Shown: piece by piece, positions 1-64,000 of the stretch | Numbering within the stretch: the first letter of the stretch is position 1 | How the letters are laid out: each line of letters opens with the position of its first letter | Assembly (NCBI GenBank): GCA_001643675.2 | Contig: LSRY02000050.1 | Coordinates: 496,001 to 560,000 of the forward strand | DNA length: 64,000 nucleotides | Direction: 5' to 3' | Source of the DNA: Monocercomonoides exilis PA203 | Taxonomy: Eukaryota; Protista; Preaxostyla | Program-made: the position numbers and the translations under genes | Notes under the pieces: model-generated | Databases searched by the model: none | The model's input: only the letters and a program-made list of their open reading frames with translations | Told to the model about the DNA's origin: nothing

Positions 1-13
1 GCTCCAACGCTGG

Positions 14-739
14 ATGGATTATATAAAGACAACCTTTAGAGACGAACATGTGTGGTTCGATCTCAGGGGGAGGCAACCTGCAAACTTGCAGAGGATCAAA
101 GAAGAATTAGTGGCTGTCCTGAGAGAGAACGGAATACCCGACACATTTACCGCGTACTCGATAAGACACGCTGTGATAACGCACCTAGCAAGACAACAAG
201 CTGCAGATTGGAAAGCAATCAATGCGTACGCGAGATGGGCGCCAGGCTCTAGAGTAGCCCAGGAGTATTACACCGTGTTACCAGTTCAGGACACGAGATG
301 GATCCTGGAGACAATCGGTGGCCCAGTACCCCTGGCAGAGAAGGGAGGAAAGTCGGAGAAGGACAGCAAAGGAAAAGAGATTTCAAATGAGAATACAGAA
401 TCTGAAACAAAGGAGTATCCTGAAGAAACATCACAATCTGGGGGAGAAGCGGAGACGAGCAAGAGAAAGAATTCGAAGAGACGAGGGTCGACTCGAGAGA
501 AGAGTTCGCAGCATGAGGACGATATAACACAACCCACCAGGTGTGATGAGACACCTTCCATAATTCCCCGCAGCATCATGGAGCTGGCGGAGGGCAGACA
601 ACCTGCCTTGCAGAAGAAACTCGAGACCGATCGGAGGAAACGCGGAGAGAGAAGCATAGGACAAATTGTCATACCCGCTCAGGTACAGAAGACCCGATCG
701 AGAACCCCCCGAAGACAGCGCAACAAGGGGAGGGAGTAG
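14..739 (+). mobile_element. 3' end of a DIRS-type retroelement: tyrosine recombinase C-terminal part (runs off the window start)
   Basis: TAYSIRHAVIT...ARWAPGSRVAQEYY resembles the box II and catalytic Tyr region of DIRS recombinases. It parallels NTLKHASIS...ARLSPRSNTVIKHYF in the 60.3-61.5 kb element and is followed by a charged low-complexity tail. Confidence 0.75.
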
Positions 740-1768
740 GGATAGAGGCCGCACCTTCATCCGCAGTCCCTCTGTTCATCCGCCGCACGACAAGGTGCTA
801 GGCCGGAGGGTTTAAGATCAGAGGAGAGAAGAGAACGAGGGATTTCAAAACTCATTATTGAGGAGCAAACCTGCTCCTTGCGTTCGGATATTCGCTCTAT
901 TGCGAATTGATGGAACGCAGTGAGTCAGGATTAGCTCCGAAATAATAGACACGCGGATGGAGAGACTCAGAGCGGCTGGGTGCGTAAGAGAGAAACATAT
1001 TTGGAGGAATATGACGAGAAAAAGGGCGAGATATTAAAGGATAGAGGAAAAGATCAACCGCCCGAAGATATTAATGTGCACCTAGGATCTTTTTTGAGAA
1101 ACATGGAAACAAATAAAAAGTTCAAGCATGATCCTACTCCTTTACAAGATTATTATTGTTTTTACAGAGAAGAATTGAATATTTAATATGCAGTGTGTGA
1201 TGATTGGGGTTGCTCTGCTGATGCAGCAGAAGAGTGGGAGGCAGAGCATAATACACGCAGTTTTCTTTTCCACGCCTCGCGAAAGCGATAGTGGTTTTTC
1301 TTTCTGCTCCGTTTTTAATTTTCGCCTCACCGGATCCCTGCACAGCCTGCAGGAGGGAGCTCCGAGGGGTATGCCCCCTGCCCTCTGGTCTTCGAGACCA
1401 TGGCAAAAGGCGAAGTCGGCGGTGAAGTGATGCGGACAATTCAAAATACACTTATTTTTGTCTTAATGTTTTTGTCTATATTTTCATCTCGCCCTTTTTC
1501 CCACGTCATTTTGGGAGGGCGAAGTTTTCACTTAAACCGCCCATTAATCGTGAACAATACTCATTATTTCGGAGCAAATCCTGCTCACTGCGTTCTATCA
1601 AGAGTATCTGACAAACTTTTCCGAGCTTTTTCCTTCTTCAGCAAATATTTGACAAATAAAACCTATTTATTTGTGATAATTCTCCTGGTAATCGCTTTAT
1701 TATAAAGATATTGCGTTTGTGGATTATCTTGCTCGAATAACAGCATTTTCTTTTTTGCATCCAGGTGA

Positions 1769-3216
1769 AATGAGAAAAATGAGCACATATGCTGTTAATA
1801 ATGTAATACAAACAGTTTTCACAGAAGAATTTTAAAGGTTTGTTCTGTTTTTTTAAAGCAATATTGATTTTTTATATTTCGAATCTTTAAAGAATTGTTC
1901 TCTGAAATAAAGAATTCCTCTGTTTTTGAGCAAAAACAAATAATTAAAGAAATTAATAAATTGATTGAAAAAATGTCTAAGATGGAATTAGAGGAAGTCT
2001 TTTCGATAAAGTTATTCGATGAAGTGAACTTGATGATTGATGAAAAGATCACAAATTTGGAAAATATCTTTTTGTTTCTGAATCAAGCTGGACATTTTCT
2101 TTTTTTGATTTTGGAAAATAACAATGCTTTTTGTTTATCGTCATTGAGTAGAAAATTTGAAAAGATGATAGTTGAGGAAGAAGAGAAGATAGAAGGCAAG
2201 GACAAAAAGCTTTTGACTGACATTTGCCACTGCTATCTAACTTCATGTGGTAATGATATAAGCGAAAAAATGCATTCAACTTGTATTTTCTGTCTTTTGA
2301 GCGTCGCTTCAAACAAAGAGGAAAGTGAAGAAGCTCAAACAATCAAAGAAATGGCCTTGGTGGCTTTGAATGAAGTGAACCCAAATAAAGTGTGATTGTT
2401 AAATTGTCATAATGCGCAATCTCAAAATATAGATAATTTTGTTTCTAGTTTAATGCTCAAAATCTATATCTGGCTAAGATCACTGAAATAATCAAACATT
2501 ATCAGGAGCATAATAATCTCACGTATTGTGCTTATCATTCAGCTTGGAGCTTTCTATTAAATCGTTTTCAACAAGATAGTGAATTATATGACTTGATTGA
2601 TAATAAGTTGCATTTTTTGAGAGAAGCAGCCAAAGAATTGAAAGCGTTGGCAGGGCATGTTGACTGGAAGAAAGAAGAAGAAAATAGGAGCGAAAATGAT
2701 GAGCTTGTAATTGAGATAATCAAAGAGTGGCAAATGACATTTTTGTCTTTTTTTATCAATTGGATTATTGTGGGAAAAGACTACTCAGAGTTAATTATAT
2801 GTCTTCTGCAATTGTGCAAATTGTCTAAGAATAGAGTTGAAGATGTATATGAATACGGAATTTATGTTATCTCTGAAATGTCAGAAAAAGAAAGTATAAA
2901 AATCAATTGTTTGTTGAAAAGCGGAGCTATTTCTTTTTTCATAAAGGAGATGCATCAAAGTACATTGAAAGACAATATTGTTTTGAGAATCTTTAGCATG
3001 TTTGCACAGGTTTCAAATAGATTGAGAGTCAATACGGATGAGGAAGCTGATGACTTCAGTTGGAAAACGTTGAAAAGAGAAGTGTTTGAAATGCTTGAAG
3101 AGGAAGGATTTGAAGATTCAGCAACATGTTATCAAGAAATACTGAAAAACATTGCAAACTCACATTTTTTTGTTCAAATTTCCTCGTATTTTGGAGATTT
3201 TATGATTTACGTTTAG
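1769..3216 (+). CDS. Member of an expanded alpha-helical hypothetical protein family, intron-containing; 5' exon may be disrupted
   Basis: ORFs 1895-2395 and 2593-3216 are joined in frame by a GT-AG intron at 2390-2448. Homologous to the 36.5-38.2 kb and 63 kb genes (KFEKMI.EEE, LLxDxCxCYL, EMALxAL, YHSAW, LHF.REA..EL). In-frame TAA near 1832 where the paralogues have TCA or ACA. Confidence 0.7.
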
Positions 3217-3345
3217 TTCTTTTTTATTTTCTTTCTTTTTCTTCTCACAAAATATATTAAATTCTTTCATTTCAAAGTATTTTCACATTTTTGAAACAAA
3301 AATCTTTATTAAAAATAAAAATCCACATATTTATTTATTTGTTTT

Positions 3346-3432
3346 ATTTAATTTAATTTAATTTAATTTAATTTAATTTAATTTAATTTAATTTTATTTT
3401 ATTTTATTTTATTTTATTTTATTTTATTTTTT
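3346..3432. repeat. (AATTT)n/(ATTTT)n pentanucleotide microsatellite
   Basis: Tandem pentamers read directly from the sequence. Confidence 0.9.
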
Positions 3433-3632
3433 TAATTTGCTTTTCTGTCCCGTACAAGCATTTCCAGAAAATGAAAAAAAGACATAATGTCTTCAAAAGA
3501 AGAGATTTTTCTCTTTGGGTGGTTTTTTTATCCGGATATTTTTTTATATGTGAATGAAAAAACAAAATATTTTTTTAATTTCACAAAAGCATGTTTGCTT
3601 CTTTAAATAAAGGACACTTGTAATAAATATAG

Positions 3633-4836
3633 TCAATCAACTCTCTCTTGATTATTTTTTCTGGAATTTTCTTGATTTCTTTCATCTCCAGAATTATCAT
3701 CAAAAAAAACTTTTTTTCGTGGAATTTTCCTTTTCTTTGGTTTTTCATCATCAAACAATTTTTTTTCCACAGTTTTTTCATTATCGTCATTCCTTATTTT
3801 CTCTTCTTTCATTTTCTTTTTATTTCTCCATTCATCCAAAAAATCTTGGTCGGTAATTATTTTTCCATGAAAATCAAATCTGTGGTCCTTTTTCTTCAGT
3901 GTCACAGAAGGCTCATCAGGTAAAGTGGAAAGAACAGCATGCCATTGATTTGATAACACTACACTTTTGCAAAACGAAGAAACAATTGTTTCAGGCAATG
4001 ACGCTGTTTGCAGAGCCTGAGGAGGGGCATCTGATATTGCTTTTCTTCGAAGAGAGACAGATGAAGAAGAAGGGACGACATGTTTTGTATTAAAACAATC
4101 TTTGAAGACGGCAAATACTCTTCGGTCGAGAGGCTGAGAGAGGTATGTGCTGGTGTGGGATAAAAATCACCACGTTGATGGAGGCATCAGAGAATTTTCT
4201 CCAAATATGGGGCTGAGCTCTCGATGGATGAGATTCCAATAGAAGAAGGCATCTTTCTTCATCTTTGTTCAAAAGAGTTCGTCTTTCCACGATTCCTGGA
4301 AGGAGAACATCTTCTGCATATCTTCTAAATATTGCGTCGGTCATCCAGCCATCGTTGTCTTCCCAAATGCTTATTGTTGAGCTGAGCATCACACTCAGTT
4401 CGGCTGGAATTTTCTTTGAAGGCCATAAAACGATGCTTTTCAAAGAGCAACCGTCTGCAGCAGCTGCAACGCACAACGTGGCGTTTGTCATGTTCATGGG
4501 TGTTTTGTTAAATCCAGCTGGCGAATCGGAAGGATGAACGGCTAGTTGTTTTGTGGAATCGGAGAGACGAAAAGAGGATTCATCGGGATTAAATATCAAT
4601 GAAGGAGAGTATTTGTAAGTATTATGAAGACGTTGAAGAAGTTCGTAGAAAGGCTGGAGGGTTTGTTTATTTGAAACAGCTAATCGTTGAATATCAACGT
4701 TTCTTGGAAGAGATACTTTAAGGCATGGATTCTTTTTTATAAATGAGAAGGGCGATGACTTCGAAATTTCAACTTCTTTTTCTTCTTCACATAGATTTTT
4801 TTGTCTATCAGAAATAACAGATTCCATCTTAAACAA
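3633..4836 (-). mobile_element. pogo/Tc1-mariner (DDE_1) transposase pseudogene
   Basis: Motifs IFNPDESSF, CVAAAADG, GWMTDAIF and LLLLESHPSR. After a frameshift near 4155 the reading continues HTSTYLSQPLDRRVFAVFK (the pogo PxxTSxLQPLD motif) into ORF 3633-3998. Confidence 0.85.
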
Positions 4837-5370
4837 GATGGGTGATTTTTTTTGACATCATAAAAAAAGATCTAAAATCGAAAAAAATAAATTCTATTGT
4901 GGTATTTATTGATCAAAGAGTCAAATTAATTTTTCATGTATATTGAGCTTTTATTTCTGTAATATATATTTGTTTTTTTTTTTTTATTGAAAAAACATAC
5001 CTTTTTAATGTTTTTAATGAAAAAGGATTTTTTGATCAAGTCTTTAAAAATTAACTCAACACAAATAAATAAAACTTCATTAAAAAATAGAAGTTTCAAG
5101 ATTAACTTAACGATGAAGATAATTGGGAAAAGAAAGCAAAATACATTGAAAAAGTTTTAAATTTGAATAAAAAAATTTTTTTTTTTGACATTCTAAATAT
5201 GACAATAGTTTGTATCTTTTGTTTCTTTGGCTTCAATATCACATAATCATTATTCCAGTTTCGTGCTTCAGCTTCAACAGAAAAACAAAAGAAAGAACTG
5301 TGGAAAAGAATATATTTCCAAGAATAACAACTGATTCAAATTCGTTGTTTCTCTCCATTCTCCTGATTAT

Positions 5371-6093
5371 TTGGCGTTCAAACTTTCTTCTCTATACCAT
5401 TTGTTCGTTCAAAAATTTCCATTATTATTTCTTTCACATTCTCATTCCACATACATCCTCTATCGCTCCTTAATCGCCAAAGAAATTCATTCCACTCATC
5501 CTGCACTTTCTCTTCTTTCTTCTTTTATTTCTTCATTAATTGCCACCTCCCCTGCCCTCTCCCTCTTCCTCGCCAACTGCACCATCACCAACATCAACTC
5601 AGAACAGTTGAGCCAACAAACTGCCACCAATGGCGGGTGCACCTCATTCGCTTCATCTTCGCCTGCCAACTCGTTTTCGGTAAGTGACACAACCTTCTCC
5701 ACCTGCTCTGTGAGCGAGGATACAAGTTCTGGAGGAAGAGGCGGTGCTCTCATGATCGAGTACAAGGATGATTCGCAAGTGTCAGAATCCTCCTTTTCCA
5801 TCACCAATATCGTGTTTTCAGCCAACAAGGCCAGTGTCGGAAGAGATGTATATTTCATGTGCGAATCATTTGTCGCTTCTGTGAAAGAGCCCTTGTTCGC
5901 CTTCATGGGAAACATCACTCGGAAAGACAATTCGGCTGTTGGACATGACAGAACAGAAGCATTTGGCAACTGGGATGTCGATTTGTTTATATTTCTCGAT
6001 GGGCATTCAGCTGACAATGAACATGTGGATGGTCATCTTGTCATCAAAGAAATGCATTGCGGGCTATCAAAGATGCCCTGCAAGAGGACATAA
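5371..6093 (+). pseudogene. Fragment of the Cys/Gly-rich beta-helix-like surface protein family
   Basis: GGRGGAL, FSANKASVGRDVYF and DLFIFL...CGLSKMPC motifs are shared with the other family copies. The ORF ends just after the CG..PC motif. Confidence 0.7.
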
Positions 6094-7759
6094 AATGCAA
6101 TGTGTCTTATGAAGAAGGTGAAGAACGTTGGCAAATAATATTAAATGTGCAGATGAATTGCGAATTTATGTGCAAATGAAGGCAAAGTCGAAGAAAGTTG
6201 GGGAGATGGCACAAACACAAAAAATAAGAAATTGACTCAAAAACACTTTTGATGGATTAATCATCACATGTTTGCTGGAAATTTGGATGTTTCATTGAAT
6301 CTTCCTTTTAAAAATGAATTTTCCTCTAAATTGCTTTCCTTCATCGTCTCATTTTTGATTGCTCGTTGAAAGCATTTGGCGTTGTGTGATTTGAAGAAGA
6401 GCATCATTTCAATCATTTATTCCGTTCAAGAATTGTTTCGATAATATGCTCTTTTCATCTGAGCCTCTTTCAGCTTTTAAATGAAAATGGAAAAATCGTC
6501 CTCCCTTTTTGATTTCGCACCAACACATCAGCTTTTCTCGAATCGTAATCATCTCTATTGCCATTTACACTTGACTACATTTCGCAATAGAATGAATAAT
6601 CCTTTTGTTCTTCCGAAAAGAAAATAAAAGATGACGATTGGCCCTGAATTTGACGGGAGTTGAAGAAATGAGATAATTATATGCTAACTCGGTTGCTCTG
6701 CTGAATTGTGCAAAATAAACATTTGACTAAGTCGGTGCTCTGATCCAATGCCAAATAAGAGGAAACATAAAAGAAGAAGTTGAAGAGGGCGTTGATGACA
6801 ATGATGACGAGGATAAAGAGGGATATTCTGCTTTTAATAAAGTTCATTCCTGAAATGAAGTGGATATGACCGACTATATTGATGATGAAGAGGAGGCGGT
6901 GGTGATAAAAGGCTCATTGAAAGTTAAAAGTTGAATGAGAAGAGTCTCAGACAGAGATGCAATATCATGCAGATAAATTGATATTTTCTTTTCCCTTCCT
7001 TTTTTTCTATTTTCTCATGTTCTTTCTTCTTCTTCTTTTTCTTATTTTCCTTTCTTCTCGCATCTACCATCTCCGGGCTCTTTTTCTGTTCTCCTAAGAC
7101 CATGTCCTTCGCAGTCAGTATTCGTTTCATCTGCTCGTCGGTCTCTTCTCAGTCTATAGTGACTTCTGCTAACTCCAGCTCTGTCAACTTCTTGTTCAGC
7201 TCTTTGTTCTTGTAATGTTCCTCTATCATCTTGTATTTCACTTCCAGCAGAACGGCTCCTAACGCTCTTTACTTCCACAAGCCTCCCAAACACTCTTCTC
7301 TCTTTCTATTTGCACAAATAAGATTTCTTTCTCGTTTTTGAATGTTTGTTTCATTCTTTTTTTATTTCTTCTTTTATGTTATCTCTTTCAGTCTCATCTT
7401 TTTTTTTTATTATAGAAGCACTTTCGTTTTCTTTGAATTCAATTTTCTGAACAATCTTTTGTTTTGTGGGCTGACTTCCCAAGATGTATCTGTTTTCTGC
7501 TTCTTTTTAGTGAACTTTCTCTTCTTCCGGTTGAACTTTTCTTGTTATGCTCTCTTTCTGTCCATCAAAAATTCTCGTTTCTTTCGCCAATGGCTTTCAC
7601 AGACACAACTTTCAATCTTTTCTTTAGCTGAAACTCTTCTTTTTCTTTCTCTCTTTCATCATCTCTAACATAACTTCCTTTCCCCCTTCTTCTTCTCATT
7701 GTTCACAATCTCTTCCTCACCTTCTCCTTCTGTAAATCCTTATCTTCTCCTCCACATTT

Positions 7760-8440
7760 GCCTGCGCTGCTATCTTTCAGCGCCTGTTTCGTGGCCTCAT
7801 TGAGCTGAGTGCAACTGGTCAATGTTCGCTATTGCAGTGTTAACGCAGCAGCTGCTTAAAGCTGTTCAAAAGGCTGCCTCGCCAGCGCCAACATAAACTG
7901 ATTCTCTTTGTTTCTCGCTTTTTCCAGGACATGGCAGAACTGCTCAAGTTGAGAGGCTGTCTGAGTGCCCTGCGACTTCGTCATGCGCTCAATGACACCC
8001 ACTCTCAGTGGCTGCTTGCAGATGCTTGGTTTGTGTGGGGAAATTTCCAGCGAGGAGGAAGATGAAGATTGAGAAGGCATCGGAAAAGAAGAAGGAATTC
8101 CTTTGATTTTTCCAAGTTGAGAGTGCTGTGTGGAGAGTGAGGCGATGATGGAGTGATCATAAGTATTGCCTGAGTTTGTGTTGGAGGCAACAAATTAAGA
8201 TAAAGAAGATGAAGAAGAAGCATTCATAAAAGATGAACGATGTGTTGAAGGGAAACGATAATACAAAAAGATCTGAAAAACTTTTGAACTTGCTTCAAAA
8301 TTATTCACAGCAAAAGAAGTGGAAGTATTCTGATTTTCAATTGAAAATTTCGAGATGGAGGAAGTGAAGATCGCTTTTCTGATATTGCACTGAAGTGAAG
8401 TATCCACAACTTGTGCAGCTATCGGTGCATGCAGCTCCAC

Positions 8441-8505
<65 letters not shown>

Positions 8506-9460
8506 TTATCCTACTGCAATTTTTACTTTGATCGGCTGAATCGTTAAAACCTGCGTCTTGATCAGCGGATGGCTCTTTTTCCAGTCAAACAGGTTGCCTC
8601 TCTTCTCTCTTCTCTCATTCACCCTCTTCTGCAGCGCGAGATGCAGCTTCGCACGTGGATACGCCATGTGCACCAGCCTCCGCTCCATGATCCAACTCTC
8701 CGCACTCATTAAGTTAATTCGCTCATATGCAATAAATATTGCTGAACAGAAAGTGGAAAAAGAAAAGCTGGAATTGTTGTCGCTTTTTCATGTACAAGCG
8801 GCTCTGCTCTTTCCTTCGCGATAAAGTCGTCGCTTGCCAACAGCGCTTGCAGCACAATCTCCATATGAGTGAAACCTTCTGTCCATCACTTCATTTTCTT
8901 AACTGCTCCTCCTCCAGCATTCTCTTTCATTTCATTCATTGAACTGTTTCTGCTTTCCAGCTTGATTGGAATCCTCACAAAATAACCTATTTGCATCAGC
9001 GAACGGAAGCTCCAGTATATCATCGCTTCCCATACGCAGGAACAATACCCCTCGTGACATGGCACTCAAACAGAGGGAAATCCGACACTGAAGCATTCAG
9101 CCACTCCACTTCAATCAGGTACAGGCTGCAGTCAACGCTTGCCCCTCCTTCGTTCCGCAGCACAATCAATTGTATCGGTGCATCCACCTCTCTGAGGGAT
9201 ACCTGTTCCAAAAAATGTATCGCCGTCTTCACCGCGCCTCGCCCGATCTCAAACACAGCATGCTCCTCGGATAAACTCATCGTTTGCCACGCGATCTCCT
9301 AAACGTCTTGCTTCCCGGCGGAGCAGCACTCAAATTGAAAGTCAAATGGAGCAGACTCTTCAGAAAGCGTGTATCAGCCTCTGTGAAAAGATTTTCGTCG
9401 AGGAGGTTGAATGTCTCCACTGTTAGTGTGAGCTCGTGCGTAAAAAAAACCATTTTTCAT
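7760..9460 (-). pseudogene. Probable multi-exon hypothetical gene or remnant, product unknown
   Basis: Higher-GC, coding-like minus-strand segments (ORFs 7856-8080, 8506-8709, 9020-9280) with no recognisable motif. Confidence 0.3.
8441..8502. repeat. (AC)n microsatellite, about 30 units
   Basis: Read directly from the sequence. Confidence 0.95.
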
Positions 9461-9611
9461 TCAGATAAATAAATGCTCTTTCCACAGAATTGCCTTATCC
9501 GTGTTGTAGCGGTGCACATCCACAACAGCCACAGAGTGAGGATCCTCAGGCCAGTCACCGCACATTTTGCAGTTACGTTGAGTTTTGATTGCATTCTTAT
9601 CGTTTCGTTGG

Positions 9612-10016
9612 TATCTTCCTCTTCTTCCTCTCCTTCCTCTTCTTCCTCTCCTTCCTCTTCTTCTTCTTCTTCTTCTTCTTCTTTTTCTTTTTCTCCTTCT
9701 TCTCCTTCTCTTTTCTTTTTCAACTTCTTCTTTTTCATTATCACAATTCTCTTCTTCTTCTTCTTCCTCTTCTTCCTCTTCATCATCCTCTTCCTCTTTT
9801 TTCTTCTTCTCTTCTCTTCTCTTCTTTCCTTCTTCTTCCTCTTTCTTCTCTGTATTCTTCTCATTCTTTCCTTCCTTTTCTTCTTTCTCTTCTTTCTCTT
9901 TCTTTTGTTTCTTTTCCTTCTCTTCTTCCTTCTCTTCCTCTTCTTCCTTTTCCCTCTCTTTTCTTTCCCTCTCCTCCTCCTCCTCCTCCTCCTCTTCTTC
10001 TTCTTCTTCTTCTTCA
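9612..10016. repeat. Pyrimidine-rich (TTC/TCC)n low-complexity tract
   Basis: About 400 bp of degenerate CTT/CCT triplets, which generate poly-E/K/F/S ORFs in all frames. Confidence 0.9.
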
Positions 10017-12669
10017 TATTATAACTTCGTTGTTTTTGTCACTTTTAATATTGCAACTTTTGCGATACAACGAATAAATAATATTTTAATTCATTCATGA
10101 AAATATTATGAAACAAAACAACTCTATCTTCTGCTCCTTCAACTTCTTCTTCCTAACCTTCTTCAACTCCTTCAACAATTTCCACCACATTCTCCTTCAT
10201 CTTCATTATTCGGTCATTTGTAATGAATGTCAATAGAAGGAATCTGCAGTTGATGTCTCTCAACACACGAGGTTCATAGCGAAAACTCCTTCATTGTTGA
10301 CTCATGTGCTTTGCTTCATATTTCTCTTCGTATGAATCAGGCTTCGAAGCTTCGCCATCCCTTCCATTTGTTGTTCTGATGGAAAAGCAGTCGTGGCTTT
10401 ATTATGTCCAGTCATTCAAACTATCAAAACAATAAATGAAGAAGGTGTCAGTGAATTTCTTAAGTCATTTTTTTTAAATAAGACTCTGTTTTTCCGTCAT
10501 TCTTTTCTTCATTCTCCCCTTCAAATTTACACTCTCACTTCTCCTCCTTCGAATATATCTCTCTTTCCTATCCACCAGACTTCCACTGCAATTCTAACAT
10601 TTTTCCTCCTCTATCCTTTGGCTGCATCTCATCAAGCACAAGAAAAAAATCCACCGTCCAAATGATCGAAGCTCACTTTCATCTGATTTTCATCAGAGAT
10701 TGCTTTCAAATAAAATTTCAAGGAACATTCGCGTCTGCTTATTCTGTGACTTCGTGTGTCTCGATTGCAATGGACAACTTCTTTGCGAATGTTACTCTGC
10801 AAAACATTGTGTTAAGATTCTGCCATCATGAATGCAGCGGTGCACAAGTTCAAATTAACATCACACAAAGTCAAAACCAGATAAATTTGAATGTTCAATC
10901 TATTTCTTCATCTGCGATGTATTCTGATGAGATTAAAAGCAATAGTTATTACAGATTTGCTGATCAGATGAACACCAAGACTCGACCTTGATTGCTATCA
11001 TAACACAGACATTCTGTCCAATCGTAAATGACTGGCCTTCTTCAACTGCAAAAAATTCTGACTTGTCACCTGAAAACGAAATGGATATTTGTTCTGATGA
11101 TGATGCGACAGCATTGAATGCAACTCATCTTTAGAAATCTTCTCCATCTTCTTCTTCTTCACCTTTAATCTCTTTTAGCTTCATTTCTCCCTCCATTCCA
11201 TCCTCTTCTGCTTATTGACAATCTCACTTCTTTCTTCTTCTCGAACTTCATTCTCATTTCAATTTCTTCTCCGACAACTTAACTTGCTCTCAACTCTGAA
11301 TTGCTTTTCCTTTCTCGCAGGGATTAGTGCCTTGTGGCTGGATGGATATGATATTCTCAGTGTTAAAAATTGCTCCTTCTCTGAACGCCAGTGCTCAATG
11401 GAAGCTGGGCCGTATGAAAACATGTGGGGATACGGTAATGAGGTTTTTGTTATATACAATATAAAAGGTTGAGGAGGAAGTGAGATCGAGAGATATTCGA
11501 ACTCAGAGAATAGGACAATTTGGAAAATAAAAGATTAAAAGATAACGAATTGACTAAAGGAAAGGAGCGTTTCAATGTGACATTACAAGACAAAAAGCTG
11601 TCTTTTTTTGCTTGAAACTTTGAAATTAGATATTGATACCAAATATGGAAGAGAGTTTTATCCACTCTGGCAACATGACAACTTTTGGAAGCAACGTCTT
11701 TGTATTTCACAAATCAGTTTCACAAAAGCTCAATTTCAATCAATTTGAACTTTTGCGTTTGACTTCGAATCATTATGGCTGCTTTTGAGAGGAACGGGGT
11801 GTTTGGCTGTGATGATGCACCTGATTGAAGCGGAGGAGACAAGAGAGTGACAGTTTATTTGGTTCAGCTGATTCTGCAGTTCGAATGGCTGTTGTTTATG
11901 TAGACAGCAGTGGCTGTATCAACAGAGCTATTTGTGATCTTGAAGAGTGATTAACTAGAAATCTGAATGAAGCACTGATGCATCTGGCGTGTGAGGAGGA
12001 GTATTGCAGAGAGATGGAGAATAGAGAAATAGATAGTGGAAATGAAAAAAGCTGCAAAGGAAGAGGAAGAGAAAAAGAAAAAGAAAGGGAAATGGAAAGG
12101 GAATGAGAAGGTTGGAAGGGGAAAGAAGGCGGATAATAATAAATGTGCAAGAGGAGGAAGCAACAGAGCAAGAAGCATAGAAATGAGAATTGATCAAACG
12201 GAATCTTTGATCTGAACGATGAATATGAATATTTCTGATTGTTGTTTTCCATTGCTTCCATTTGAAAAAATGACGATAACAAAACATCAAATCCAACTCT
12301 TCGTCTGTCTTTATCATCAACATCATCTGCTTGCGCATTTTCAAAGAATGAAAATATCCAAAAATGTTAACAAAATGAAAATGCAAAAACAGCTGAATTT
12401 GGTTTATTCTTCAAAAATACTCTTTCAGCCGTTCGCGATCGAGCCACAAGCACAAGGGAGATGATAATATCAATCTCAGGACAAAGCTTGATTTTATTTT
12501 ATTGAAATCAAAATAAACTTTTCTTCTGTTTCTTCGTTTGAGAACTTATGTCTCATAATATAAATGGACTGTTTCAGAATGCAGCAAAGTCTGTCAAAAG
12601 CTATTCACAAATGAAGCAACTGAATAAATACAAGGAAAAGCAAATGAAATGAAAACCTTACGTTTTCAC

Positions 12670-13820
12670 TAGGGTCAGCAATTTATCATATCCCCTTTTT
12701 TTTATCGGGACCTAAATTTTCTGGTTCTCAAGAGCACTTTTAGAAAAAAATAAATAATAGAAAATTATTAATATATTATAATATACTATTTCTGAAAATA
12801 TTTTTTCATATATTAATTTTTGTGAAAAGATCTGGTGTTTTTTGTTTTATTTTTAAGATCAAAGACTTGCTCGTATTTTCACGAGCTTTTTGTTTTGAGA
12901 TTTTTAAGTATTGTTATTGTTATTGAACATAACTTCTTTATAATTTTGGTTATTTTTCATTGTTTAACACTTCGTTTTTTTATTATATTTTCCATTTCAC
13001 TAAATTTCGATAAAATAAAGAATGCATTTGAATAAATAAATTTTTTCGTTAATTTTAAAGGGTAAATACATAAATTATCAATAAATAAAGATATGCAAAA
13101 GGATGAAAATCTTCAATTTTTAATGATCGAGATTATTATTCAAAAAAACATGTTTTTGTGTATTTTTGTGTTTTTAACTTCAAATCATATTTTTTCATTT
13201 CAAAATTTCGGTGATACACATATTAATCAGTTTTTTAACTATTCTTCAATGAACAAAAACATGGTAACTCTTATTTCACAATTTATTTTAAATTTGGGGC
13301 AAAATTTATTCATTTATGAAAAAAACCATGTTTTGTTCCAAACATATTCACCAACCTTATCATGATAATATTTTCATTTCTATGTCAAAAAAATATAGAA
13401 AAATTCCAAAATTGAGAAAAATTTTTGTTTGAGCGGAATGGAACAAAAATCAAAAAGCAAAATATTTCGACCCATTTTATCTAAATTTAGTGAAATGGAA
13501 AATATAATAAAAAAACGAAGTGTTAAACAATGAAAAATAACCAAAATTATAAAGAAGTTATGTTCAATAACAATAACAATACTTAAAAATCTCAAAACAA
13601 AAAGCTCGTGAAAATACGAGCAAGTCTTTGATCTTAAAAATAAAACAAAAAACACCAGATCTTTTCACAAAAATTAATATATGAAAAAATATTTTCAGAA
13701 ATAGTATATTATAATATATTAATAATTTTCTTTTATTTATTTTTTTCTAAAAGTGCTCTTGAGAACCAGAAAATTTTGGTCCCGATTTATTTTTTGGGGA
13801 CAGATAAATTTCTGACCCTA
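12670..13820. mobile_element. Foldback/MITE-like non-autonomous element, 1151 bp, with ~347-bp TIRs
   Basis: 12670-13016 is the near-exact reverse complement of 13474-13820, with termini TAGGGTCAG...CTGACCCTA. The identical ORF text at 12835(+) and 13655(-) is a by-product. The spacer is AT-rich and non-coding. Confidence 0.9.
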
Positions 13821-16668
13821 TTTATTTCATCTTCGTCTTCTTTTCCTCCTTCTTCTTCACCGTTTTCTTCCATTTCTTCATCTTCTTCCTCAACTACACT
13901 GCCTTGAATGCTGTTTATCGCTCCAGAAGAGAATTGAGAGAGTTGAGAATAACGAGAGAGAAATTGAAATCGAAAGAGAAAGAGGTTCAACGGGGGAAAA
14001 GCAAAAGGAAAAAGAAACACAGAAGAAGAAGAAGAAGAAGAAGAAAAATGGAAATTACTCAGAGGATTGAGAAGAACAACGTTGCAAGAAGCAGTGGTGA
14101 CATTTGTGGAAATGAGATACACGACAGAGCTGTTGGAGTCAGCATCGAACACAAAGATGAAAGAGGCAGTACCAGGGGCATTGAGGTTGATATGGGAGAG
14201 CATGAAAGATAAAGTGGGAAGAGCACAGAAGCAAAAAGCTGAGATTAAACCATTGCGGCAATCTGCCTTTGCCTTTTTTTAAAAGCCAATGTGACTTACG
14301 GAGAAAAGTTTTTTACGTCATAGTTCAATACACCAGGATTTAATAAATACAATAAAAAAAAATGAATAAAGCACGAACAACAATTTTTCGAAAGGGAATT
14401 GTTTTATAAAAAAATCAATATGGGTTGTTCAGCGGCAGATTTGAATTGCGGATTTTTGAAAAATCTGACACTAAAGGAAAAAAGTTCCCGTCATAAGTAG
14501 ATTTGTTGATTATTATATAAACATGGATTGAGAAGACTTATTGTCAACATTCGAATTGAATGATGAACTCAAACTGAGCTTAAAAGATCCTTATGTGGTT
14601 TGATATTCTTTCTGATTAACTAGTTATCAACTGTTTTAACAAATTTAAATATTTCTTTTTCAAGTGCACAGCATATATAAAGCATGTTTAACTTTTGCAA
14701 ATGGAGAAAGGGCATGTCATCACTTTGGAGAAGTTGCAATCAACTCCAAAAAGGCAATGTTTGCTCTTATGATCTTAACATTATGTTTGATTTTTTTGTT
14801 CAAATTTATCACTTCAAAGATTACAAACATCCAACAAATAAAAATTTACCCCTGAGCAAAATTGCATTTGAAGTGGTGAATAATAATTTGTTTATTGGAT
14901 TTTCTCCTGTTTATCTCAGCTCATCAGATAAAAAAATGTACCATCGTTTGTATTTGTGCCCAAATGCTACATCTGATTCAATATGTGGAATTAAAGGAAG
15001 AAGAGACTACTCATCAATCAAATTTCCCAAATGCAAGTTGCTAAAGCAGAACCCAATTCAGAGATTTTTCCTGAGTGCAAAAATTGGCATGGATAATAAA
15101 AGCTCAACAGTTAATACACACAGCGAACAATTTTGCAACACTAGTTATAAACTAATGGACACATTCATTTCATTAGTGGGTACTTGTCACATATCTTTTC
15201 TTAAATCTTCGTGCAGTTTCCTGAACGATTTCATGACCACTTTGATCAAAGAGTCTCAGTTACATCCTCATTCAAAGAGAGAAGACATGGGTCATTATTT
15301 TTCATATCATAACTTTGTACGAAGTTTGATCTTTTTTTTTAAGATTGTGGCAAGGGATAAATAAGCAATAGGCTTATGTTGAAAATTCAATAAAAAAGAA
15401 ACTTGATTGAATTGGATAAAAACTATCAAAAAATATTGTTTTCTTCATTTCAACCATTATAACAGTTTTTTTTTTGCAAATTTTCGAATTTTTTGATCAT
15501 TAAGAATTGCGATGCTATACAGGCACAACTAACGTCAAATGAGTATGTAAGGTTAAGTGTGATTCGATGAAATGACTTATTAAGTGCTTTGAATTAAGTT
15601 TCATCTAAAAATGAATTAACATTTGTTATGTTAAATTTGATTGGAAATTGCAGTTTATTATTTCGTGCGTTATTTTTAATAGAACTTTATTAATGATTCG
15701 AACAGCATAGATCGATTAAAAGCTATGAAAGAAGTTTTTTGTGAATTAATGTCAATGGAATCTTATTTGATAGAAAAGAAGTGAAAAATCAAAAATCAAA
15801 AAGAAAGATAAAGTTATTCTATGATTCCTTAGAAAATATTTTTTCAAAGATATGGAAGAAGAAGGGATCAGAGAATACAATTTCATGTTGGGCTGTTTCT
15901 TAGTTAATGGATCATTTTTTTCTTATTGTTTCAAAACACTGAACATTATTTTGTTTGTTGTTTTGGTTGTTGTTTTTGAAATGAGCACATCATTTATCTT
16001 TAAGAACAATATTCTTTTCATCAAAATTTTCTGAGATCTTGATAATTTTTTTTGAAAAGTTTGATGGAAGAGCTCTAAAAACAAAGCTATAAATGTAACA
16101 CATCACAAAGGCATATGAATTGAATAAGCAATATCAATGACATGAATTTCTCTTGGGAGGTGAACGTGCGAAATGAAGGGGTAAAACCCGCACAAATAAA
16201 CCAAATAAAAACCGTGATGTAAAAAAAACAATCTCATGAAATGCAAGAAAGACATATTCAAATTGTTCTGTTTCATTTAATTTAAAAACAGAAGGCAAAA
16301 ATTTGTTTGAGAAATAACTAGTCAGGCAAGCACATCATCCTTCAGCGTTCTTTTCCAAATGGAAAATTCAGAAAAGCAGGTGCTGAATTTGACATATTTT
16401 AAATTGTCAACATTTTCACCGAACGGATCATCAAATAAATTGACAATCCGATAAGCCATCAAAAAAAAAATAATAATTTCTAATAAGAATTTTCTGCTTA
16501 TCTCTGATCATTCTTGCACTTTATCATCTTGTGTTTTTGTCAGAACTCATTCTTCCACCACATTTCATTCCTCTTTTCTTTCAGCCTTGCATCTGTTATT
16601 TCTTCTTTTATTCTTTCTTCTTCTTCTTCTTCTTCTTCTTCTTCTTCCATTCCTCAATCTCATTTTTT

Positions 16669-18030
16669 TCAGATATATTCAACAAAGCACTCTCTTCCTT
16701 TCCCAATGACTGAAATCTTCTTTTCTCCAATCTCAACTGTTGTTGCTTCGCTTGTGTGATCCCCGCCCATCAGTGTGACAGACAGGCTCACCTGGATCAC
16801 GCTCTTTTCAACAGCAACACCAATGGTTCGGCATGCACTTGACTCATCCAGTCCACATAACTCTTCTTCACCTCCACCACTCACAGCCACAAATCTGTTG
16901 AGAATCCCTCTTTTCAGCCAATCCTTTTTTGATGTTTGGTTATATGACCAACCCTTGGAGTCCGTATAATTATATCCGTAGCACACTCTCTGGTCATCTG
17001 TGTTTGTTGTGTAACATTCAAAAAACGGATTTCCTGAATTTAAATAGACATTGTAAGCATCAACGTATTCAACATCATGCCCATATGGTGTATCTGCAGA
17101 GCATTTGCATTCATGAAAGAACAAATAATAACAATAAATTACATCATTTTGTGATGCTTGCCTGTATGGATATAGCTCCAATCCACCTCCATGTGCAGAT
17201 GCTGAACATGAAATGAACTGAATGCTCCTCATTTTGAATTGTGTGATTGGAATATTTGCACAACACATGCCTCCGCCATGATTATTTGTGATTGAGCATG
17301 AAGTGAAACTGCAGTCAAACACACACGAGCTCCCTCCTTCTCCGTCTTCTTCTCCAATGCATCCTGTTCCTAAAACATTAAAACTGTACAATCGAAAACC
17401 ACCACCTTCGCTATTTGCTTTACAATTCTGGAATTCACATCCACTGATCCGAACACACGTTGAAATCGTAAAAGCATACATTCCTCCCCCCAATTGATTT
17501 TGCGCGGTGCATGAATTGAAAGAATTGTTCATAACCTCAACGGATTTTATATTATAGCACATTATTCCCCCTCCCCGGCTGTATGCAATGCATCCATTGA
17601 ACACGCAATGCGAAACAGACACCGATGCCGACGACTGGTTGTACATGCAGATTGCCCCTCCGCTCGATATTCCATCAGCATACGAGTCGCTTTCTCCTGT
17701 TGTCCTCGATCCATCCCACTCGCACCAAGTGAATGAATTTGCTCCATTGAATGTTTCGTTCTGTCTGTCTGGCTTCAATGGTACCTCTGCATTTCCTTCG
17801 CAAACAACATTTCTTGTACGACAACATCTGACAAACGAGGTGTTTGAGGCAGTCAAAGAGGCATAGGGGTTGTTGAGGGAATGAACAATCCCGCCATCAT
17901 ATGTGTCGCTAACTGATGAAAATGAACAGCTGCTCATAAAACAAGTGGTTTGGGCTGACATTGTGGTTGAAGATGAACATGCATCATTTGCTGTTGAGAT
18001 GTTGAAAAATGTCAGGAGAGAGAGATACAA
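16669..18030 (-). CDS. Cys-rich right-handed beta-helix-like surface protein, 3'-truncated; further exons probably upstream to ~18.7 kb
   Basis: 453-aa ORF with repeated GGG(I/M)xC and CxFxxCxA motifs, then RFVAVSGG..EELCGLDESSACRTIG. It ends abruptly next to a (TTC)n run. Confidence 0.75.
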   Translation of the reverse strand: MYLSLLTFFNISTANDACSSSTTMSAQTTCFMSSCSFSSVSDTYDGGIVHSLNNPYASLTASNTSFVRCCRTRNVVCEGNAEVPLKPDRQNETFNGANSFTWCEWDGSRTTGESDSYADGISSGGAICMYNQSSASVSVSHCVFNGCIAYSRGGGIMCYNIKSVEVMNNSFNSCTAQNQLGGGMYAFTISTCVRISGCEFQNCKANSEGGGFRLYSFNVLGTGCIGEEDGEGGSSCVFDCSFTSCSITNNHGGGMCCANIPITQFKMRSIQFISCSASAHGGGLELYPYRQASQNDVIYCYYLFFHECKCSADTPYGHDVEYVDAYNVYLNSGNPFFECYTTNTDDQRVCYGYNYTDSKGWSYNQTSKKDWLKRGILNRFVAVSGGGEEELCGLDESSACRTIGVAVEKSVIQVSLSVTLMGGDHTSEATTVEIGEKKISVIGKGRECFVEYI

Positions 18031-21000
18031 GTGGCATTGAGGGTGATGAGAGGAATGCGGCTGAAGATGAGATAAGAGATTCGCATATCGAAATACTTCC
18101 TTCTTTGCCTCCTTCTCTTCTCAATGATTCATGGCAAAGCGTTGCAAAATATCCTAATGTGGCCGTATCCCTTTTCCTATTTCTTCTGCCCCTTTTTCAT
18201 CGTCTGCTTTCCCCATATCCCTTTTTCTTCTGTTGTAATCTTCTGCTTGTTTTCAAAAATCCATTTTCTTTCATTGCTTTTGAATGTTCGCGCAAAAGCC
18301 CCTATTATCAATTAAAAAATAAAGAAAAAATATAAAAAATACATAAAATTGATATTAAAAATATCACAAACCAGCACCATTTTCTTTTTGCAATCTTCTT
18401 CCTTTTCTTCTTCTTCTTCTTCTTCTTCTTATCGAATTTTTGTCAAATTTCTTCTTCAGCCATTTCCTCGATTTTCCGATTTTTCTTTTCAATCGTTTCG
18501 CCTTCTTCTTTTTCAAAATTCAACATAAATCTTCAAATCCCTCCTCTCACATTCATTTCATTTATCTTCTTTTGCTCATTCTTCAATATTCTCAGAATTT
18601 TTGTTATTGCCCGCTTTCTGAAAAGCATCAAATGTGCTCTTTTCCCCATGTTCATTCGTTGCCTGAAAATGTCCTTCCATAAATCTTAATCTCTCAAAAT
18701 AAATAAAAATAAATATGTGAAAAATTGGAGAAAAAAAATAATGCAAAACACACTCTAAAAATATATTTATTTCCAATCTTCACACACTTTCTTCTTCTTC
18801 TTCGAATGCCTCTCAAAATGTTGTTCTTTTCTGCCAACAACATCCAGCTGATCTGTCTTCGCTGCCAATCTTAACATCAATGAAAGTGATTCTGTTCTGC
18901 TTCCAAAAACTTGCTTATTTCCAATTCATGGCACTATTTCCACTCGAATAACACACAAATAATAAAAATCCTTCAAAAAGATTTGGTGAAGAAGAAGATG
19001 GTGAACGTGACGTCATTGTCAAGTTTGTATACTATATATCTTCCATCAGAAGATATCTTAAGCATCACTGCCTCGTTCTCTGCTCCTGTGGATAACCCTT
19101 CGATGAAGAAAGGCTAACGCAAGTGTTTAAATATTCAAAGTCCATTTTGCCTGTAATCCACTCCAAGCTACACGCATAACACCGAACTGCCTGATTTTCT
19201 CGCATTTTTGGCTCTCAAGCAAAACAATCAAATTCAGTTCCACTACTCTTCTCAGTCCATAAAAGCAATGTCTTGCCCTTCTCATATCAAGAAAAGCGCC
19301 TTGTTCTGTCCCAACTGATGCTAATCTCCTATTACAGTTATTTGCCACAATCGCCCCAACGAAATTATTTTGTAAATGTCCTCTTCCTCTTTTTAAAAAC
19401 GCTCCCTTTTCATAGAAATCAAACATTCTTCCTTTTAGCCTTGAATGTCTTCCGACCCGGTTCATTTCTGCTCCATTAAAATTCATTTTTCATCGCATTT
19501 CTATCCATCGCGCATGTTGAGTTAATAACAAGTCACATAAACATTTATGATAAAATATATTCTGGCTCTAATATATTTGTAAGATAACATTTGTCTCGCT
19601 TCCTCGCTGTTCTCCTCTGCATGGAATAAATTATCCATTTTATATAAATTGACTGAATCACGACTTTGGAGGGGATACGGATGGAAATATCTTCACAACA
19701 TATAGAACAATATAAAATACATACATTGAAAATTCTTCATTTCCATCGAAAATATTGTTGCTCCACAGCATACCAACAATCAATATGAACAACCTCATCT
19801 TCCATCAAACAGATATTCTTTCGTAATACCCAACCTTTTCACTGGAAATATTTCACTTAGTCACTCTGCCTTTGTTTTCACTTCGGAGTCTCACTCCGTT
19901 GGCAGTTTCTGAGCATTTGACATTGTTTGATCATGTTCCATAACGAATAAGAGCCACAAAAGAAAAGGGGCACAACTCGTGTATCGTGGCTGAATGGGCA
20001 TATGAAGACAATGCGATAATAAAAGGATGGATTTATGGAATGGGGTGATGGAGTTGTGTTTTTGGAGGAGAAAGGGTTTTGAGAGGGGAATGGAACGATA
20101 AAAGAATATTTTTTGTGGAAAAGAGGTGTTTTTGTGAGGTTTAAGAGGCATAATGGATGTGTGGGAGATGGATAAGGATGAGGTTGGGAGGGGTTATTTT
20201 TGAGATTTTTGTGAGTTGGAAGGAATGGGAGTTGCATTTATCGTTGGAGAAAAGGAATTTGATGTGGAGGAGATGGGGTGAGGTGAGGGGCAGAGGAGAA
20301 GACGATGGGCGGAGTTAATGGTATATTATTATTGGAGGGGAAGATGAGAGTTGGAAAGGAAATGGAGAGATATGGGGAGAAGATGGAAAAGGGATAATTT
20401 TTTTTTATGTATCGAGAGAAGGAGGAGGCACATGAGGCAGAGCAAGAGGGAGAATTTTTGCTGATGTACAAGTAGAGGGGGAAATGGAAAGAGGGATGTT
20501 TGGGAAGAGAAGAAGAAAAATGAAAGAAAAAAATTTCATATTTATATATAATTTATTCTGTGAACTGTTAGGCCGCGCCTCTCATTTTCGGGGCAAGGGA
20601 TGGAGGCCGAGGCAGAGGAAGACAGGAAGAAGGAACGTCAGGCGCAACACTTTGCAGTGGGGGTGTGGGGATGGATTCGCGACATGGATGGAGCGAGGTG
20701 AGGGGTTGACCATGAGGGGGGTGTTTTGCACCAAAGATAGGCAAAAAATTGGAGATATTTATTTATTTGGTTGGAAGAAGGGGAATGGGAGGCGGGGAGA
20801 CAGGGATTGTGATATTTTGTGGAGTGGTATTGTTGTTGTTTTGGGGGGAAATGGAGAGAAGAAAACGATTTGGGCAAGGGATGGGAAGGGATTCTTTTGA
20901 TGGAATCTTTTTCATTTCTAGTTTTTTTTATGGAATGGAATTTGTGGATGTTATTTGGGTTGAAGCAAAACCGAGGATTTTTGTTTAAGCTATTTTTTTT

Positions 21001-21884
21001 GAGGAAGCAGAAGGGAAACGAAGAAGGGGCAGGTGGGCTTTGTTGCAGAAAGGAACGATATTTGAAGGAGGAGGAGAAGAAGAAAGAAAAAGCTGAAGCA
21101 AAAGCAGAACTTTTTTTTGAAGCGAGCGTTTCGCTTCCGAGCGGTCCAGCTTCTTTTCGTGTTTTTGAAGTGGATTGCTTGGAAGATAATGTGAAGGCGT
21201 TTTGTGAGATGCATTTTTTGAGTGAAGAGAAAAGGAGGAGGATAAAGAGGTGGTGGAGAATGCATTATGATGGAGAGGAGGAATAGAGGGAGCAGAGGGA
21301 AGAATAGAAGAAAGAAAAAGAGACAAGATGAAATGCAATGTTGTTTGAGGCAATCATTCTAATCAACCACTTCATCTTTCATAATCATCCTCTTTCTCTT
21401 TCTCTTCCTCCACCTCTGCTTCCTTCTCCTTCTTTTTCTTCACATCACCCTTCTCCACTTCATATCCTTTCACTCCAAACAGCTTGCCTGAGAAAATCTC
21501 TCTCTCTTTTCCACACAGCTTCAATTTAACATTCATCAGTTATTTGATTTTCTTTCCAATTGTAAATACTTCCACAAACTAGATGTTAAAGTTATATCCT
21601 TTTAAAAACCTGAATATGTTCCTTTTTAAAAGCTTTCTGATCATTGAGAAGTCTTTCATAAAATTTCTATATCCAATAAGCTTCTGATATTCATTATCAG
21701 GATCAAAAACAAAAATAAAAAAAATGAAAAAGAACAATTCGGATCAATGTGTTTTGTGCACCTGGGAGGAAGTATTCCGTATCCAAGTCCGAATGATGCA
21801 GTAGCTATCTACACCATTTATGAATACAACCTAGTACTGCACCCTTCCGATGAATGCAGTCTGAGCATGCACAGCACATATAAA

Positions 21885-24800
21885 CTAAGTCTCATTTAAC
21901 TCAAAAACAGAATTCTCTTTATTCAATGAACATTTAAAAACTGAAAAATCTTTCAAAAGGCGACATCGCCTGTTTATTAAATTAAACGATTGTTGGGATA
22001 GTGAAGATGAAGTTACGTCATTGTTGACCACCTTTTTGCTTTTGTTATCTTTGATTTTTTCTTTTTGTGAAGTGGATCCAATTTCAATTAATGATCGTTG
22101 CGGCAGATAGCCAACTGCTGATGCACCAATGAATTTCCCTTTCTTCTCAAAATATAAATAATCTTTCATATGAAAGATTTGTAACGAAGGCCAAGATGAA
22201 CGCTGTTTTGGAACATATTTTTCGAAATATCTGTTATGAACATAATACTCAATATGCTTATTTTGAATTGAAGATTGAAGATTTGATAGTTCTGAAGCAA
22301 AAGGAAACAACGTTTTATGAATACTTGTTGAAGATGAACTGAATTGAACTGAAAAGAAATCAATCAAATCTTGAAGTGATTGAATTGCTTTCGATGGAAG
22401 ATTATTGTTGACTGCGTTCACCAGGGTTCCAAACTCCGAATCACAATAATTTTTACCGTGATGCTCCCCAAAAAAGCTGAGTTCGCATTTTTTGTTTCGA
22501 AAAAGTGGAGTTGAATGAGAAAGAATGAAATGCAAAACGAAACGATTGCGATTATGAGCTCCTGAATCGCAGAAGAATTTGAATGTTTGTATGTGTTTGA
22601 AAAGCGGTCTTTCCAAAACAGATTGAAGACATTCAATAACGAACTGATGATCGTTTGACAGAGAATCAGAAAAGAAATTGAATGTGTTTTTTTGGAATTT
22701 GTTATCCTGAAGATGAAATGTAATGATAGTAAATTGAGATATTTGTGTGTAGTTGTAGAATTCTTTCTGGAGTTGAACATTGCAAAGAAGAAGTTTCCAC
22801 TTTTCTTTAAAATCGAAAAGGCAAACAAGTTCTTTTTCAGAAAGCGAAGATACAGTTTTATTGAAATGAATGCGCTGCCATTCGGATGTTTTCTTGTGAA
22901 TGTTCAATGCAGCAAGTTGCGCCATATCTTTTTTTGAAAGATTTGCATTAGGTGGTAACGATTTTCGTTTGTTTTCCAAATAATTCAGTCTTTGGCAAAG
23001 TTCGCACACATCTGTTCGTTTTTTTGGTTTTGAAAACTGTGTAGTGAGTCTGTAAAAGAATGAAAGCGACACGTTAATGTGTGTTTCTTTAGTAAAATCC
23101 TCCCATAATTTGGTTTTAGGTTTCGAAATTAGTCTCTTTTCGAAAGGAGAGAATACTCTAACTTTTTGTTTGCTTCTTGTGAAATGATCATGGAGTGAAA
23201 TACATTTGGGAAGCAAATTGAAAGTGGAGTCGGCAATTGTTTGTTTGTTAGTGGAATAAGTTGAATGCGAATTGTTTGGTGAATAAGAAGAAATAGCTTG
23301 AATTGATTGAGATTTTGGTAACATTCCTCCCCTTCTCTGTTCATGTCCGTGCACATCACTGTATTTTTTTGCATAGAAGGATAAAGATGATCTGTAACCT
23401 TTTTGAAAAAGAGAACAAAATGTGCTGTTGAGATTTCTTTCATTTATTGATTGAGTATATGAATCATTACACAGAAACCACAAACTTTCATTCGATCTGC
23501 ATCCTTTCACAATGGAAATGTAATGACCATGAGATTCATCCATGTTTTTGAATAGAACTTGTCCCACGAGTTGATATGAAGGACATTCATGTGAGTCTTC
23601 AAATGACTGAAGGAATTCTGAAGTTGAACTTGAAACTGTTACCTTTTGGTGAATTTCACTTGATGCAAACGAAATATTCAAAGGTGGTGGCGAAAAGAAT
23701 GGATTTTTCGTTTCATGAGACATTGCTAAAACGTTTGGAAATGAAGTGATTCTGATGGAACGAGAAGCTCTATTCATTTCGTAACATGCTTTGCATTTGA
23801 CTTTGTTTGATGATGACAATTTTTCATAACAAAACAAACTGTTTAATCCATCAATGACAGAAGAACTGTTGATAATAAGGCTGCTCGCATTTAAATCGAT
23901 CTTCTCGGAAGTGCTTCCACAGAATTCACATTTGGTATACCTTATTATTGCAGGTGAAACATCTTTGTTTGTTATTTGATTGTCTCTTTTGAATAAATTC
24001 ATCAGTTGTTCATAGCCCACTGTTACATTCTGCTGTTCCCTTTTTCCAAGATCAAGAAAACTATCCCATGAATCGATGAGTTCATTATTCCAAGAAACAA
24101 TTGCTTTCTGATCATTGGCCAATTCATCACAGACATTGTAAAAAAGATTTGATAATTTGTTGCTACTATTGTTTCGAATAGCAATAGTCTTTTGTTGCAT
24201 CAACACAGACGTCCAACATTGTAAGATTGAGGACAAATAGCACGTGTTTCCCAAGTTCTGTAAACCATTCCTTGTTAATTGCCTCAATTGAATATTATTG
24301 CTTGTGAAATTTTGAATCTTGGATTGTCCTTCAATTTGTTCAGAAATGTTAGCAGAAATCGGAGGAATCAATGAAGGAGATGGAAAATCACAAATAATAT
24401 TTTCATCGTATTGCTTTAATGAGTTGTTATTATTGTTCTCTTTTTTGTTTATTTGATTCCTGTGATCCTTTATTTCCTTATTGAAAATTTGATTCTTGTT
24501 TTGAATTCTTTTTTCCTCATCACAGGCAGCATTTGGGAATGAATGAAATTTTGTTGTGAGATCACTTTGAAGATGAAGATTGTTCTTTTGCGATTCCTTT
24601 GTATTATTTCTCTGAACAGAAATAATATCGTTCCAAGGAGATTCATCAACAAACTTTTCATAATCTTTAGGGACTTTATTGATTTGCTTTGTCCAAGAAG
24701 AAGTTGAAATTTCTGTAGAGTGATTAATCATCCAGCTATTTCCTTTATTCCACTCTTCTTCATTTAGACCTTTTGAATCAATAAATAAACAAACAAACAA

Positions 24801-25383
24801 ACAAAAAATAAAATAAAATAAAATAAAATAAAAATTGGAGATGTTAATACAAATAATTTGAACATTAATTTATTTTATAGAAAAAAAACCTGATTTGCAT
24901 TTTGGAACGACTGGTTGCTTGGGTGGAACTATTTTGAAACTGTTTCGTTCAAATGTTTGCTTTGCATGATTGACTTTCCCCTGAGTTACGTTATATCCAT
25001 ATGAGATCATTTGGCTGATGGACATCACTTGAGATAAAGCTTGAAGCATTGTGGTTTGCGAATGAGTCGGAGAAATGTTATATGCAATTGACAGATTCTT
25101 TAGCAAAAAATAATAATCAGCTACAAAATTGAAATAAAAAGAATTGTTTCAAGAACAATCTGAATCAATAAGAAGTAAATGAGCAAAACACACAATTTAA
25201 TTTCTTCTTAAGTTTCTTCATTATTGAAGAAGCTTTTTCATATCGACAGAACAAATAATTAAGCAAGTCTAACTTAAAATCTCCTCCAATTCTCAAAACT
25301 TCATTCCACAACGTCTCAGCTCTGGAATGAAGAGTTGATGTTGGAAGTTTTGAAAATCCTGATTTCGAAGATTCTTTTGACAT
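21885..25383 (-). mobile_element. Peptidase C19 (USP) domain fused to a Sola-like DDD transposase, with probable upstream exons
   Basis: 971-aa uninterrupted ORF. USP: Cys box GLQNLGNTCYLSSILQC, CxxC pairs and His box GHYISIVK...WFLCND. Transposase: KPKKRTDVCELC, LFDFKEK, FCDSGAHNRN and GEHHGKNYCDSEFG. A phase-1 GT-AG intron at 24889-24770 joins ORF 24870-25106 in frame. Confidence 0.75.
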
Positions 25384-28150
25384 TAACGACTACAACTGCT
25401 TAGTTGTCAATTAAGGGATATGATCAAAACAACCAAAAACCGAAAATATTGCAGACAGATTTATAAAAGTCATAAATAATATTCAATTAATGAGGAGAGA
25501 TTGTTTATTTTTGTAGGAACAAAAACAATAAAGAATCATTTTTTCTGGGAGACTGAAGGTATTTTCCTTTTCAACATTTTACGTTATAGAATCTTCTCGA
25601 AAGAATTCCAGAAAGAAAAATGTTTGTTTTTTCATTTTTTTATTTTTTCAATAAACAAAAACAGTTCTAATAACATCTATATTCAACAACTTTTCATTTA
25701 AAATATATTTGACCTCATTCAACAGCAACTCCGAGTTTCCACACAATAAAACATGAACATTGCTGTTTTCCTTATCAGAAGATTCTCTTCTTTGGCTGTT
25801 GCGTTTTATTCACATGAAAAAATGTTGATAACATTTGACTTATCCAAAATCAGATTTTCATTATCTAATTTTCATTTCGTTATGTGTTCATGTCGTTGTT
25901 GAGGATTTTCTTTTTTTGCTATCATTTAGTGGCACTCGCTCACATCAATGTTATTTTTATAATGAATGTTGAAAACAATATTTGTTTCATAAGAATAAAA
26001 GATAACTATTTAATATATTCGTTATCTGAAATAGCTTTTTTTCAGAATTTAAGATATGCTGTTTTAAAAAACATTTAATGTTTGCAAGTTGAAAAACGTG
26101 AAGACAAAAAGAATTTTCATAATTTGAATTATTATGAAATTTATTCAAAAAACCCATGAGAAATGAAATTGAAGCTTCAATAAAAAATTTTTAAAACTCA
26201 TTCAGTTCATGTCTCTTTCTTTTTTGTCAAATCATCAGTTGAAAATTATCAATTCGAGATATTTCTTCTCCATATTAAAAAGGGAAATTCGACATCATTC
26301 CCAATGTTGTCAGCAACATGTTTGTTGGAAAAATATAAATGTTTTGAGTTTTGTCGATTTTTTTGATCTGAATGAAGAAGCAGTTAATATTCAAGTGATG
26401 AATCTTTAATCGAATATGATTTCCCTCTGAAAAATCATTTTTATCTCTAGAAACAACTATGCTTTCTTCTGTTTGTTATAAATTTTATTTTGTGCATTTA
26501 AATAACTATTTATTGACAACCTCCTTTTCATACTTTCTCATTCAAAATAAGGTCAAAAAACGAAATATTAACCAGAATATGATGGAAATACAAGATTATA
26601 TGCTTCGAGAGATTGGAACTTTTGATGTTAATCAGTGGATGCATCTTGAATATAATTATATTCAGTTGAAAACAAAAAGTTATATCTTTGAAGAGTTCTG
26701 TGAAAAGCAGCTTGGATGGATGAACATCTCACTATGCAACTTCTGCAGTTTCTTCTCTCACATTGTGAACAACAAACACTTGTGTGAAAAGTTGCGCATA
26801 TGGCTGCTGAACTGAATGGAATTAAAACTTCGTGGAACTTTTTATCACACTGGTGAGCATCTTGTTCAGAAAAAACATATGGAGCTGAAGAAGAGGTACT
26901 CAGAGGTGTGAGCGGATCAATAAGTGATAAGGCGAATGGTTGCTGCAAGTATTGCAATGCCAATAGTGGAAAAAGGACTGGAGGCAGCTGAGCATTGAAT
27001 AGAAGATGTGGCTCTGTCACCAGCATCGACAGCGCTGTTTGTGCTCGAGGAGCAAGAAGAAAGAGAAGAATTCAAAGAGGAGTCAAAGAGGAAATTTGCA
27101 AACCAGAAGTACTTGGAAGACCATGTTCTGCATAAATGAGATCGCTTTATTCTGTTGTTGATGAAGAGTGTACTGCAATTTCTTCCTTACCTTCTTCTTA
27201 TTCTTCAAAAATTAATCTGAATCAAGTGCAGGCAAGAAGAACTAAAATCCTCTCTTTTTTTCTAATCCATATATTGTGCACACTCTGTTTAAAATATGAT
27301 AAGTTGAACTTGAGAGAAATTCTTTTCCTTTTTTCTGACTGTCAACATTCAGTGTTTCATCTTTTCTGAATGAAATGTTTTTTCTGTTTAAAGGATATTC
27401 CTCGATCTGCTCACTGTTGCTTGCATGTTCTCATTTCACGATTGCTATGTTTCATCATTTAATCTTCATGCCTCTTCTCGATTCATTTGAAACAGTTGTG
27501 AATTTTATTTGCACTATTGTGTTGATTAAATCAATAGCAGAGCCTATCCATTAGCATATTTCTTTGTATTTCGCATTTGCCGGATCCAATTCACAGTCAG
27601 CTATAAAACGTTTTTGAACTCATGATTCCATTCTGCAATCTTTCCTAATTAATTAACAAATAACGCTGCCTGCAAATTTCAACAAAGTGAAGTTCGAATA
27701 ATTGACATTCTTCAAAAATGCACAATTGATTTTTGACTTTTATTATCGACGGATGATTATTATGAATGTTTGTGTAAACTTCAAGAAAATAATATTGTAT
27801 TGGAAAGGTTTTCTATTATTTCAATTTCTATAAACATTATTGTCAGCTATCTTCAAACAAAAGAATAGTTTCCACGAGTTATTGCTGGACTTCATGCTCC
27901 AAATGGTTCGCCATTTATGGATAACCATCTTCAAAACTGGTTTTATGGAATTTGTTATCGATTGATATTCATTGATTGATCCTAAGATATTCGTTATTCC
28001 AAAAAAAAGTTGATTCAACAAATGAAATGTTTTTTTAATATTAAATAAAAAAAGAAAAGAAATCAGAAATTTCATTCAAATTCTTTTCTTATTTTTTCAA
28101 AGTGAATGAAGAAAATTGAACAAAGCTATTTTAAGAATTTTCTGAGTTTT

Positions 28151-29242
28151 TTATTTGTTTTTAATAATTGTGTTAACAAACCTTTTCAAGGAATTGATAA
28201 AAATATATATTTTATTCATTAACTGGCACATTTTTTTAATAAGAACACACACATCTTTAAGCTCCAACTCACTTCCTATCTCCCCAGCTCCATCCAAACG
28301 AATGCGCAGATTATCGCTCACTGCAAGATGCGTCACACCATATTCAATCGAATAGCACGGATCTTTTGCTGTCCCGCATTTCTTGATATCCTTCCCCTCT
28401 TTCCCTTCGATCGACGAAACAACAATCGTCTCTGATTGGTAAATCATAATGAAATCCATCAGATCCACTGCTTCTGAACTTTCTGAGTCAACCCCAAATA
28501 TCGCGTTATATCGCACAAATTCGCTCTCCCTCAAATCAAGCTTGAACAGCGTCTCATTGATCTGCCTCAAGATGTTCCAGCACTCAATGAAGATGTCTCT
28601 TCCTTCCTTTCCGCTGTTCGAGTCAAACTCATCCCTCTCAAACAGCATCCTCAGCTCCCCTGAATACTTCAGTGCCAGATACAATCCCCCTCCTCGACCC
28701 ATCGTCACAGAGCATCCACACTGAATAACCTTCGAATTCACCACCCGGATCATGCTTTCCTTGCTCAGGTCAGCAAACACCGCTCCCCATTTCACTGAAG
28801 CGCCTGCTGCACACACTTCAAGCACGCTGTTGTTAATCTCCACATCAGTCGTCAGCGTTGTTGGAACAGTCAGTGCACTCGCTCTCCAAGCCAGTATCAT
28901 CATTTGTTGAATAGCAGAACCCCTCAATATCAGATGACTTTCATGATTTCCTAAGCTCTGCAGGGCTTCTTCCATTGCAATTACTGACCCATTTCCCATC
29001 ACGCTGCTGAACACGCTGAAATAAGTAATTTTGCACTGGCTGCTTCTCGACACATCCATCACATTGCTTTTCATCATGTTCACCTCAATATTAAGCTCTT
29101 TCGCATTCAAACTCCCAGACTTCATGAAATAATTGTGAAATCTTTGAACAATAAGATAGCGAAGCTTCAATCGAAAGTAAAAACAAAGCGTTATGAAAAC
29201 TGATCTCTTGCCACTTTTGAAAAGCAGAACTCCTTGATTCAT
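28151..29242 (-). pseudogene. Fragment of the Cys/Gly-rich surface protein family
   Basis: GRGGGLY, GKEGRDIFIEC, QINETLF.LD and DIKKCGTAKDPCYSIEYG are homologous to the cargo genes. Truncated at ~28250 into AT-rich DNA. Confidence 0.75.
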
Positions 29243-29770
29243 TTGAATTTCTTAAAAATTACCATGAATAAAGAAACAAAAATAATTGTTGAAAACAAAT
29301 AATCTCAAACAAATTTTATTTTCTCGAATCAAATTTCAATTGATGTTATTCTGAGTTCAGAGTCATTTGTTTGCGTGAACACAACCCAACGAGTATATGG
29401 ATCCAAATGTTATTAATTTGAGAATTAATTTCTTCAAATCTTTATGACTCAAAGCGGAAACAAATAATGCTCACATTCGACAGAAATTTGAAAGTCGACA
29501 TCAAAAATTGTCAAAGAAACATAATATAGAAAAATATCAGAATAAATAAAATTCATACAAACCCAGGAATTGAATCAAATGCTATTATTCTTTGCTTTCT
29601 GAACAGATTTTCTTTGTTGAACCAACTTTGAACAATATTTCTGTAAAATAAATTTCTTCTCCTTTCTGTTTAAAGAAGATAGATAAGTTAACATTTTTGT
29701 CAAGCAAATTCTCTTTTTAACCCTTCTGAAAGAGCAATGAATCATCTTCAAAAAACAGTTTTCATGAAAA

Positions 29771-32166
29771 ATGGTTTTTCTCCAAAATTTATTGTATTGT
29801 ATCTATTCTGAATGTGATATATTCAAGATAGACAATAATATCCAGATAAAACACATTGATTTGAGCAACATGGAAAAAATTGAAAGAAAAAATTATTATC
29901 ATGGATCATGTGGATTCATGATCCCAAAAAGAATCACCCACATATTCCCCTATTTAACTGGAAAATCTATTTCAAAAATCATTCTTCAAACAAATGATTC
30001 AAAGGTAACTAATTTATTGACAACAATAAGAAATAAACCAATAGCAATAATGATGGATTGCGGAAAAATTGGAAACAAAAATTACACAGTTGTTGGAGTT
30101 GTGCCATTATCTTTTAATTCTGTTCCTTTGTTCTTTAATTTGTTTGAAAGCTGCTCAGCTGAAAAAGATTACTTCGAACTTGGTCAGACTTTGTTGATTG
30201 AGTTTGGAAAAATTGGTTCAAATGTCAGATGTTTTTGTTCTGATGGCTTGAAATCGCAGGTTCAAGCACTCACAAAATTGTGCCAATCGTTAAACAAGGT
30301 TCCAATGGAACATGCTGACAGTCTGTCGTTGTTTAATCCTATTTTCGTTCCTTGCTTGAATCATCTTGTGAATTTGATCGTCAGTCATGCATTTCAAGAT
30401 AATAAATTCTTGAACAATGCGAGAGAAATGCTCGTTAATGTCAGCACTGCATCGCATTTAACGGTCAATCGTAAAATATTGGTTCGGAAATGTCCGACTT
30501 TTATCCGAACAAGGTTGTTGTGTTTATTTCAAAGATGCAATTATATTAGGACAAACATCCAAAGAGTTCGTTTGAGCAAGTTACTGAATGAAGAAAACAT
30601 TAAAGCTGCTGGAATAACAGAGCTTTTGCTATTTCCAATTAACTATTTGCATCTCCAATTCGAAAAAGACTCCACAAAGATATCTTTTGTGTTTCCTATT
30701 TTATTGAACGCAATGAGCTTATTCTTCTATTATTCAACATTGAATATATTTCAACAGAAAGATTGGCACAATGCAATAACAGACATTATCATTCTGCTTT
30801 TCAACTACACATTTTCTAGTGAAAGAGGCAGATTTTTGCCTTTGTTTATGCCCTTTCACCAATTGGAGCAGGAAAATATCGAAAAGGTTTGTTCACAAAT
30901 TGCGAAATAGTATTTTCTGAAATTTCGAAGCACCAAAGCATTATAAAGGACTATTTATCGAACATTCCATCTTCATCAAATGCGATTGAATCATTTGTTA
31001 AATCATTTTCATCTTCAAGTTATTCTCAGCCAACTTCATCGTCATTAACGATCCCATTTCAATTATCTTCAACTCAAAAACATTCTTCTTCTTCTCTGTT
31101 ATCCTCTCACATTCAACAACAAATGTCTCCACTGCTCAATTCTTGTTCAACTAATATTTTATCAAATTAAATTCAGTCTATATCTTCATCTTCTCAGCTG
31201 AACTCAACTGTTCCAAATTTCACTCATTTCGACATTCTACATGTCAAAACAGCAATGGAAAGATTTCAGAATCGATTTCGTTACTGCACACAACAATTGT
31301 ATTCTTCATCAATATTGATTTGCCCAAGCAAAACCGACTTTGGAAGCATTGGAAATTGCTCAGAAATAATGAAATTTGTTTGTGAAATTATTGATCATAT
31401 TGAAAAAACCGAAATAGAAATATCAAAAGAAGATGAAAGCGAAAGTGATGGATATTATGAAGAATTAGAATATGATATGGAAGAAGAAGAAGTCGAAAGT
31501 GTCGAATATTTTTCTTCAAATGATGAAGATTATCTCGAAAACAATTCAGAATTATTTTCAGATAAAAATAACGTCTCAACATACCACACTAGAAATACCA
31601 CTGGAGCGAAAGATGAAAAAAATCCAGCTGGAAACAAAGAAGAAAATGATGCAGAAAAGGAAATCCGTAACGAAGATAAAATGATAAGACGAGAGCGCTA
31701 AAGATCATTTGTATATGAAGATGATATCCTCAGCTTTGGAAATTTTTTCTCAAGGAAAAGAATATTGCAATGTGATTCAACAATTGAAAATGAAGCATTG
31801 GAGCAAATTCATTAAGCCGTTTTTGATGATTGGTATCCTCGACTAATTGTTGCCTTCAACGAAGCAACAAATATCATTTTGCAAGGAATGGATGAAATTC
31901 TTATTTCAGGATGCAGCGCACTTTTTCGAAGAAGTCTGCTTGTTCAAGATGATGCTGTTATTGAGGACGATCCATATGTCTATTCCGAAGAGCTGGCTCT
32001 GAAAGGTGATGTGGAAACTGTTTATTTTAATTTTGCCTTCAATTTAATTGCATCCCCATGCAGTGAAGCCTTTTGCGAACGAATGTTTTCTAAGGCAAGA
32101 AGAATTGTTGGAGATAGAAGACATTCTCTTTCATTGATTTCTTTGAACACACTTATGCGTTTGTGA
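29771..32166 (+). mobile_element. hAT-superfamily transposase pseudogene
   Basis: IAIMMDCG (first D), CFCSDG (second D), PCLNHLVNL (CxxH) and a C-terminal dimerisation motif SPCSEAFCERMFSKARRIVGDRRHSL. Broken by a frameshift and stops between 30.9 and 31.9 kb. Confidence 0.8.
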
Positions 32167-32372
32167 TTGTTTGTTTTTTGAAGAACAATGTTTCGTTTGT
32201 TAACGTTTGATAGTTTTCATCTCACGCATTCAATTTTTGTAATTTCAGTCAACAAAACGACCGTTGAATAAGCAAACTGTACAAAATAATATATATTTTC
32301 AAACATTTTATAAAGAAAACTTTGCGAAAAAGGCTATCATAGTGTGATGTTGGACTTTGAATGCAAAACATA

Positions 32373-32614
32373 TGGGTGATTCTTTTTGAAAAGTCACAAA
32401 TGTTTAATTCTCAAATACTTTAAAAATTTCATATTTTGCTCAAATTTCTGTTTCAGCTCACAAATCTCCTCAAAAATGTTTGAAATCGCATTATCAAGAA
32501 ATACATTCCATTAAAGTGTAGTTTGACACTTGTTAACAAAATATATAGCTATATATGAAATTTTTGATTCATATGAAAATTAGACATTTGTGACTTTTCA
32601 AAAAGAATCACCCA
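32373..32614. mobile_element. Tc1/mariner-type MITE, 242 bp, TA TSD
   Basis: TGGGTGATTCTTTTTGAAAAGTCACAAATG at the left end and its exact reverse complement at the right, extending imperfectly to ~60 bp. Flanked by TA on both sides. Confidence 0.8.
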
Positions 32615-34477
32615 TATTATTCATTTTTTCATGTTTGGAAGAAAATAAACATTGAAATCAAAGTTTAAATTACAAATTGTAACAGTTTGGAATTAATTAT
32701 TCATAATAAATTTTAAAAAGCAACATTTAGTAATAAATGTGCAGAATAACATATTAAATATGTTAAGTCGCAGAAAGAAGAGGAAACAAAAATGAAGCAG
32801 CAAAAAGAAATGATGCGTGAACGAATGAGTGGAAAGATGAATAACATTACATTTAGAAATGTTGTTTTGTTAATAACTAACAATGACGAAAGAAAGATTA
32901 ATAACTGAAACAAAGAACTTAATATTCATATTGTTTGAATTAGAAAGAAATAATTTTTATTATATTGTTATTCAATTATTTAATAAAAAATTCAGATTTT
33001 AATGAATTCAGAAATATTATAACCACTTTAAATTGAAAAAAACCTAAGTTTCATATTTATTAACAGTTGAATCATAAAAAGAAAGTTGTCAAAGAAGTGA
33101 TGCATTATGTTTTTTTTGTTTTATAGAATCATTTTTTGACATTAAAAGTTATAACTGCAAGTTTCACATTTCTTCCTTTTATATTCATTCGGTTGTATTT
33201 CTTTCATAATTTAAAATGATATTTCGCAAAGATTATTTCTTTTTTCTTTGTCTTTAAAAAACAAACTTGTTCATCAGTTCTTTGTTTAAAGGTTTATCAG
33301 AAAAAAAGTTGAAAAGCTTTCACAAACTCACATTTGAATTTATCTTTTTTAAACAAGATTTTTATTTATTTGTCCGCTTGGGAAAATATGTGATATAGTA
33401 ATGAAATGTTTGTTTGCAAACAAAACAGGAATAATAATCAAAATAAAAACAGCGGAAACAAGATCTTAACTTTCAACGAAGAATAAACAGCTACAAATTT
33501 TTCTTGTCTTGATGAAACGATCATAAAAAAAGATTGAATGAATTTCGTTCAGCTTATTCAATTAAAGTGAATAGATAGGAAATAACCTGTTAATGTCTTT
33601 ATGTCAGAAGAGCTTCAGATAAAATAATTAGCTTTTTTTACAAATTAGTTTAAAAAAATGTGAACTTTCCACAACGAATTAATATTCCATGAAAAATCTT
33701 TCAATACAATTGCTGTCTTTGATTGATTTTTAAATATTCAAACAATAATGAGTCAATATACTGATAACATAAACAAACCCTATAAAAATTGAAAAACAAT
33801 CACACAGAGAATATCATAAGTTGTGGAAGAGAAATTTTCAATAAATGACGAGGATGTGGCAGATGAAAAACAAACATCACATTCTATATGGACAAACTCA
33901 TTTTTATTCATCCAAATATTCATCAATAAAAATACACAACTTCAAATATTTTATTATGGAAAATCCTGACAAATTCAATGGTTTCAATTTGGATGAGTGT
34001 GGAACATTTTTTTATTCATAAATATTTGTTCAAAAAATATATATTATTTAAGAATGAATATCAAATAATAATTATTTCTAAATAAAAACAATTCAATATG
34101 GGGGAAAATACAGACTTTCAAGCTTTTTTTGCACAAGGCATTGAAAAATTGCTTCACTCATAACTTTATTTCGCTTTCTCAGAATTCATTAATAATTTGA
34201 TTTTCGTATCCGTAAACAGGAATCATTGAAATCAAAACATAAAGTTTTCCAACATTTCAAGAATGTCAAAAAATAAGCCCATTTTTTTCAAATTTTTTGA
34301 TCTCAAAATGCAAACGAAAAGAGCATAATTTTTCAATGTGAATGCCTGAAGTGAAATATTTTGCCCCATTTCTTTAACAGATTTTGAAATATGAAAATCT
34401 TTTTCTGTGCCTATTTTTATATAACTATTTTTATTGTTTGAAAAAACATTTTTTTGTCAAATGAAACAAAAAATATG

Positions 34478-34722
34478 AATATAAGTTATTTTTTCGAAAA
34501 GCCACAAATGTTTTAATTTCAAATAAAATAAAAATTTCATGTATTGATCAAATTCATGTCTTCATCGCGAAACTTAACTTTCATGATAGCTATTTCTTGA
34601 TTATGCTTTCATACACATTCTTGAAAAGAAATGTGAACAGGAACAGAAATTTGATCAAAATGTGTGAATTTTTATTATTTTTGTGTGAAACATTTGCTAA
34701 TTTTTGAAAAGAATTACACACA
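34478..34722. mobile_element. Degenerate relative of the 32.4-kb MITE
   Basis: TTTTCGAAAAGCCACAAATGTTTTAATT...AAAAATTTCAT at the left and CATTTGCTAATTTTTGAAAAGAATTACAC at the right, over a similar ~245-bp span. Confidence 0.5.
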
Positions 34723-35389
34723 CGCGTGATTGTTTTTTGTGATCTTTTTATTTCTGTCAAAATATTTGGTTTGAATACATCTTCTAAATGTCAACAAATG
34801 AACACTGGAAAATGAAATTGCTAATAAAAGACATCTTCGTCTTTATTTCAACAAAAACATTTGTTTATAAAACTATTGGGAAGTATTTTGCATTTAAACA
34901 TTAAATTTCTTCCCAAAGGAAAACAATCTTTGAAAAATCAACATCCAGAAAAAAGTGATGATTTCAATAATAATCACCAGTTATCACAAAAATATAAATT
35001 AATTTTCTATCGAAAAATTAGCATTCAAAATCAAAAAAAGTGTTTTCGATTATTTATCAACGACACTTTTGAAAAATAATAAACGGAAATGTGTGGAATC
35101 GGATTTGAATAAAGTTTCAAAAAAAAAAATAAATAAAAACTGCAAAGTCCGAAATCAGAAGATTTTTCTTCTTGAATTGAAGCAGAAATAAATGTTTTTC
35201 ATTTTCAAAACAACACTTGTTATTTTCAATTTGAGGTGTTTAACAATATTCATCTTCGTTTTCCACTTCAGCATAATCTGCTGAAGTTTGTTCCACCGCT
35301 TTGTGCTTAACATTCAAATGTGAAAAATTATGGAATTAATATATCAGAGAAGTTATCATATTTTTCTTTGCCAAATGATCTGCAATCAA

Positions 35390-36250
35390 AAACAAACTCA
35401 CTCCATATTGAGGTTTTGATTTTCGCAATGCTCTCCACAAGCTCTCTTCAGAATAAATATACTCACCTGTAACAGGATCAACTTAATTTCTATTATGGCA
35501 GAATGTTTTATGAATGCAATCCTAATGATCCAAAGTGGAGTGTGCTTTTCATTCATTGCTCATAATTGTTGTTCCTCTCCGAATTGTTTCAGAAATGGAG
35601 GGAAGAGGTGTTTTCCTTTTTCTGAAAAAAAAAACAATATTCACAAAATGATTGCCATTTCCCCTTTCCTCCAACCTCTCAACCACCTCATCAGTCCAAA
35701 TTTGGACATTTCTTCTTCCATTCAAATATTTTCGTCTCTGCCACACAGCCTCGTCAATATCAACCACTTTTCATTCTCCTCTAATTTGATTTAGATGAAA
35801 ATTTCAAATATTTATTCATGAAACTCTGATGATACCGAATAAAAATCTCACTATTGTCCTTTCAATTCCCAATATTCTCAATGTGAACAAAACATTTGTT
35901 CCTTTCGAAAACATCTCAACAAATCTTTTGACTTTCCTCAATCTCAATTTGTTCCAAGAAAATACTGTTTCAACATGCACAATATTCTTTCTAAATCTTT
36001 TTGAACAGCACCAATATCGAAAAAATATTTCCACTTTCAGTACATTTGTTTTTCTTCTGAGAAACAATATTGAAACCTCTTATCCTTCTGATTCCAAATA
36101 TATCAAAGTCAACAAATTTTCTGTTGGGCTTTCAATCCAGAAAAAGTTTGAAATTGTTAAAACTTGTGTGAAGTTGATTCCATATCGCCTCTTTGTGAAG
36201 TTTATCACCAGATATGTTAAAAAATGTGCTTCATCGCATCTGACGTAATG
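35390..36250 (-). mobile_element. Merlin / IS1595 (IS1016)-family transposase relic
   Basis: Across stops and frameshifts it reads RYWCC..., FSWNKLRL, QIRGE*KVVDIDEAVWQRRKYLNGRR...W...VER, ETIRRGTTIMSNE*KAHSTL, FCHNRN*VDPVTGE and ESLWRALRK. This is colinear with the Merlin core VEIDES..KRKY.RGR / GT.I.SD.W.AY / VNH..FVDP.TG.HT..IE..W. Confidence 0.8.
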
Positions 36251-36559
36251 TCACAGTTTTTAATTGACTATTTCATTCGACAATCACATCAAATGCTTTC
36301 AGTATCTTCTTTTTGATTTTCCAAAAATTTTCCAAATAGTCTCTTTGTTTTTGGAAAGACCATCAGAATCAAATTTGTTTGAATGCCTTCGTCTTCGATG
36401 TTTGAGCAACCTGAACCTTTTGATTTATCTATTTTTCAAAAAAAAAAATCAAAAAAATAAAATAAAATAATATTTTAATATGAAACTCTGTGAAACAAAA
36501 AATCACAAGATAATGATGATGGTTTCTAGAAGAAAAAAAATCTTTTTTGTCATATTTCT

Positions 36560-38184
36560 TCAATTATTCACATTATAATCTGAAATATTGAACGATAATA
36601 CGGAACTGCAATAATATTTTTCATTGAGAAAACTCAATATTCCTTGAAAACTTAAGATGATATCTTCGTTTCCTTCTTCCTCCATCTTTTCAAATATCAC
36701 TCTCTTTAATGTCTTCCTCACTTCATCATCTGATTCAAAATACTCTTTTTCTTTCAGTCTTTCAGAAATGTGCAGAAAGAATCTCAAACAATTTGCAACA
36801 ATTTTGTCATTCAATGTTGATCGCGAGATTTCCTCCAAAACCAGACCAAAAACCCCACTTTTTCGCAAAACATCAATTGAGATGAATTTATCCCCAGCCA
36901 TCACGCACAAAACAGAGATGCATCCCTCACATATTTCTCTTTCATTCTCTCTTGCTGCTTTGCACAGTTCAATCAAACAACAAGCCAGCTTTTCACAATT
37001 GTCAATCGAGATTTCGAATGGAAAAATAAACTCCAACTTTCCTATCCACCATTTGATAATTTCTTTCTTGTCTTTTTCATTTCCTCCTTTTTCTTCATTT
37101 TTGTTCCCCCAATCAATTTCTTCATTCAACTCTTCCAACTCGCTCACTGCCTGAGTCGGAAATTGAAGCAAATTCACAATCACATGTTCCAAACTTGTGT
37201 CCTTGCAAAACCTGTCGAACAAAAATTCCCAAGCTGACTTGTTCGCAGTTCGTGTCATGTTGTGATGCTTCTGATGGAATTTTATGATTTCAACAATCTC
37301 TTTCAGATAAATATTTTTTTTAATTTTCTGATATTAACAAAGACACAAACACACACACGCACATTAAAAGAAAAGGAAAAAGAAGCTGCATAATCACAAA
37401 CATTTTATTAATTCAAACTGCATTCCATTTGATGTTTCCCAAAGCAAGCAATGCCATCTCCACTTCTTTCTGGGTTTCTTCGTCTTTCTCTTTCTTCAAA
37501 GCAACGTTGAAAAGACAGGGAACGAAAATCATGAGCAATTCATTTGAAATGCTGGACGATAAACCATTCAGATTGAGAAAGCACTCACAAAGATAAATCA
37601 AAAACTTTTCGTTTCTCCCTTCTTTCTTCCCATTTTCATCAAAAATCATCTTCTCCAATCTTTTGCCAAAAGATGTTTGACCAAAGTTTGCACATGGTTC
37701 GATGAGGGTTTTACAGCATCCTTTCATGTGCATCAACAGCCCAAGGCATCAATGAAGCGCATTTTCTTTTCTTCAATCATTTCATCAGTTTTTTCATACA
37801 TTTCATTCGATAAAATGGAATTAATCACATGCTCACTCATCTCTTTGACAATTCTCTTCATTTCATCAATTTTCTGCATCTTTTCAACTTCATCGCACTG
37901 GCAAATTTCTGAAAATAATTCTGTGAAAAAATTGAAATCATTTTCTCAATGATATATTTTTTTAAATAAAAATTCTTTCACAAACTTGTGAATCTGTCTG
38001 TGAGTTCTGATTGAAATTCATCAATCACGGTAACTTCTCCAAGATAATCATTTTCAAAAAAATCATATTCATCATAATCATCATCATAATCATATTCACA
38101 TTCAAAATCCGAATCATTTCCATCATCATCATCATAATAATAATAATAATCATAATAATCATAATTTGTGTTCATTCTGCACAT
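36560..38184 (-). pseudogene. Alpha-helical family paralogue with a Tyr/Asp-rich N-terminus and a frameshift
   Basis: ORFs 37978-38184, 37413-37736 and 36560-37258 are homologous to the 1.8-3.2 kb and 63 kb genes. The frame breaks near 37740. Confidence 0.7.
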
Positions 38185-40659
38185 TGTGCAATCCAGACAC
38201 GAGAAAAATCAACAATCCAATCAAATAAATGAGTTCATTGGAAAATACAAACATTTTTATGTTCCAAGCAAGAATTGAAATCTGTTTTCACTTGTAGATG
38301 AAGCAAATTCTTTTTTTCTGATTGCGATCACTTCCATTCTGAAAAAATCGTTGGATCAAAATTCATGAGAACATCATCCGATCACACAACACACGATTGT
38401 TGTTTTCTTCAATTTGGATTGATGATGGCTGTTTTCATTGAAATTGTTTTTCAGCATGAGAGAAGGATTATGCAAACAGATTTTTGATGAACGATTTGAG
38501 ACTTTTGTTGAGGAATGATTCACACAATATTTTCCCAAGAAAACAAGGCTTCTGGAGGTCTGCCTTGTTGAACAACTCCGTTGATATGAAGGTATTTGTG
38601 GATGCTTTTGTGAAATTCATGATGAAAAAAGAGACAGACATCGAAAAAATGATGGAAATGAAAGAGAATTCTGATTCTTTTCCAGATCCAAAGGATTCCC
38701 TCAAAAAGAGAAAGACAAATTATCAATGCTCATGTGGAACGGTTTGTTTTTTTGAATTAGTCAAATTGAAGGGTTTGGGAGAACAACTGCTGATGAACAC
38801 ATTCAAATAATTACAAGAATTGCATGACAAAAGGAAGAGTTTGTGGATTTCGGAAAATGGAAGTGCAGCTGAGCAGGAAATCACTCAGAAGAAAAAATGA
38901 AAAGAGGGAAAAGAGGAGGACGAAAGATTGGCAGAAAGCGATGAATGGTGAGTTGAAGGATAAAAGGGAATTGTCTGAGTGAATCTGAACCAATGGAATT
39001 ATTGGATAAATGACTTTTCTCACGAAGATTAACAAAATTCTAAGTCCATTGAAAAAGGGTTTTAAATTTTATTGGATTGGATGCTGGTTGACTCTTGATG
39101 CTGAGGGGAAAAGGAAAAGGAAAGGAAAGTGGGCAAAAGTCAGACAAAAACAGCTGTCCAAGTCACGAGTCAGTTTTGAATGAAAGAAAGTCGATTGAAG
39201 TTGCGCAATTGTCGGGCATTGGATGAAGGTTCATTGCAATTGGAAGAGGAATCAGAAATGGGGAAAGGAAATGCATCTGATGAGGGAGAATTGAATTGGT
39301 TGCATGATTAATGAGGCCATTTGATATCTTCGGAAATGAAATGGTGAAAGGAGAAGTGTGTTTGGAGACAGTAGTGCCAAGCCTGAATTCAGATGGTTAT
39401 TGCAACGTTTGTGGTTGAAGGAGCTGATCAGAGCGAAATGAGAGAAAATACAGAAACAGTTTTCTTCTTCAATTTCGTGATTGTGTGTGAATGCATGAAC
39501 AAAAAGACAAAGATATTTTTGAAATAGAACGAACTCATTCAGATGCTTGCCCACATGTGGCGCTGGGAATATGAGCACCTTGAGCAGCCAGTTATTCACA
39601 AATGCAGCCAGGCGCATTTGGGGATCATTGCCAATTCTCTTGAACAAGGAAACGAAAGACTCAGTAATTCTTGTTTTTCTGAGTCTCGTTTTCTTTTATG
39701 TTTAATTCTTTTTTTTTTTTTTTGAACATTTTTGTTTTTATCAGTTCTGCCATTTTCAGAATTTGTGTTTTCATGATTGTTGTGGCTTCAAGGCATGTGA
39801 ATGCAACTTTCAAGCCAATTCAGATTATTCCAAAAATTGTAATTTTTCAGATAATAAATAGAACATTTTTTTTTTTTGATCATCAATCGTTGACGATTCG
39901 CTGACCGACTTGAAACAAATTATCCTTTCAAGCCACAAACGCTCAATACATCGAACAAATCAATAAAAGAAGGCATTGTTAATTGTTTCTCTTCGAATTG
40001 TTGGGCAAAACAGAATAACGGAAAAAACAGACCAGAATAATTCAAAATTTTATTATTTGCAATTTCTCAGCACAAACACATTGACAGTCTTTGGCAGATT
40101 AGTTCAAGACGGGCAGCCTTGAACAAAAAACTGCCAAGAAAGAAAAACAATCAATAAAAAAGTTGACCATTTGCGCGATTTTTTGGTTCATTCACAGACA
40201 AAGTTCAATTGTTAAAGCCATCCAACTCTGAGGTGCAATTCGAAAAAAGAAAACAAAAATCGCTGTTTCAAAGGCATCACTGAACATAAACGATCAGCAG
40301 ACGTCGAACCGAAAAATAAAATAAAATAATGACAAATCCCACTTTTACAGAAAAACTGAAACAGCCACAAAACTCCAAAACGAATTCAGGAAAATTAAAA
40401 AATTAAATAAAATGAAAAAAATAAAACTCTTCAATCCTTCATTCTTTCAATTACAAGTCCGTTTGTGTGCTGTGCTTGCTAAACGCAGAAAAACAAAAAT
40501 AACAAAGCACATTTTGTCCAAGCACAAGCATCATGCAAATGGAGGATTGTTCATTTTTCAGCACTTCATTCAGCAAAAGAAATAATACAAACACATAACT
40601 GCAGAAATACAACAAACAGCAGCTAGCCACAAAACAAAATAAAAAAAATGATGGGCCAA

Positions 40660-40732
40660 CAAAAAAAGAAAAAGAAAAAGAAAAAGAAAAAGAAAAAGAA
40701 AAAGAAAAAGAAAAAGAAAAAGAAAAAGAAAA
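40660..40732. repeat. (GAAAAA)n hexanucleotide microsatellite
   Basis: Read directly from the sequence. Confidence 0.9.
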
Positions 40733-40870
40733 ACAATGAAAAAGAATTCCAATCTGAACATAAAAAAAGGAGGAAAATATCAATTCAAACAATGATAAAA
40801 ACACTCGCACAAACAAGCAGTTTATGTTCATCGACAGATTCTCAAAATGCAAATATCGGTGGCAAACAAT

Positions 40871-42307
40871 CTAAACTCCACTGCTTTGATCCTTTGATTG
40901 ATAAAGCAGCTCGCTCTGTGCCTCCTCTGGCTCGTGCTCAACATTCATCATTTTGTGCCTTTTCCTCACCAACAGCACAACCACCACGACTGTCACTGCT
41001 GCCACAACCAGCACAAACCCCGAAGCTGACGCTGCAATGATTATTATCAGCCTTCTCCTTCTTCTCCCTTCTCTTTCTTTCTCTTCTGATGACTGCCCAT
41101 CGTCCCGCCACTCAGGCAGCTCCACGCTGAATTCCGCTGTCACATCTGTCCCAACCCCGTTGTCCTTCCCCGATGGATACTCAATCTGGAAAGACACATT
41201 TTGCGCCCCACCGAACTCTCTGCTTTTCACATCCAGCGTCATTTTTTTTCTGTCGAACATGTCTGGACGCTCGATCGTCACAACTGTCTTTTCTGTTGCG
41301 CCCTTCACCGTGAAGCCCATCAGAATTCTGCTTCTGCACGGACCAAACCCATAGCCCTCCACCTCAAATCGCAGAAGCTCGTATTTCTGTGCCCAGCTCC
41401 ATGAAACATTCGAGATATTCACGTGGAAATACACATATTTCCCACCGTTTTCGTTCTTCTCCATTTTGCAGTCGCCAATGTCCATCCACAAATCATCCAT
41501 CACATCGTTTCCGTTCAGCGTCTTTATGGCAGAAATGCTCAACGTCCCTTCGCTCTCGCAACGCACTGTCCTGCGCAGATCGGAATAGCCCAAATAAGTC
41601 CATGTGTCAAACGTGTCGTTCCCCAGCCCCAACCACCCGCCCCTCTGCAATATGAACCCACGCACCCCATTCCGAAACGTTGTGTTTTCCATATTCGCTT
41701 TGCACTCGCTCAGTTCAATGCAGCCACTGTTCCATGCACACGCAACTTTTTCTTCATACGAATATTCGTGCGAATAATTTCGTTGATCCTCGACATTGCA
41801 ATTCTTAACAGTAATGCTCGAACTTTTCAAGATCATAAACGGATCCAGTTTTGCGGGATCAGCCGAGCCATCCGAATTTGCCCGCAAATCGATATTCTCG
41901 AGCAGCACCGCGCATTTCTCATCTGCGCTCAGAAACGGGATTGTTCCGTCTTCGTACGCCTTTGTGTTGAAGTTTAGCGACCTCAGCGTGAAGTCTGTCG
42001 AAACAATTTTGAAAAACGGAAACGGCTTGGCGTAATTGGGATAAATCAGCGTGGATCCAGCCCCTGCCTTCGATTGCATCTCGATGCTTCGGCCCTTCAG
42101 CTCAACCGAAGGGTGGCCAAACGCTTCTGAGGGAATAAGAAAATACAATTTATTCGGAGCTGGATGCTGCTTCGAAGCGTATTTCCATGTCAAGCACGGA
42201 TGCTCCATTTCCCCGCAATTTTCACTATCTTCCCCTTGCCCTGAAATATAAATTGTCAGTTCTTCCCCGCGCAGATTTCCCAGAAGCAGAATGATTCGCA
42301 AGAGCAT
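40871..42307 (-). CDS. Type I single-pass membrane surface protein of the Cys/Gly-rich family, apparently complete (478 aa)
   Basis: N-terminal hydrophobic signal-like segment (LLRIILLLGNLRG), the DSENCGEMEHPC motif, and a TM helix LIIIIAASASGFVLVVAAVTVVVVVLLV followed by RKRHK and a short tail. Confidence 0.8.
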   Translation of the reverse strand: MLLRIILLLGNLRGEELTIYISGQGEDSENCGEMEHPCLTWKYASKQHPAPNKLYFLIPSEAFGHPSVELKGRSIEMQSKAGAGSTLIYPNYAKPFPFFKIVSTDFTLRSLNFNTKAYEDGTIPFLSADEKCAVLLENIDLRANSDGSADPAKLDPFMILKSSSITVKNCNVEDQRNYSHEYSYEEKVACAWNSGCIELSECKANMENTTFRNGVRGFILQRGGWLGLGNDTFDTWTYLGYSDLRRTVRCESEGTLSISAIKTLNGNDVMDDLWMDIGDCKMEKNENGGKYVYFHVNISNVSWSWAQKYELLRFEVEGYGFGPCRSRILMGFTVKGATEKTVVTIERPDMFDRKKMTLDVKSREFGGAQNVSFQIEYPSGKDNGVGTDVTAEFSVELPEWRDDGQSSEEKEREGRRRRRLIIIIAASASGFVLVVAAVTVVVVVLLVRKRHKMMNVEHEPEEAQSELLYQSKDQSSGV

Positions 42308-43199
42308 TGAAAGTCAAAATAAAAAAAAGGAGCACAATATAAATACTTATGGAAGTCTGATCGCAGACAAAACAAATTTCTTCTTTTATTTGAGTCTTTG
42401 TCATCTTTTATTTATCAATTATTTTATGCATTTATTTTTTTCAGAAAAAAACAAAACCTCTGCGTCACCCCGAAAAACTTCATTATTCGTCAGTCAATTC
42501 GTAAGTTTTTTATTTTTTTTTATTTTTTTTATTTTTTTTATTTTTTTTTTATTTTTTTATTTTTTATTTTTTTTTTTTCGGTTATAAATTTGATTGGTTG
42601 AGTGGCATAATAACATAAAAATGATTCGTGTTATTATTCTCAAAATTTTCAAAGAAATTATCTCTTGCATAACCCATATTAAATTTATCAAATTTCATCG
42701 TTTGACTTTCGAAAGAATAACACCATAAATTCTGTCAAATTTCGAAAGAGATTTATTGAAATGATTATGACATCAAATATAGATTCATGCAATTTATGTA
42801 TATTTTCCGGATTCCAAATTGAACAATAACTGCATTTGATAGATTTTCTTTGTTGAAAAGCATAGCGAAATCGTTCGTTATCCCCAAAAAGATATATTGC
42901 AATCAACACAAGCTATGGGATTGGAATTCTTCATAACTATCCATTTACAAACACGTCATCGTTCAGTAATGACAGATTAATTTCTTCATTTTCTTCTTAA
43001 AGCCAGTTCCTGCAAGTTGCATGACAGAATAATTGCCTTTTTGTTCTGCTTTTTTTCGAAGGATATTTGAGAGAATATGTGGAAGAAGAGTAAAAATCAA
43101 CAATACCGTGATTGTTTGAGAAATTGGAGAAGAAGAAAAGAGAAGAATGGAAAGAAGAAAATTAAAGTGAAAAGCTATCTTAAACATATTCCTGAGCAG

Positions 43200-44120
43200 C
43201 CTGAGCATCATCGAAGCTCTGAAAATATTTCTCCGAACCGATGAGTGGAGATACTTCGAGAAGAAATGTGGAGCAACTGGTTCAATGGAAAGCGAGAGAG
43301 CTGGTGGGGGAGAATAAGCTGCAACTAAAGAAAGAGGTCGGATGTGAGAATTGGACGAATTTTTTGAGATAAGAAGAAATGGATCTGTTCAATGCTCTGT
43401 TGGACAAGTTTTGTGTGATTGTTGATCGGTCGGTGATGTGGTGGCAGCTGAAGAATATTGCAAAAGAAGAGAACGCACAGAGAATCTCAGCAAAGAAAAA
43501 CTCCGATACAAAAGAGACACCGATGAAGATGAAGGCTATACTGCGCGAGCTGGATAGTTCTTTGGCAATCGAATTGGAGCAGATTCTGTCACAAGAGGGG
43601 AAGCATAGGAGAGTGAGAACGTCCAGTGAAGGAGCGATTTCAGCCAGCAGCAGTCAGGCGAATCTGTTGCACAATCAGCTATGGTGATAAGACAAGGAAG
43701 GAAAATTGCAGCAGATGTTGTGTGGCTGTCAAGGGGAATCGAGAGAGGAGGGATCAACAGAGAAAGAGATTTAGCTTGACTGAGAGTGAGAGGGAGAGGC
43801 TGAAGGAGAGCTTTTATGTGGAAGATGGCAGAAGATATACAAATGGCGAATACGAAATGATGAATCGGTAACAGCAGCAGCAGCCAAAGCGGTAATGGCA
43901 TCGCTCACGGAAGAAGTTGATGAATTTGAGTGGATTGCGATGATGGGAAGGAGGAGAAAAATGAAAAGGAGAACGAGGAACAAACGGAGGATATGGAGGA
44001 GCATGCGGAGAGGGATGCAGTGTGGATGTTACGATTGAGGAAGAGAGCCAATGCAAGGGACGATTGTGGGTTACTCACCGATTATAGCAAATATTCAAAG
44101 GAATGCTGAGTTTGAATATC
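43200..44120 (+). mobile_element. Possible highly decayed IS630/Tc1-like transposase
   Basis: WRYFEKKCGATGSMESERAGGENK...LLDKFCVIVDRSVMWWQLK resembles the Tc1 HTH region. SLTES and GYSPIIANIQ weakly resemble the DES and YSPDLNPIE motifs. Confidence 0.3.
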
Positions 44121-44174
44121 AGCCAATATGAAACATGGGGAATATGTGGATAGAAGGCTCCACACACTGCAAGC

Positions 44175-47100
44175 GGCATAGGTTCAAACGCGTTCCTTTT
44201 GCAATTTGCGTTTTTAAACCATCAGATTATAACGAATTAATAGATAATAATTATTAAAAAACTTTTTATGGACCGATTTTTCGAAAAAAATTTTTCTTGT
44301 TGAAAAAAATGATTTTTGTAAAATGACCCATAAAAACATGAATTTCATCGAAAAATATTCAAATTGAAAAGAAAATGTGATTTTTACACATCAAAAGTGT
44401 TTGCATTATTATATAGACTTATTTAATTTATTAATTTTCATCATTAACAATAATGATCATAAAAAATTTTTTTTATTAAATATCTTTGATCTGACCCACA
44501 ATAAAATTTTTTATGTCTGGAAAAGTTGAATATGCTGTTATTGTTTAATTAGAACTCAAAAATGTGTGACTCGTTCACTTTTATATTTAATTATTTTATT
44601 ATTGTTATTTTAGTGAATGTTGAATGTGAAAAATACTTTTATTCTTTAGTCAAGTTAACTTGTATACATGCACTTTATTATTCAGAAGCAACAAATGACA
44701 CATTTCACAAAAGATGAAAATGGTTGGTAAACGGTTAGTCGAAATTCTGAATGAATAAAAAATGCATATTTATATAAAAACTTTGAAAAACTTACATATT
44801 CTTTCATTTTTTTTCCTTATAATTTTGAATTAGACCTAACAAATGCAATGAAACAGGAAATTTAATGGTTTAATAAATCGTAAAGGTCTTAAAATCAATT
44901 TGAGTTGAGAATAATTGAGAATTTGTATATAATGAGTGAATTTTTTTATTCATTTTTTTTTTATATTCATAAAATGTCTCAAATTTTTATAGAAAAGTTG
45001 TTAATAAAAACAATGAAAAGAAAGTTTTGGTTTTTTTGTATTTTTAATTTTGAAACTGCTTTTGACATAATTCTTATCATGTCTTCTTCAAAAATACTTA
45101 AATCATTTCATTCTCAAAATCGGAAATACAACATAAAACAAAAATGAATAAGATATTCATATTCATGCAGCTCTATCAAAACAATTGAAAGCAATAACAA
45201 CATGGAATTTGCAATAAAAAGATTTGTTAATTGCAGTATCTGCAAAGTGAAGAAGTCTCAATAAATAATTTGAAATGTTTTCTGTTTCAATTCTTTTTCA
45301 TTCTCCACTCATTGTTATTCCACTTTCTAGCGAATTCGATGTTGTTGTATCTTTCATCAAAACTAAACTCTTCACAACATCCACAAGAGATCCATCCCAT
45401 TTGCACATCTCCTGTTCTTCATTCAAATGATATTCATTTCTCTCATTTGCACTTCCATCAAACACGCATGATCCAATCCTCACATCCAAGCATTCACAAA
45501 ACTCCATTATTCTTCCCTTCTTTTTTGTGCTCCGACATTTCACAAAGGAACAGCTCAGAACACTCAATCCCCTTTCAGCTCCATCCATCTTCATCATACT
45601 TCATTCAATAGCCACTGAAATATTCTCAAACTTCACTTCCTTCATCTCTGCCTTCGCTTTCTCCCCAACTCTCACTGTTTCCCCCTCACACTCGATATTC
45701 AATATTCGTGTCTCAGCAATTGACACACAAGATTCTCCACAGAACGACAGAAATAGCACAGCTGAATGAATTCCACTGAACAACGTTTCGCTCATCTTTA
45801 GCTCTCCACTCTCTGCATCAAGAATCATGCACTTCATCACCAGATCCATTGTTGACGAGCTGAAAAGACACTCTGAAATCTCCAATCTTCCATCCTTCTC
45901 TTTCAAAACACTCTCCTCAACCCCTTCAAATCCCTCTCCAAACACAAACTGGCACCTCTCCACAACACACTCATTCACAAACACCATCACACGCCTCTCC
46001 TCTCCTCTTCCCTCCATCCTCCCGCAAAAATGGATTGTCGCCTTCTCTCTCCGAATCGGCACCATCCTCACATCCCCAATCACACATCCCTCTCCCATCA
46101 TCCCTTCCCCATCAATAAAAATCATATTTACAACACTTCGTTCGATGTGCTGCACAGCATTTCCAACGCTCTCACACGGATTGCTCTGTGCTCCACACTG
46201 CCTGCTGTCACTCCCATTCACACACACAAACACCTGTGAAGAATAATAGAATGTGATCAGTGAAATCAGATCAACGTCAACTTTCCCTTCTCCATCGCTC
46301 CCACACATCGACTTCTCCCCCTTCAGCGCCTCCTGGCTGAAGTCCAGTCCAAAAAGTCTTTCATTCAGCTGCAACTCAATCAAATCACACCGGATGAAAA
46401 CATCCTTCCCCACAAATGCATCATTCATCATGAATCGGATGCTCTCCAATCTCAGCCCAAGTGGTGGCATTTCCGTGTTGGAGCATTCCACATTCGGATC
46501 AAGCGCATCAATCATCATCCCTCCTCCCCTTCCATTCCCTGTCGAGCACACACACATCCCAAATGAACACCCACTCACTTTCACCTCCGACTCTCCTCTC
46601 TTCATCAGCATCTTCATCCCTCCGCCTTCTGTGCTCCTCTCGCTCATGCACTTCGTCAGCACACACCCTTCAATCACACATTCCATCCCATTCAAGAATG
46701 ATCCCACACTCATCACACATGCCCTGTTCTCTAAACATGTGATGTTTGCAAATGAGGAGCTGTTCACCCTCACTCTTTGTTTTGTGTTTTCTCTTGCTTT
46801 GTTGATCAACATGCTTGGCAGCAATGGCTGACTCAGCGATATCAGACTCCTTCCTGAGATTATTGTGCTCGAAGCAGACACATTCATCACATCAATCACT
46901 TCCACTTCTGGTGCAAACTCTAAAACCCCTTTGGCCAGATTGAATTGAGAAAGGGTGCAATCCTCAATCACCACACTCCCTCCATCTGCGATTACCAATG
47001 AATATTTCGTTTCCTTTGTTGAATCCTCACAAACAAATGAGCACCTCACAACTGAAAGTGTTGCAGAGGAGGATGATAATGATTGGATGAGTGATGAATG

Positions 47101-49544
47101 TCTCCCCAATTCATTTGGCAAAGAAAATGAAATATTGGTGAATGAAAGACAAATATTCGATGTTATCATCGACTTTCCAATATCCTCAGCATCCATTTCT
47201 CTCACTTTCAGAACTGTTCCTTTCTCTCTCCCCTCAATTGATGCAATAAAAGTTATTGATAATGATGATGATTGCAAAGATATTGATTTTTGAAGCAATC
47301 CTGATTCAACAATGCTGATAGAGGTTTCCCCTTCCTCAAGTATCGAATATCTCAGTGATATCAAGTGCTCAATCGATGAACATGGTGCTTCAGAAAACCC
47401 ACATCCTCTGAAGTCTCCTCCTTCTTTTCCCGAAACAAACCCATTCCCACTCCAGTTGTTCCACAAATACACAACCAATGGAATCACATATCCCTCCTCT
47501 CCTGTCATCTTCCTCTCCCATCCACACAACTTATCCAACGATCCCAACTCCAGTGGACTCATCTCCCATTTTAAATAATCCTCATTCACAATCTCACTCA
47601 GATCCCATCCAGAAACAAACATGTTCTTCCCTTTCCAAGCATTGCATCCCTCAAATGTCATGTTCTCCAATGAAAATGTTCCCATTTGATCGGCAAGTTC
47701 AGCAAACATCCCTCCTCCCATTCCTCTCCCTCCATTCTCAACATCCTCTGATGGCACAGCACATTCTGACAAATTCACTCCACTCACTCTCAATGTTCCT
47801 CCATTTCCCACTGATATCATCATCCCTCCCCCTTTCATTCCACTTCCACCTGAGCAGATTGAGGATATATTGCTTTCTTCAATATTCACAATCCCATTCA
47901 CACCCATCTCAACATTCAAACATCCTCCTCCTCCTCCACTCCCACCAACAACTTCCACTCCACTCATTCGGCTGTGATTCATCTCCAATTCAACACCATT
48001 CGAAACAACAATTGGCGATTTCCCACTCATTCTCACTCCCCTTTCCATCACAAATCCATGAACAATTAGCCCTCCTCCTTCAATACAAATCACATTGTAT
48101 CCAATCATTTCCTCGTCCACTTCATTTATCCTCAATCCTTGTTCAGATTTCTTGATTGATAAAATACATCCTCCACTTTCATTCAACGATTCCACTCGAA
48201 CATTTAAGAAATGGCAAGTAATTCCAGAATCATGAATGACAAAAATACTGTTTCCAACATTGCATGATTCCATCGACAGATCATTCACTTCCACATTGCC
48301 TCCAATCGCATCCACAAACACACAATCAAATCCATTGTTCACTTCTGCTTCTGAATGGAGCGAACATTTACTTATCACCAAATCTCCATTTCTGTTTGAA
48401 ATAATTGTTTTGGCTGAATTGTCAAATCCTATTGTTAGTTGAAGTTGGATGTTGGACAATTCAAGATGGTCATCATTTTCCATGAAATATTCCAAATGAT
48501 TTCCAACTGCCTTTTCAAAATTCAATATTGCTTTTGTATCTTCTTCTCCCATCTTTACACCCTTTTTGATCTGATAATTGGACATGTTGAATGAATCTCG
48601 AATAACAGTCGATCCATCAATCTGAATTGTTTTCATTCCACTTTCCTTTTCCATGTTTTCCATCCATTTCTACATCGTTTGGCATGGTTCTTCCTCGCTT
48701 CTACATATTACAACATCTAATTCACTGTTAGAGTAAAATAAATCAAATTCAAACAATTATTTTTTTTTTATGGTAAAAAAAACCAAACTTTTATTTAGTA
48801 TATGTTTTTATTTCTCAATATTGAGCTATTTTGTGTAAGTAATGTTTTATTTTGCAACATTGATTTATTTAAGCATGCTATGATCGAGCCTAATACAAAA
48901 AAATATTAATATACCAAAAAACAAGAAAAAATTCGTAGGAAAATAGCTAAATAAATATTTGTTTGATGAAAAAAACTATATAAAACCTTTTGCGTTCCAT
49001 TGCCACTTTTTTTGAAATTTTAATCTTTCAGCTTAACAACATGGAAGTGAAAATGCATGTGTTTGTGTCACTGATAATAAAAGTATTTTTCACATTCAAC
49101 ATTCACTAAAATAACAATAATAAAATAATTAAATATAAAAGTGAACGAGTCACACATTTTTGAGTTCTAATTAAACAATAACAGCATATTCAACTTTTCC
49201 AGACATAAAAAATTTTATTGTGGGTCAGATCAAAGATATTTAATAAAAAAAATTTTTTATGATCATTATTGTTAATGATGAAAATTAATAAATTAAATAA
49301 GTCTATATAATAATGCAAACACTTTTGATGTGTAAAAATCACATTTTCTTTTCAATTTGAATATTTTTCGATGAAATTCATGTTTTTATGGGTCATTTTA
49401 CAAAAATCATTTTTTTCAACAAGAAAAATTTTTTTCGAAAAATCGGTCCATAAAAAGTTTTTTAATAATTATTATCTATTAATTCGTTATAATCTGATGG
49501 TTTAAAAACGCAAATTGCAAAAGGAACGCGTTTGAACCTATGCC
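44175..49544. mobile_element. Non-autonomous cargo-carrying DNA transposon copy 1 (Merlin-like), 5370 bp
   Basis: TIRs at 44175-44643 and 49076-49544 (469 bp, GGCATAGG...CCTATGCC). 8-bp TSD CTGCAAGC at 44167-44174 and 49545-49552. Confidence 0.93.
45298..48712 (-). pseudogene. Cargo of copy 1: internal fragment of a Cys/Gly-rich beta-helix-like surface protein gene (1020-aa open stretch)
   Basis: ORF 45601-48663 continues past a TGA into 45298-45597 and upstream past a TAG to DVVICRSEEEPC. Repeated CGxxxxPC and GGGM motifs; no signal peptide or TM segment. Confidence 0.85.
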
Positions 49545-50899
49545 CTGCAAGCAACATCAGCAGCAATATTATCCTTTCTCTTCTCGGAAACAAGCACAAG
49601 CACAAGCACCAACGTGAATGCAGCAGTCACCAAGGCTACCCCATGCATGCCAGGGAGCATTGATAAACACTGGGTTCTTCACACACGAAGATGGAATTGA
49701 CAATTATTACTTAATTTCATCTAATCCTCTTCTATTTTTTCTTCCTCTTCCTCTTCTTCTTTTGCCTTCTTTCTCTTCTCTTCTTCTTCTGCCTTCTTTC
49801 TATTCTCTTCTTCTTCTTCTTCTTCTCCGCCTCCTCCTCCTCCCCCTCTTCTTCTTCCTTCTCCTCCTCGTCGTCTTCTCATTCTTCTTTTTCTTCTTTT
49901 TCTTCTTCAAAAGATAATAATGCTCTTCGAATACTTCATTTTCGTCTCCTTTTCATTATAGAATTATCGAACAAAAAAAAGTCATTTAAAAAACTAATTT
50001 GCTTCTTCAACACACTCATTGCAATTTTTCCTTCTCTCTGCATTTCTTTCAATGGAAACACCACCGCCTCCCGCTTCGCATCCATCGATCTCTTCTTCTT
50101 CTAATGCCTCTCTTACTCAAACACTCCACTCACGCTCCAATCTGGCCTTTCCTTCTTCTCTCTTTCGTCCACACCGTCTGAAAAAGAAGCTTCTCGTACA
50201 TCTGAAAGCAGATTCCTGCCATCTTTCAGCTGAGTGCTGAGAATATGGAAGCATTGATTATCATTTTTCATTGTATTGTGCTTCTAAAGAAATTTCCACA
50301 TCTAGCGCTGTCACAATAGAGAAGAGAGCAATGTTCATGCTTTTGGAAGCAGCATCAGCTCGTTTGATAACCTCATCTTGTTGAATTCTGCAGGAACGGC
50401 GTGTACAATTTTGAAGATAGCGCTGCTTGAAGGCGAAAAAAGGAACATGCCCATCGGGAGAGAAATGGTTAGAACAAAAGAAGAGATAGGTGGAATTATG
50501 ATTATTGACTGAAGAAAGGAAAATCATTTTCATTTAGAAAAAATATGAGATGTCACATTAAAAATTCGCATGTTTATTTCTAATAAGAAATGAAAATGAT
50601 CTGAAAAAAGATTTTTTCACAATATCACAATTCTTACAAACAGTTCTTTTCTCAATTGACAAGCTCTGACGTTTTTCCCCAACTGCTTTGCAATCTCTTG
50701 AAAATAATCGATTTCCAAAAAATTCGCTGAACAGAAATTGAATTGGTCCATTTAAAAATGTTGAGAATATATTGAAGATATCACTTTCTCTGAAAATATT
50801 GAGAAAGAATTATTTGTAACGTCATCAATCATGCGTTTATCCATTTTATTTTTTCAAAAGTTGATAAATACGACAACGAAGAATAATAAGCTCTTTTCT

Positions 50900-51280
50900 C
50901 TATGACCGAACAAGTTTATCAAGTTTCTCGATGCAGTAAATCAGTCGAAAATATCAATAGTTGAACACTGTATTGAATATTCTGCGAAATGCATTATTTT
51001 CAATACTTAAACATGAAAATAGACTCCGTTCACTGGCTGAAAAGAACTCGTGCAATTCGCATCATCATCATCGGCATGTCCCTCCTTTGCTTCACAAATA
51101 TTGTTATTTGCGAACTGCACAATTATTATTATTCTCCAATGAATTCCTTCGTATTTGATGTTCATTTTTTCATGATAATGAATATCTTCTTTGAAACAAA
51201 ACAATTTTTCAAAATTAATACTTTCTAGTAAGTCAAATATCTTTTCACCATTGCTTGCAGCTTTGAGCACTTCATTTAAT
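50900..51280 (-). mobile_element. Possible very decayed pogo-like transposase fragment
   Basis: AASNGEK and ANCTSSFQPVNGVYF weakly resemble the DDE_1 motifs AxGxKL and PNxTSxLQPLD. Confidence 0.3.
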
Positions 51281-52001
51281 TTTCAGAGCATGAATGAATT
51301 TGAAATTTCCACGATTATCTAATCAATGCTCAAAATATCTCCATTTATCGAATCCGAGAAACCAATATTTTGTTTTGCATTAAGAATTGACAAGTGACTT
51401 GACAGTGACGAAAGTTTCAAATTTTTGGAAAGTGACAAAAGATCTGAAAAAGTGACGATCAAAAAAATCATTAACTGACTTGATCAAAATTCTTATTTAA
51501 AATTTAAAATTGAGATCCAAGTTTGGATAAAAAACTGTTTTTTTCAAATTTTTAATAAATATTTTTTCAAAATGACAACAAAATTTAATTTTCTGTATGG
51601 ACAAGCCAGCAGAAAAAAAAGAACTTTCGATTAAATCAAACAGTGACAAGAAAAATTTCAATTCGTTAGTCACTAAAGTGAAAAAAGCTCGTCACTGGCA
51701 GGGTGACGAGGAGGTTTAAAAAAAAACCATTGTTTTGCTTTATTTTCATTTTTCACTTCATGTTATCAAAAAATAAATGAAAAAGGTTATTCATGAATTT
51801 CTGCAAAAGGCAAAAATGCAAATCACAAAATCGAAAATGAAGAAAATATTGTGATAACTGATTTCAATGAAAACTGAAAAAAATAATTGAACTGAAAATT
51901 GTTTTCTGATTGAATCTTAATGTTAGCATTTTGTTTTACAAGAAAACATTCATTCACTTTCTTCCCTTCGATCTGAGAGTATCACAAAAGGGTCAGTCAC
52001 G

Positions 52002-55000
52002 GGCATAGGACTAAATGCGCTCCTTTTGTAAATTGCGTTTTTAGGCATTAAAATTATGATGAATAAATAGGTAATAATTTTTAAAAAACTTTTTATGGAC
52101 CGATTTTTCGAAAAAAATTTTTCTTGTTGAAAAAAATGATATTTGAAAAATGACCCATAAAAACATGAATTTCATTAAATGATATTCAAATAATAAAGAA
52201 AACGTGATTTTTTCGAAACAAAAGTGTTTGCATTATTATATAGACATATTTTAATTGTTAATTTTCATCATTAACAATAATGATCATAAAAAATTTTTAA
52301 TTAAATATCTTTGATCTAACCCACAATAAATTTATAAATATATGCATAAGTTGAATATGTTGATTTTAGAAAAAATCGAACTCAATAGTTTGCCATAATT
52401 TCATTTTTATATATAAAATAAAAGCATATTGTTATATGCGCACTTGTTTTGTGTTGAAAACATCTTTTATTCACAGTTGCATTAAAGTGTGCCTTTTTGC
52501 TTGAATATTCTAAACTACCTAATATTAGTTCATTTTCGTTCGCAAAGGAACGCAAAAGGTTATATATAACTCTTTAAATAACTATATTATTTATTTTGCT
52601 TTAATATTTCATATATTTTCTTGTTCTTTTATATTTCTATGTTTTTTTTGAATTAGATGAGATCATTGCATTATTAAATGAAACTTTTTACTCAGATAAA
52701 CTTCAATTTCCCAATGCAATATTATATTGAGTTATTAAAACAATGAACAGAATAAAAGTTTGTCATTTGCAAGTTTTTAAAAAAATACGAAAAAATGAGT
52801 TGATTTAACTTTTTTTGTAGATTTGATGTTGTTTATTGCAGAAGTGAAGAAGAACCATGCTTAACATTGTGGAAAGGGATGGGAAACATAAAAGAAGGAA
52901 ATGAAACGAAAACAATTCAAAGAAAAGGATCAACTATTATTCAAGATACTTTCAACATGTCCAATTATCAGATCAAAAAAAGTGTAAAGATGGGAGAAGA
53001 GAACACGAAAGCAATATTGAATTTTGAAAAGGCAGTTGGAAGTCAACTGGAATATTTCATGGTGAATGAAATTCATCTTGAATTATCAAACATTCAACTT
53101 CAACGAAAATCGGGATTCGACAATTCAGCCAAAACCATTATTTCGAATATAAATGGAGATCTGGCGATATCTGGATGTTCATTCCATTCAGAAGCAGAAA
53201 TGAACAATGGATTTGATTGTGTGCTTGTGGATGCGATTGGAGGAAGCGTAGAAGTGAATGATTTGTCAATTGAATCATGCAATGTTGGAAACAGCGTTTT
53301 TGCAATTAACAATGCTGGAGTTTCTTGCCATTTTGTGAATGTTCGAGTGAAATTGTTGGATGAAAGCGGAGGATGTCTTCTTCTGATCAAATGATCTGAA
53401 CCAGGATTGAAGATTAATGAAGGAGAACTGATTGTTGATAAATTTGTGATTGAGGGTGGAGTGACGCTGACGATGAACGGTAAATCACCAATAACAATAA
53501 CCAATGGAGAGAAGTTGGACATAAAGAAAGGCAGAGTGAGTGGAGTGACGGTGGAAGGTGGGAGTGGAGAAGGAGGATGCATCGGTGCAGAGATACAAGC
53601 AGAAGGAAGCGCAATTGTGGATAACTGCAGCATTTCAACAACATGCACAGGTGGAGGTGGGATGAAAGGAGGAGGGATGATGATTTCAGCTGAGAACGGA
53701 GGAAGTTTGGAGATTAAAAGCGTAACGTTCACAGGATGCCAGGTGCCAGCAGAGGACAACTTGCAGAAAGGAAGAGGAATGGGAGGAGGGATGTTTGTTC
53801 GATTGGCAGATACAATGGAATCATTTGTGCTTGAAGGAGTGACATTCAGCAGGTGCAATGCTTGGAAAGGGAAGAAAGTGTTCATATCGGGAAATGAGCT
53901 GGACGAGGTTATGTCGAACGAACAACTGAAATGGTGGTTGAGCTCAAGTGATGAGAAGTCATTGGATGAGCTGTGTGGATGGGAGAGAGCAAGCACAGAT
54001 GAGGGATATGTGATTCCATTGGTTGTGTATTTGTGGAGGAACTGGAGCAAAGATGGGTTTGTATCGAATGAAAAAGGAGGAGACTTCAGTGGGTGTGGCT
54101 TTTCTGAAGCACCGTGTTCATCGATCAATCACCTGATATCACTGAGATATTCGACACTTGGAAAAGGCGAATCCCAGATCAGCATTGGGGATTCAGGGTT
54201 GCTGAGCCATTCGATATCATTCTTGTCTTCGTTGCCATCTTTGCCAGATTCAGATTCACCAAAAGTTGTGATAAAAGGAACAAAGAAAGGAACAAGCGTG
54301 ACAATTACTGATGAAGACGAAAATGATTTGGATGATGGTTCAATGATATCATCAAATGTGAGTCCGTCATTTGTGAATGTGTCATTCATAAAGCCTAACA
54401 TCACTTCTCATCAAGCAATATTCATTGAATCGTCAGGAACAAACACATTATTGTCTGTTTCAGATTGTTCATTTGGGTCAGCTGGCGGGACGGTTGAAAG
54501 TTTTGCATATTGCGTGATAAAAGTGAACGGAGGGAGCGCAGCAGTTCAGAGTTGCACTTTGAATAAGATCAACGAATTGAAAGGATTCATTGCTTTCAGT
54601 GCAACAGCAACAAGGGAGGTGATTGTGGAGGATGTGAACATCTCGAATGTTGGGGTGAAGGAGAGAAGTCTGAAATCGATGTTTGAGGATGAACAGATGA
54701 ATGGGATGAAAGCCAAAAAAGTGATAAATGGAGGGGGAAAATGGGAATTCAAACAACGAAAAAGTGGTGATAAAAGTGAATGGCTCTTCGTTTTCATACA
54801 TCACAAATGGAGAAAACAGAGCAGGGGTGTAGAGTGTGGATTCATTTGCGAGGGCAATGAAGTGTGTGTTGGAGGGGTGTTCGGTCTCGAGTTGCAGGAG
54901 TGAAATGAGCGAGGAAGAAGGAGGGATGAAAGTGTGTCTGAAGAGAGGAGAATCAAAAGTGAGAGTTGTTGGGTGTTCGCTGGGGATGTGTTCGTGCTCT

Positions 55001-57454
55001 AGTGTGAAGGTGAGAGGAGGAGGGATGATGGTTGAAGCACTTGACCCGAATGAGGGTGGAACCAGTGCACTTGGGCCTGTTGGGATAAAGATGGAGAATG
55101 TGAGGTTTTTGGGGAACGAGGCGTTTGTGGAGAAGGATGTGTTCATCAAGTGCCACTCGATTGGGAAACAGATCAATAAAACGATGTTTGTGCTGGACTT
55201 CGAGCAGGATGCACTGAAGGGGAAGAACTCGATGTGTGGGAGCGATGGAGAAGGGAAAGTTGATGTTGATTTGATTCCGCTGATCACATTCTTTCACTCA
55301 GCTCAGGTGTTTGTGAGTGTAAATGAAAACGATAGCAGACAGTGTGGAGCACAGAATTATCCGTGCCAGAGCATAAGTTGTGGTTTTAAACATATTGAGA
55401 GAAGCGTAGCAAATATGATTTTAATTCATGGAGAATGCATGATTTGTGGATGGTGTGAGATAGGAGATTTGAATGTGAAGTCGGTGAAGAAGGCAAAATC
55501 CACAATCCATTTTGAGGGGAAGATGGGGGACAGAGGAGAGGAGAGGAGCATGATGGTGTTTGTGAATGAGTGTGTTGTGGAGAGGTGCAAGTTTGTGTTT
55601 GGAGAGGCATTTGAAGGGGTTGAAGAGAGTGTGGGAAAAGATCTCATCAGTAGTCGTGAAAATGATGTCGAGGTGAGCGAGTTAAATTTATTTAGGAATG
55701 AAGAATTTCCTTCTTCAGCACAGCCATTTGTTATGAAGAATACAAGTGAAACAAAGGGAAATGGAAATGAAATAATGTCAAAAGGAGAGGATAAATTTGA
55801 ATGGAGTTTATTTGCCTTTATTGAATGTATTGTGATTGGTGTGATTCTATTAGTTGTGATTGTTGCGGTGTTTGTGCTAATGAGAAAGAAATTAAGGGAA
55901 GCAGAAAAGAGAGTTGAGAAAGAAAGATTTGAAAACGAGCAGATAATGGGAAAGATAGAGAGAAGAAGAAGGAAGAAAAATTTGAGAATATCTCAGTGTA
56001 TATTGAAGCAAGCTTGATGAAGATGGATGGAGCTGAAAGAAGGTTGAGTGTGCTGAACTGCTCTTTTGCGAAATGTCGGAGTACAAACAAGAAAGGAAGA
56101 ACGATGAGGATATGTGAGTGTGTAGATGTGAGAGTTGGATTGTGTGTTATTGATGGAGAGGAAGGAGATGAAAAAGAAGGAAAGCATGGGAATGAGGATA
56201 ATGGAAGAGGGAAAGAGATCTTCAGATGAGATGGATCTCTTGTGGATGTCGTGTAAAGTTCTGTTTTGATGAAAGGCACAACAATCTCGAATTCATCAGA
56301 AGGTGGAATAACAATGAGTGGAGAAAATATGTAGATAAAAGTCATAAACGTTTAACATTATTTACTGAGACTTTTTCACTTTATTGCAACAATAATTTAG
56401 CAATTTTCTTATTGTTCTCATAAAATTGGAAATGTTTTTGTTTGTGTAAAGGAAATACATCTTTATTTGTATCTTTGCAATTATTGTTTGATGTTTATAA
56501 AACAATTTTAAGAATGAAATGAATATATTATTTGTGAAAAAGATATGATCTTTATAATTTCTAAAGCAGTTTCAATATTTTTCAATCAATTATTTATTCA
56601 CTTTGCTTGCAAATTATAATTATTCTACAACAAATTTTTATCATCATCCGTTACACTAGGATCAAGAAAACAAAGAACAAATTCAAAAATGACTTTTCAA
56701 TGAATGAAATATAAACATTTCTAAACGATTGATCAATTAAAAACTTCTTTGCTGAAACATACTGTAATAATTCCTTTCTTTTTGTTTTAATCATGCAGAG
56801 TTCAAAAATGAAAGATAAAATAATGTAAGTATATGTCAGTTTTTCAAAGTTTCAATTAAATTGAACAATTTTTATCCAGTCAGAGTATAAACAAAACTTT
56901 TTCAATACATTGCCATCTTTATTGAAATGTATCTCCAGTTGCATCTTAAAAATAAAGCGTATATCAATAAGTTTTCTGGACATAAGAATGAAAGCATTAT
57001 TTACCATTGAACATTCACAAGCGTAATTTCATATAAATAAACAAACACGAAAGTGTTCGATTTACTAATGTTTAGGTTCTATTTAAACCAAAATTACATA
57101 TTCAACTTATGCATATATTTATAAATTTATTGTGGGTTAGATCAAAGATATTTAATTAAAAATTTTTTATGATCATTATTGTTAATGATGAAAATTAACA
57201 ATTAAAATATGTCTATATAATAATGCAAACACTTTTGTTTCGAAAAAATCACGTTTTCTTTATTATTTGAATATCATTTAATGAAATTCATGTTTTTATG
57301 GGTCATTTTTCAAATATCATTTTTTTCAACAAGAAAAATTTTTTTCGAAAAATCGGTCCATAAAAAGTTTTTTAAAAATTATTACCTATTTATTCATCAT
57401 AATTTTAATGCCTAAAAACGCAATTTACAAAAGGAGCGCATTTAGTCCTATGCC
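52002..57454. mobile_element. Non-autonomous cargo-carrying DNA transposon copy 2 (Merlin-like), 5453 bp, opposite orientation to copy 1
   Basis: TIRs at 52002-52360 and 57096-57454 (359 bp, GGCATAGG...CCTATGCC). 8-bp TSD CAGTCACG at 51994-52001 and 57455-57462. Confidence 0.93.
52822..56330 (+). pseudogene. Cargo of copy 2: paralogous surface-protein fragment with a stop, frameshifts and a swapped-in TM segment
   Basis: ORFs 52867-53394, 53407-54903, 54836-56017 and 55996-56229 are colinear with the copy-1 cargo (FNMSNYQIKK, GYVIPLVVYLW.NWS, KNSMCGSDGEGKVDVDLI, MKMDGAER). Confidence 0.85.
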
Positions 57455-57483
57455 CAGTCACGTAGAATCTGAAAAAAAATAGA

Positions 57484-60400
57484 ATGTTCCCAAGCTTTCC
57501 ATTCAGCACCGGATCCGTGTTGAATTCTGCCACATCAATGATGTCAGATGGACTTTCGGGAGAGATATTTTCAAGTGTGATTTCTCATTCCAGTTCTGAA
57601 TTTTCCCAACAGATCCCGGGAGCTTCAGAAGCAAAAGAAAGCCATGGCGAGGATAGTTTGCTGCTAGAAAAAAGTTTTAAAACAATATTTCTTAGAGATC
57701 CAGATTGCAGCTTATATGATATGGACTTACCTGAAAGATATTTGGAAGATCTTATTATTGACCTGAAGGAAGATGATTTAAGTCCATTTCTGCCAAAGGC
57801 TCCTCCTACAGCTTCGAGAACAGATAATTGGATGAATGACTCATTGGATAAGGCAGGCGAGCACACTGAAGCATATCTATATCCAGCCATTAAAATTCTA
57901 TTTTTCACACATGCGAAATTAAAAGAAAAAAATGACGAAAAAGGGTCAATTGCAGATGCAATTTTATAAGTTTCAAAAGCTCTGAAGGAAGCAAGATCTG
58001 TAAGAATTCAAGGAAGATTCGGCTTTAGGGCAGCTGCACAGATGCAGGAGAGCTCATCTGCCAGTCTTCTTACTCAAAGGCAATCAGAAGTTCTGGAAGA
58101 ATGGAGAAAAACAGAAAAGAATCAACAATTCAAGCTGCAAACAACGAGCTGGCCTATGACAAGAAGTTCGTTAAGAGCCAGAACAATTCCAACCAGAAGA
58201 TCAGTAAGCCACAGATTTTTTCAAGCAGCTCCCCGGTTGTCAAGACAACAAAACCAAATCCGACTGCGACCAAGAGCTTCAGGCTTCACGAAAAGAAAAC
58301 GATCAGGGGAGCGAAAATTCCAGTAAAAGAAAGAACAGCATCCAACAGCCCGCAGAAGTCCAACAAGAGGAGATGGTTGGAGGAAGAACTTGTTTATTTC
58401 GAGAAGAATGTGAAAAAAATAGGAGGAGCACGCATTATTGGGAAAGGAGGAATCCCTGTTTGGAGGAGCAAAGCTGCGAAGGAATCACTCAAGAAAACAG
58501 GAGTATTCAACCCTTTGGAGCATCAGAGTCAAGAAGCCCAACAAGCCTTTTCAGAGATGATAAAGAAGCAACTAGAAACAAATATCATCAAGCCGATTCA
58601 GGAGAAGGATGTGAAGCATTTGAATCCAGTGTTTGTAATCAGAAAGAAAGACGGTGGCTGGAGGCAAATCGTGGATTATCGTAGACTGAACAATGCAATC
58701 AAGGCAATACATTGCAAGCAAGAAGATCTCAGAACAGTGGAGAAAATTAAACAAGAAAAGGATTACGCAGTCACGCTGGACTTGAGCCAAGCAAACTATC
58801 TTATAAAAGTCAGCGAAGAATTATCTCCATTCCTTTCGTTCGTTTCCAAAGGAATTCACTTCGCTTTCCACGGAATGCCTTTCGGTTACAAAGATGCTCC
58901 TCGAACGTTCACAAAAGTGATGAGAAAAGTTCAAAAATATATGAGGGAGGAATGGAACGCGAGAGCCATTGCATACCTGGACGATATTGTTCTTTTTCAT
59001 CCAGACCCGCAGGAACTCAATATTATAGTGGAGAAAACTCTTTCGATGTTCAACAAATGGGGACTATTGGTCAATTCAGAAAAATGTCATTTAATTCCAA
59101 GTCAGCAGTTCAAATTTTTGGGCTTCCAATGGGATACCATTCAGTTTGTGGTACAGATAGAGGAATCGAAGAAAACAGAGCTGATGAAAGAGTGCAAGAA
59201 ATGGAGGAGGATTGCCCAGTTCAACAGAGTTGTTTCGACAAAAAAGTTTGCCTCGTTGATAGGGAAACTGAATGTGAATGCATCGATAACAAAATGCCTC
59301 GGGAAGTGGAGCGAAAGGCTGAAAGAGAACCAACCAAGGAAATTGAATCCAGTATTTCGACCAGAAGCAATTCTGACAACAGATGCATCAGGGTTTGCCA
59401 TAGGCGCAACACTGTGAGTCAACAATCAAATGCTGGACTTTTTCAAACCTCTTCCACCTCCAGTCAGAAACCAAAGTTCAAATTACAGAGAGTTATTTGC
59501 GATAAATCAAGCCATCGCGCATTTCTCAAATTCCATTCGAAATCAAGAAATAAGAAATCTGCTTATTCGATCAGACAACACAACAGCAGTTTGCAATTTG
59601 AATCGATGGGGAGCGGGTCCGAATCTCAGAACCTTTCTGAAGAAAATATGGAATCAAACCCAAGCGCTGAAAGTGGTTGTGAAAGCTCAACATATTCCTG
59701 GAGAGAGAAACGTCAGAGCATATGGCCTATCGAGATTGGCAAAAGGAGGAGATTACGAAGTCGAACAAAAAGCACTCCAAGAGATTACCAATCAGCTTCA
59801 GATGCACATCACACTCGATTCTGTCGCAACAAAAGAAAACACAAAATCAACAAGATGGTGCGGACCAGGAAGCAATCTGAGTCAAGACGGGTTACAAATT
59901 TCTTGGAGAAACGAGACAGTTCTTGCGCATCCACCAGTTCCTTTGATTCCAGCAGTGATCCGAAAAGCAGCGATGGAGAAAGCTCGAGTTCTTCTTCTTC
60001 CCGATTGGAAGGGTCAGATATGGGAACCTCTTCTGAACAACACAAATCACATCTCTTGGACATGGAGGAGAACGGAGGAGATAATAAGGGAAGGAAGATG
60101 GACAAAGCAAATGAATGCAACGCTTCTTCTTGGAAGACTGAGGATATGCGTAATCAATCCATAACCGAAAATGGAGAATCGTGGTGGAACGAGATTTTAG
60201 CATCAAGAAGCATGTCACGTGAACTGGCTGAAGAGTGCAAAAACAGTGTCGCAAGTGCCACATGGATGGGATACACTGATGGTTTCGCGCATTTCAAAGA
60301 CGGATGGGATCGGTTGAAATTCAAAGACATCCCTTCAAAATTTCAGATTTGGCAAAAAAGATGCTTGGATGTGTTTGTCGCCTTGAAAAACAACGAAATG

Positions 60401-61482
60401 AAAGCTTCTTCATTGAAAATCGTCAGATCTGCCATTTCCTTCCTAACATCAGAATTATACGGAAAATCACTTTGGGAGAACACATTGATCTCAATTCTGT
60501 TCTGATCATTCAGGAGATCGGAATGCAGAAAGAAAAAGAACAAGAAGATATGTGGAATCCTCAACAACTCTTCACATATATTGAAACGATTGGAAAGAAC
60601 GAAAATATGTCATTCGCACAGCTAACGAGAAAAACAGTTTGTTTGTGTATGTTGTTCTCTGCGTGCCGCTTTACAGAATTTGAAAGAATCAATCTTAAGG
60701 AATCAGAAATAGATAAGCAATCAATAAACCTGAATGCTTCACTAAAAACTGGACTTGATAGAAGCAACATTGTCATCCCATTCCTCAGCAAGGAAAGTTT
60801 GATATGTCCAACAACAGCCGTTAAAGATTTATGTGATCGAGTGAAAATTCACAATCCAACTGCCAAAAAACTTTTTCTGAGCTCTTCAACATATGATCCA
60901 ATGAAGGCCCGAGCAATTCGAAAAGTGGCCAGCGAAATGATGAAAGATGCAAGAGTCTTTTCGAACAACAGCCCAAACACATTGAAACACGCCTCGATAT
61001 CAGCCTTTGTAATGGAGGGAACACCAGTTGAACAGGTGGCAAAATTTGCAAGATTATCTCCCAGAAGCAACACAGTGATTAAACATTATTTCAAATCCAA
61101 CATATCAAACAAGATGTCACAGATAATTTCATCGAATCAGGAGACAAAGGAAGCAATTCAACAGCCTTCCACGGTTCCTCCATCTGCATCGACACAAGAC
61201 GAAAAAGATTCCATCATTACCATCAATCAACAATCACGTTTGCCAGAAGGCCATGAAACAGTGAAAGCAAGAGAAGAGATCTCACAACCAGACCGTATCG
61301 AAGAACCAGATGATGATAAGTCTCAATCCATCCACGAAAAGCAAGAAAATACCACGAACAATGTTAACGAGAAAAACGAAAACGAAATCATAGAAGAAAA
61401 ATGCATCCAGTTTATTATTCGAACAAGATCACAGAGAAGAAAAGAAATGGTGGAAAGAGACAATTCGGAAAGAAATCCATAA
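57484..61482 (+). mobile_element. DIRS-type tyrosine-recombinase retrotransposon (gag-like, RT, RNase H, methyltransferase-like, YR), degenerate
   Basis: RT: NPVFVIRKKDGGWRQIVDYRRLN, GMPFGYKDAPRTF, AYLDD, FLGF. RNase H: TTDAS, NYREL, RSDNTTAV, HIPGERN. Methyltransferase-like: W....LAHPPVPLI. YR: SACRFTE...LKHASIS...KHYF. ORFs overlap and carry frameshifts and stops. Confidence 0.9.
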
Positions 61483-63056
61483 CGTCCAATTATTACAAAC
61501 TCTCAGATCGAAGAGAAGAAAGTGAATTTCATATTATCTTTTTCAATATATTTTTGAAATTCGCAATATTAACCAACCAATTATCAAAGAAAAGAACACA
61601 AAGAAATAGAAAAATATGAAGTTCCAAATGAGGCAATACCATTTTTTTCAATAAGCTTTTCTTCTCGCCTCTCTGATTGAAGCAGTCTGCCTTTCATCAT
61701 TTCTTCCCAACCATTTATTTTTTATTAGCAAAAGTCAAAAGAACTTCTGTGCAACACTAAAAGTGAAAGAAAAAAAGAGATAGAATAGAAAGGAAAAAAT
61801 TAGAAATTATCATTGCAAAAAATGTTGCATTTATTTTTATTTTTGATGATCTCTTTCTTTCTTTCTTTTTCTTTTGTTAATTTTTCAAAAAAAAAACATT
61901 GCAAATGCAACAATAAATTGGATAACACACCTTAATTAAATCAAACATTTCTATCGCTATCTGTTCTGTCTTTTTGATTCGTTTCCTCTTCTTCCATGTG
62001 GCTTCAAGGTTTGCCTCGAAATCCACACAGAAATAGGTGAATCAACAATAACCATCAAAACAACCCAAAATGATGACTTTCAACAAAATGCAACAAGCAT
62101 CTTTACCGATAAATACACGTCAAGTGGTAATCACCATCAAACGATAAATGTGTTGAAATGAATTCAAAATCCCGCATGTGCTTGGTTCCGCATATTGCAT
62201 TAATCTTTCTTCGCCATCTCCACTTTGTTCATCTTCACTCATCCTCTAAGCCTTTTGGAATAAAATCTCTTTCAATGCTCAATAAACGATGCTGTCCATT
62301 GTTGCCTTGATAAATTCTCTCATGCGTTCAATTATCATGCGCCCAATCACCAAAAAACTGCGAATTGCTGAAAGCTTGATTCCCTCCATCAATCTTCCTT
62401 CAGCCTGGATGGCCCACTCAAGTCACGAACAAATAACAAAATTATCCTGATATCTCAAAACTTTTCTCAACACATTAAATTTGAAATATGCACTGAAACC
62501 AGCAAACACTCTGAAATAACAGAAAAAATCATTTCTGACAAGGAAAGCTTCCAGAAAACTCTAAATGTGAGGGAAATAAGTGTAATATTTATGTTTGAAT
62601 TTTAATCTGCAACAATGTTTAAATGCACAGTTTAATGTGCAAATTGTTGCTTTTTTGTCTCTTCTTCGAAAAGTTCTTTTCAAAGTCCTTTCGCTTCTTC
62701 TTCATACTGCTCAGAATGTTAAAATAGATATTTTATTTTAATACTCAATTCCAGACATGTGGGATACTTTCCGACATGTTCAACTATTCATCGATGTTCA
62801 ATCCATTTCAATGAAATGAATTATTGTTGGTTCGATCAGACAGAAAATAAACTCTTTCGTATTTGGCTAAATACGACCAATATTTCAGCTTCTTTGCGAT
62901 TTCTTTTTTGACGCAGATTTTTATTAAACAAAGGAATTGAGTTTGACAATTATATTTTAATTTTGCCAATTATCAACAATGTTTGTTTTTCTGTTTGTTT
63001 TTCTGTTTTTCATTTGAAATTTTGCGGTAAATTGATCTTTGCTAATAATAGACAGA

Positions 63057-64000
63057 ATGAAAATGTGTGATGAAGACAAATCCAATGATGATATCCAGGA
63101 GCCGACTCTTGAAGATAAATTTTCAAGTTTGCTCATTTTGCTATTTTTTGAGTGTTCAGCACTTTTTATCTAAATAAATTTATTGAAGAATTGTTTTGTG
63201 AACTGGAGCATTGCAATGAAGATGAGCAGAGAAAGATAATTGAAGAAATGAACGGACTTGTGAAGGAAGTGAATGAAGAAGAACATAAATCTATTTTCAC
63301 AACAAGAATGTTCGACAAAATATACAAAATGATTGAAGAAAAGAAAATGACAATGGAGAATGCAATTTTGCTGCTGAAGCATGTTGGGCATTGCAAGGTG
63401 CTGAAAAATGTGTGGAATCCATGCTTTGATTCGTCTTCGCTGAACAAAAGATTTGAAAAGATGATTTTTGAAGAAGAGAAGAAAGAAGAAAAGAATGAAA
63501 AGCTTCTTGTTGATCTGTGCGAATGCTATCTTTTGCTTGGCAACCAGTTCAATTCGGAGTTGATATTAATATGTGTGCCTTGCCTTTTGAAAGCTGCTTT
63601 AAACAAGGAGGAAAATGAAAAAGCGCAAAAAGATGTGGAAATTGCTTTGCTGGCTTTGAACAATGTTGGATATTGCGTATGAGCACTTCTTTTTGATATT
63701 TTTTATGTTTTTTCCCTTTGTTTCTGACTAGGAAATTGAACAAGAATTATATTTGAATGAGACCAAAGAAATAATTGAATATCATCAGGAGCATCGGAAT
63801 CTGACACAACTTGCACATCATTCTGCATGGGACTTTTTGCTTTTCCGATTTTTGGATGACTATAGCTTAGAGGGAGAGATTGTGAATGAGCTGCATTTTG
63901 GAAGAGAAGCAGCAAGAGAATTGGAAGAATTATTGAAGTATGTTGATTGGAACAGAAAAAAAGGAGAGGAAAGAGGAATGTTAGCGAAAGAAGAACTAAT
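63057..64000 (+). CDS. Alpha-helical family paralogue with two introns (runs off the window end)
   Basis: ATG at 63057. GT-AG introns at 63127-63188 and 63677-63731 restore one frame (EDKFS/KLFCELEHC...VGYC/EIEQELYL...HHSAW), matching the intron positions seen in the paralogues. Confidence 0.8.

Follow-up and report, generated by a model that had tools for sequence, protein, structure and literature searches.

A stretch of 64,000 nucleotides from the genome of Monocercomonoides exilis PA203, a protist without mitochondria (hereafter the window), contains two long insertions, W1 (44175-49544; 5,370 bp) and W2 (52002-57454; 5,453 bp), which raise the question of what kind of element they represent, how such an element could move and what the surface-receptor sequence in their interiors amounts to. 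The first-pass annotation had taken them for Merlin-like transposons of a protist, mobilized in trans, that carry a host surface-protein gene instead of a transposase and amplify and disperse its family, or serve it as a silent cassette reservoir. The structural side of this description, including the protist host, held in full. The TIRs are 469 bp each in W1 and 359 bp each in W2, and mutually complementary at 100%; the sizes are those given above; and the two insertions are flanked by different perfect 8-bp TSDs (Table 1). Both elements open with GGCATAGG, their TIRs are ~88% alike across ~297 bp, and their interiors, which are oppositely oriented, are homologous at 73-74% nucleotide identity. 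When the entire window was scanned for the combination of GG..CC termini, a 14-bp inverted match and an 8-bp TSD, W1 and W2 alone were returned, and a search with the transposase of the lineage described below gave no match inside either.

Paralogous unoccupied sites with one target copy were detected in the assembly, four for W1 and one for W2, with 2-3 mismatches in 38 bases; in some of the W1 paralogues one or two mismatches fall inside the 8-mer itself. Short-read coverage of W1, divided into 30 bins, was taken from three DNA runs: the contigs of two runs cover every bin, those of the third 28. All three runs also contain a joint skipping W1, which at first suggested excision or an empty allele; it is not counted as activity because the paralogous empty sites explain it equally well. 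RNA contigs cover a 0.07 share of W1 in short, partly mismatched pieces, which fits transcripts of paralogues. The W2 target site adjoins the upstream side of DIRS-like retroelement ORFs.

Table 1. Features of W1 and W2 (positions in the window)
Feature	Positions	Strand	Basis or remark
W1 TSD, left, CTGCAAGC	44167-44174	.	8 bp
W1 TIR, short-arm end, 469 bp	44175-44643	+	100% complementary to 49076-49544
W1 short-arm-specific segment, ~570 bp	44644-45212	.	present in ~20 one-armed sister loci
W1 cargo, main part, internal ectodomain fragment	45269-48112	-	85.5% nt to C20 host gene
W1 conversion-tract core, approximate	46030-46630	-	150-nt windows; tree
W1 cargo, 5' part, second receptor subfamily	48113-48730	-	150 scored matches
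W1 TIR, cargo-arm end, 469 bp	49076-49544	-	complementarity to left TIR
W1 TSD, right, CTGCAAGC	49545-49552	.	8 bp
W2 TSD, left, CAGTCACG	51994-52001	.	8 bp; unoccupied paralogue
W2 TIR, cargo-arm end, 359 bp	52002-52360	+	complementarity
W2 cargo, two-donor receptor fragment as in W1	52830-56331	+	frames and homology
Insert in W2 cargo from third receptor gene	55641-55965	+	identity to C16 element arms
W2 short-arm-specific segment with transposase-leader remnant	56417-57095	.	score versus shuffles
W2 TIR, short-arm end, 359 bp	57096-57454	-	complementarity
W2 TSD, right, CAGTCACG	57455-57462	.	8 bp; unoccupied paralogue

These two copies do not stand alone: about 50 M. exilis elements of 1.7-20 kb are bounded by ends of the same type, and the annotation's view of a multi-copy non-autonomous family is thereby upheld. 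The end motif had 150 matches (reversed control, 0), and pairing inverted matches by hand, as had been suggested, gave 53 elements, of which 26, roughly half, were read whole or nearly whole. GGCATAGG stands at both ends of all 22 fully read non-autonomous copies, and a matching 8-bp TSD flanks 16 of the 22 (W1, W2 and 14 of the 20 others), being absent in 6. The one-armed copies, which include W1 and W2, measure 3.5-5.6 kb. They agree in their 3' junction, at position 4385/6386 of element A (described below), and most agree in their 5' start as well; at least 14 of them, at different sites, have common junctions, i.e. they were amplified as a unit.

The same ends also enclose transposases, in support of the Merlin/IS1595 assignment. 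A related IS1595/Merlin transposase match lies within 13 of the 53 pairs, all 13 at least 7.8 kb long. The TSD-flanked element A (C13:173742-184510) has 4,418-bp arms that are 99.9% identical, and a 475-aa ORF in which D..D..E is intact and which matches DDE_Tnp_IS1595 at 77 bits (cut-off 27). Element B, with an 8-bp TSD and different cargo, has 2.7-kb arms that are 96.6% identical and a PF12762 match of 75 bits (cut-off 27); the catalytic motifs are present in both, and each of their inverted arms contains cargo. Element C (on C20) has 848-bp TIRs and differing cargo on its two sides; the right arm has matches in each arm of B. In the copy closest to W2 a stop splits the transposase after the catalytic core. 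Six transposases of the lineage form one clade in our tree, apart from the 1.4-1.5-kb Merlins; their identity to the remaining Merlins in the sample is 25-36%, and a homologue search outside the M. exilis genome gave one distant match (38%). The transposase-bearing copies read here also hold cargo, so that cargo does not stand in place of a transposase, as had been claimed.

The cargo is of receptor-family origin, as the annotation had recognized, but instead of a gene it is a chimeric internal fragment interrupted by stops. Its source is the ~2,700-aa beta-helix/TM/kinase-like receptors of M. exilis, which constitute the organism's largest gene family (PMC6759080). Inspection of a host gene of this family shows a hydrophobic stretch at the N-terminus and a TM, and the gene also matches PK_Tyr_Ser-Thr. 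The main part of the W1 cargo corresponds to residues ~1137-2093 of a 2,715-aa receptor; it is 85.5% identical over 2,890 nt to a host gene on C20 (intact 2,715-aa ORF), versus 74.7% to the autonomous element's cargo. The 5' part has 150 scored matches at 72-85% amino acid identity, mostly in long host ORFs. An in-frame TAG (48670-48672), common to the autonomous copy on C13, lies just upstream of a 1,020-codon open frame (45601-48663). The W2 cargo is split into frames 52867-53394, 53407-54903 and 54836-56017, with at least 4 stops; its 325-bp insert encodes a transmembrane segment, recurs at 96% identity in each arm of the transposase-bearing element C16:1369301-1379912, and is private to these two, being absent from every other locus fetched. 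Every whole cargo has at least 2 stops in its host-aligned part. Signal peptide, native TM and kinase tail are absent from the cargo, W1 being ectodomain only and W2 having a foreign TM insert, but broken. Pfam gave no significant match for either cargo. Single-sequence folding reached a pLDDT of 35, and a model from a 71-row alignment 84; in the latter the W1 main cargo is predicted to form a parallel beta-helix. The model informs the fold only and no function, because Foldseek gave no significant match and VIA-align ranked many beta-helix proteins level, the best at Z 12.5 with an rmsd of 4.0 over 182 residues. Most likely, the cargo is a passenger pseudogene fragment rather than a functional product.

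A trace of the missing transposase persists in the short arms. In W1 the inner portion (~44935-45194), though decayed, is homologous to and collinear with the 5' leader of the transposase, and the homology, AT-rich and weak (~70%), breaks close to the start codon. Its score is reached by 2 of 300 composition-matched shuffles; that of W2 is 103 against a shuffled mean of 48, and 0 of 300 reach it. A collinear remnant, with scores reached by at most 3 of 300 shuffles, was found in 12 of 13 one-armed copies and fails in one. This supports W1 and W2 as putative deletion derivatives that lost the transposase and retain its leader.

Two patterns recur in the sequences of the lineage. Firstly, median TIR identity is 1.00 within elements and 0.88 between them, and in the TIR tree the left and right ends of the same copy pair together, indicating homogenization of the TIR pair in each copy. 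Secondly, the proposed phylogeny of cargos and host family members, run as quick ML trees on query-anchored alignments of 120 of at least 224 host proteins, rejected cargo monophyly in three segments (p-AU 1.9e-6, 1.5e-4 and 1.4e-3). The cargos are mosaics of paralogues located on different contigs. In W1 a tract, whose limits are estimates from 150-nt windows, agrees with the host gene on C20 at 95-99% identity, in a region where the cargo of the autonomous copy is 70-79% identical. Given this near-identical tract and the rejected monophyly, host paralogues appear to keep overwriting the cargo, host-to-element being the only direction with evidence. Some of the patchiness may be due to extinct or unsampled mosaic donors, since the host genes are mosaics too.

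We therefore favor, with a probability of about 0.8, a reading of W1 and W2 as non-autonomous cut-and-paste Merlin elements of a cargo-laden lineage with a history in five steps. An ancestral Merlin would have gained, beside one TIR, part of the interior of a host gene of receptor-kinase-like type, giving the order TIR-cargo-transposase-TIR. The one-armed copies would then have arisen when the body of the transposase was deleted close to the start codon, a step that the leader remnant supports. These copies would be moved in trans by transposase from relatives of 8-11 kb that share their ends, generating the observed 8-bp TSDs; transposase activity and trans-mobilization are what the shared ends point to. 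Break repair within an element could copy one arm onto the other, keeping the TIRs identical and, in some transposase-bearing copies, lengthening them to arms of 2.7-4.4 kb, with the cargo present twice. Finally, ectopic gene conversion or templated gap repair would overwrite the cargo with paralogue tracts, because it is homologous to hundreds of host genes.

Exchange might also run the other way: the mobile cargo would be a silent source of donor sequence, carrying ectodomain tracts between receptor clusters of separate chromosomes and diversifying the surface repertoire. The drawing of cargo mosaics from different contigs, the open frame retained in W1 and recombination among the host genes themselves are congenial to this; cargos also tend to be more mosaic (rank correlation 0.12-0.35 versus a host median of 0.46), but the host values (mean between-window correlation) span 0.07-0.69 and so include those of the cargos. 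Against it, the element-specific junction of two subfamilies occurs in 0 of 120 host proteins examined, full-length cargo matches lie inside elements only in the genome search, no supported nesting of a host gene within a cargo-only clade was seen, and the stops and frameshifts of the cargo would harm a recipient gene. Internal cargo tracts bear no direction marker at the protein level. We consider this two-way exchange unlikely; of the silent-reservoir idea, exchange with host genes stands, with evidence confined to the host-to-element direction. Similarly doubtful is a mobile recombination shuttle, in which a Merlin lineage with receptor-ectodomain cassettes in all its members would take up tracts in one receptor cluster, jump and pass them to other clusters, thereby diversifying the largest surface-receptor family of M. 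exilis, and its kilobase-long arms may yield family-regulating hairpin RNA.

Dispersal of whole surface-protein genes, driving expansion of the family, is very improbable and already largely refuted. The elements are indeed multi-copy and TSD-flanked, with cargo from the genome's largest gene family (PMC6759080), but the 26 elements read completely or almost completely include none with a full receptor gene, the cargo lacks the receptor parts noted above, and the ~2,700-aa host ORFs listed sit outside paired ends. The nearest host paralogues lie together on the same contigs, the pattern that local duplication would produce. A 10-kb pair on C91, examined as a carrier of a whole receptor gene, proved to be neither that nor a normal member, and is probably a mis-pairing or unrelated capture. 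We found no sign of the element feeding sequence back into host genes or spreading intact receptor genes.

Still less probable are independent captures, each copy having picked up its cargo from a different host gene with no exchange afterwards. Cargos are polyphyletic and A-, B- and C-type elements carry different receptor parts, but the common outer junctions of the one-armed copies combined with internal mosaicism contradict separate pick-up: the nearest host gene shifts along a single cargo, and W1 and A have their upstream nonsense codon in common, yet differ by 25% inside. Least probable of all, the long arms and identical TIRs could be artefacts of the Canu/Nanopolish/Pilon assembly (PMC8767320), as the near-identity of the A arms might suggest, but the B arms are 3.4% apart with indels, the A arms a frameshift apart, 8-bp TSDs bound both, the architecture repeats at similar sizes across several contigs, and DNA-run contigs (44510-44807 and 44614-45009) cross the W1 TIR-to-interior junction.

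The cargo-laden Merlin lineage favored here preserves within its own sequences clean traces of two repair processes, end identity within copies and cargo overwriting: copies diverge by ~12% while each copy's two ends stay identical. Ectopic gene conversion is therefore directly measurable in M. exilis. Such elements may also underlie part of the overlap of 'unclassified repeats' with tyrosine-kinase genes noted in the M. exilis genome paper. Flow back into host genes, if true, would constitute a transposon-based route to surface-receptor diversity; on present evidence the cargo looks like a passenger.

As to classification, the lineage has the 5'-GG TIR ends of the IS1016/IS1595-related Merlins, a DDE_Tnp_IS1595 transposase between the same ends, and TSDs of 8 bp, against the 8 or 9 bp usual in the superfamily, in W1, W2, 14 of 20 other copies, A and B. 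Its TIRs (0.24-4.4 kb) exceed the 24-462 bp stated for the superfamily (W2 fits, W1 is marginal, relatives reach 0.8-4.4 kb), which we treat as a variant rather than exclusion because that range is descriptive and TIR length is unreliable for classification (PMC3573991). The transposases found between these ends are of IS1595 type rather than of the MULE or hAT superfamilies, the rivals with 8-9-bp TSDs, no other transposase-length ORF being conspicuous in the elements read, and ends and TSDs together suggest cut-and-paste mobility catalyzed by such a transposase. Bacterial IS1595-family elements hold intact, functional passenger genes between their ends; with the same transposase family, the M. 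exilis cargo consists of broken eukaryotic fragments. Trypanosome VSG pseudogenes are silent surface-family fragments that exchange tracts by conversion in antigenic variation, whereas the M. exilis fragments reside in a mobile element, without an expression site or evidence of element-to-host flow.

No published Merlin with host cargo or kilobase TIRs, and no paper describing this lineage, was found in the literature, and we regard it as an unpublished Merlin-type lineage combining both. Seven M. exilis Merlin families, F1-F7, of ~1.4-1.5 kb with 23-29-bp TIRs, have been described (Lopes et al. 2021, PMC8101967); in the part of that source drawn on here they share the genome, 5'-GG ends, 8-bp TSD and DDE_Tnp_IS1595, but have other end sequences, none starting with GGCATAGG in the supplement alignments, and no mention of host cargo. 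The transposase-bearing members of our lineage are five to seven times larger. W1 and W2 also have the features of Pack-type elements, being non-autonomous, TIR/TSD-bounded and multi-copy with a host-gene interior from outside the elements. They resemble the Pack-MULEs of plants and Pack-TIRs of animals, whose host gene fragments are often chimeric and moved in trans, and for which gap-filling or template switching are proposed capture routes (Tan et al. 2021, PMC8277862). Pack-TIRs are mostly single-copy, and that paper does not mention Merlin; unlike in Pack-TIRs, the M. exilis cargo also occurs in transposase-bearing copies, comes from one huge family and shows continued donor exchange. TIR extension by internal recruitment and within-copy TIR homogeneity, finally, are foldback-like features, paralleling in structure only Galileo, whose long TIRs arise via recombination or conversion of internal sequence and whose copies are chimeric (Marzo et al. 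2013, PMC3573991). Galileo, however, belongs to the P superfamily and recruits its own internal DNA, while the M. exilis lineage, in which the P-type transposase is absent, has host-derived coding fragments within 2.7-4.4-kb arms around a Merlin transposase.

The two transposase-less insertions in the window, W1 and W2, each have perfect TIRs and carry different 8-bp TSDs, just as the first-pass annotation had described them. They lie in opposite orientation and their interiors are 73–74% identical. Each target site is a member of a repeated host sequence, and because unoccupied paralogues of both, found elsewhere in the assembly, have a single target copy, the TSDs can be said to have arisen on insertion. 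A joint skipping W1, present in contigs from DNA runs, can be explained by the same paralogues. W1, its TIR-to-interior junction included, is covered by short-read contigs from three DNA runs on one sample, and in RNA contigs W1 appears as short pieces only. W2 lies directly upstream of the first ORF of a DIRS-like retroelement.

Insertions, reference elements and other features (C-numbers are other contigs of the M. exilis assembly)
Feature	Location	Size	TIRs or arms	TSD	Remarks
W1	window 44175-49544		TIRs 469 bp, 100% complementary	8 bp, CTGCAAGC	
W2	window 52002-57454		TIRs 359 bp, perfect	CAGTCACG	
Element A	C13:173742-184510	10,769 bp		CGAATATT	W1-type ends
Element B	C13:361774-369988		arms 2.7 kb, 96.6% identity	AGAAAAAG	
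Element C	C20:99983-109466		TIRs 848 bp	not matching	
Second recombinase fragment	window 14-739				
MITE-like element	window 12704-13786	1.08 kb	inverted arms 313 bp, 99% complementary, starting ATCGGGACC		T runs on flanks; outside W1/W2 family
ORF	window 21885-24800 (-)	971 aa			UCH (ubiquitin hydrolase) domain, E 1e-14
Decayed transposase relic	window 35402-35779 (-)				small-type Merlin; 28% to C13 transposase; several stops
ORF, shorter surface-protein type	window 40871-42307 (-)	478 aa			similar Cys/Gly ectodomain, C-terminal TM segment; no Pfam match
DIRS-like retroelement	window 57484-61482 (+)				RVT_1 (E 2e-28), RNase H-like and tyrosine-recombinase ORFs; frameshifts
Locus with nested Merlin	C38:14713-18033	Merlin 1.4 kb			small Merlin of a different family, nested in A-type TIR

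The assignment to Merlin, proposed earlier, was confirmed by element A, a transposase-bearing reference element whose ends enclose a 475-aa ORF with a DDE_Tnp_IS1595 match (77 bits) and the catalytic triad in place. Transposases from six elements with W1/W2-type ends formed one clade with full support (quick ML), and are 25–36% identical to the other Merlins sampled. To delineate the family, we searched the M. exilis nanopore assembly (PMC8767320; 82,301,135 bases, 101 contigs) with the end motif, which gave 150 matches against 0 in the reversed control. From the matches listed, 53 elements of 1.7–20 kb were paired by hand, at least one of them wrongly; about half were read, 26 whole or nearly whole. 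An exact 8-bp TSD was seen in 16 of the 22 fully read non-autonomous copies, consistent with the multi-copy family that had been anticipated. Copies of ~1.74–2.0 kb lack cargo (the host receptor-gene fragment), those of 2.9–5.6 kb have one cargo arm, and a related transposase match lies within 13 pairs, all of at least 7.8 kb; small autonomous copies with W1/W2-type ends were absent from the hand-paired set. Near-identical copies in opposite orientation, 30–50 kb apart, occur at C1:817245-822642 and C1:847013-852408, and at C91:1434072 and C91:1485393; in each pair one TSD matches and the other does not, and local hops or end rearrangements are possible. At C91:696074-706169, B-type ends ~10 kb apart, with a left TIR of only ~175 bp, enclose unrelated host-like ORFs, representing either a mis-pairing or a large independent capture.

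The donor gene is a single receptor-like ORF of 2,715 aa, with a hydrophobic N-terminus, a Cys/Gly-rich ectodomain, a TM segment and a PK_Tyr_Ser-Thr-like tail, in that order. All named host homologues of the cargo are MONOS_ proteins of M. exilis, in whose genome the tyrosine-kinase-like genes form the largest family (PMC6759080). A parallel beta-helix is predicted for a 270-residue cargo piece, in a model of pLDDT 84 whose best match, at Z 12.5, is one of many tied beta-helix proteins. The cargo had been described as a surface-protein gene; that of W1 is instead a chimeric ectodomain fragment, comprising only donor residues ~1137–2093 behind ~200 residues of a second subfamily, and it lacks a signal peptide, a TM segment and any kinase portion. 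Its 1,020-codon frame is preceded by an in-frame stop, the W2 cargo is spread over three frames, and two or more stops occur in the host-aligned part of each complete cargo that was read. An intact receptor gene was present in 0 of the 26 elements read whole or nearly whole, and the closest host paralogues lie on the same contigs; the suggestion that the element amplifies and disperses the receptor family, as a driver of its expansion, is not supported.

The inverted repeat of element A spans 4,418 bp at 99.9% identity, with a complete cargo copy in each arm and a 1.9-kb transposase spacer between them. The cargo of element B differs, consisting of the TM and kinase-like tail from the same host family. 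Element C is asymmetric: an open 542-codon transposase frame lies between two different receptor-family fragments, one per side. The right arm of C matches each of the two B arms. The layout of C is likely to be ancestral for B-type elements; on the simplest reading, an asymmetric TIR-cargo-transposase-TIR element would become symmetric by copying one arm onto the other. Such copying is apparently also visible at small scale in the TIRs, whose median identity is 1.00 between the ends of one copy as against 0.88 between copies, and whose left and right members group by copy in the tree. A 20.4-kb near-palindrome at C16:997450-1017897 has an A-type arm and transposase on each side (99.9–100% identical where read), a nested 7.8-kb C-type element at its centre with the same nested junction on both sides, and a mismatched outer TSD; this suggests, in a reading dependent on the assembly, that the arm was copied after the nested insertion.

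In ~20 loci of one-armed copies (cargo on one side, a short-arm segment on the other), the 3' end of the cargo is joined to a 570-bp segment, which is absent from element A at BLAST level. The inner part of this segment is collinear with A's transposase 5' leader, ending near the start codon, and in 12 of 13 one-armed copies no more than 3 of 300 composition-matched shuffles reached the alignment score. W2 further has a private 325-bp TM-coding insert that recurs at 96% identity in each arm of C16:1369301-1379912, a transposase-bearing element. This leader remnant, and the insert common to W2 and the C16 element, indicate that W1 and W2 derive by deletion from cargo-bearing, predicted autonomous elements, rather than by the swap implied in the earlier description of a gene in place of a transposase.

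The W1 cargo is 85.5% identical in nucleotides to a C20 host gene versus 74.7% to the cargo of A; over ~600 nt the values are 95–99% versus 70–79%, and the nearest host paralogue shifts along each cargo. When cargo was compared with family members outside the TIRs, as had been proposed, three segments rejected its monophyly (p-AU 1.9e-6, 1.5e-4 and 1.4e-3; quick ML trees with a subset of host proteins). Because the cargo is polyphyletic, yet its copies have common outer junctions, the sequences point to one capture followed by repeated overwriting by host paralogues. Host receptor genes are also mosaic, with the cargo values falling within the host range, and hence the cargo is apparently one participant in a conversion pool that spans the family, not the subject of a special process. 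The nesting of W1 among C20 genes in the tree supports probable flow from host to element. In the reverse direction, the element's chimeric junction occurred in 0 of 120 host proteins, and the genome search gave no full-length cargo matches outside elements. Thus, of the proposed silent cassette reservoir, exchange is supported, with evidence in the host-to-element direction only.

W1 and W2 are Pack-type, foldback-like Merlins, and the striking features of their lineage are kilobase arms filled with cargo and the continuing exchange with the host receptor family. Seven Merlin families with TIRs of 23–29 bp are reported from M. exilis (PMC8101967); since these, in the supplementary alignments of that report, are ~1.5-kb elements with ends unlike the W1/W2 type, the present lineage lies outside them and, as judged from its ends and predicted transposases, is a distinct Merlin. 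In Galileo the TIRs were lengthened by recruitment of internal sequence (PMC3573991), and a like extension from internal sequence is what we propose for the arms of the W1/W2 lineage.
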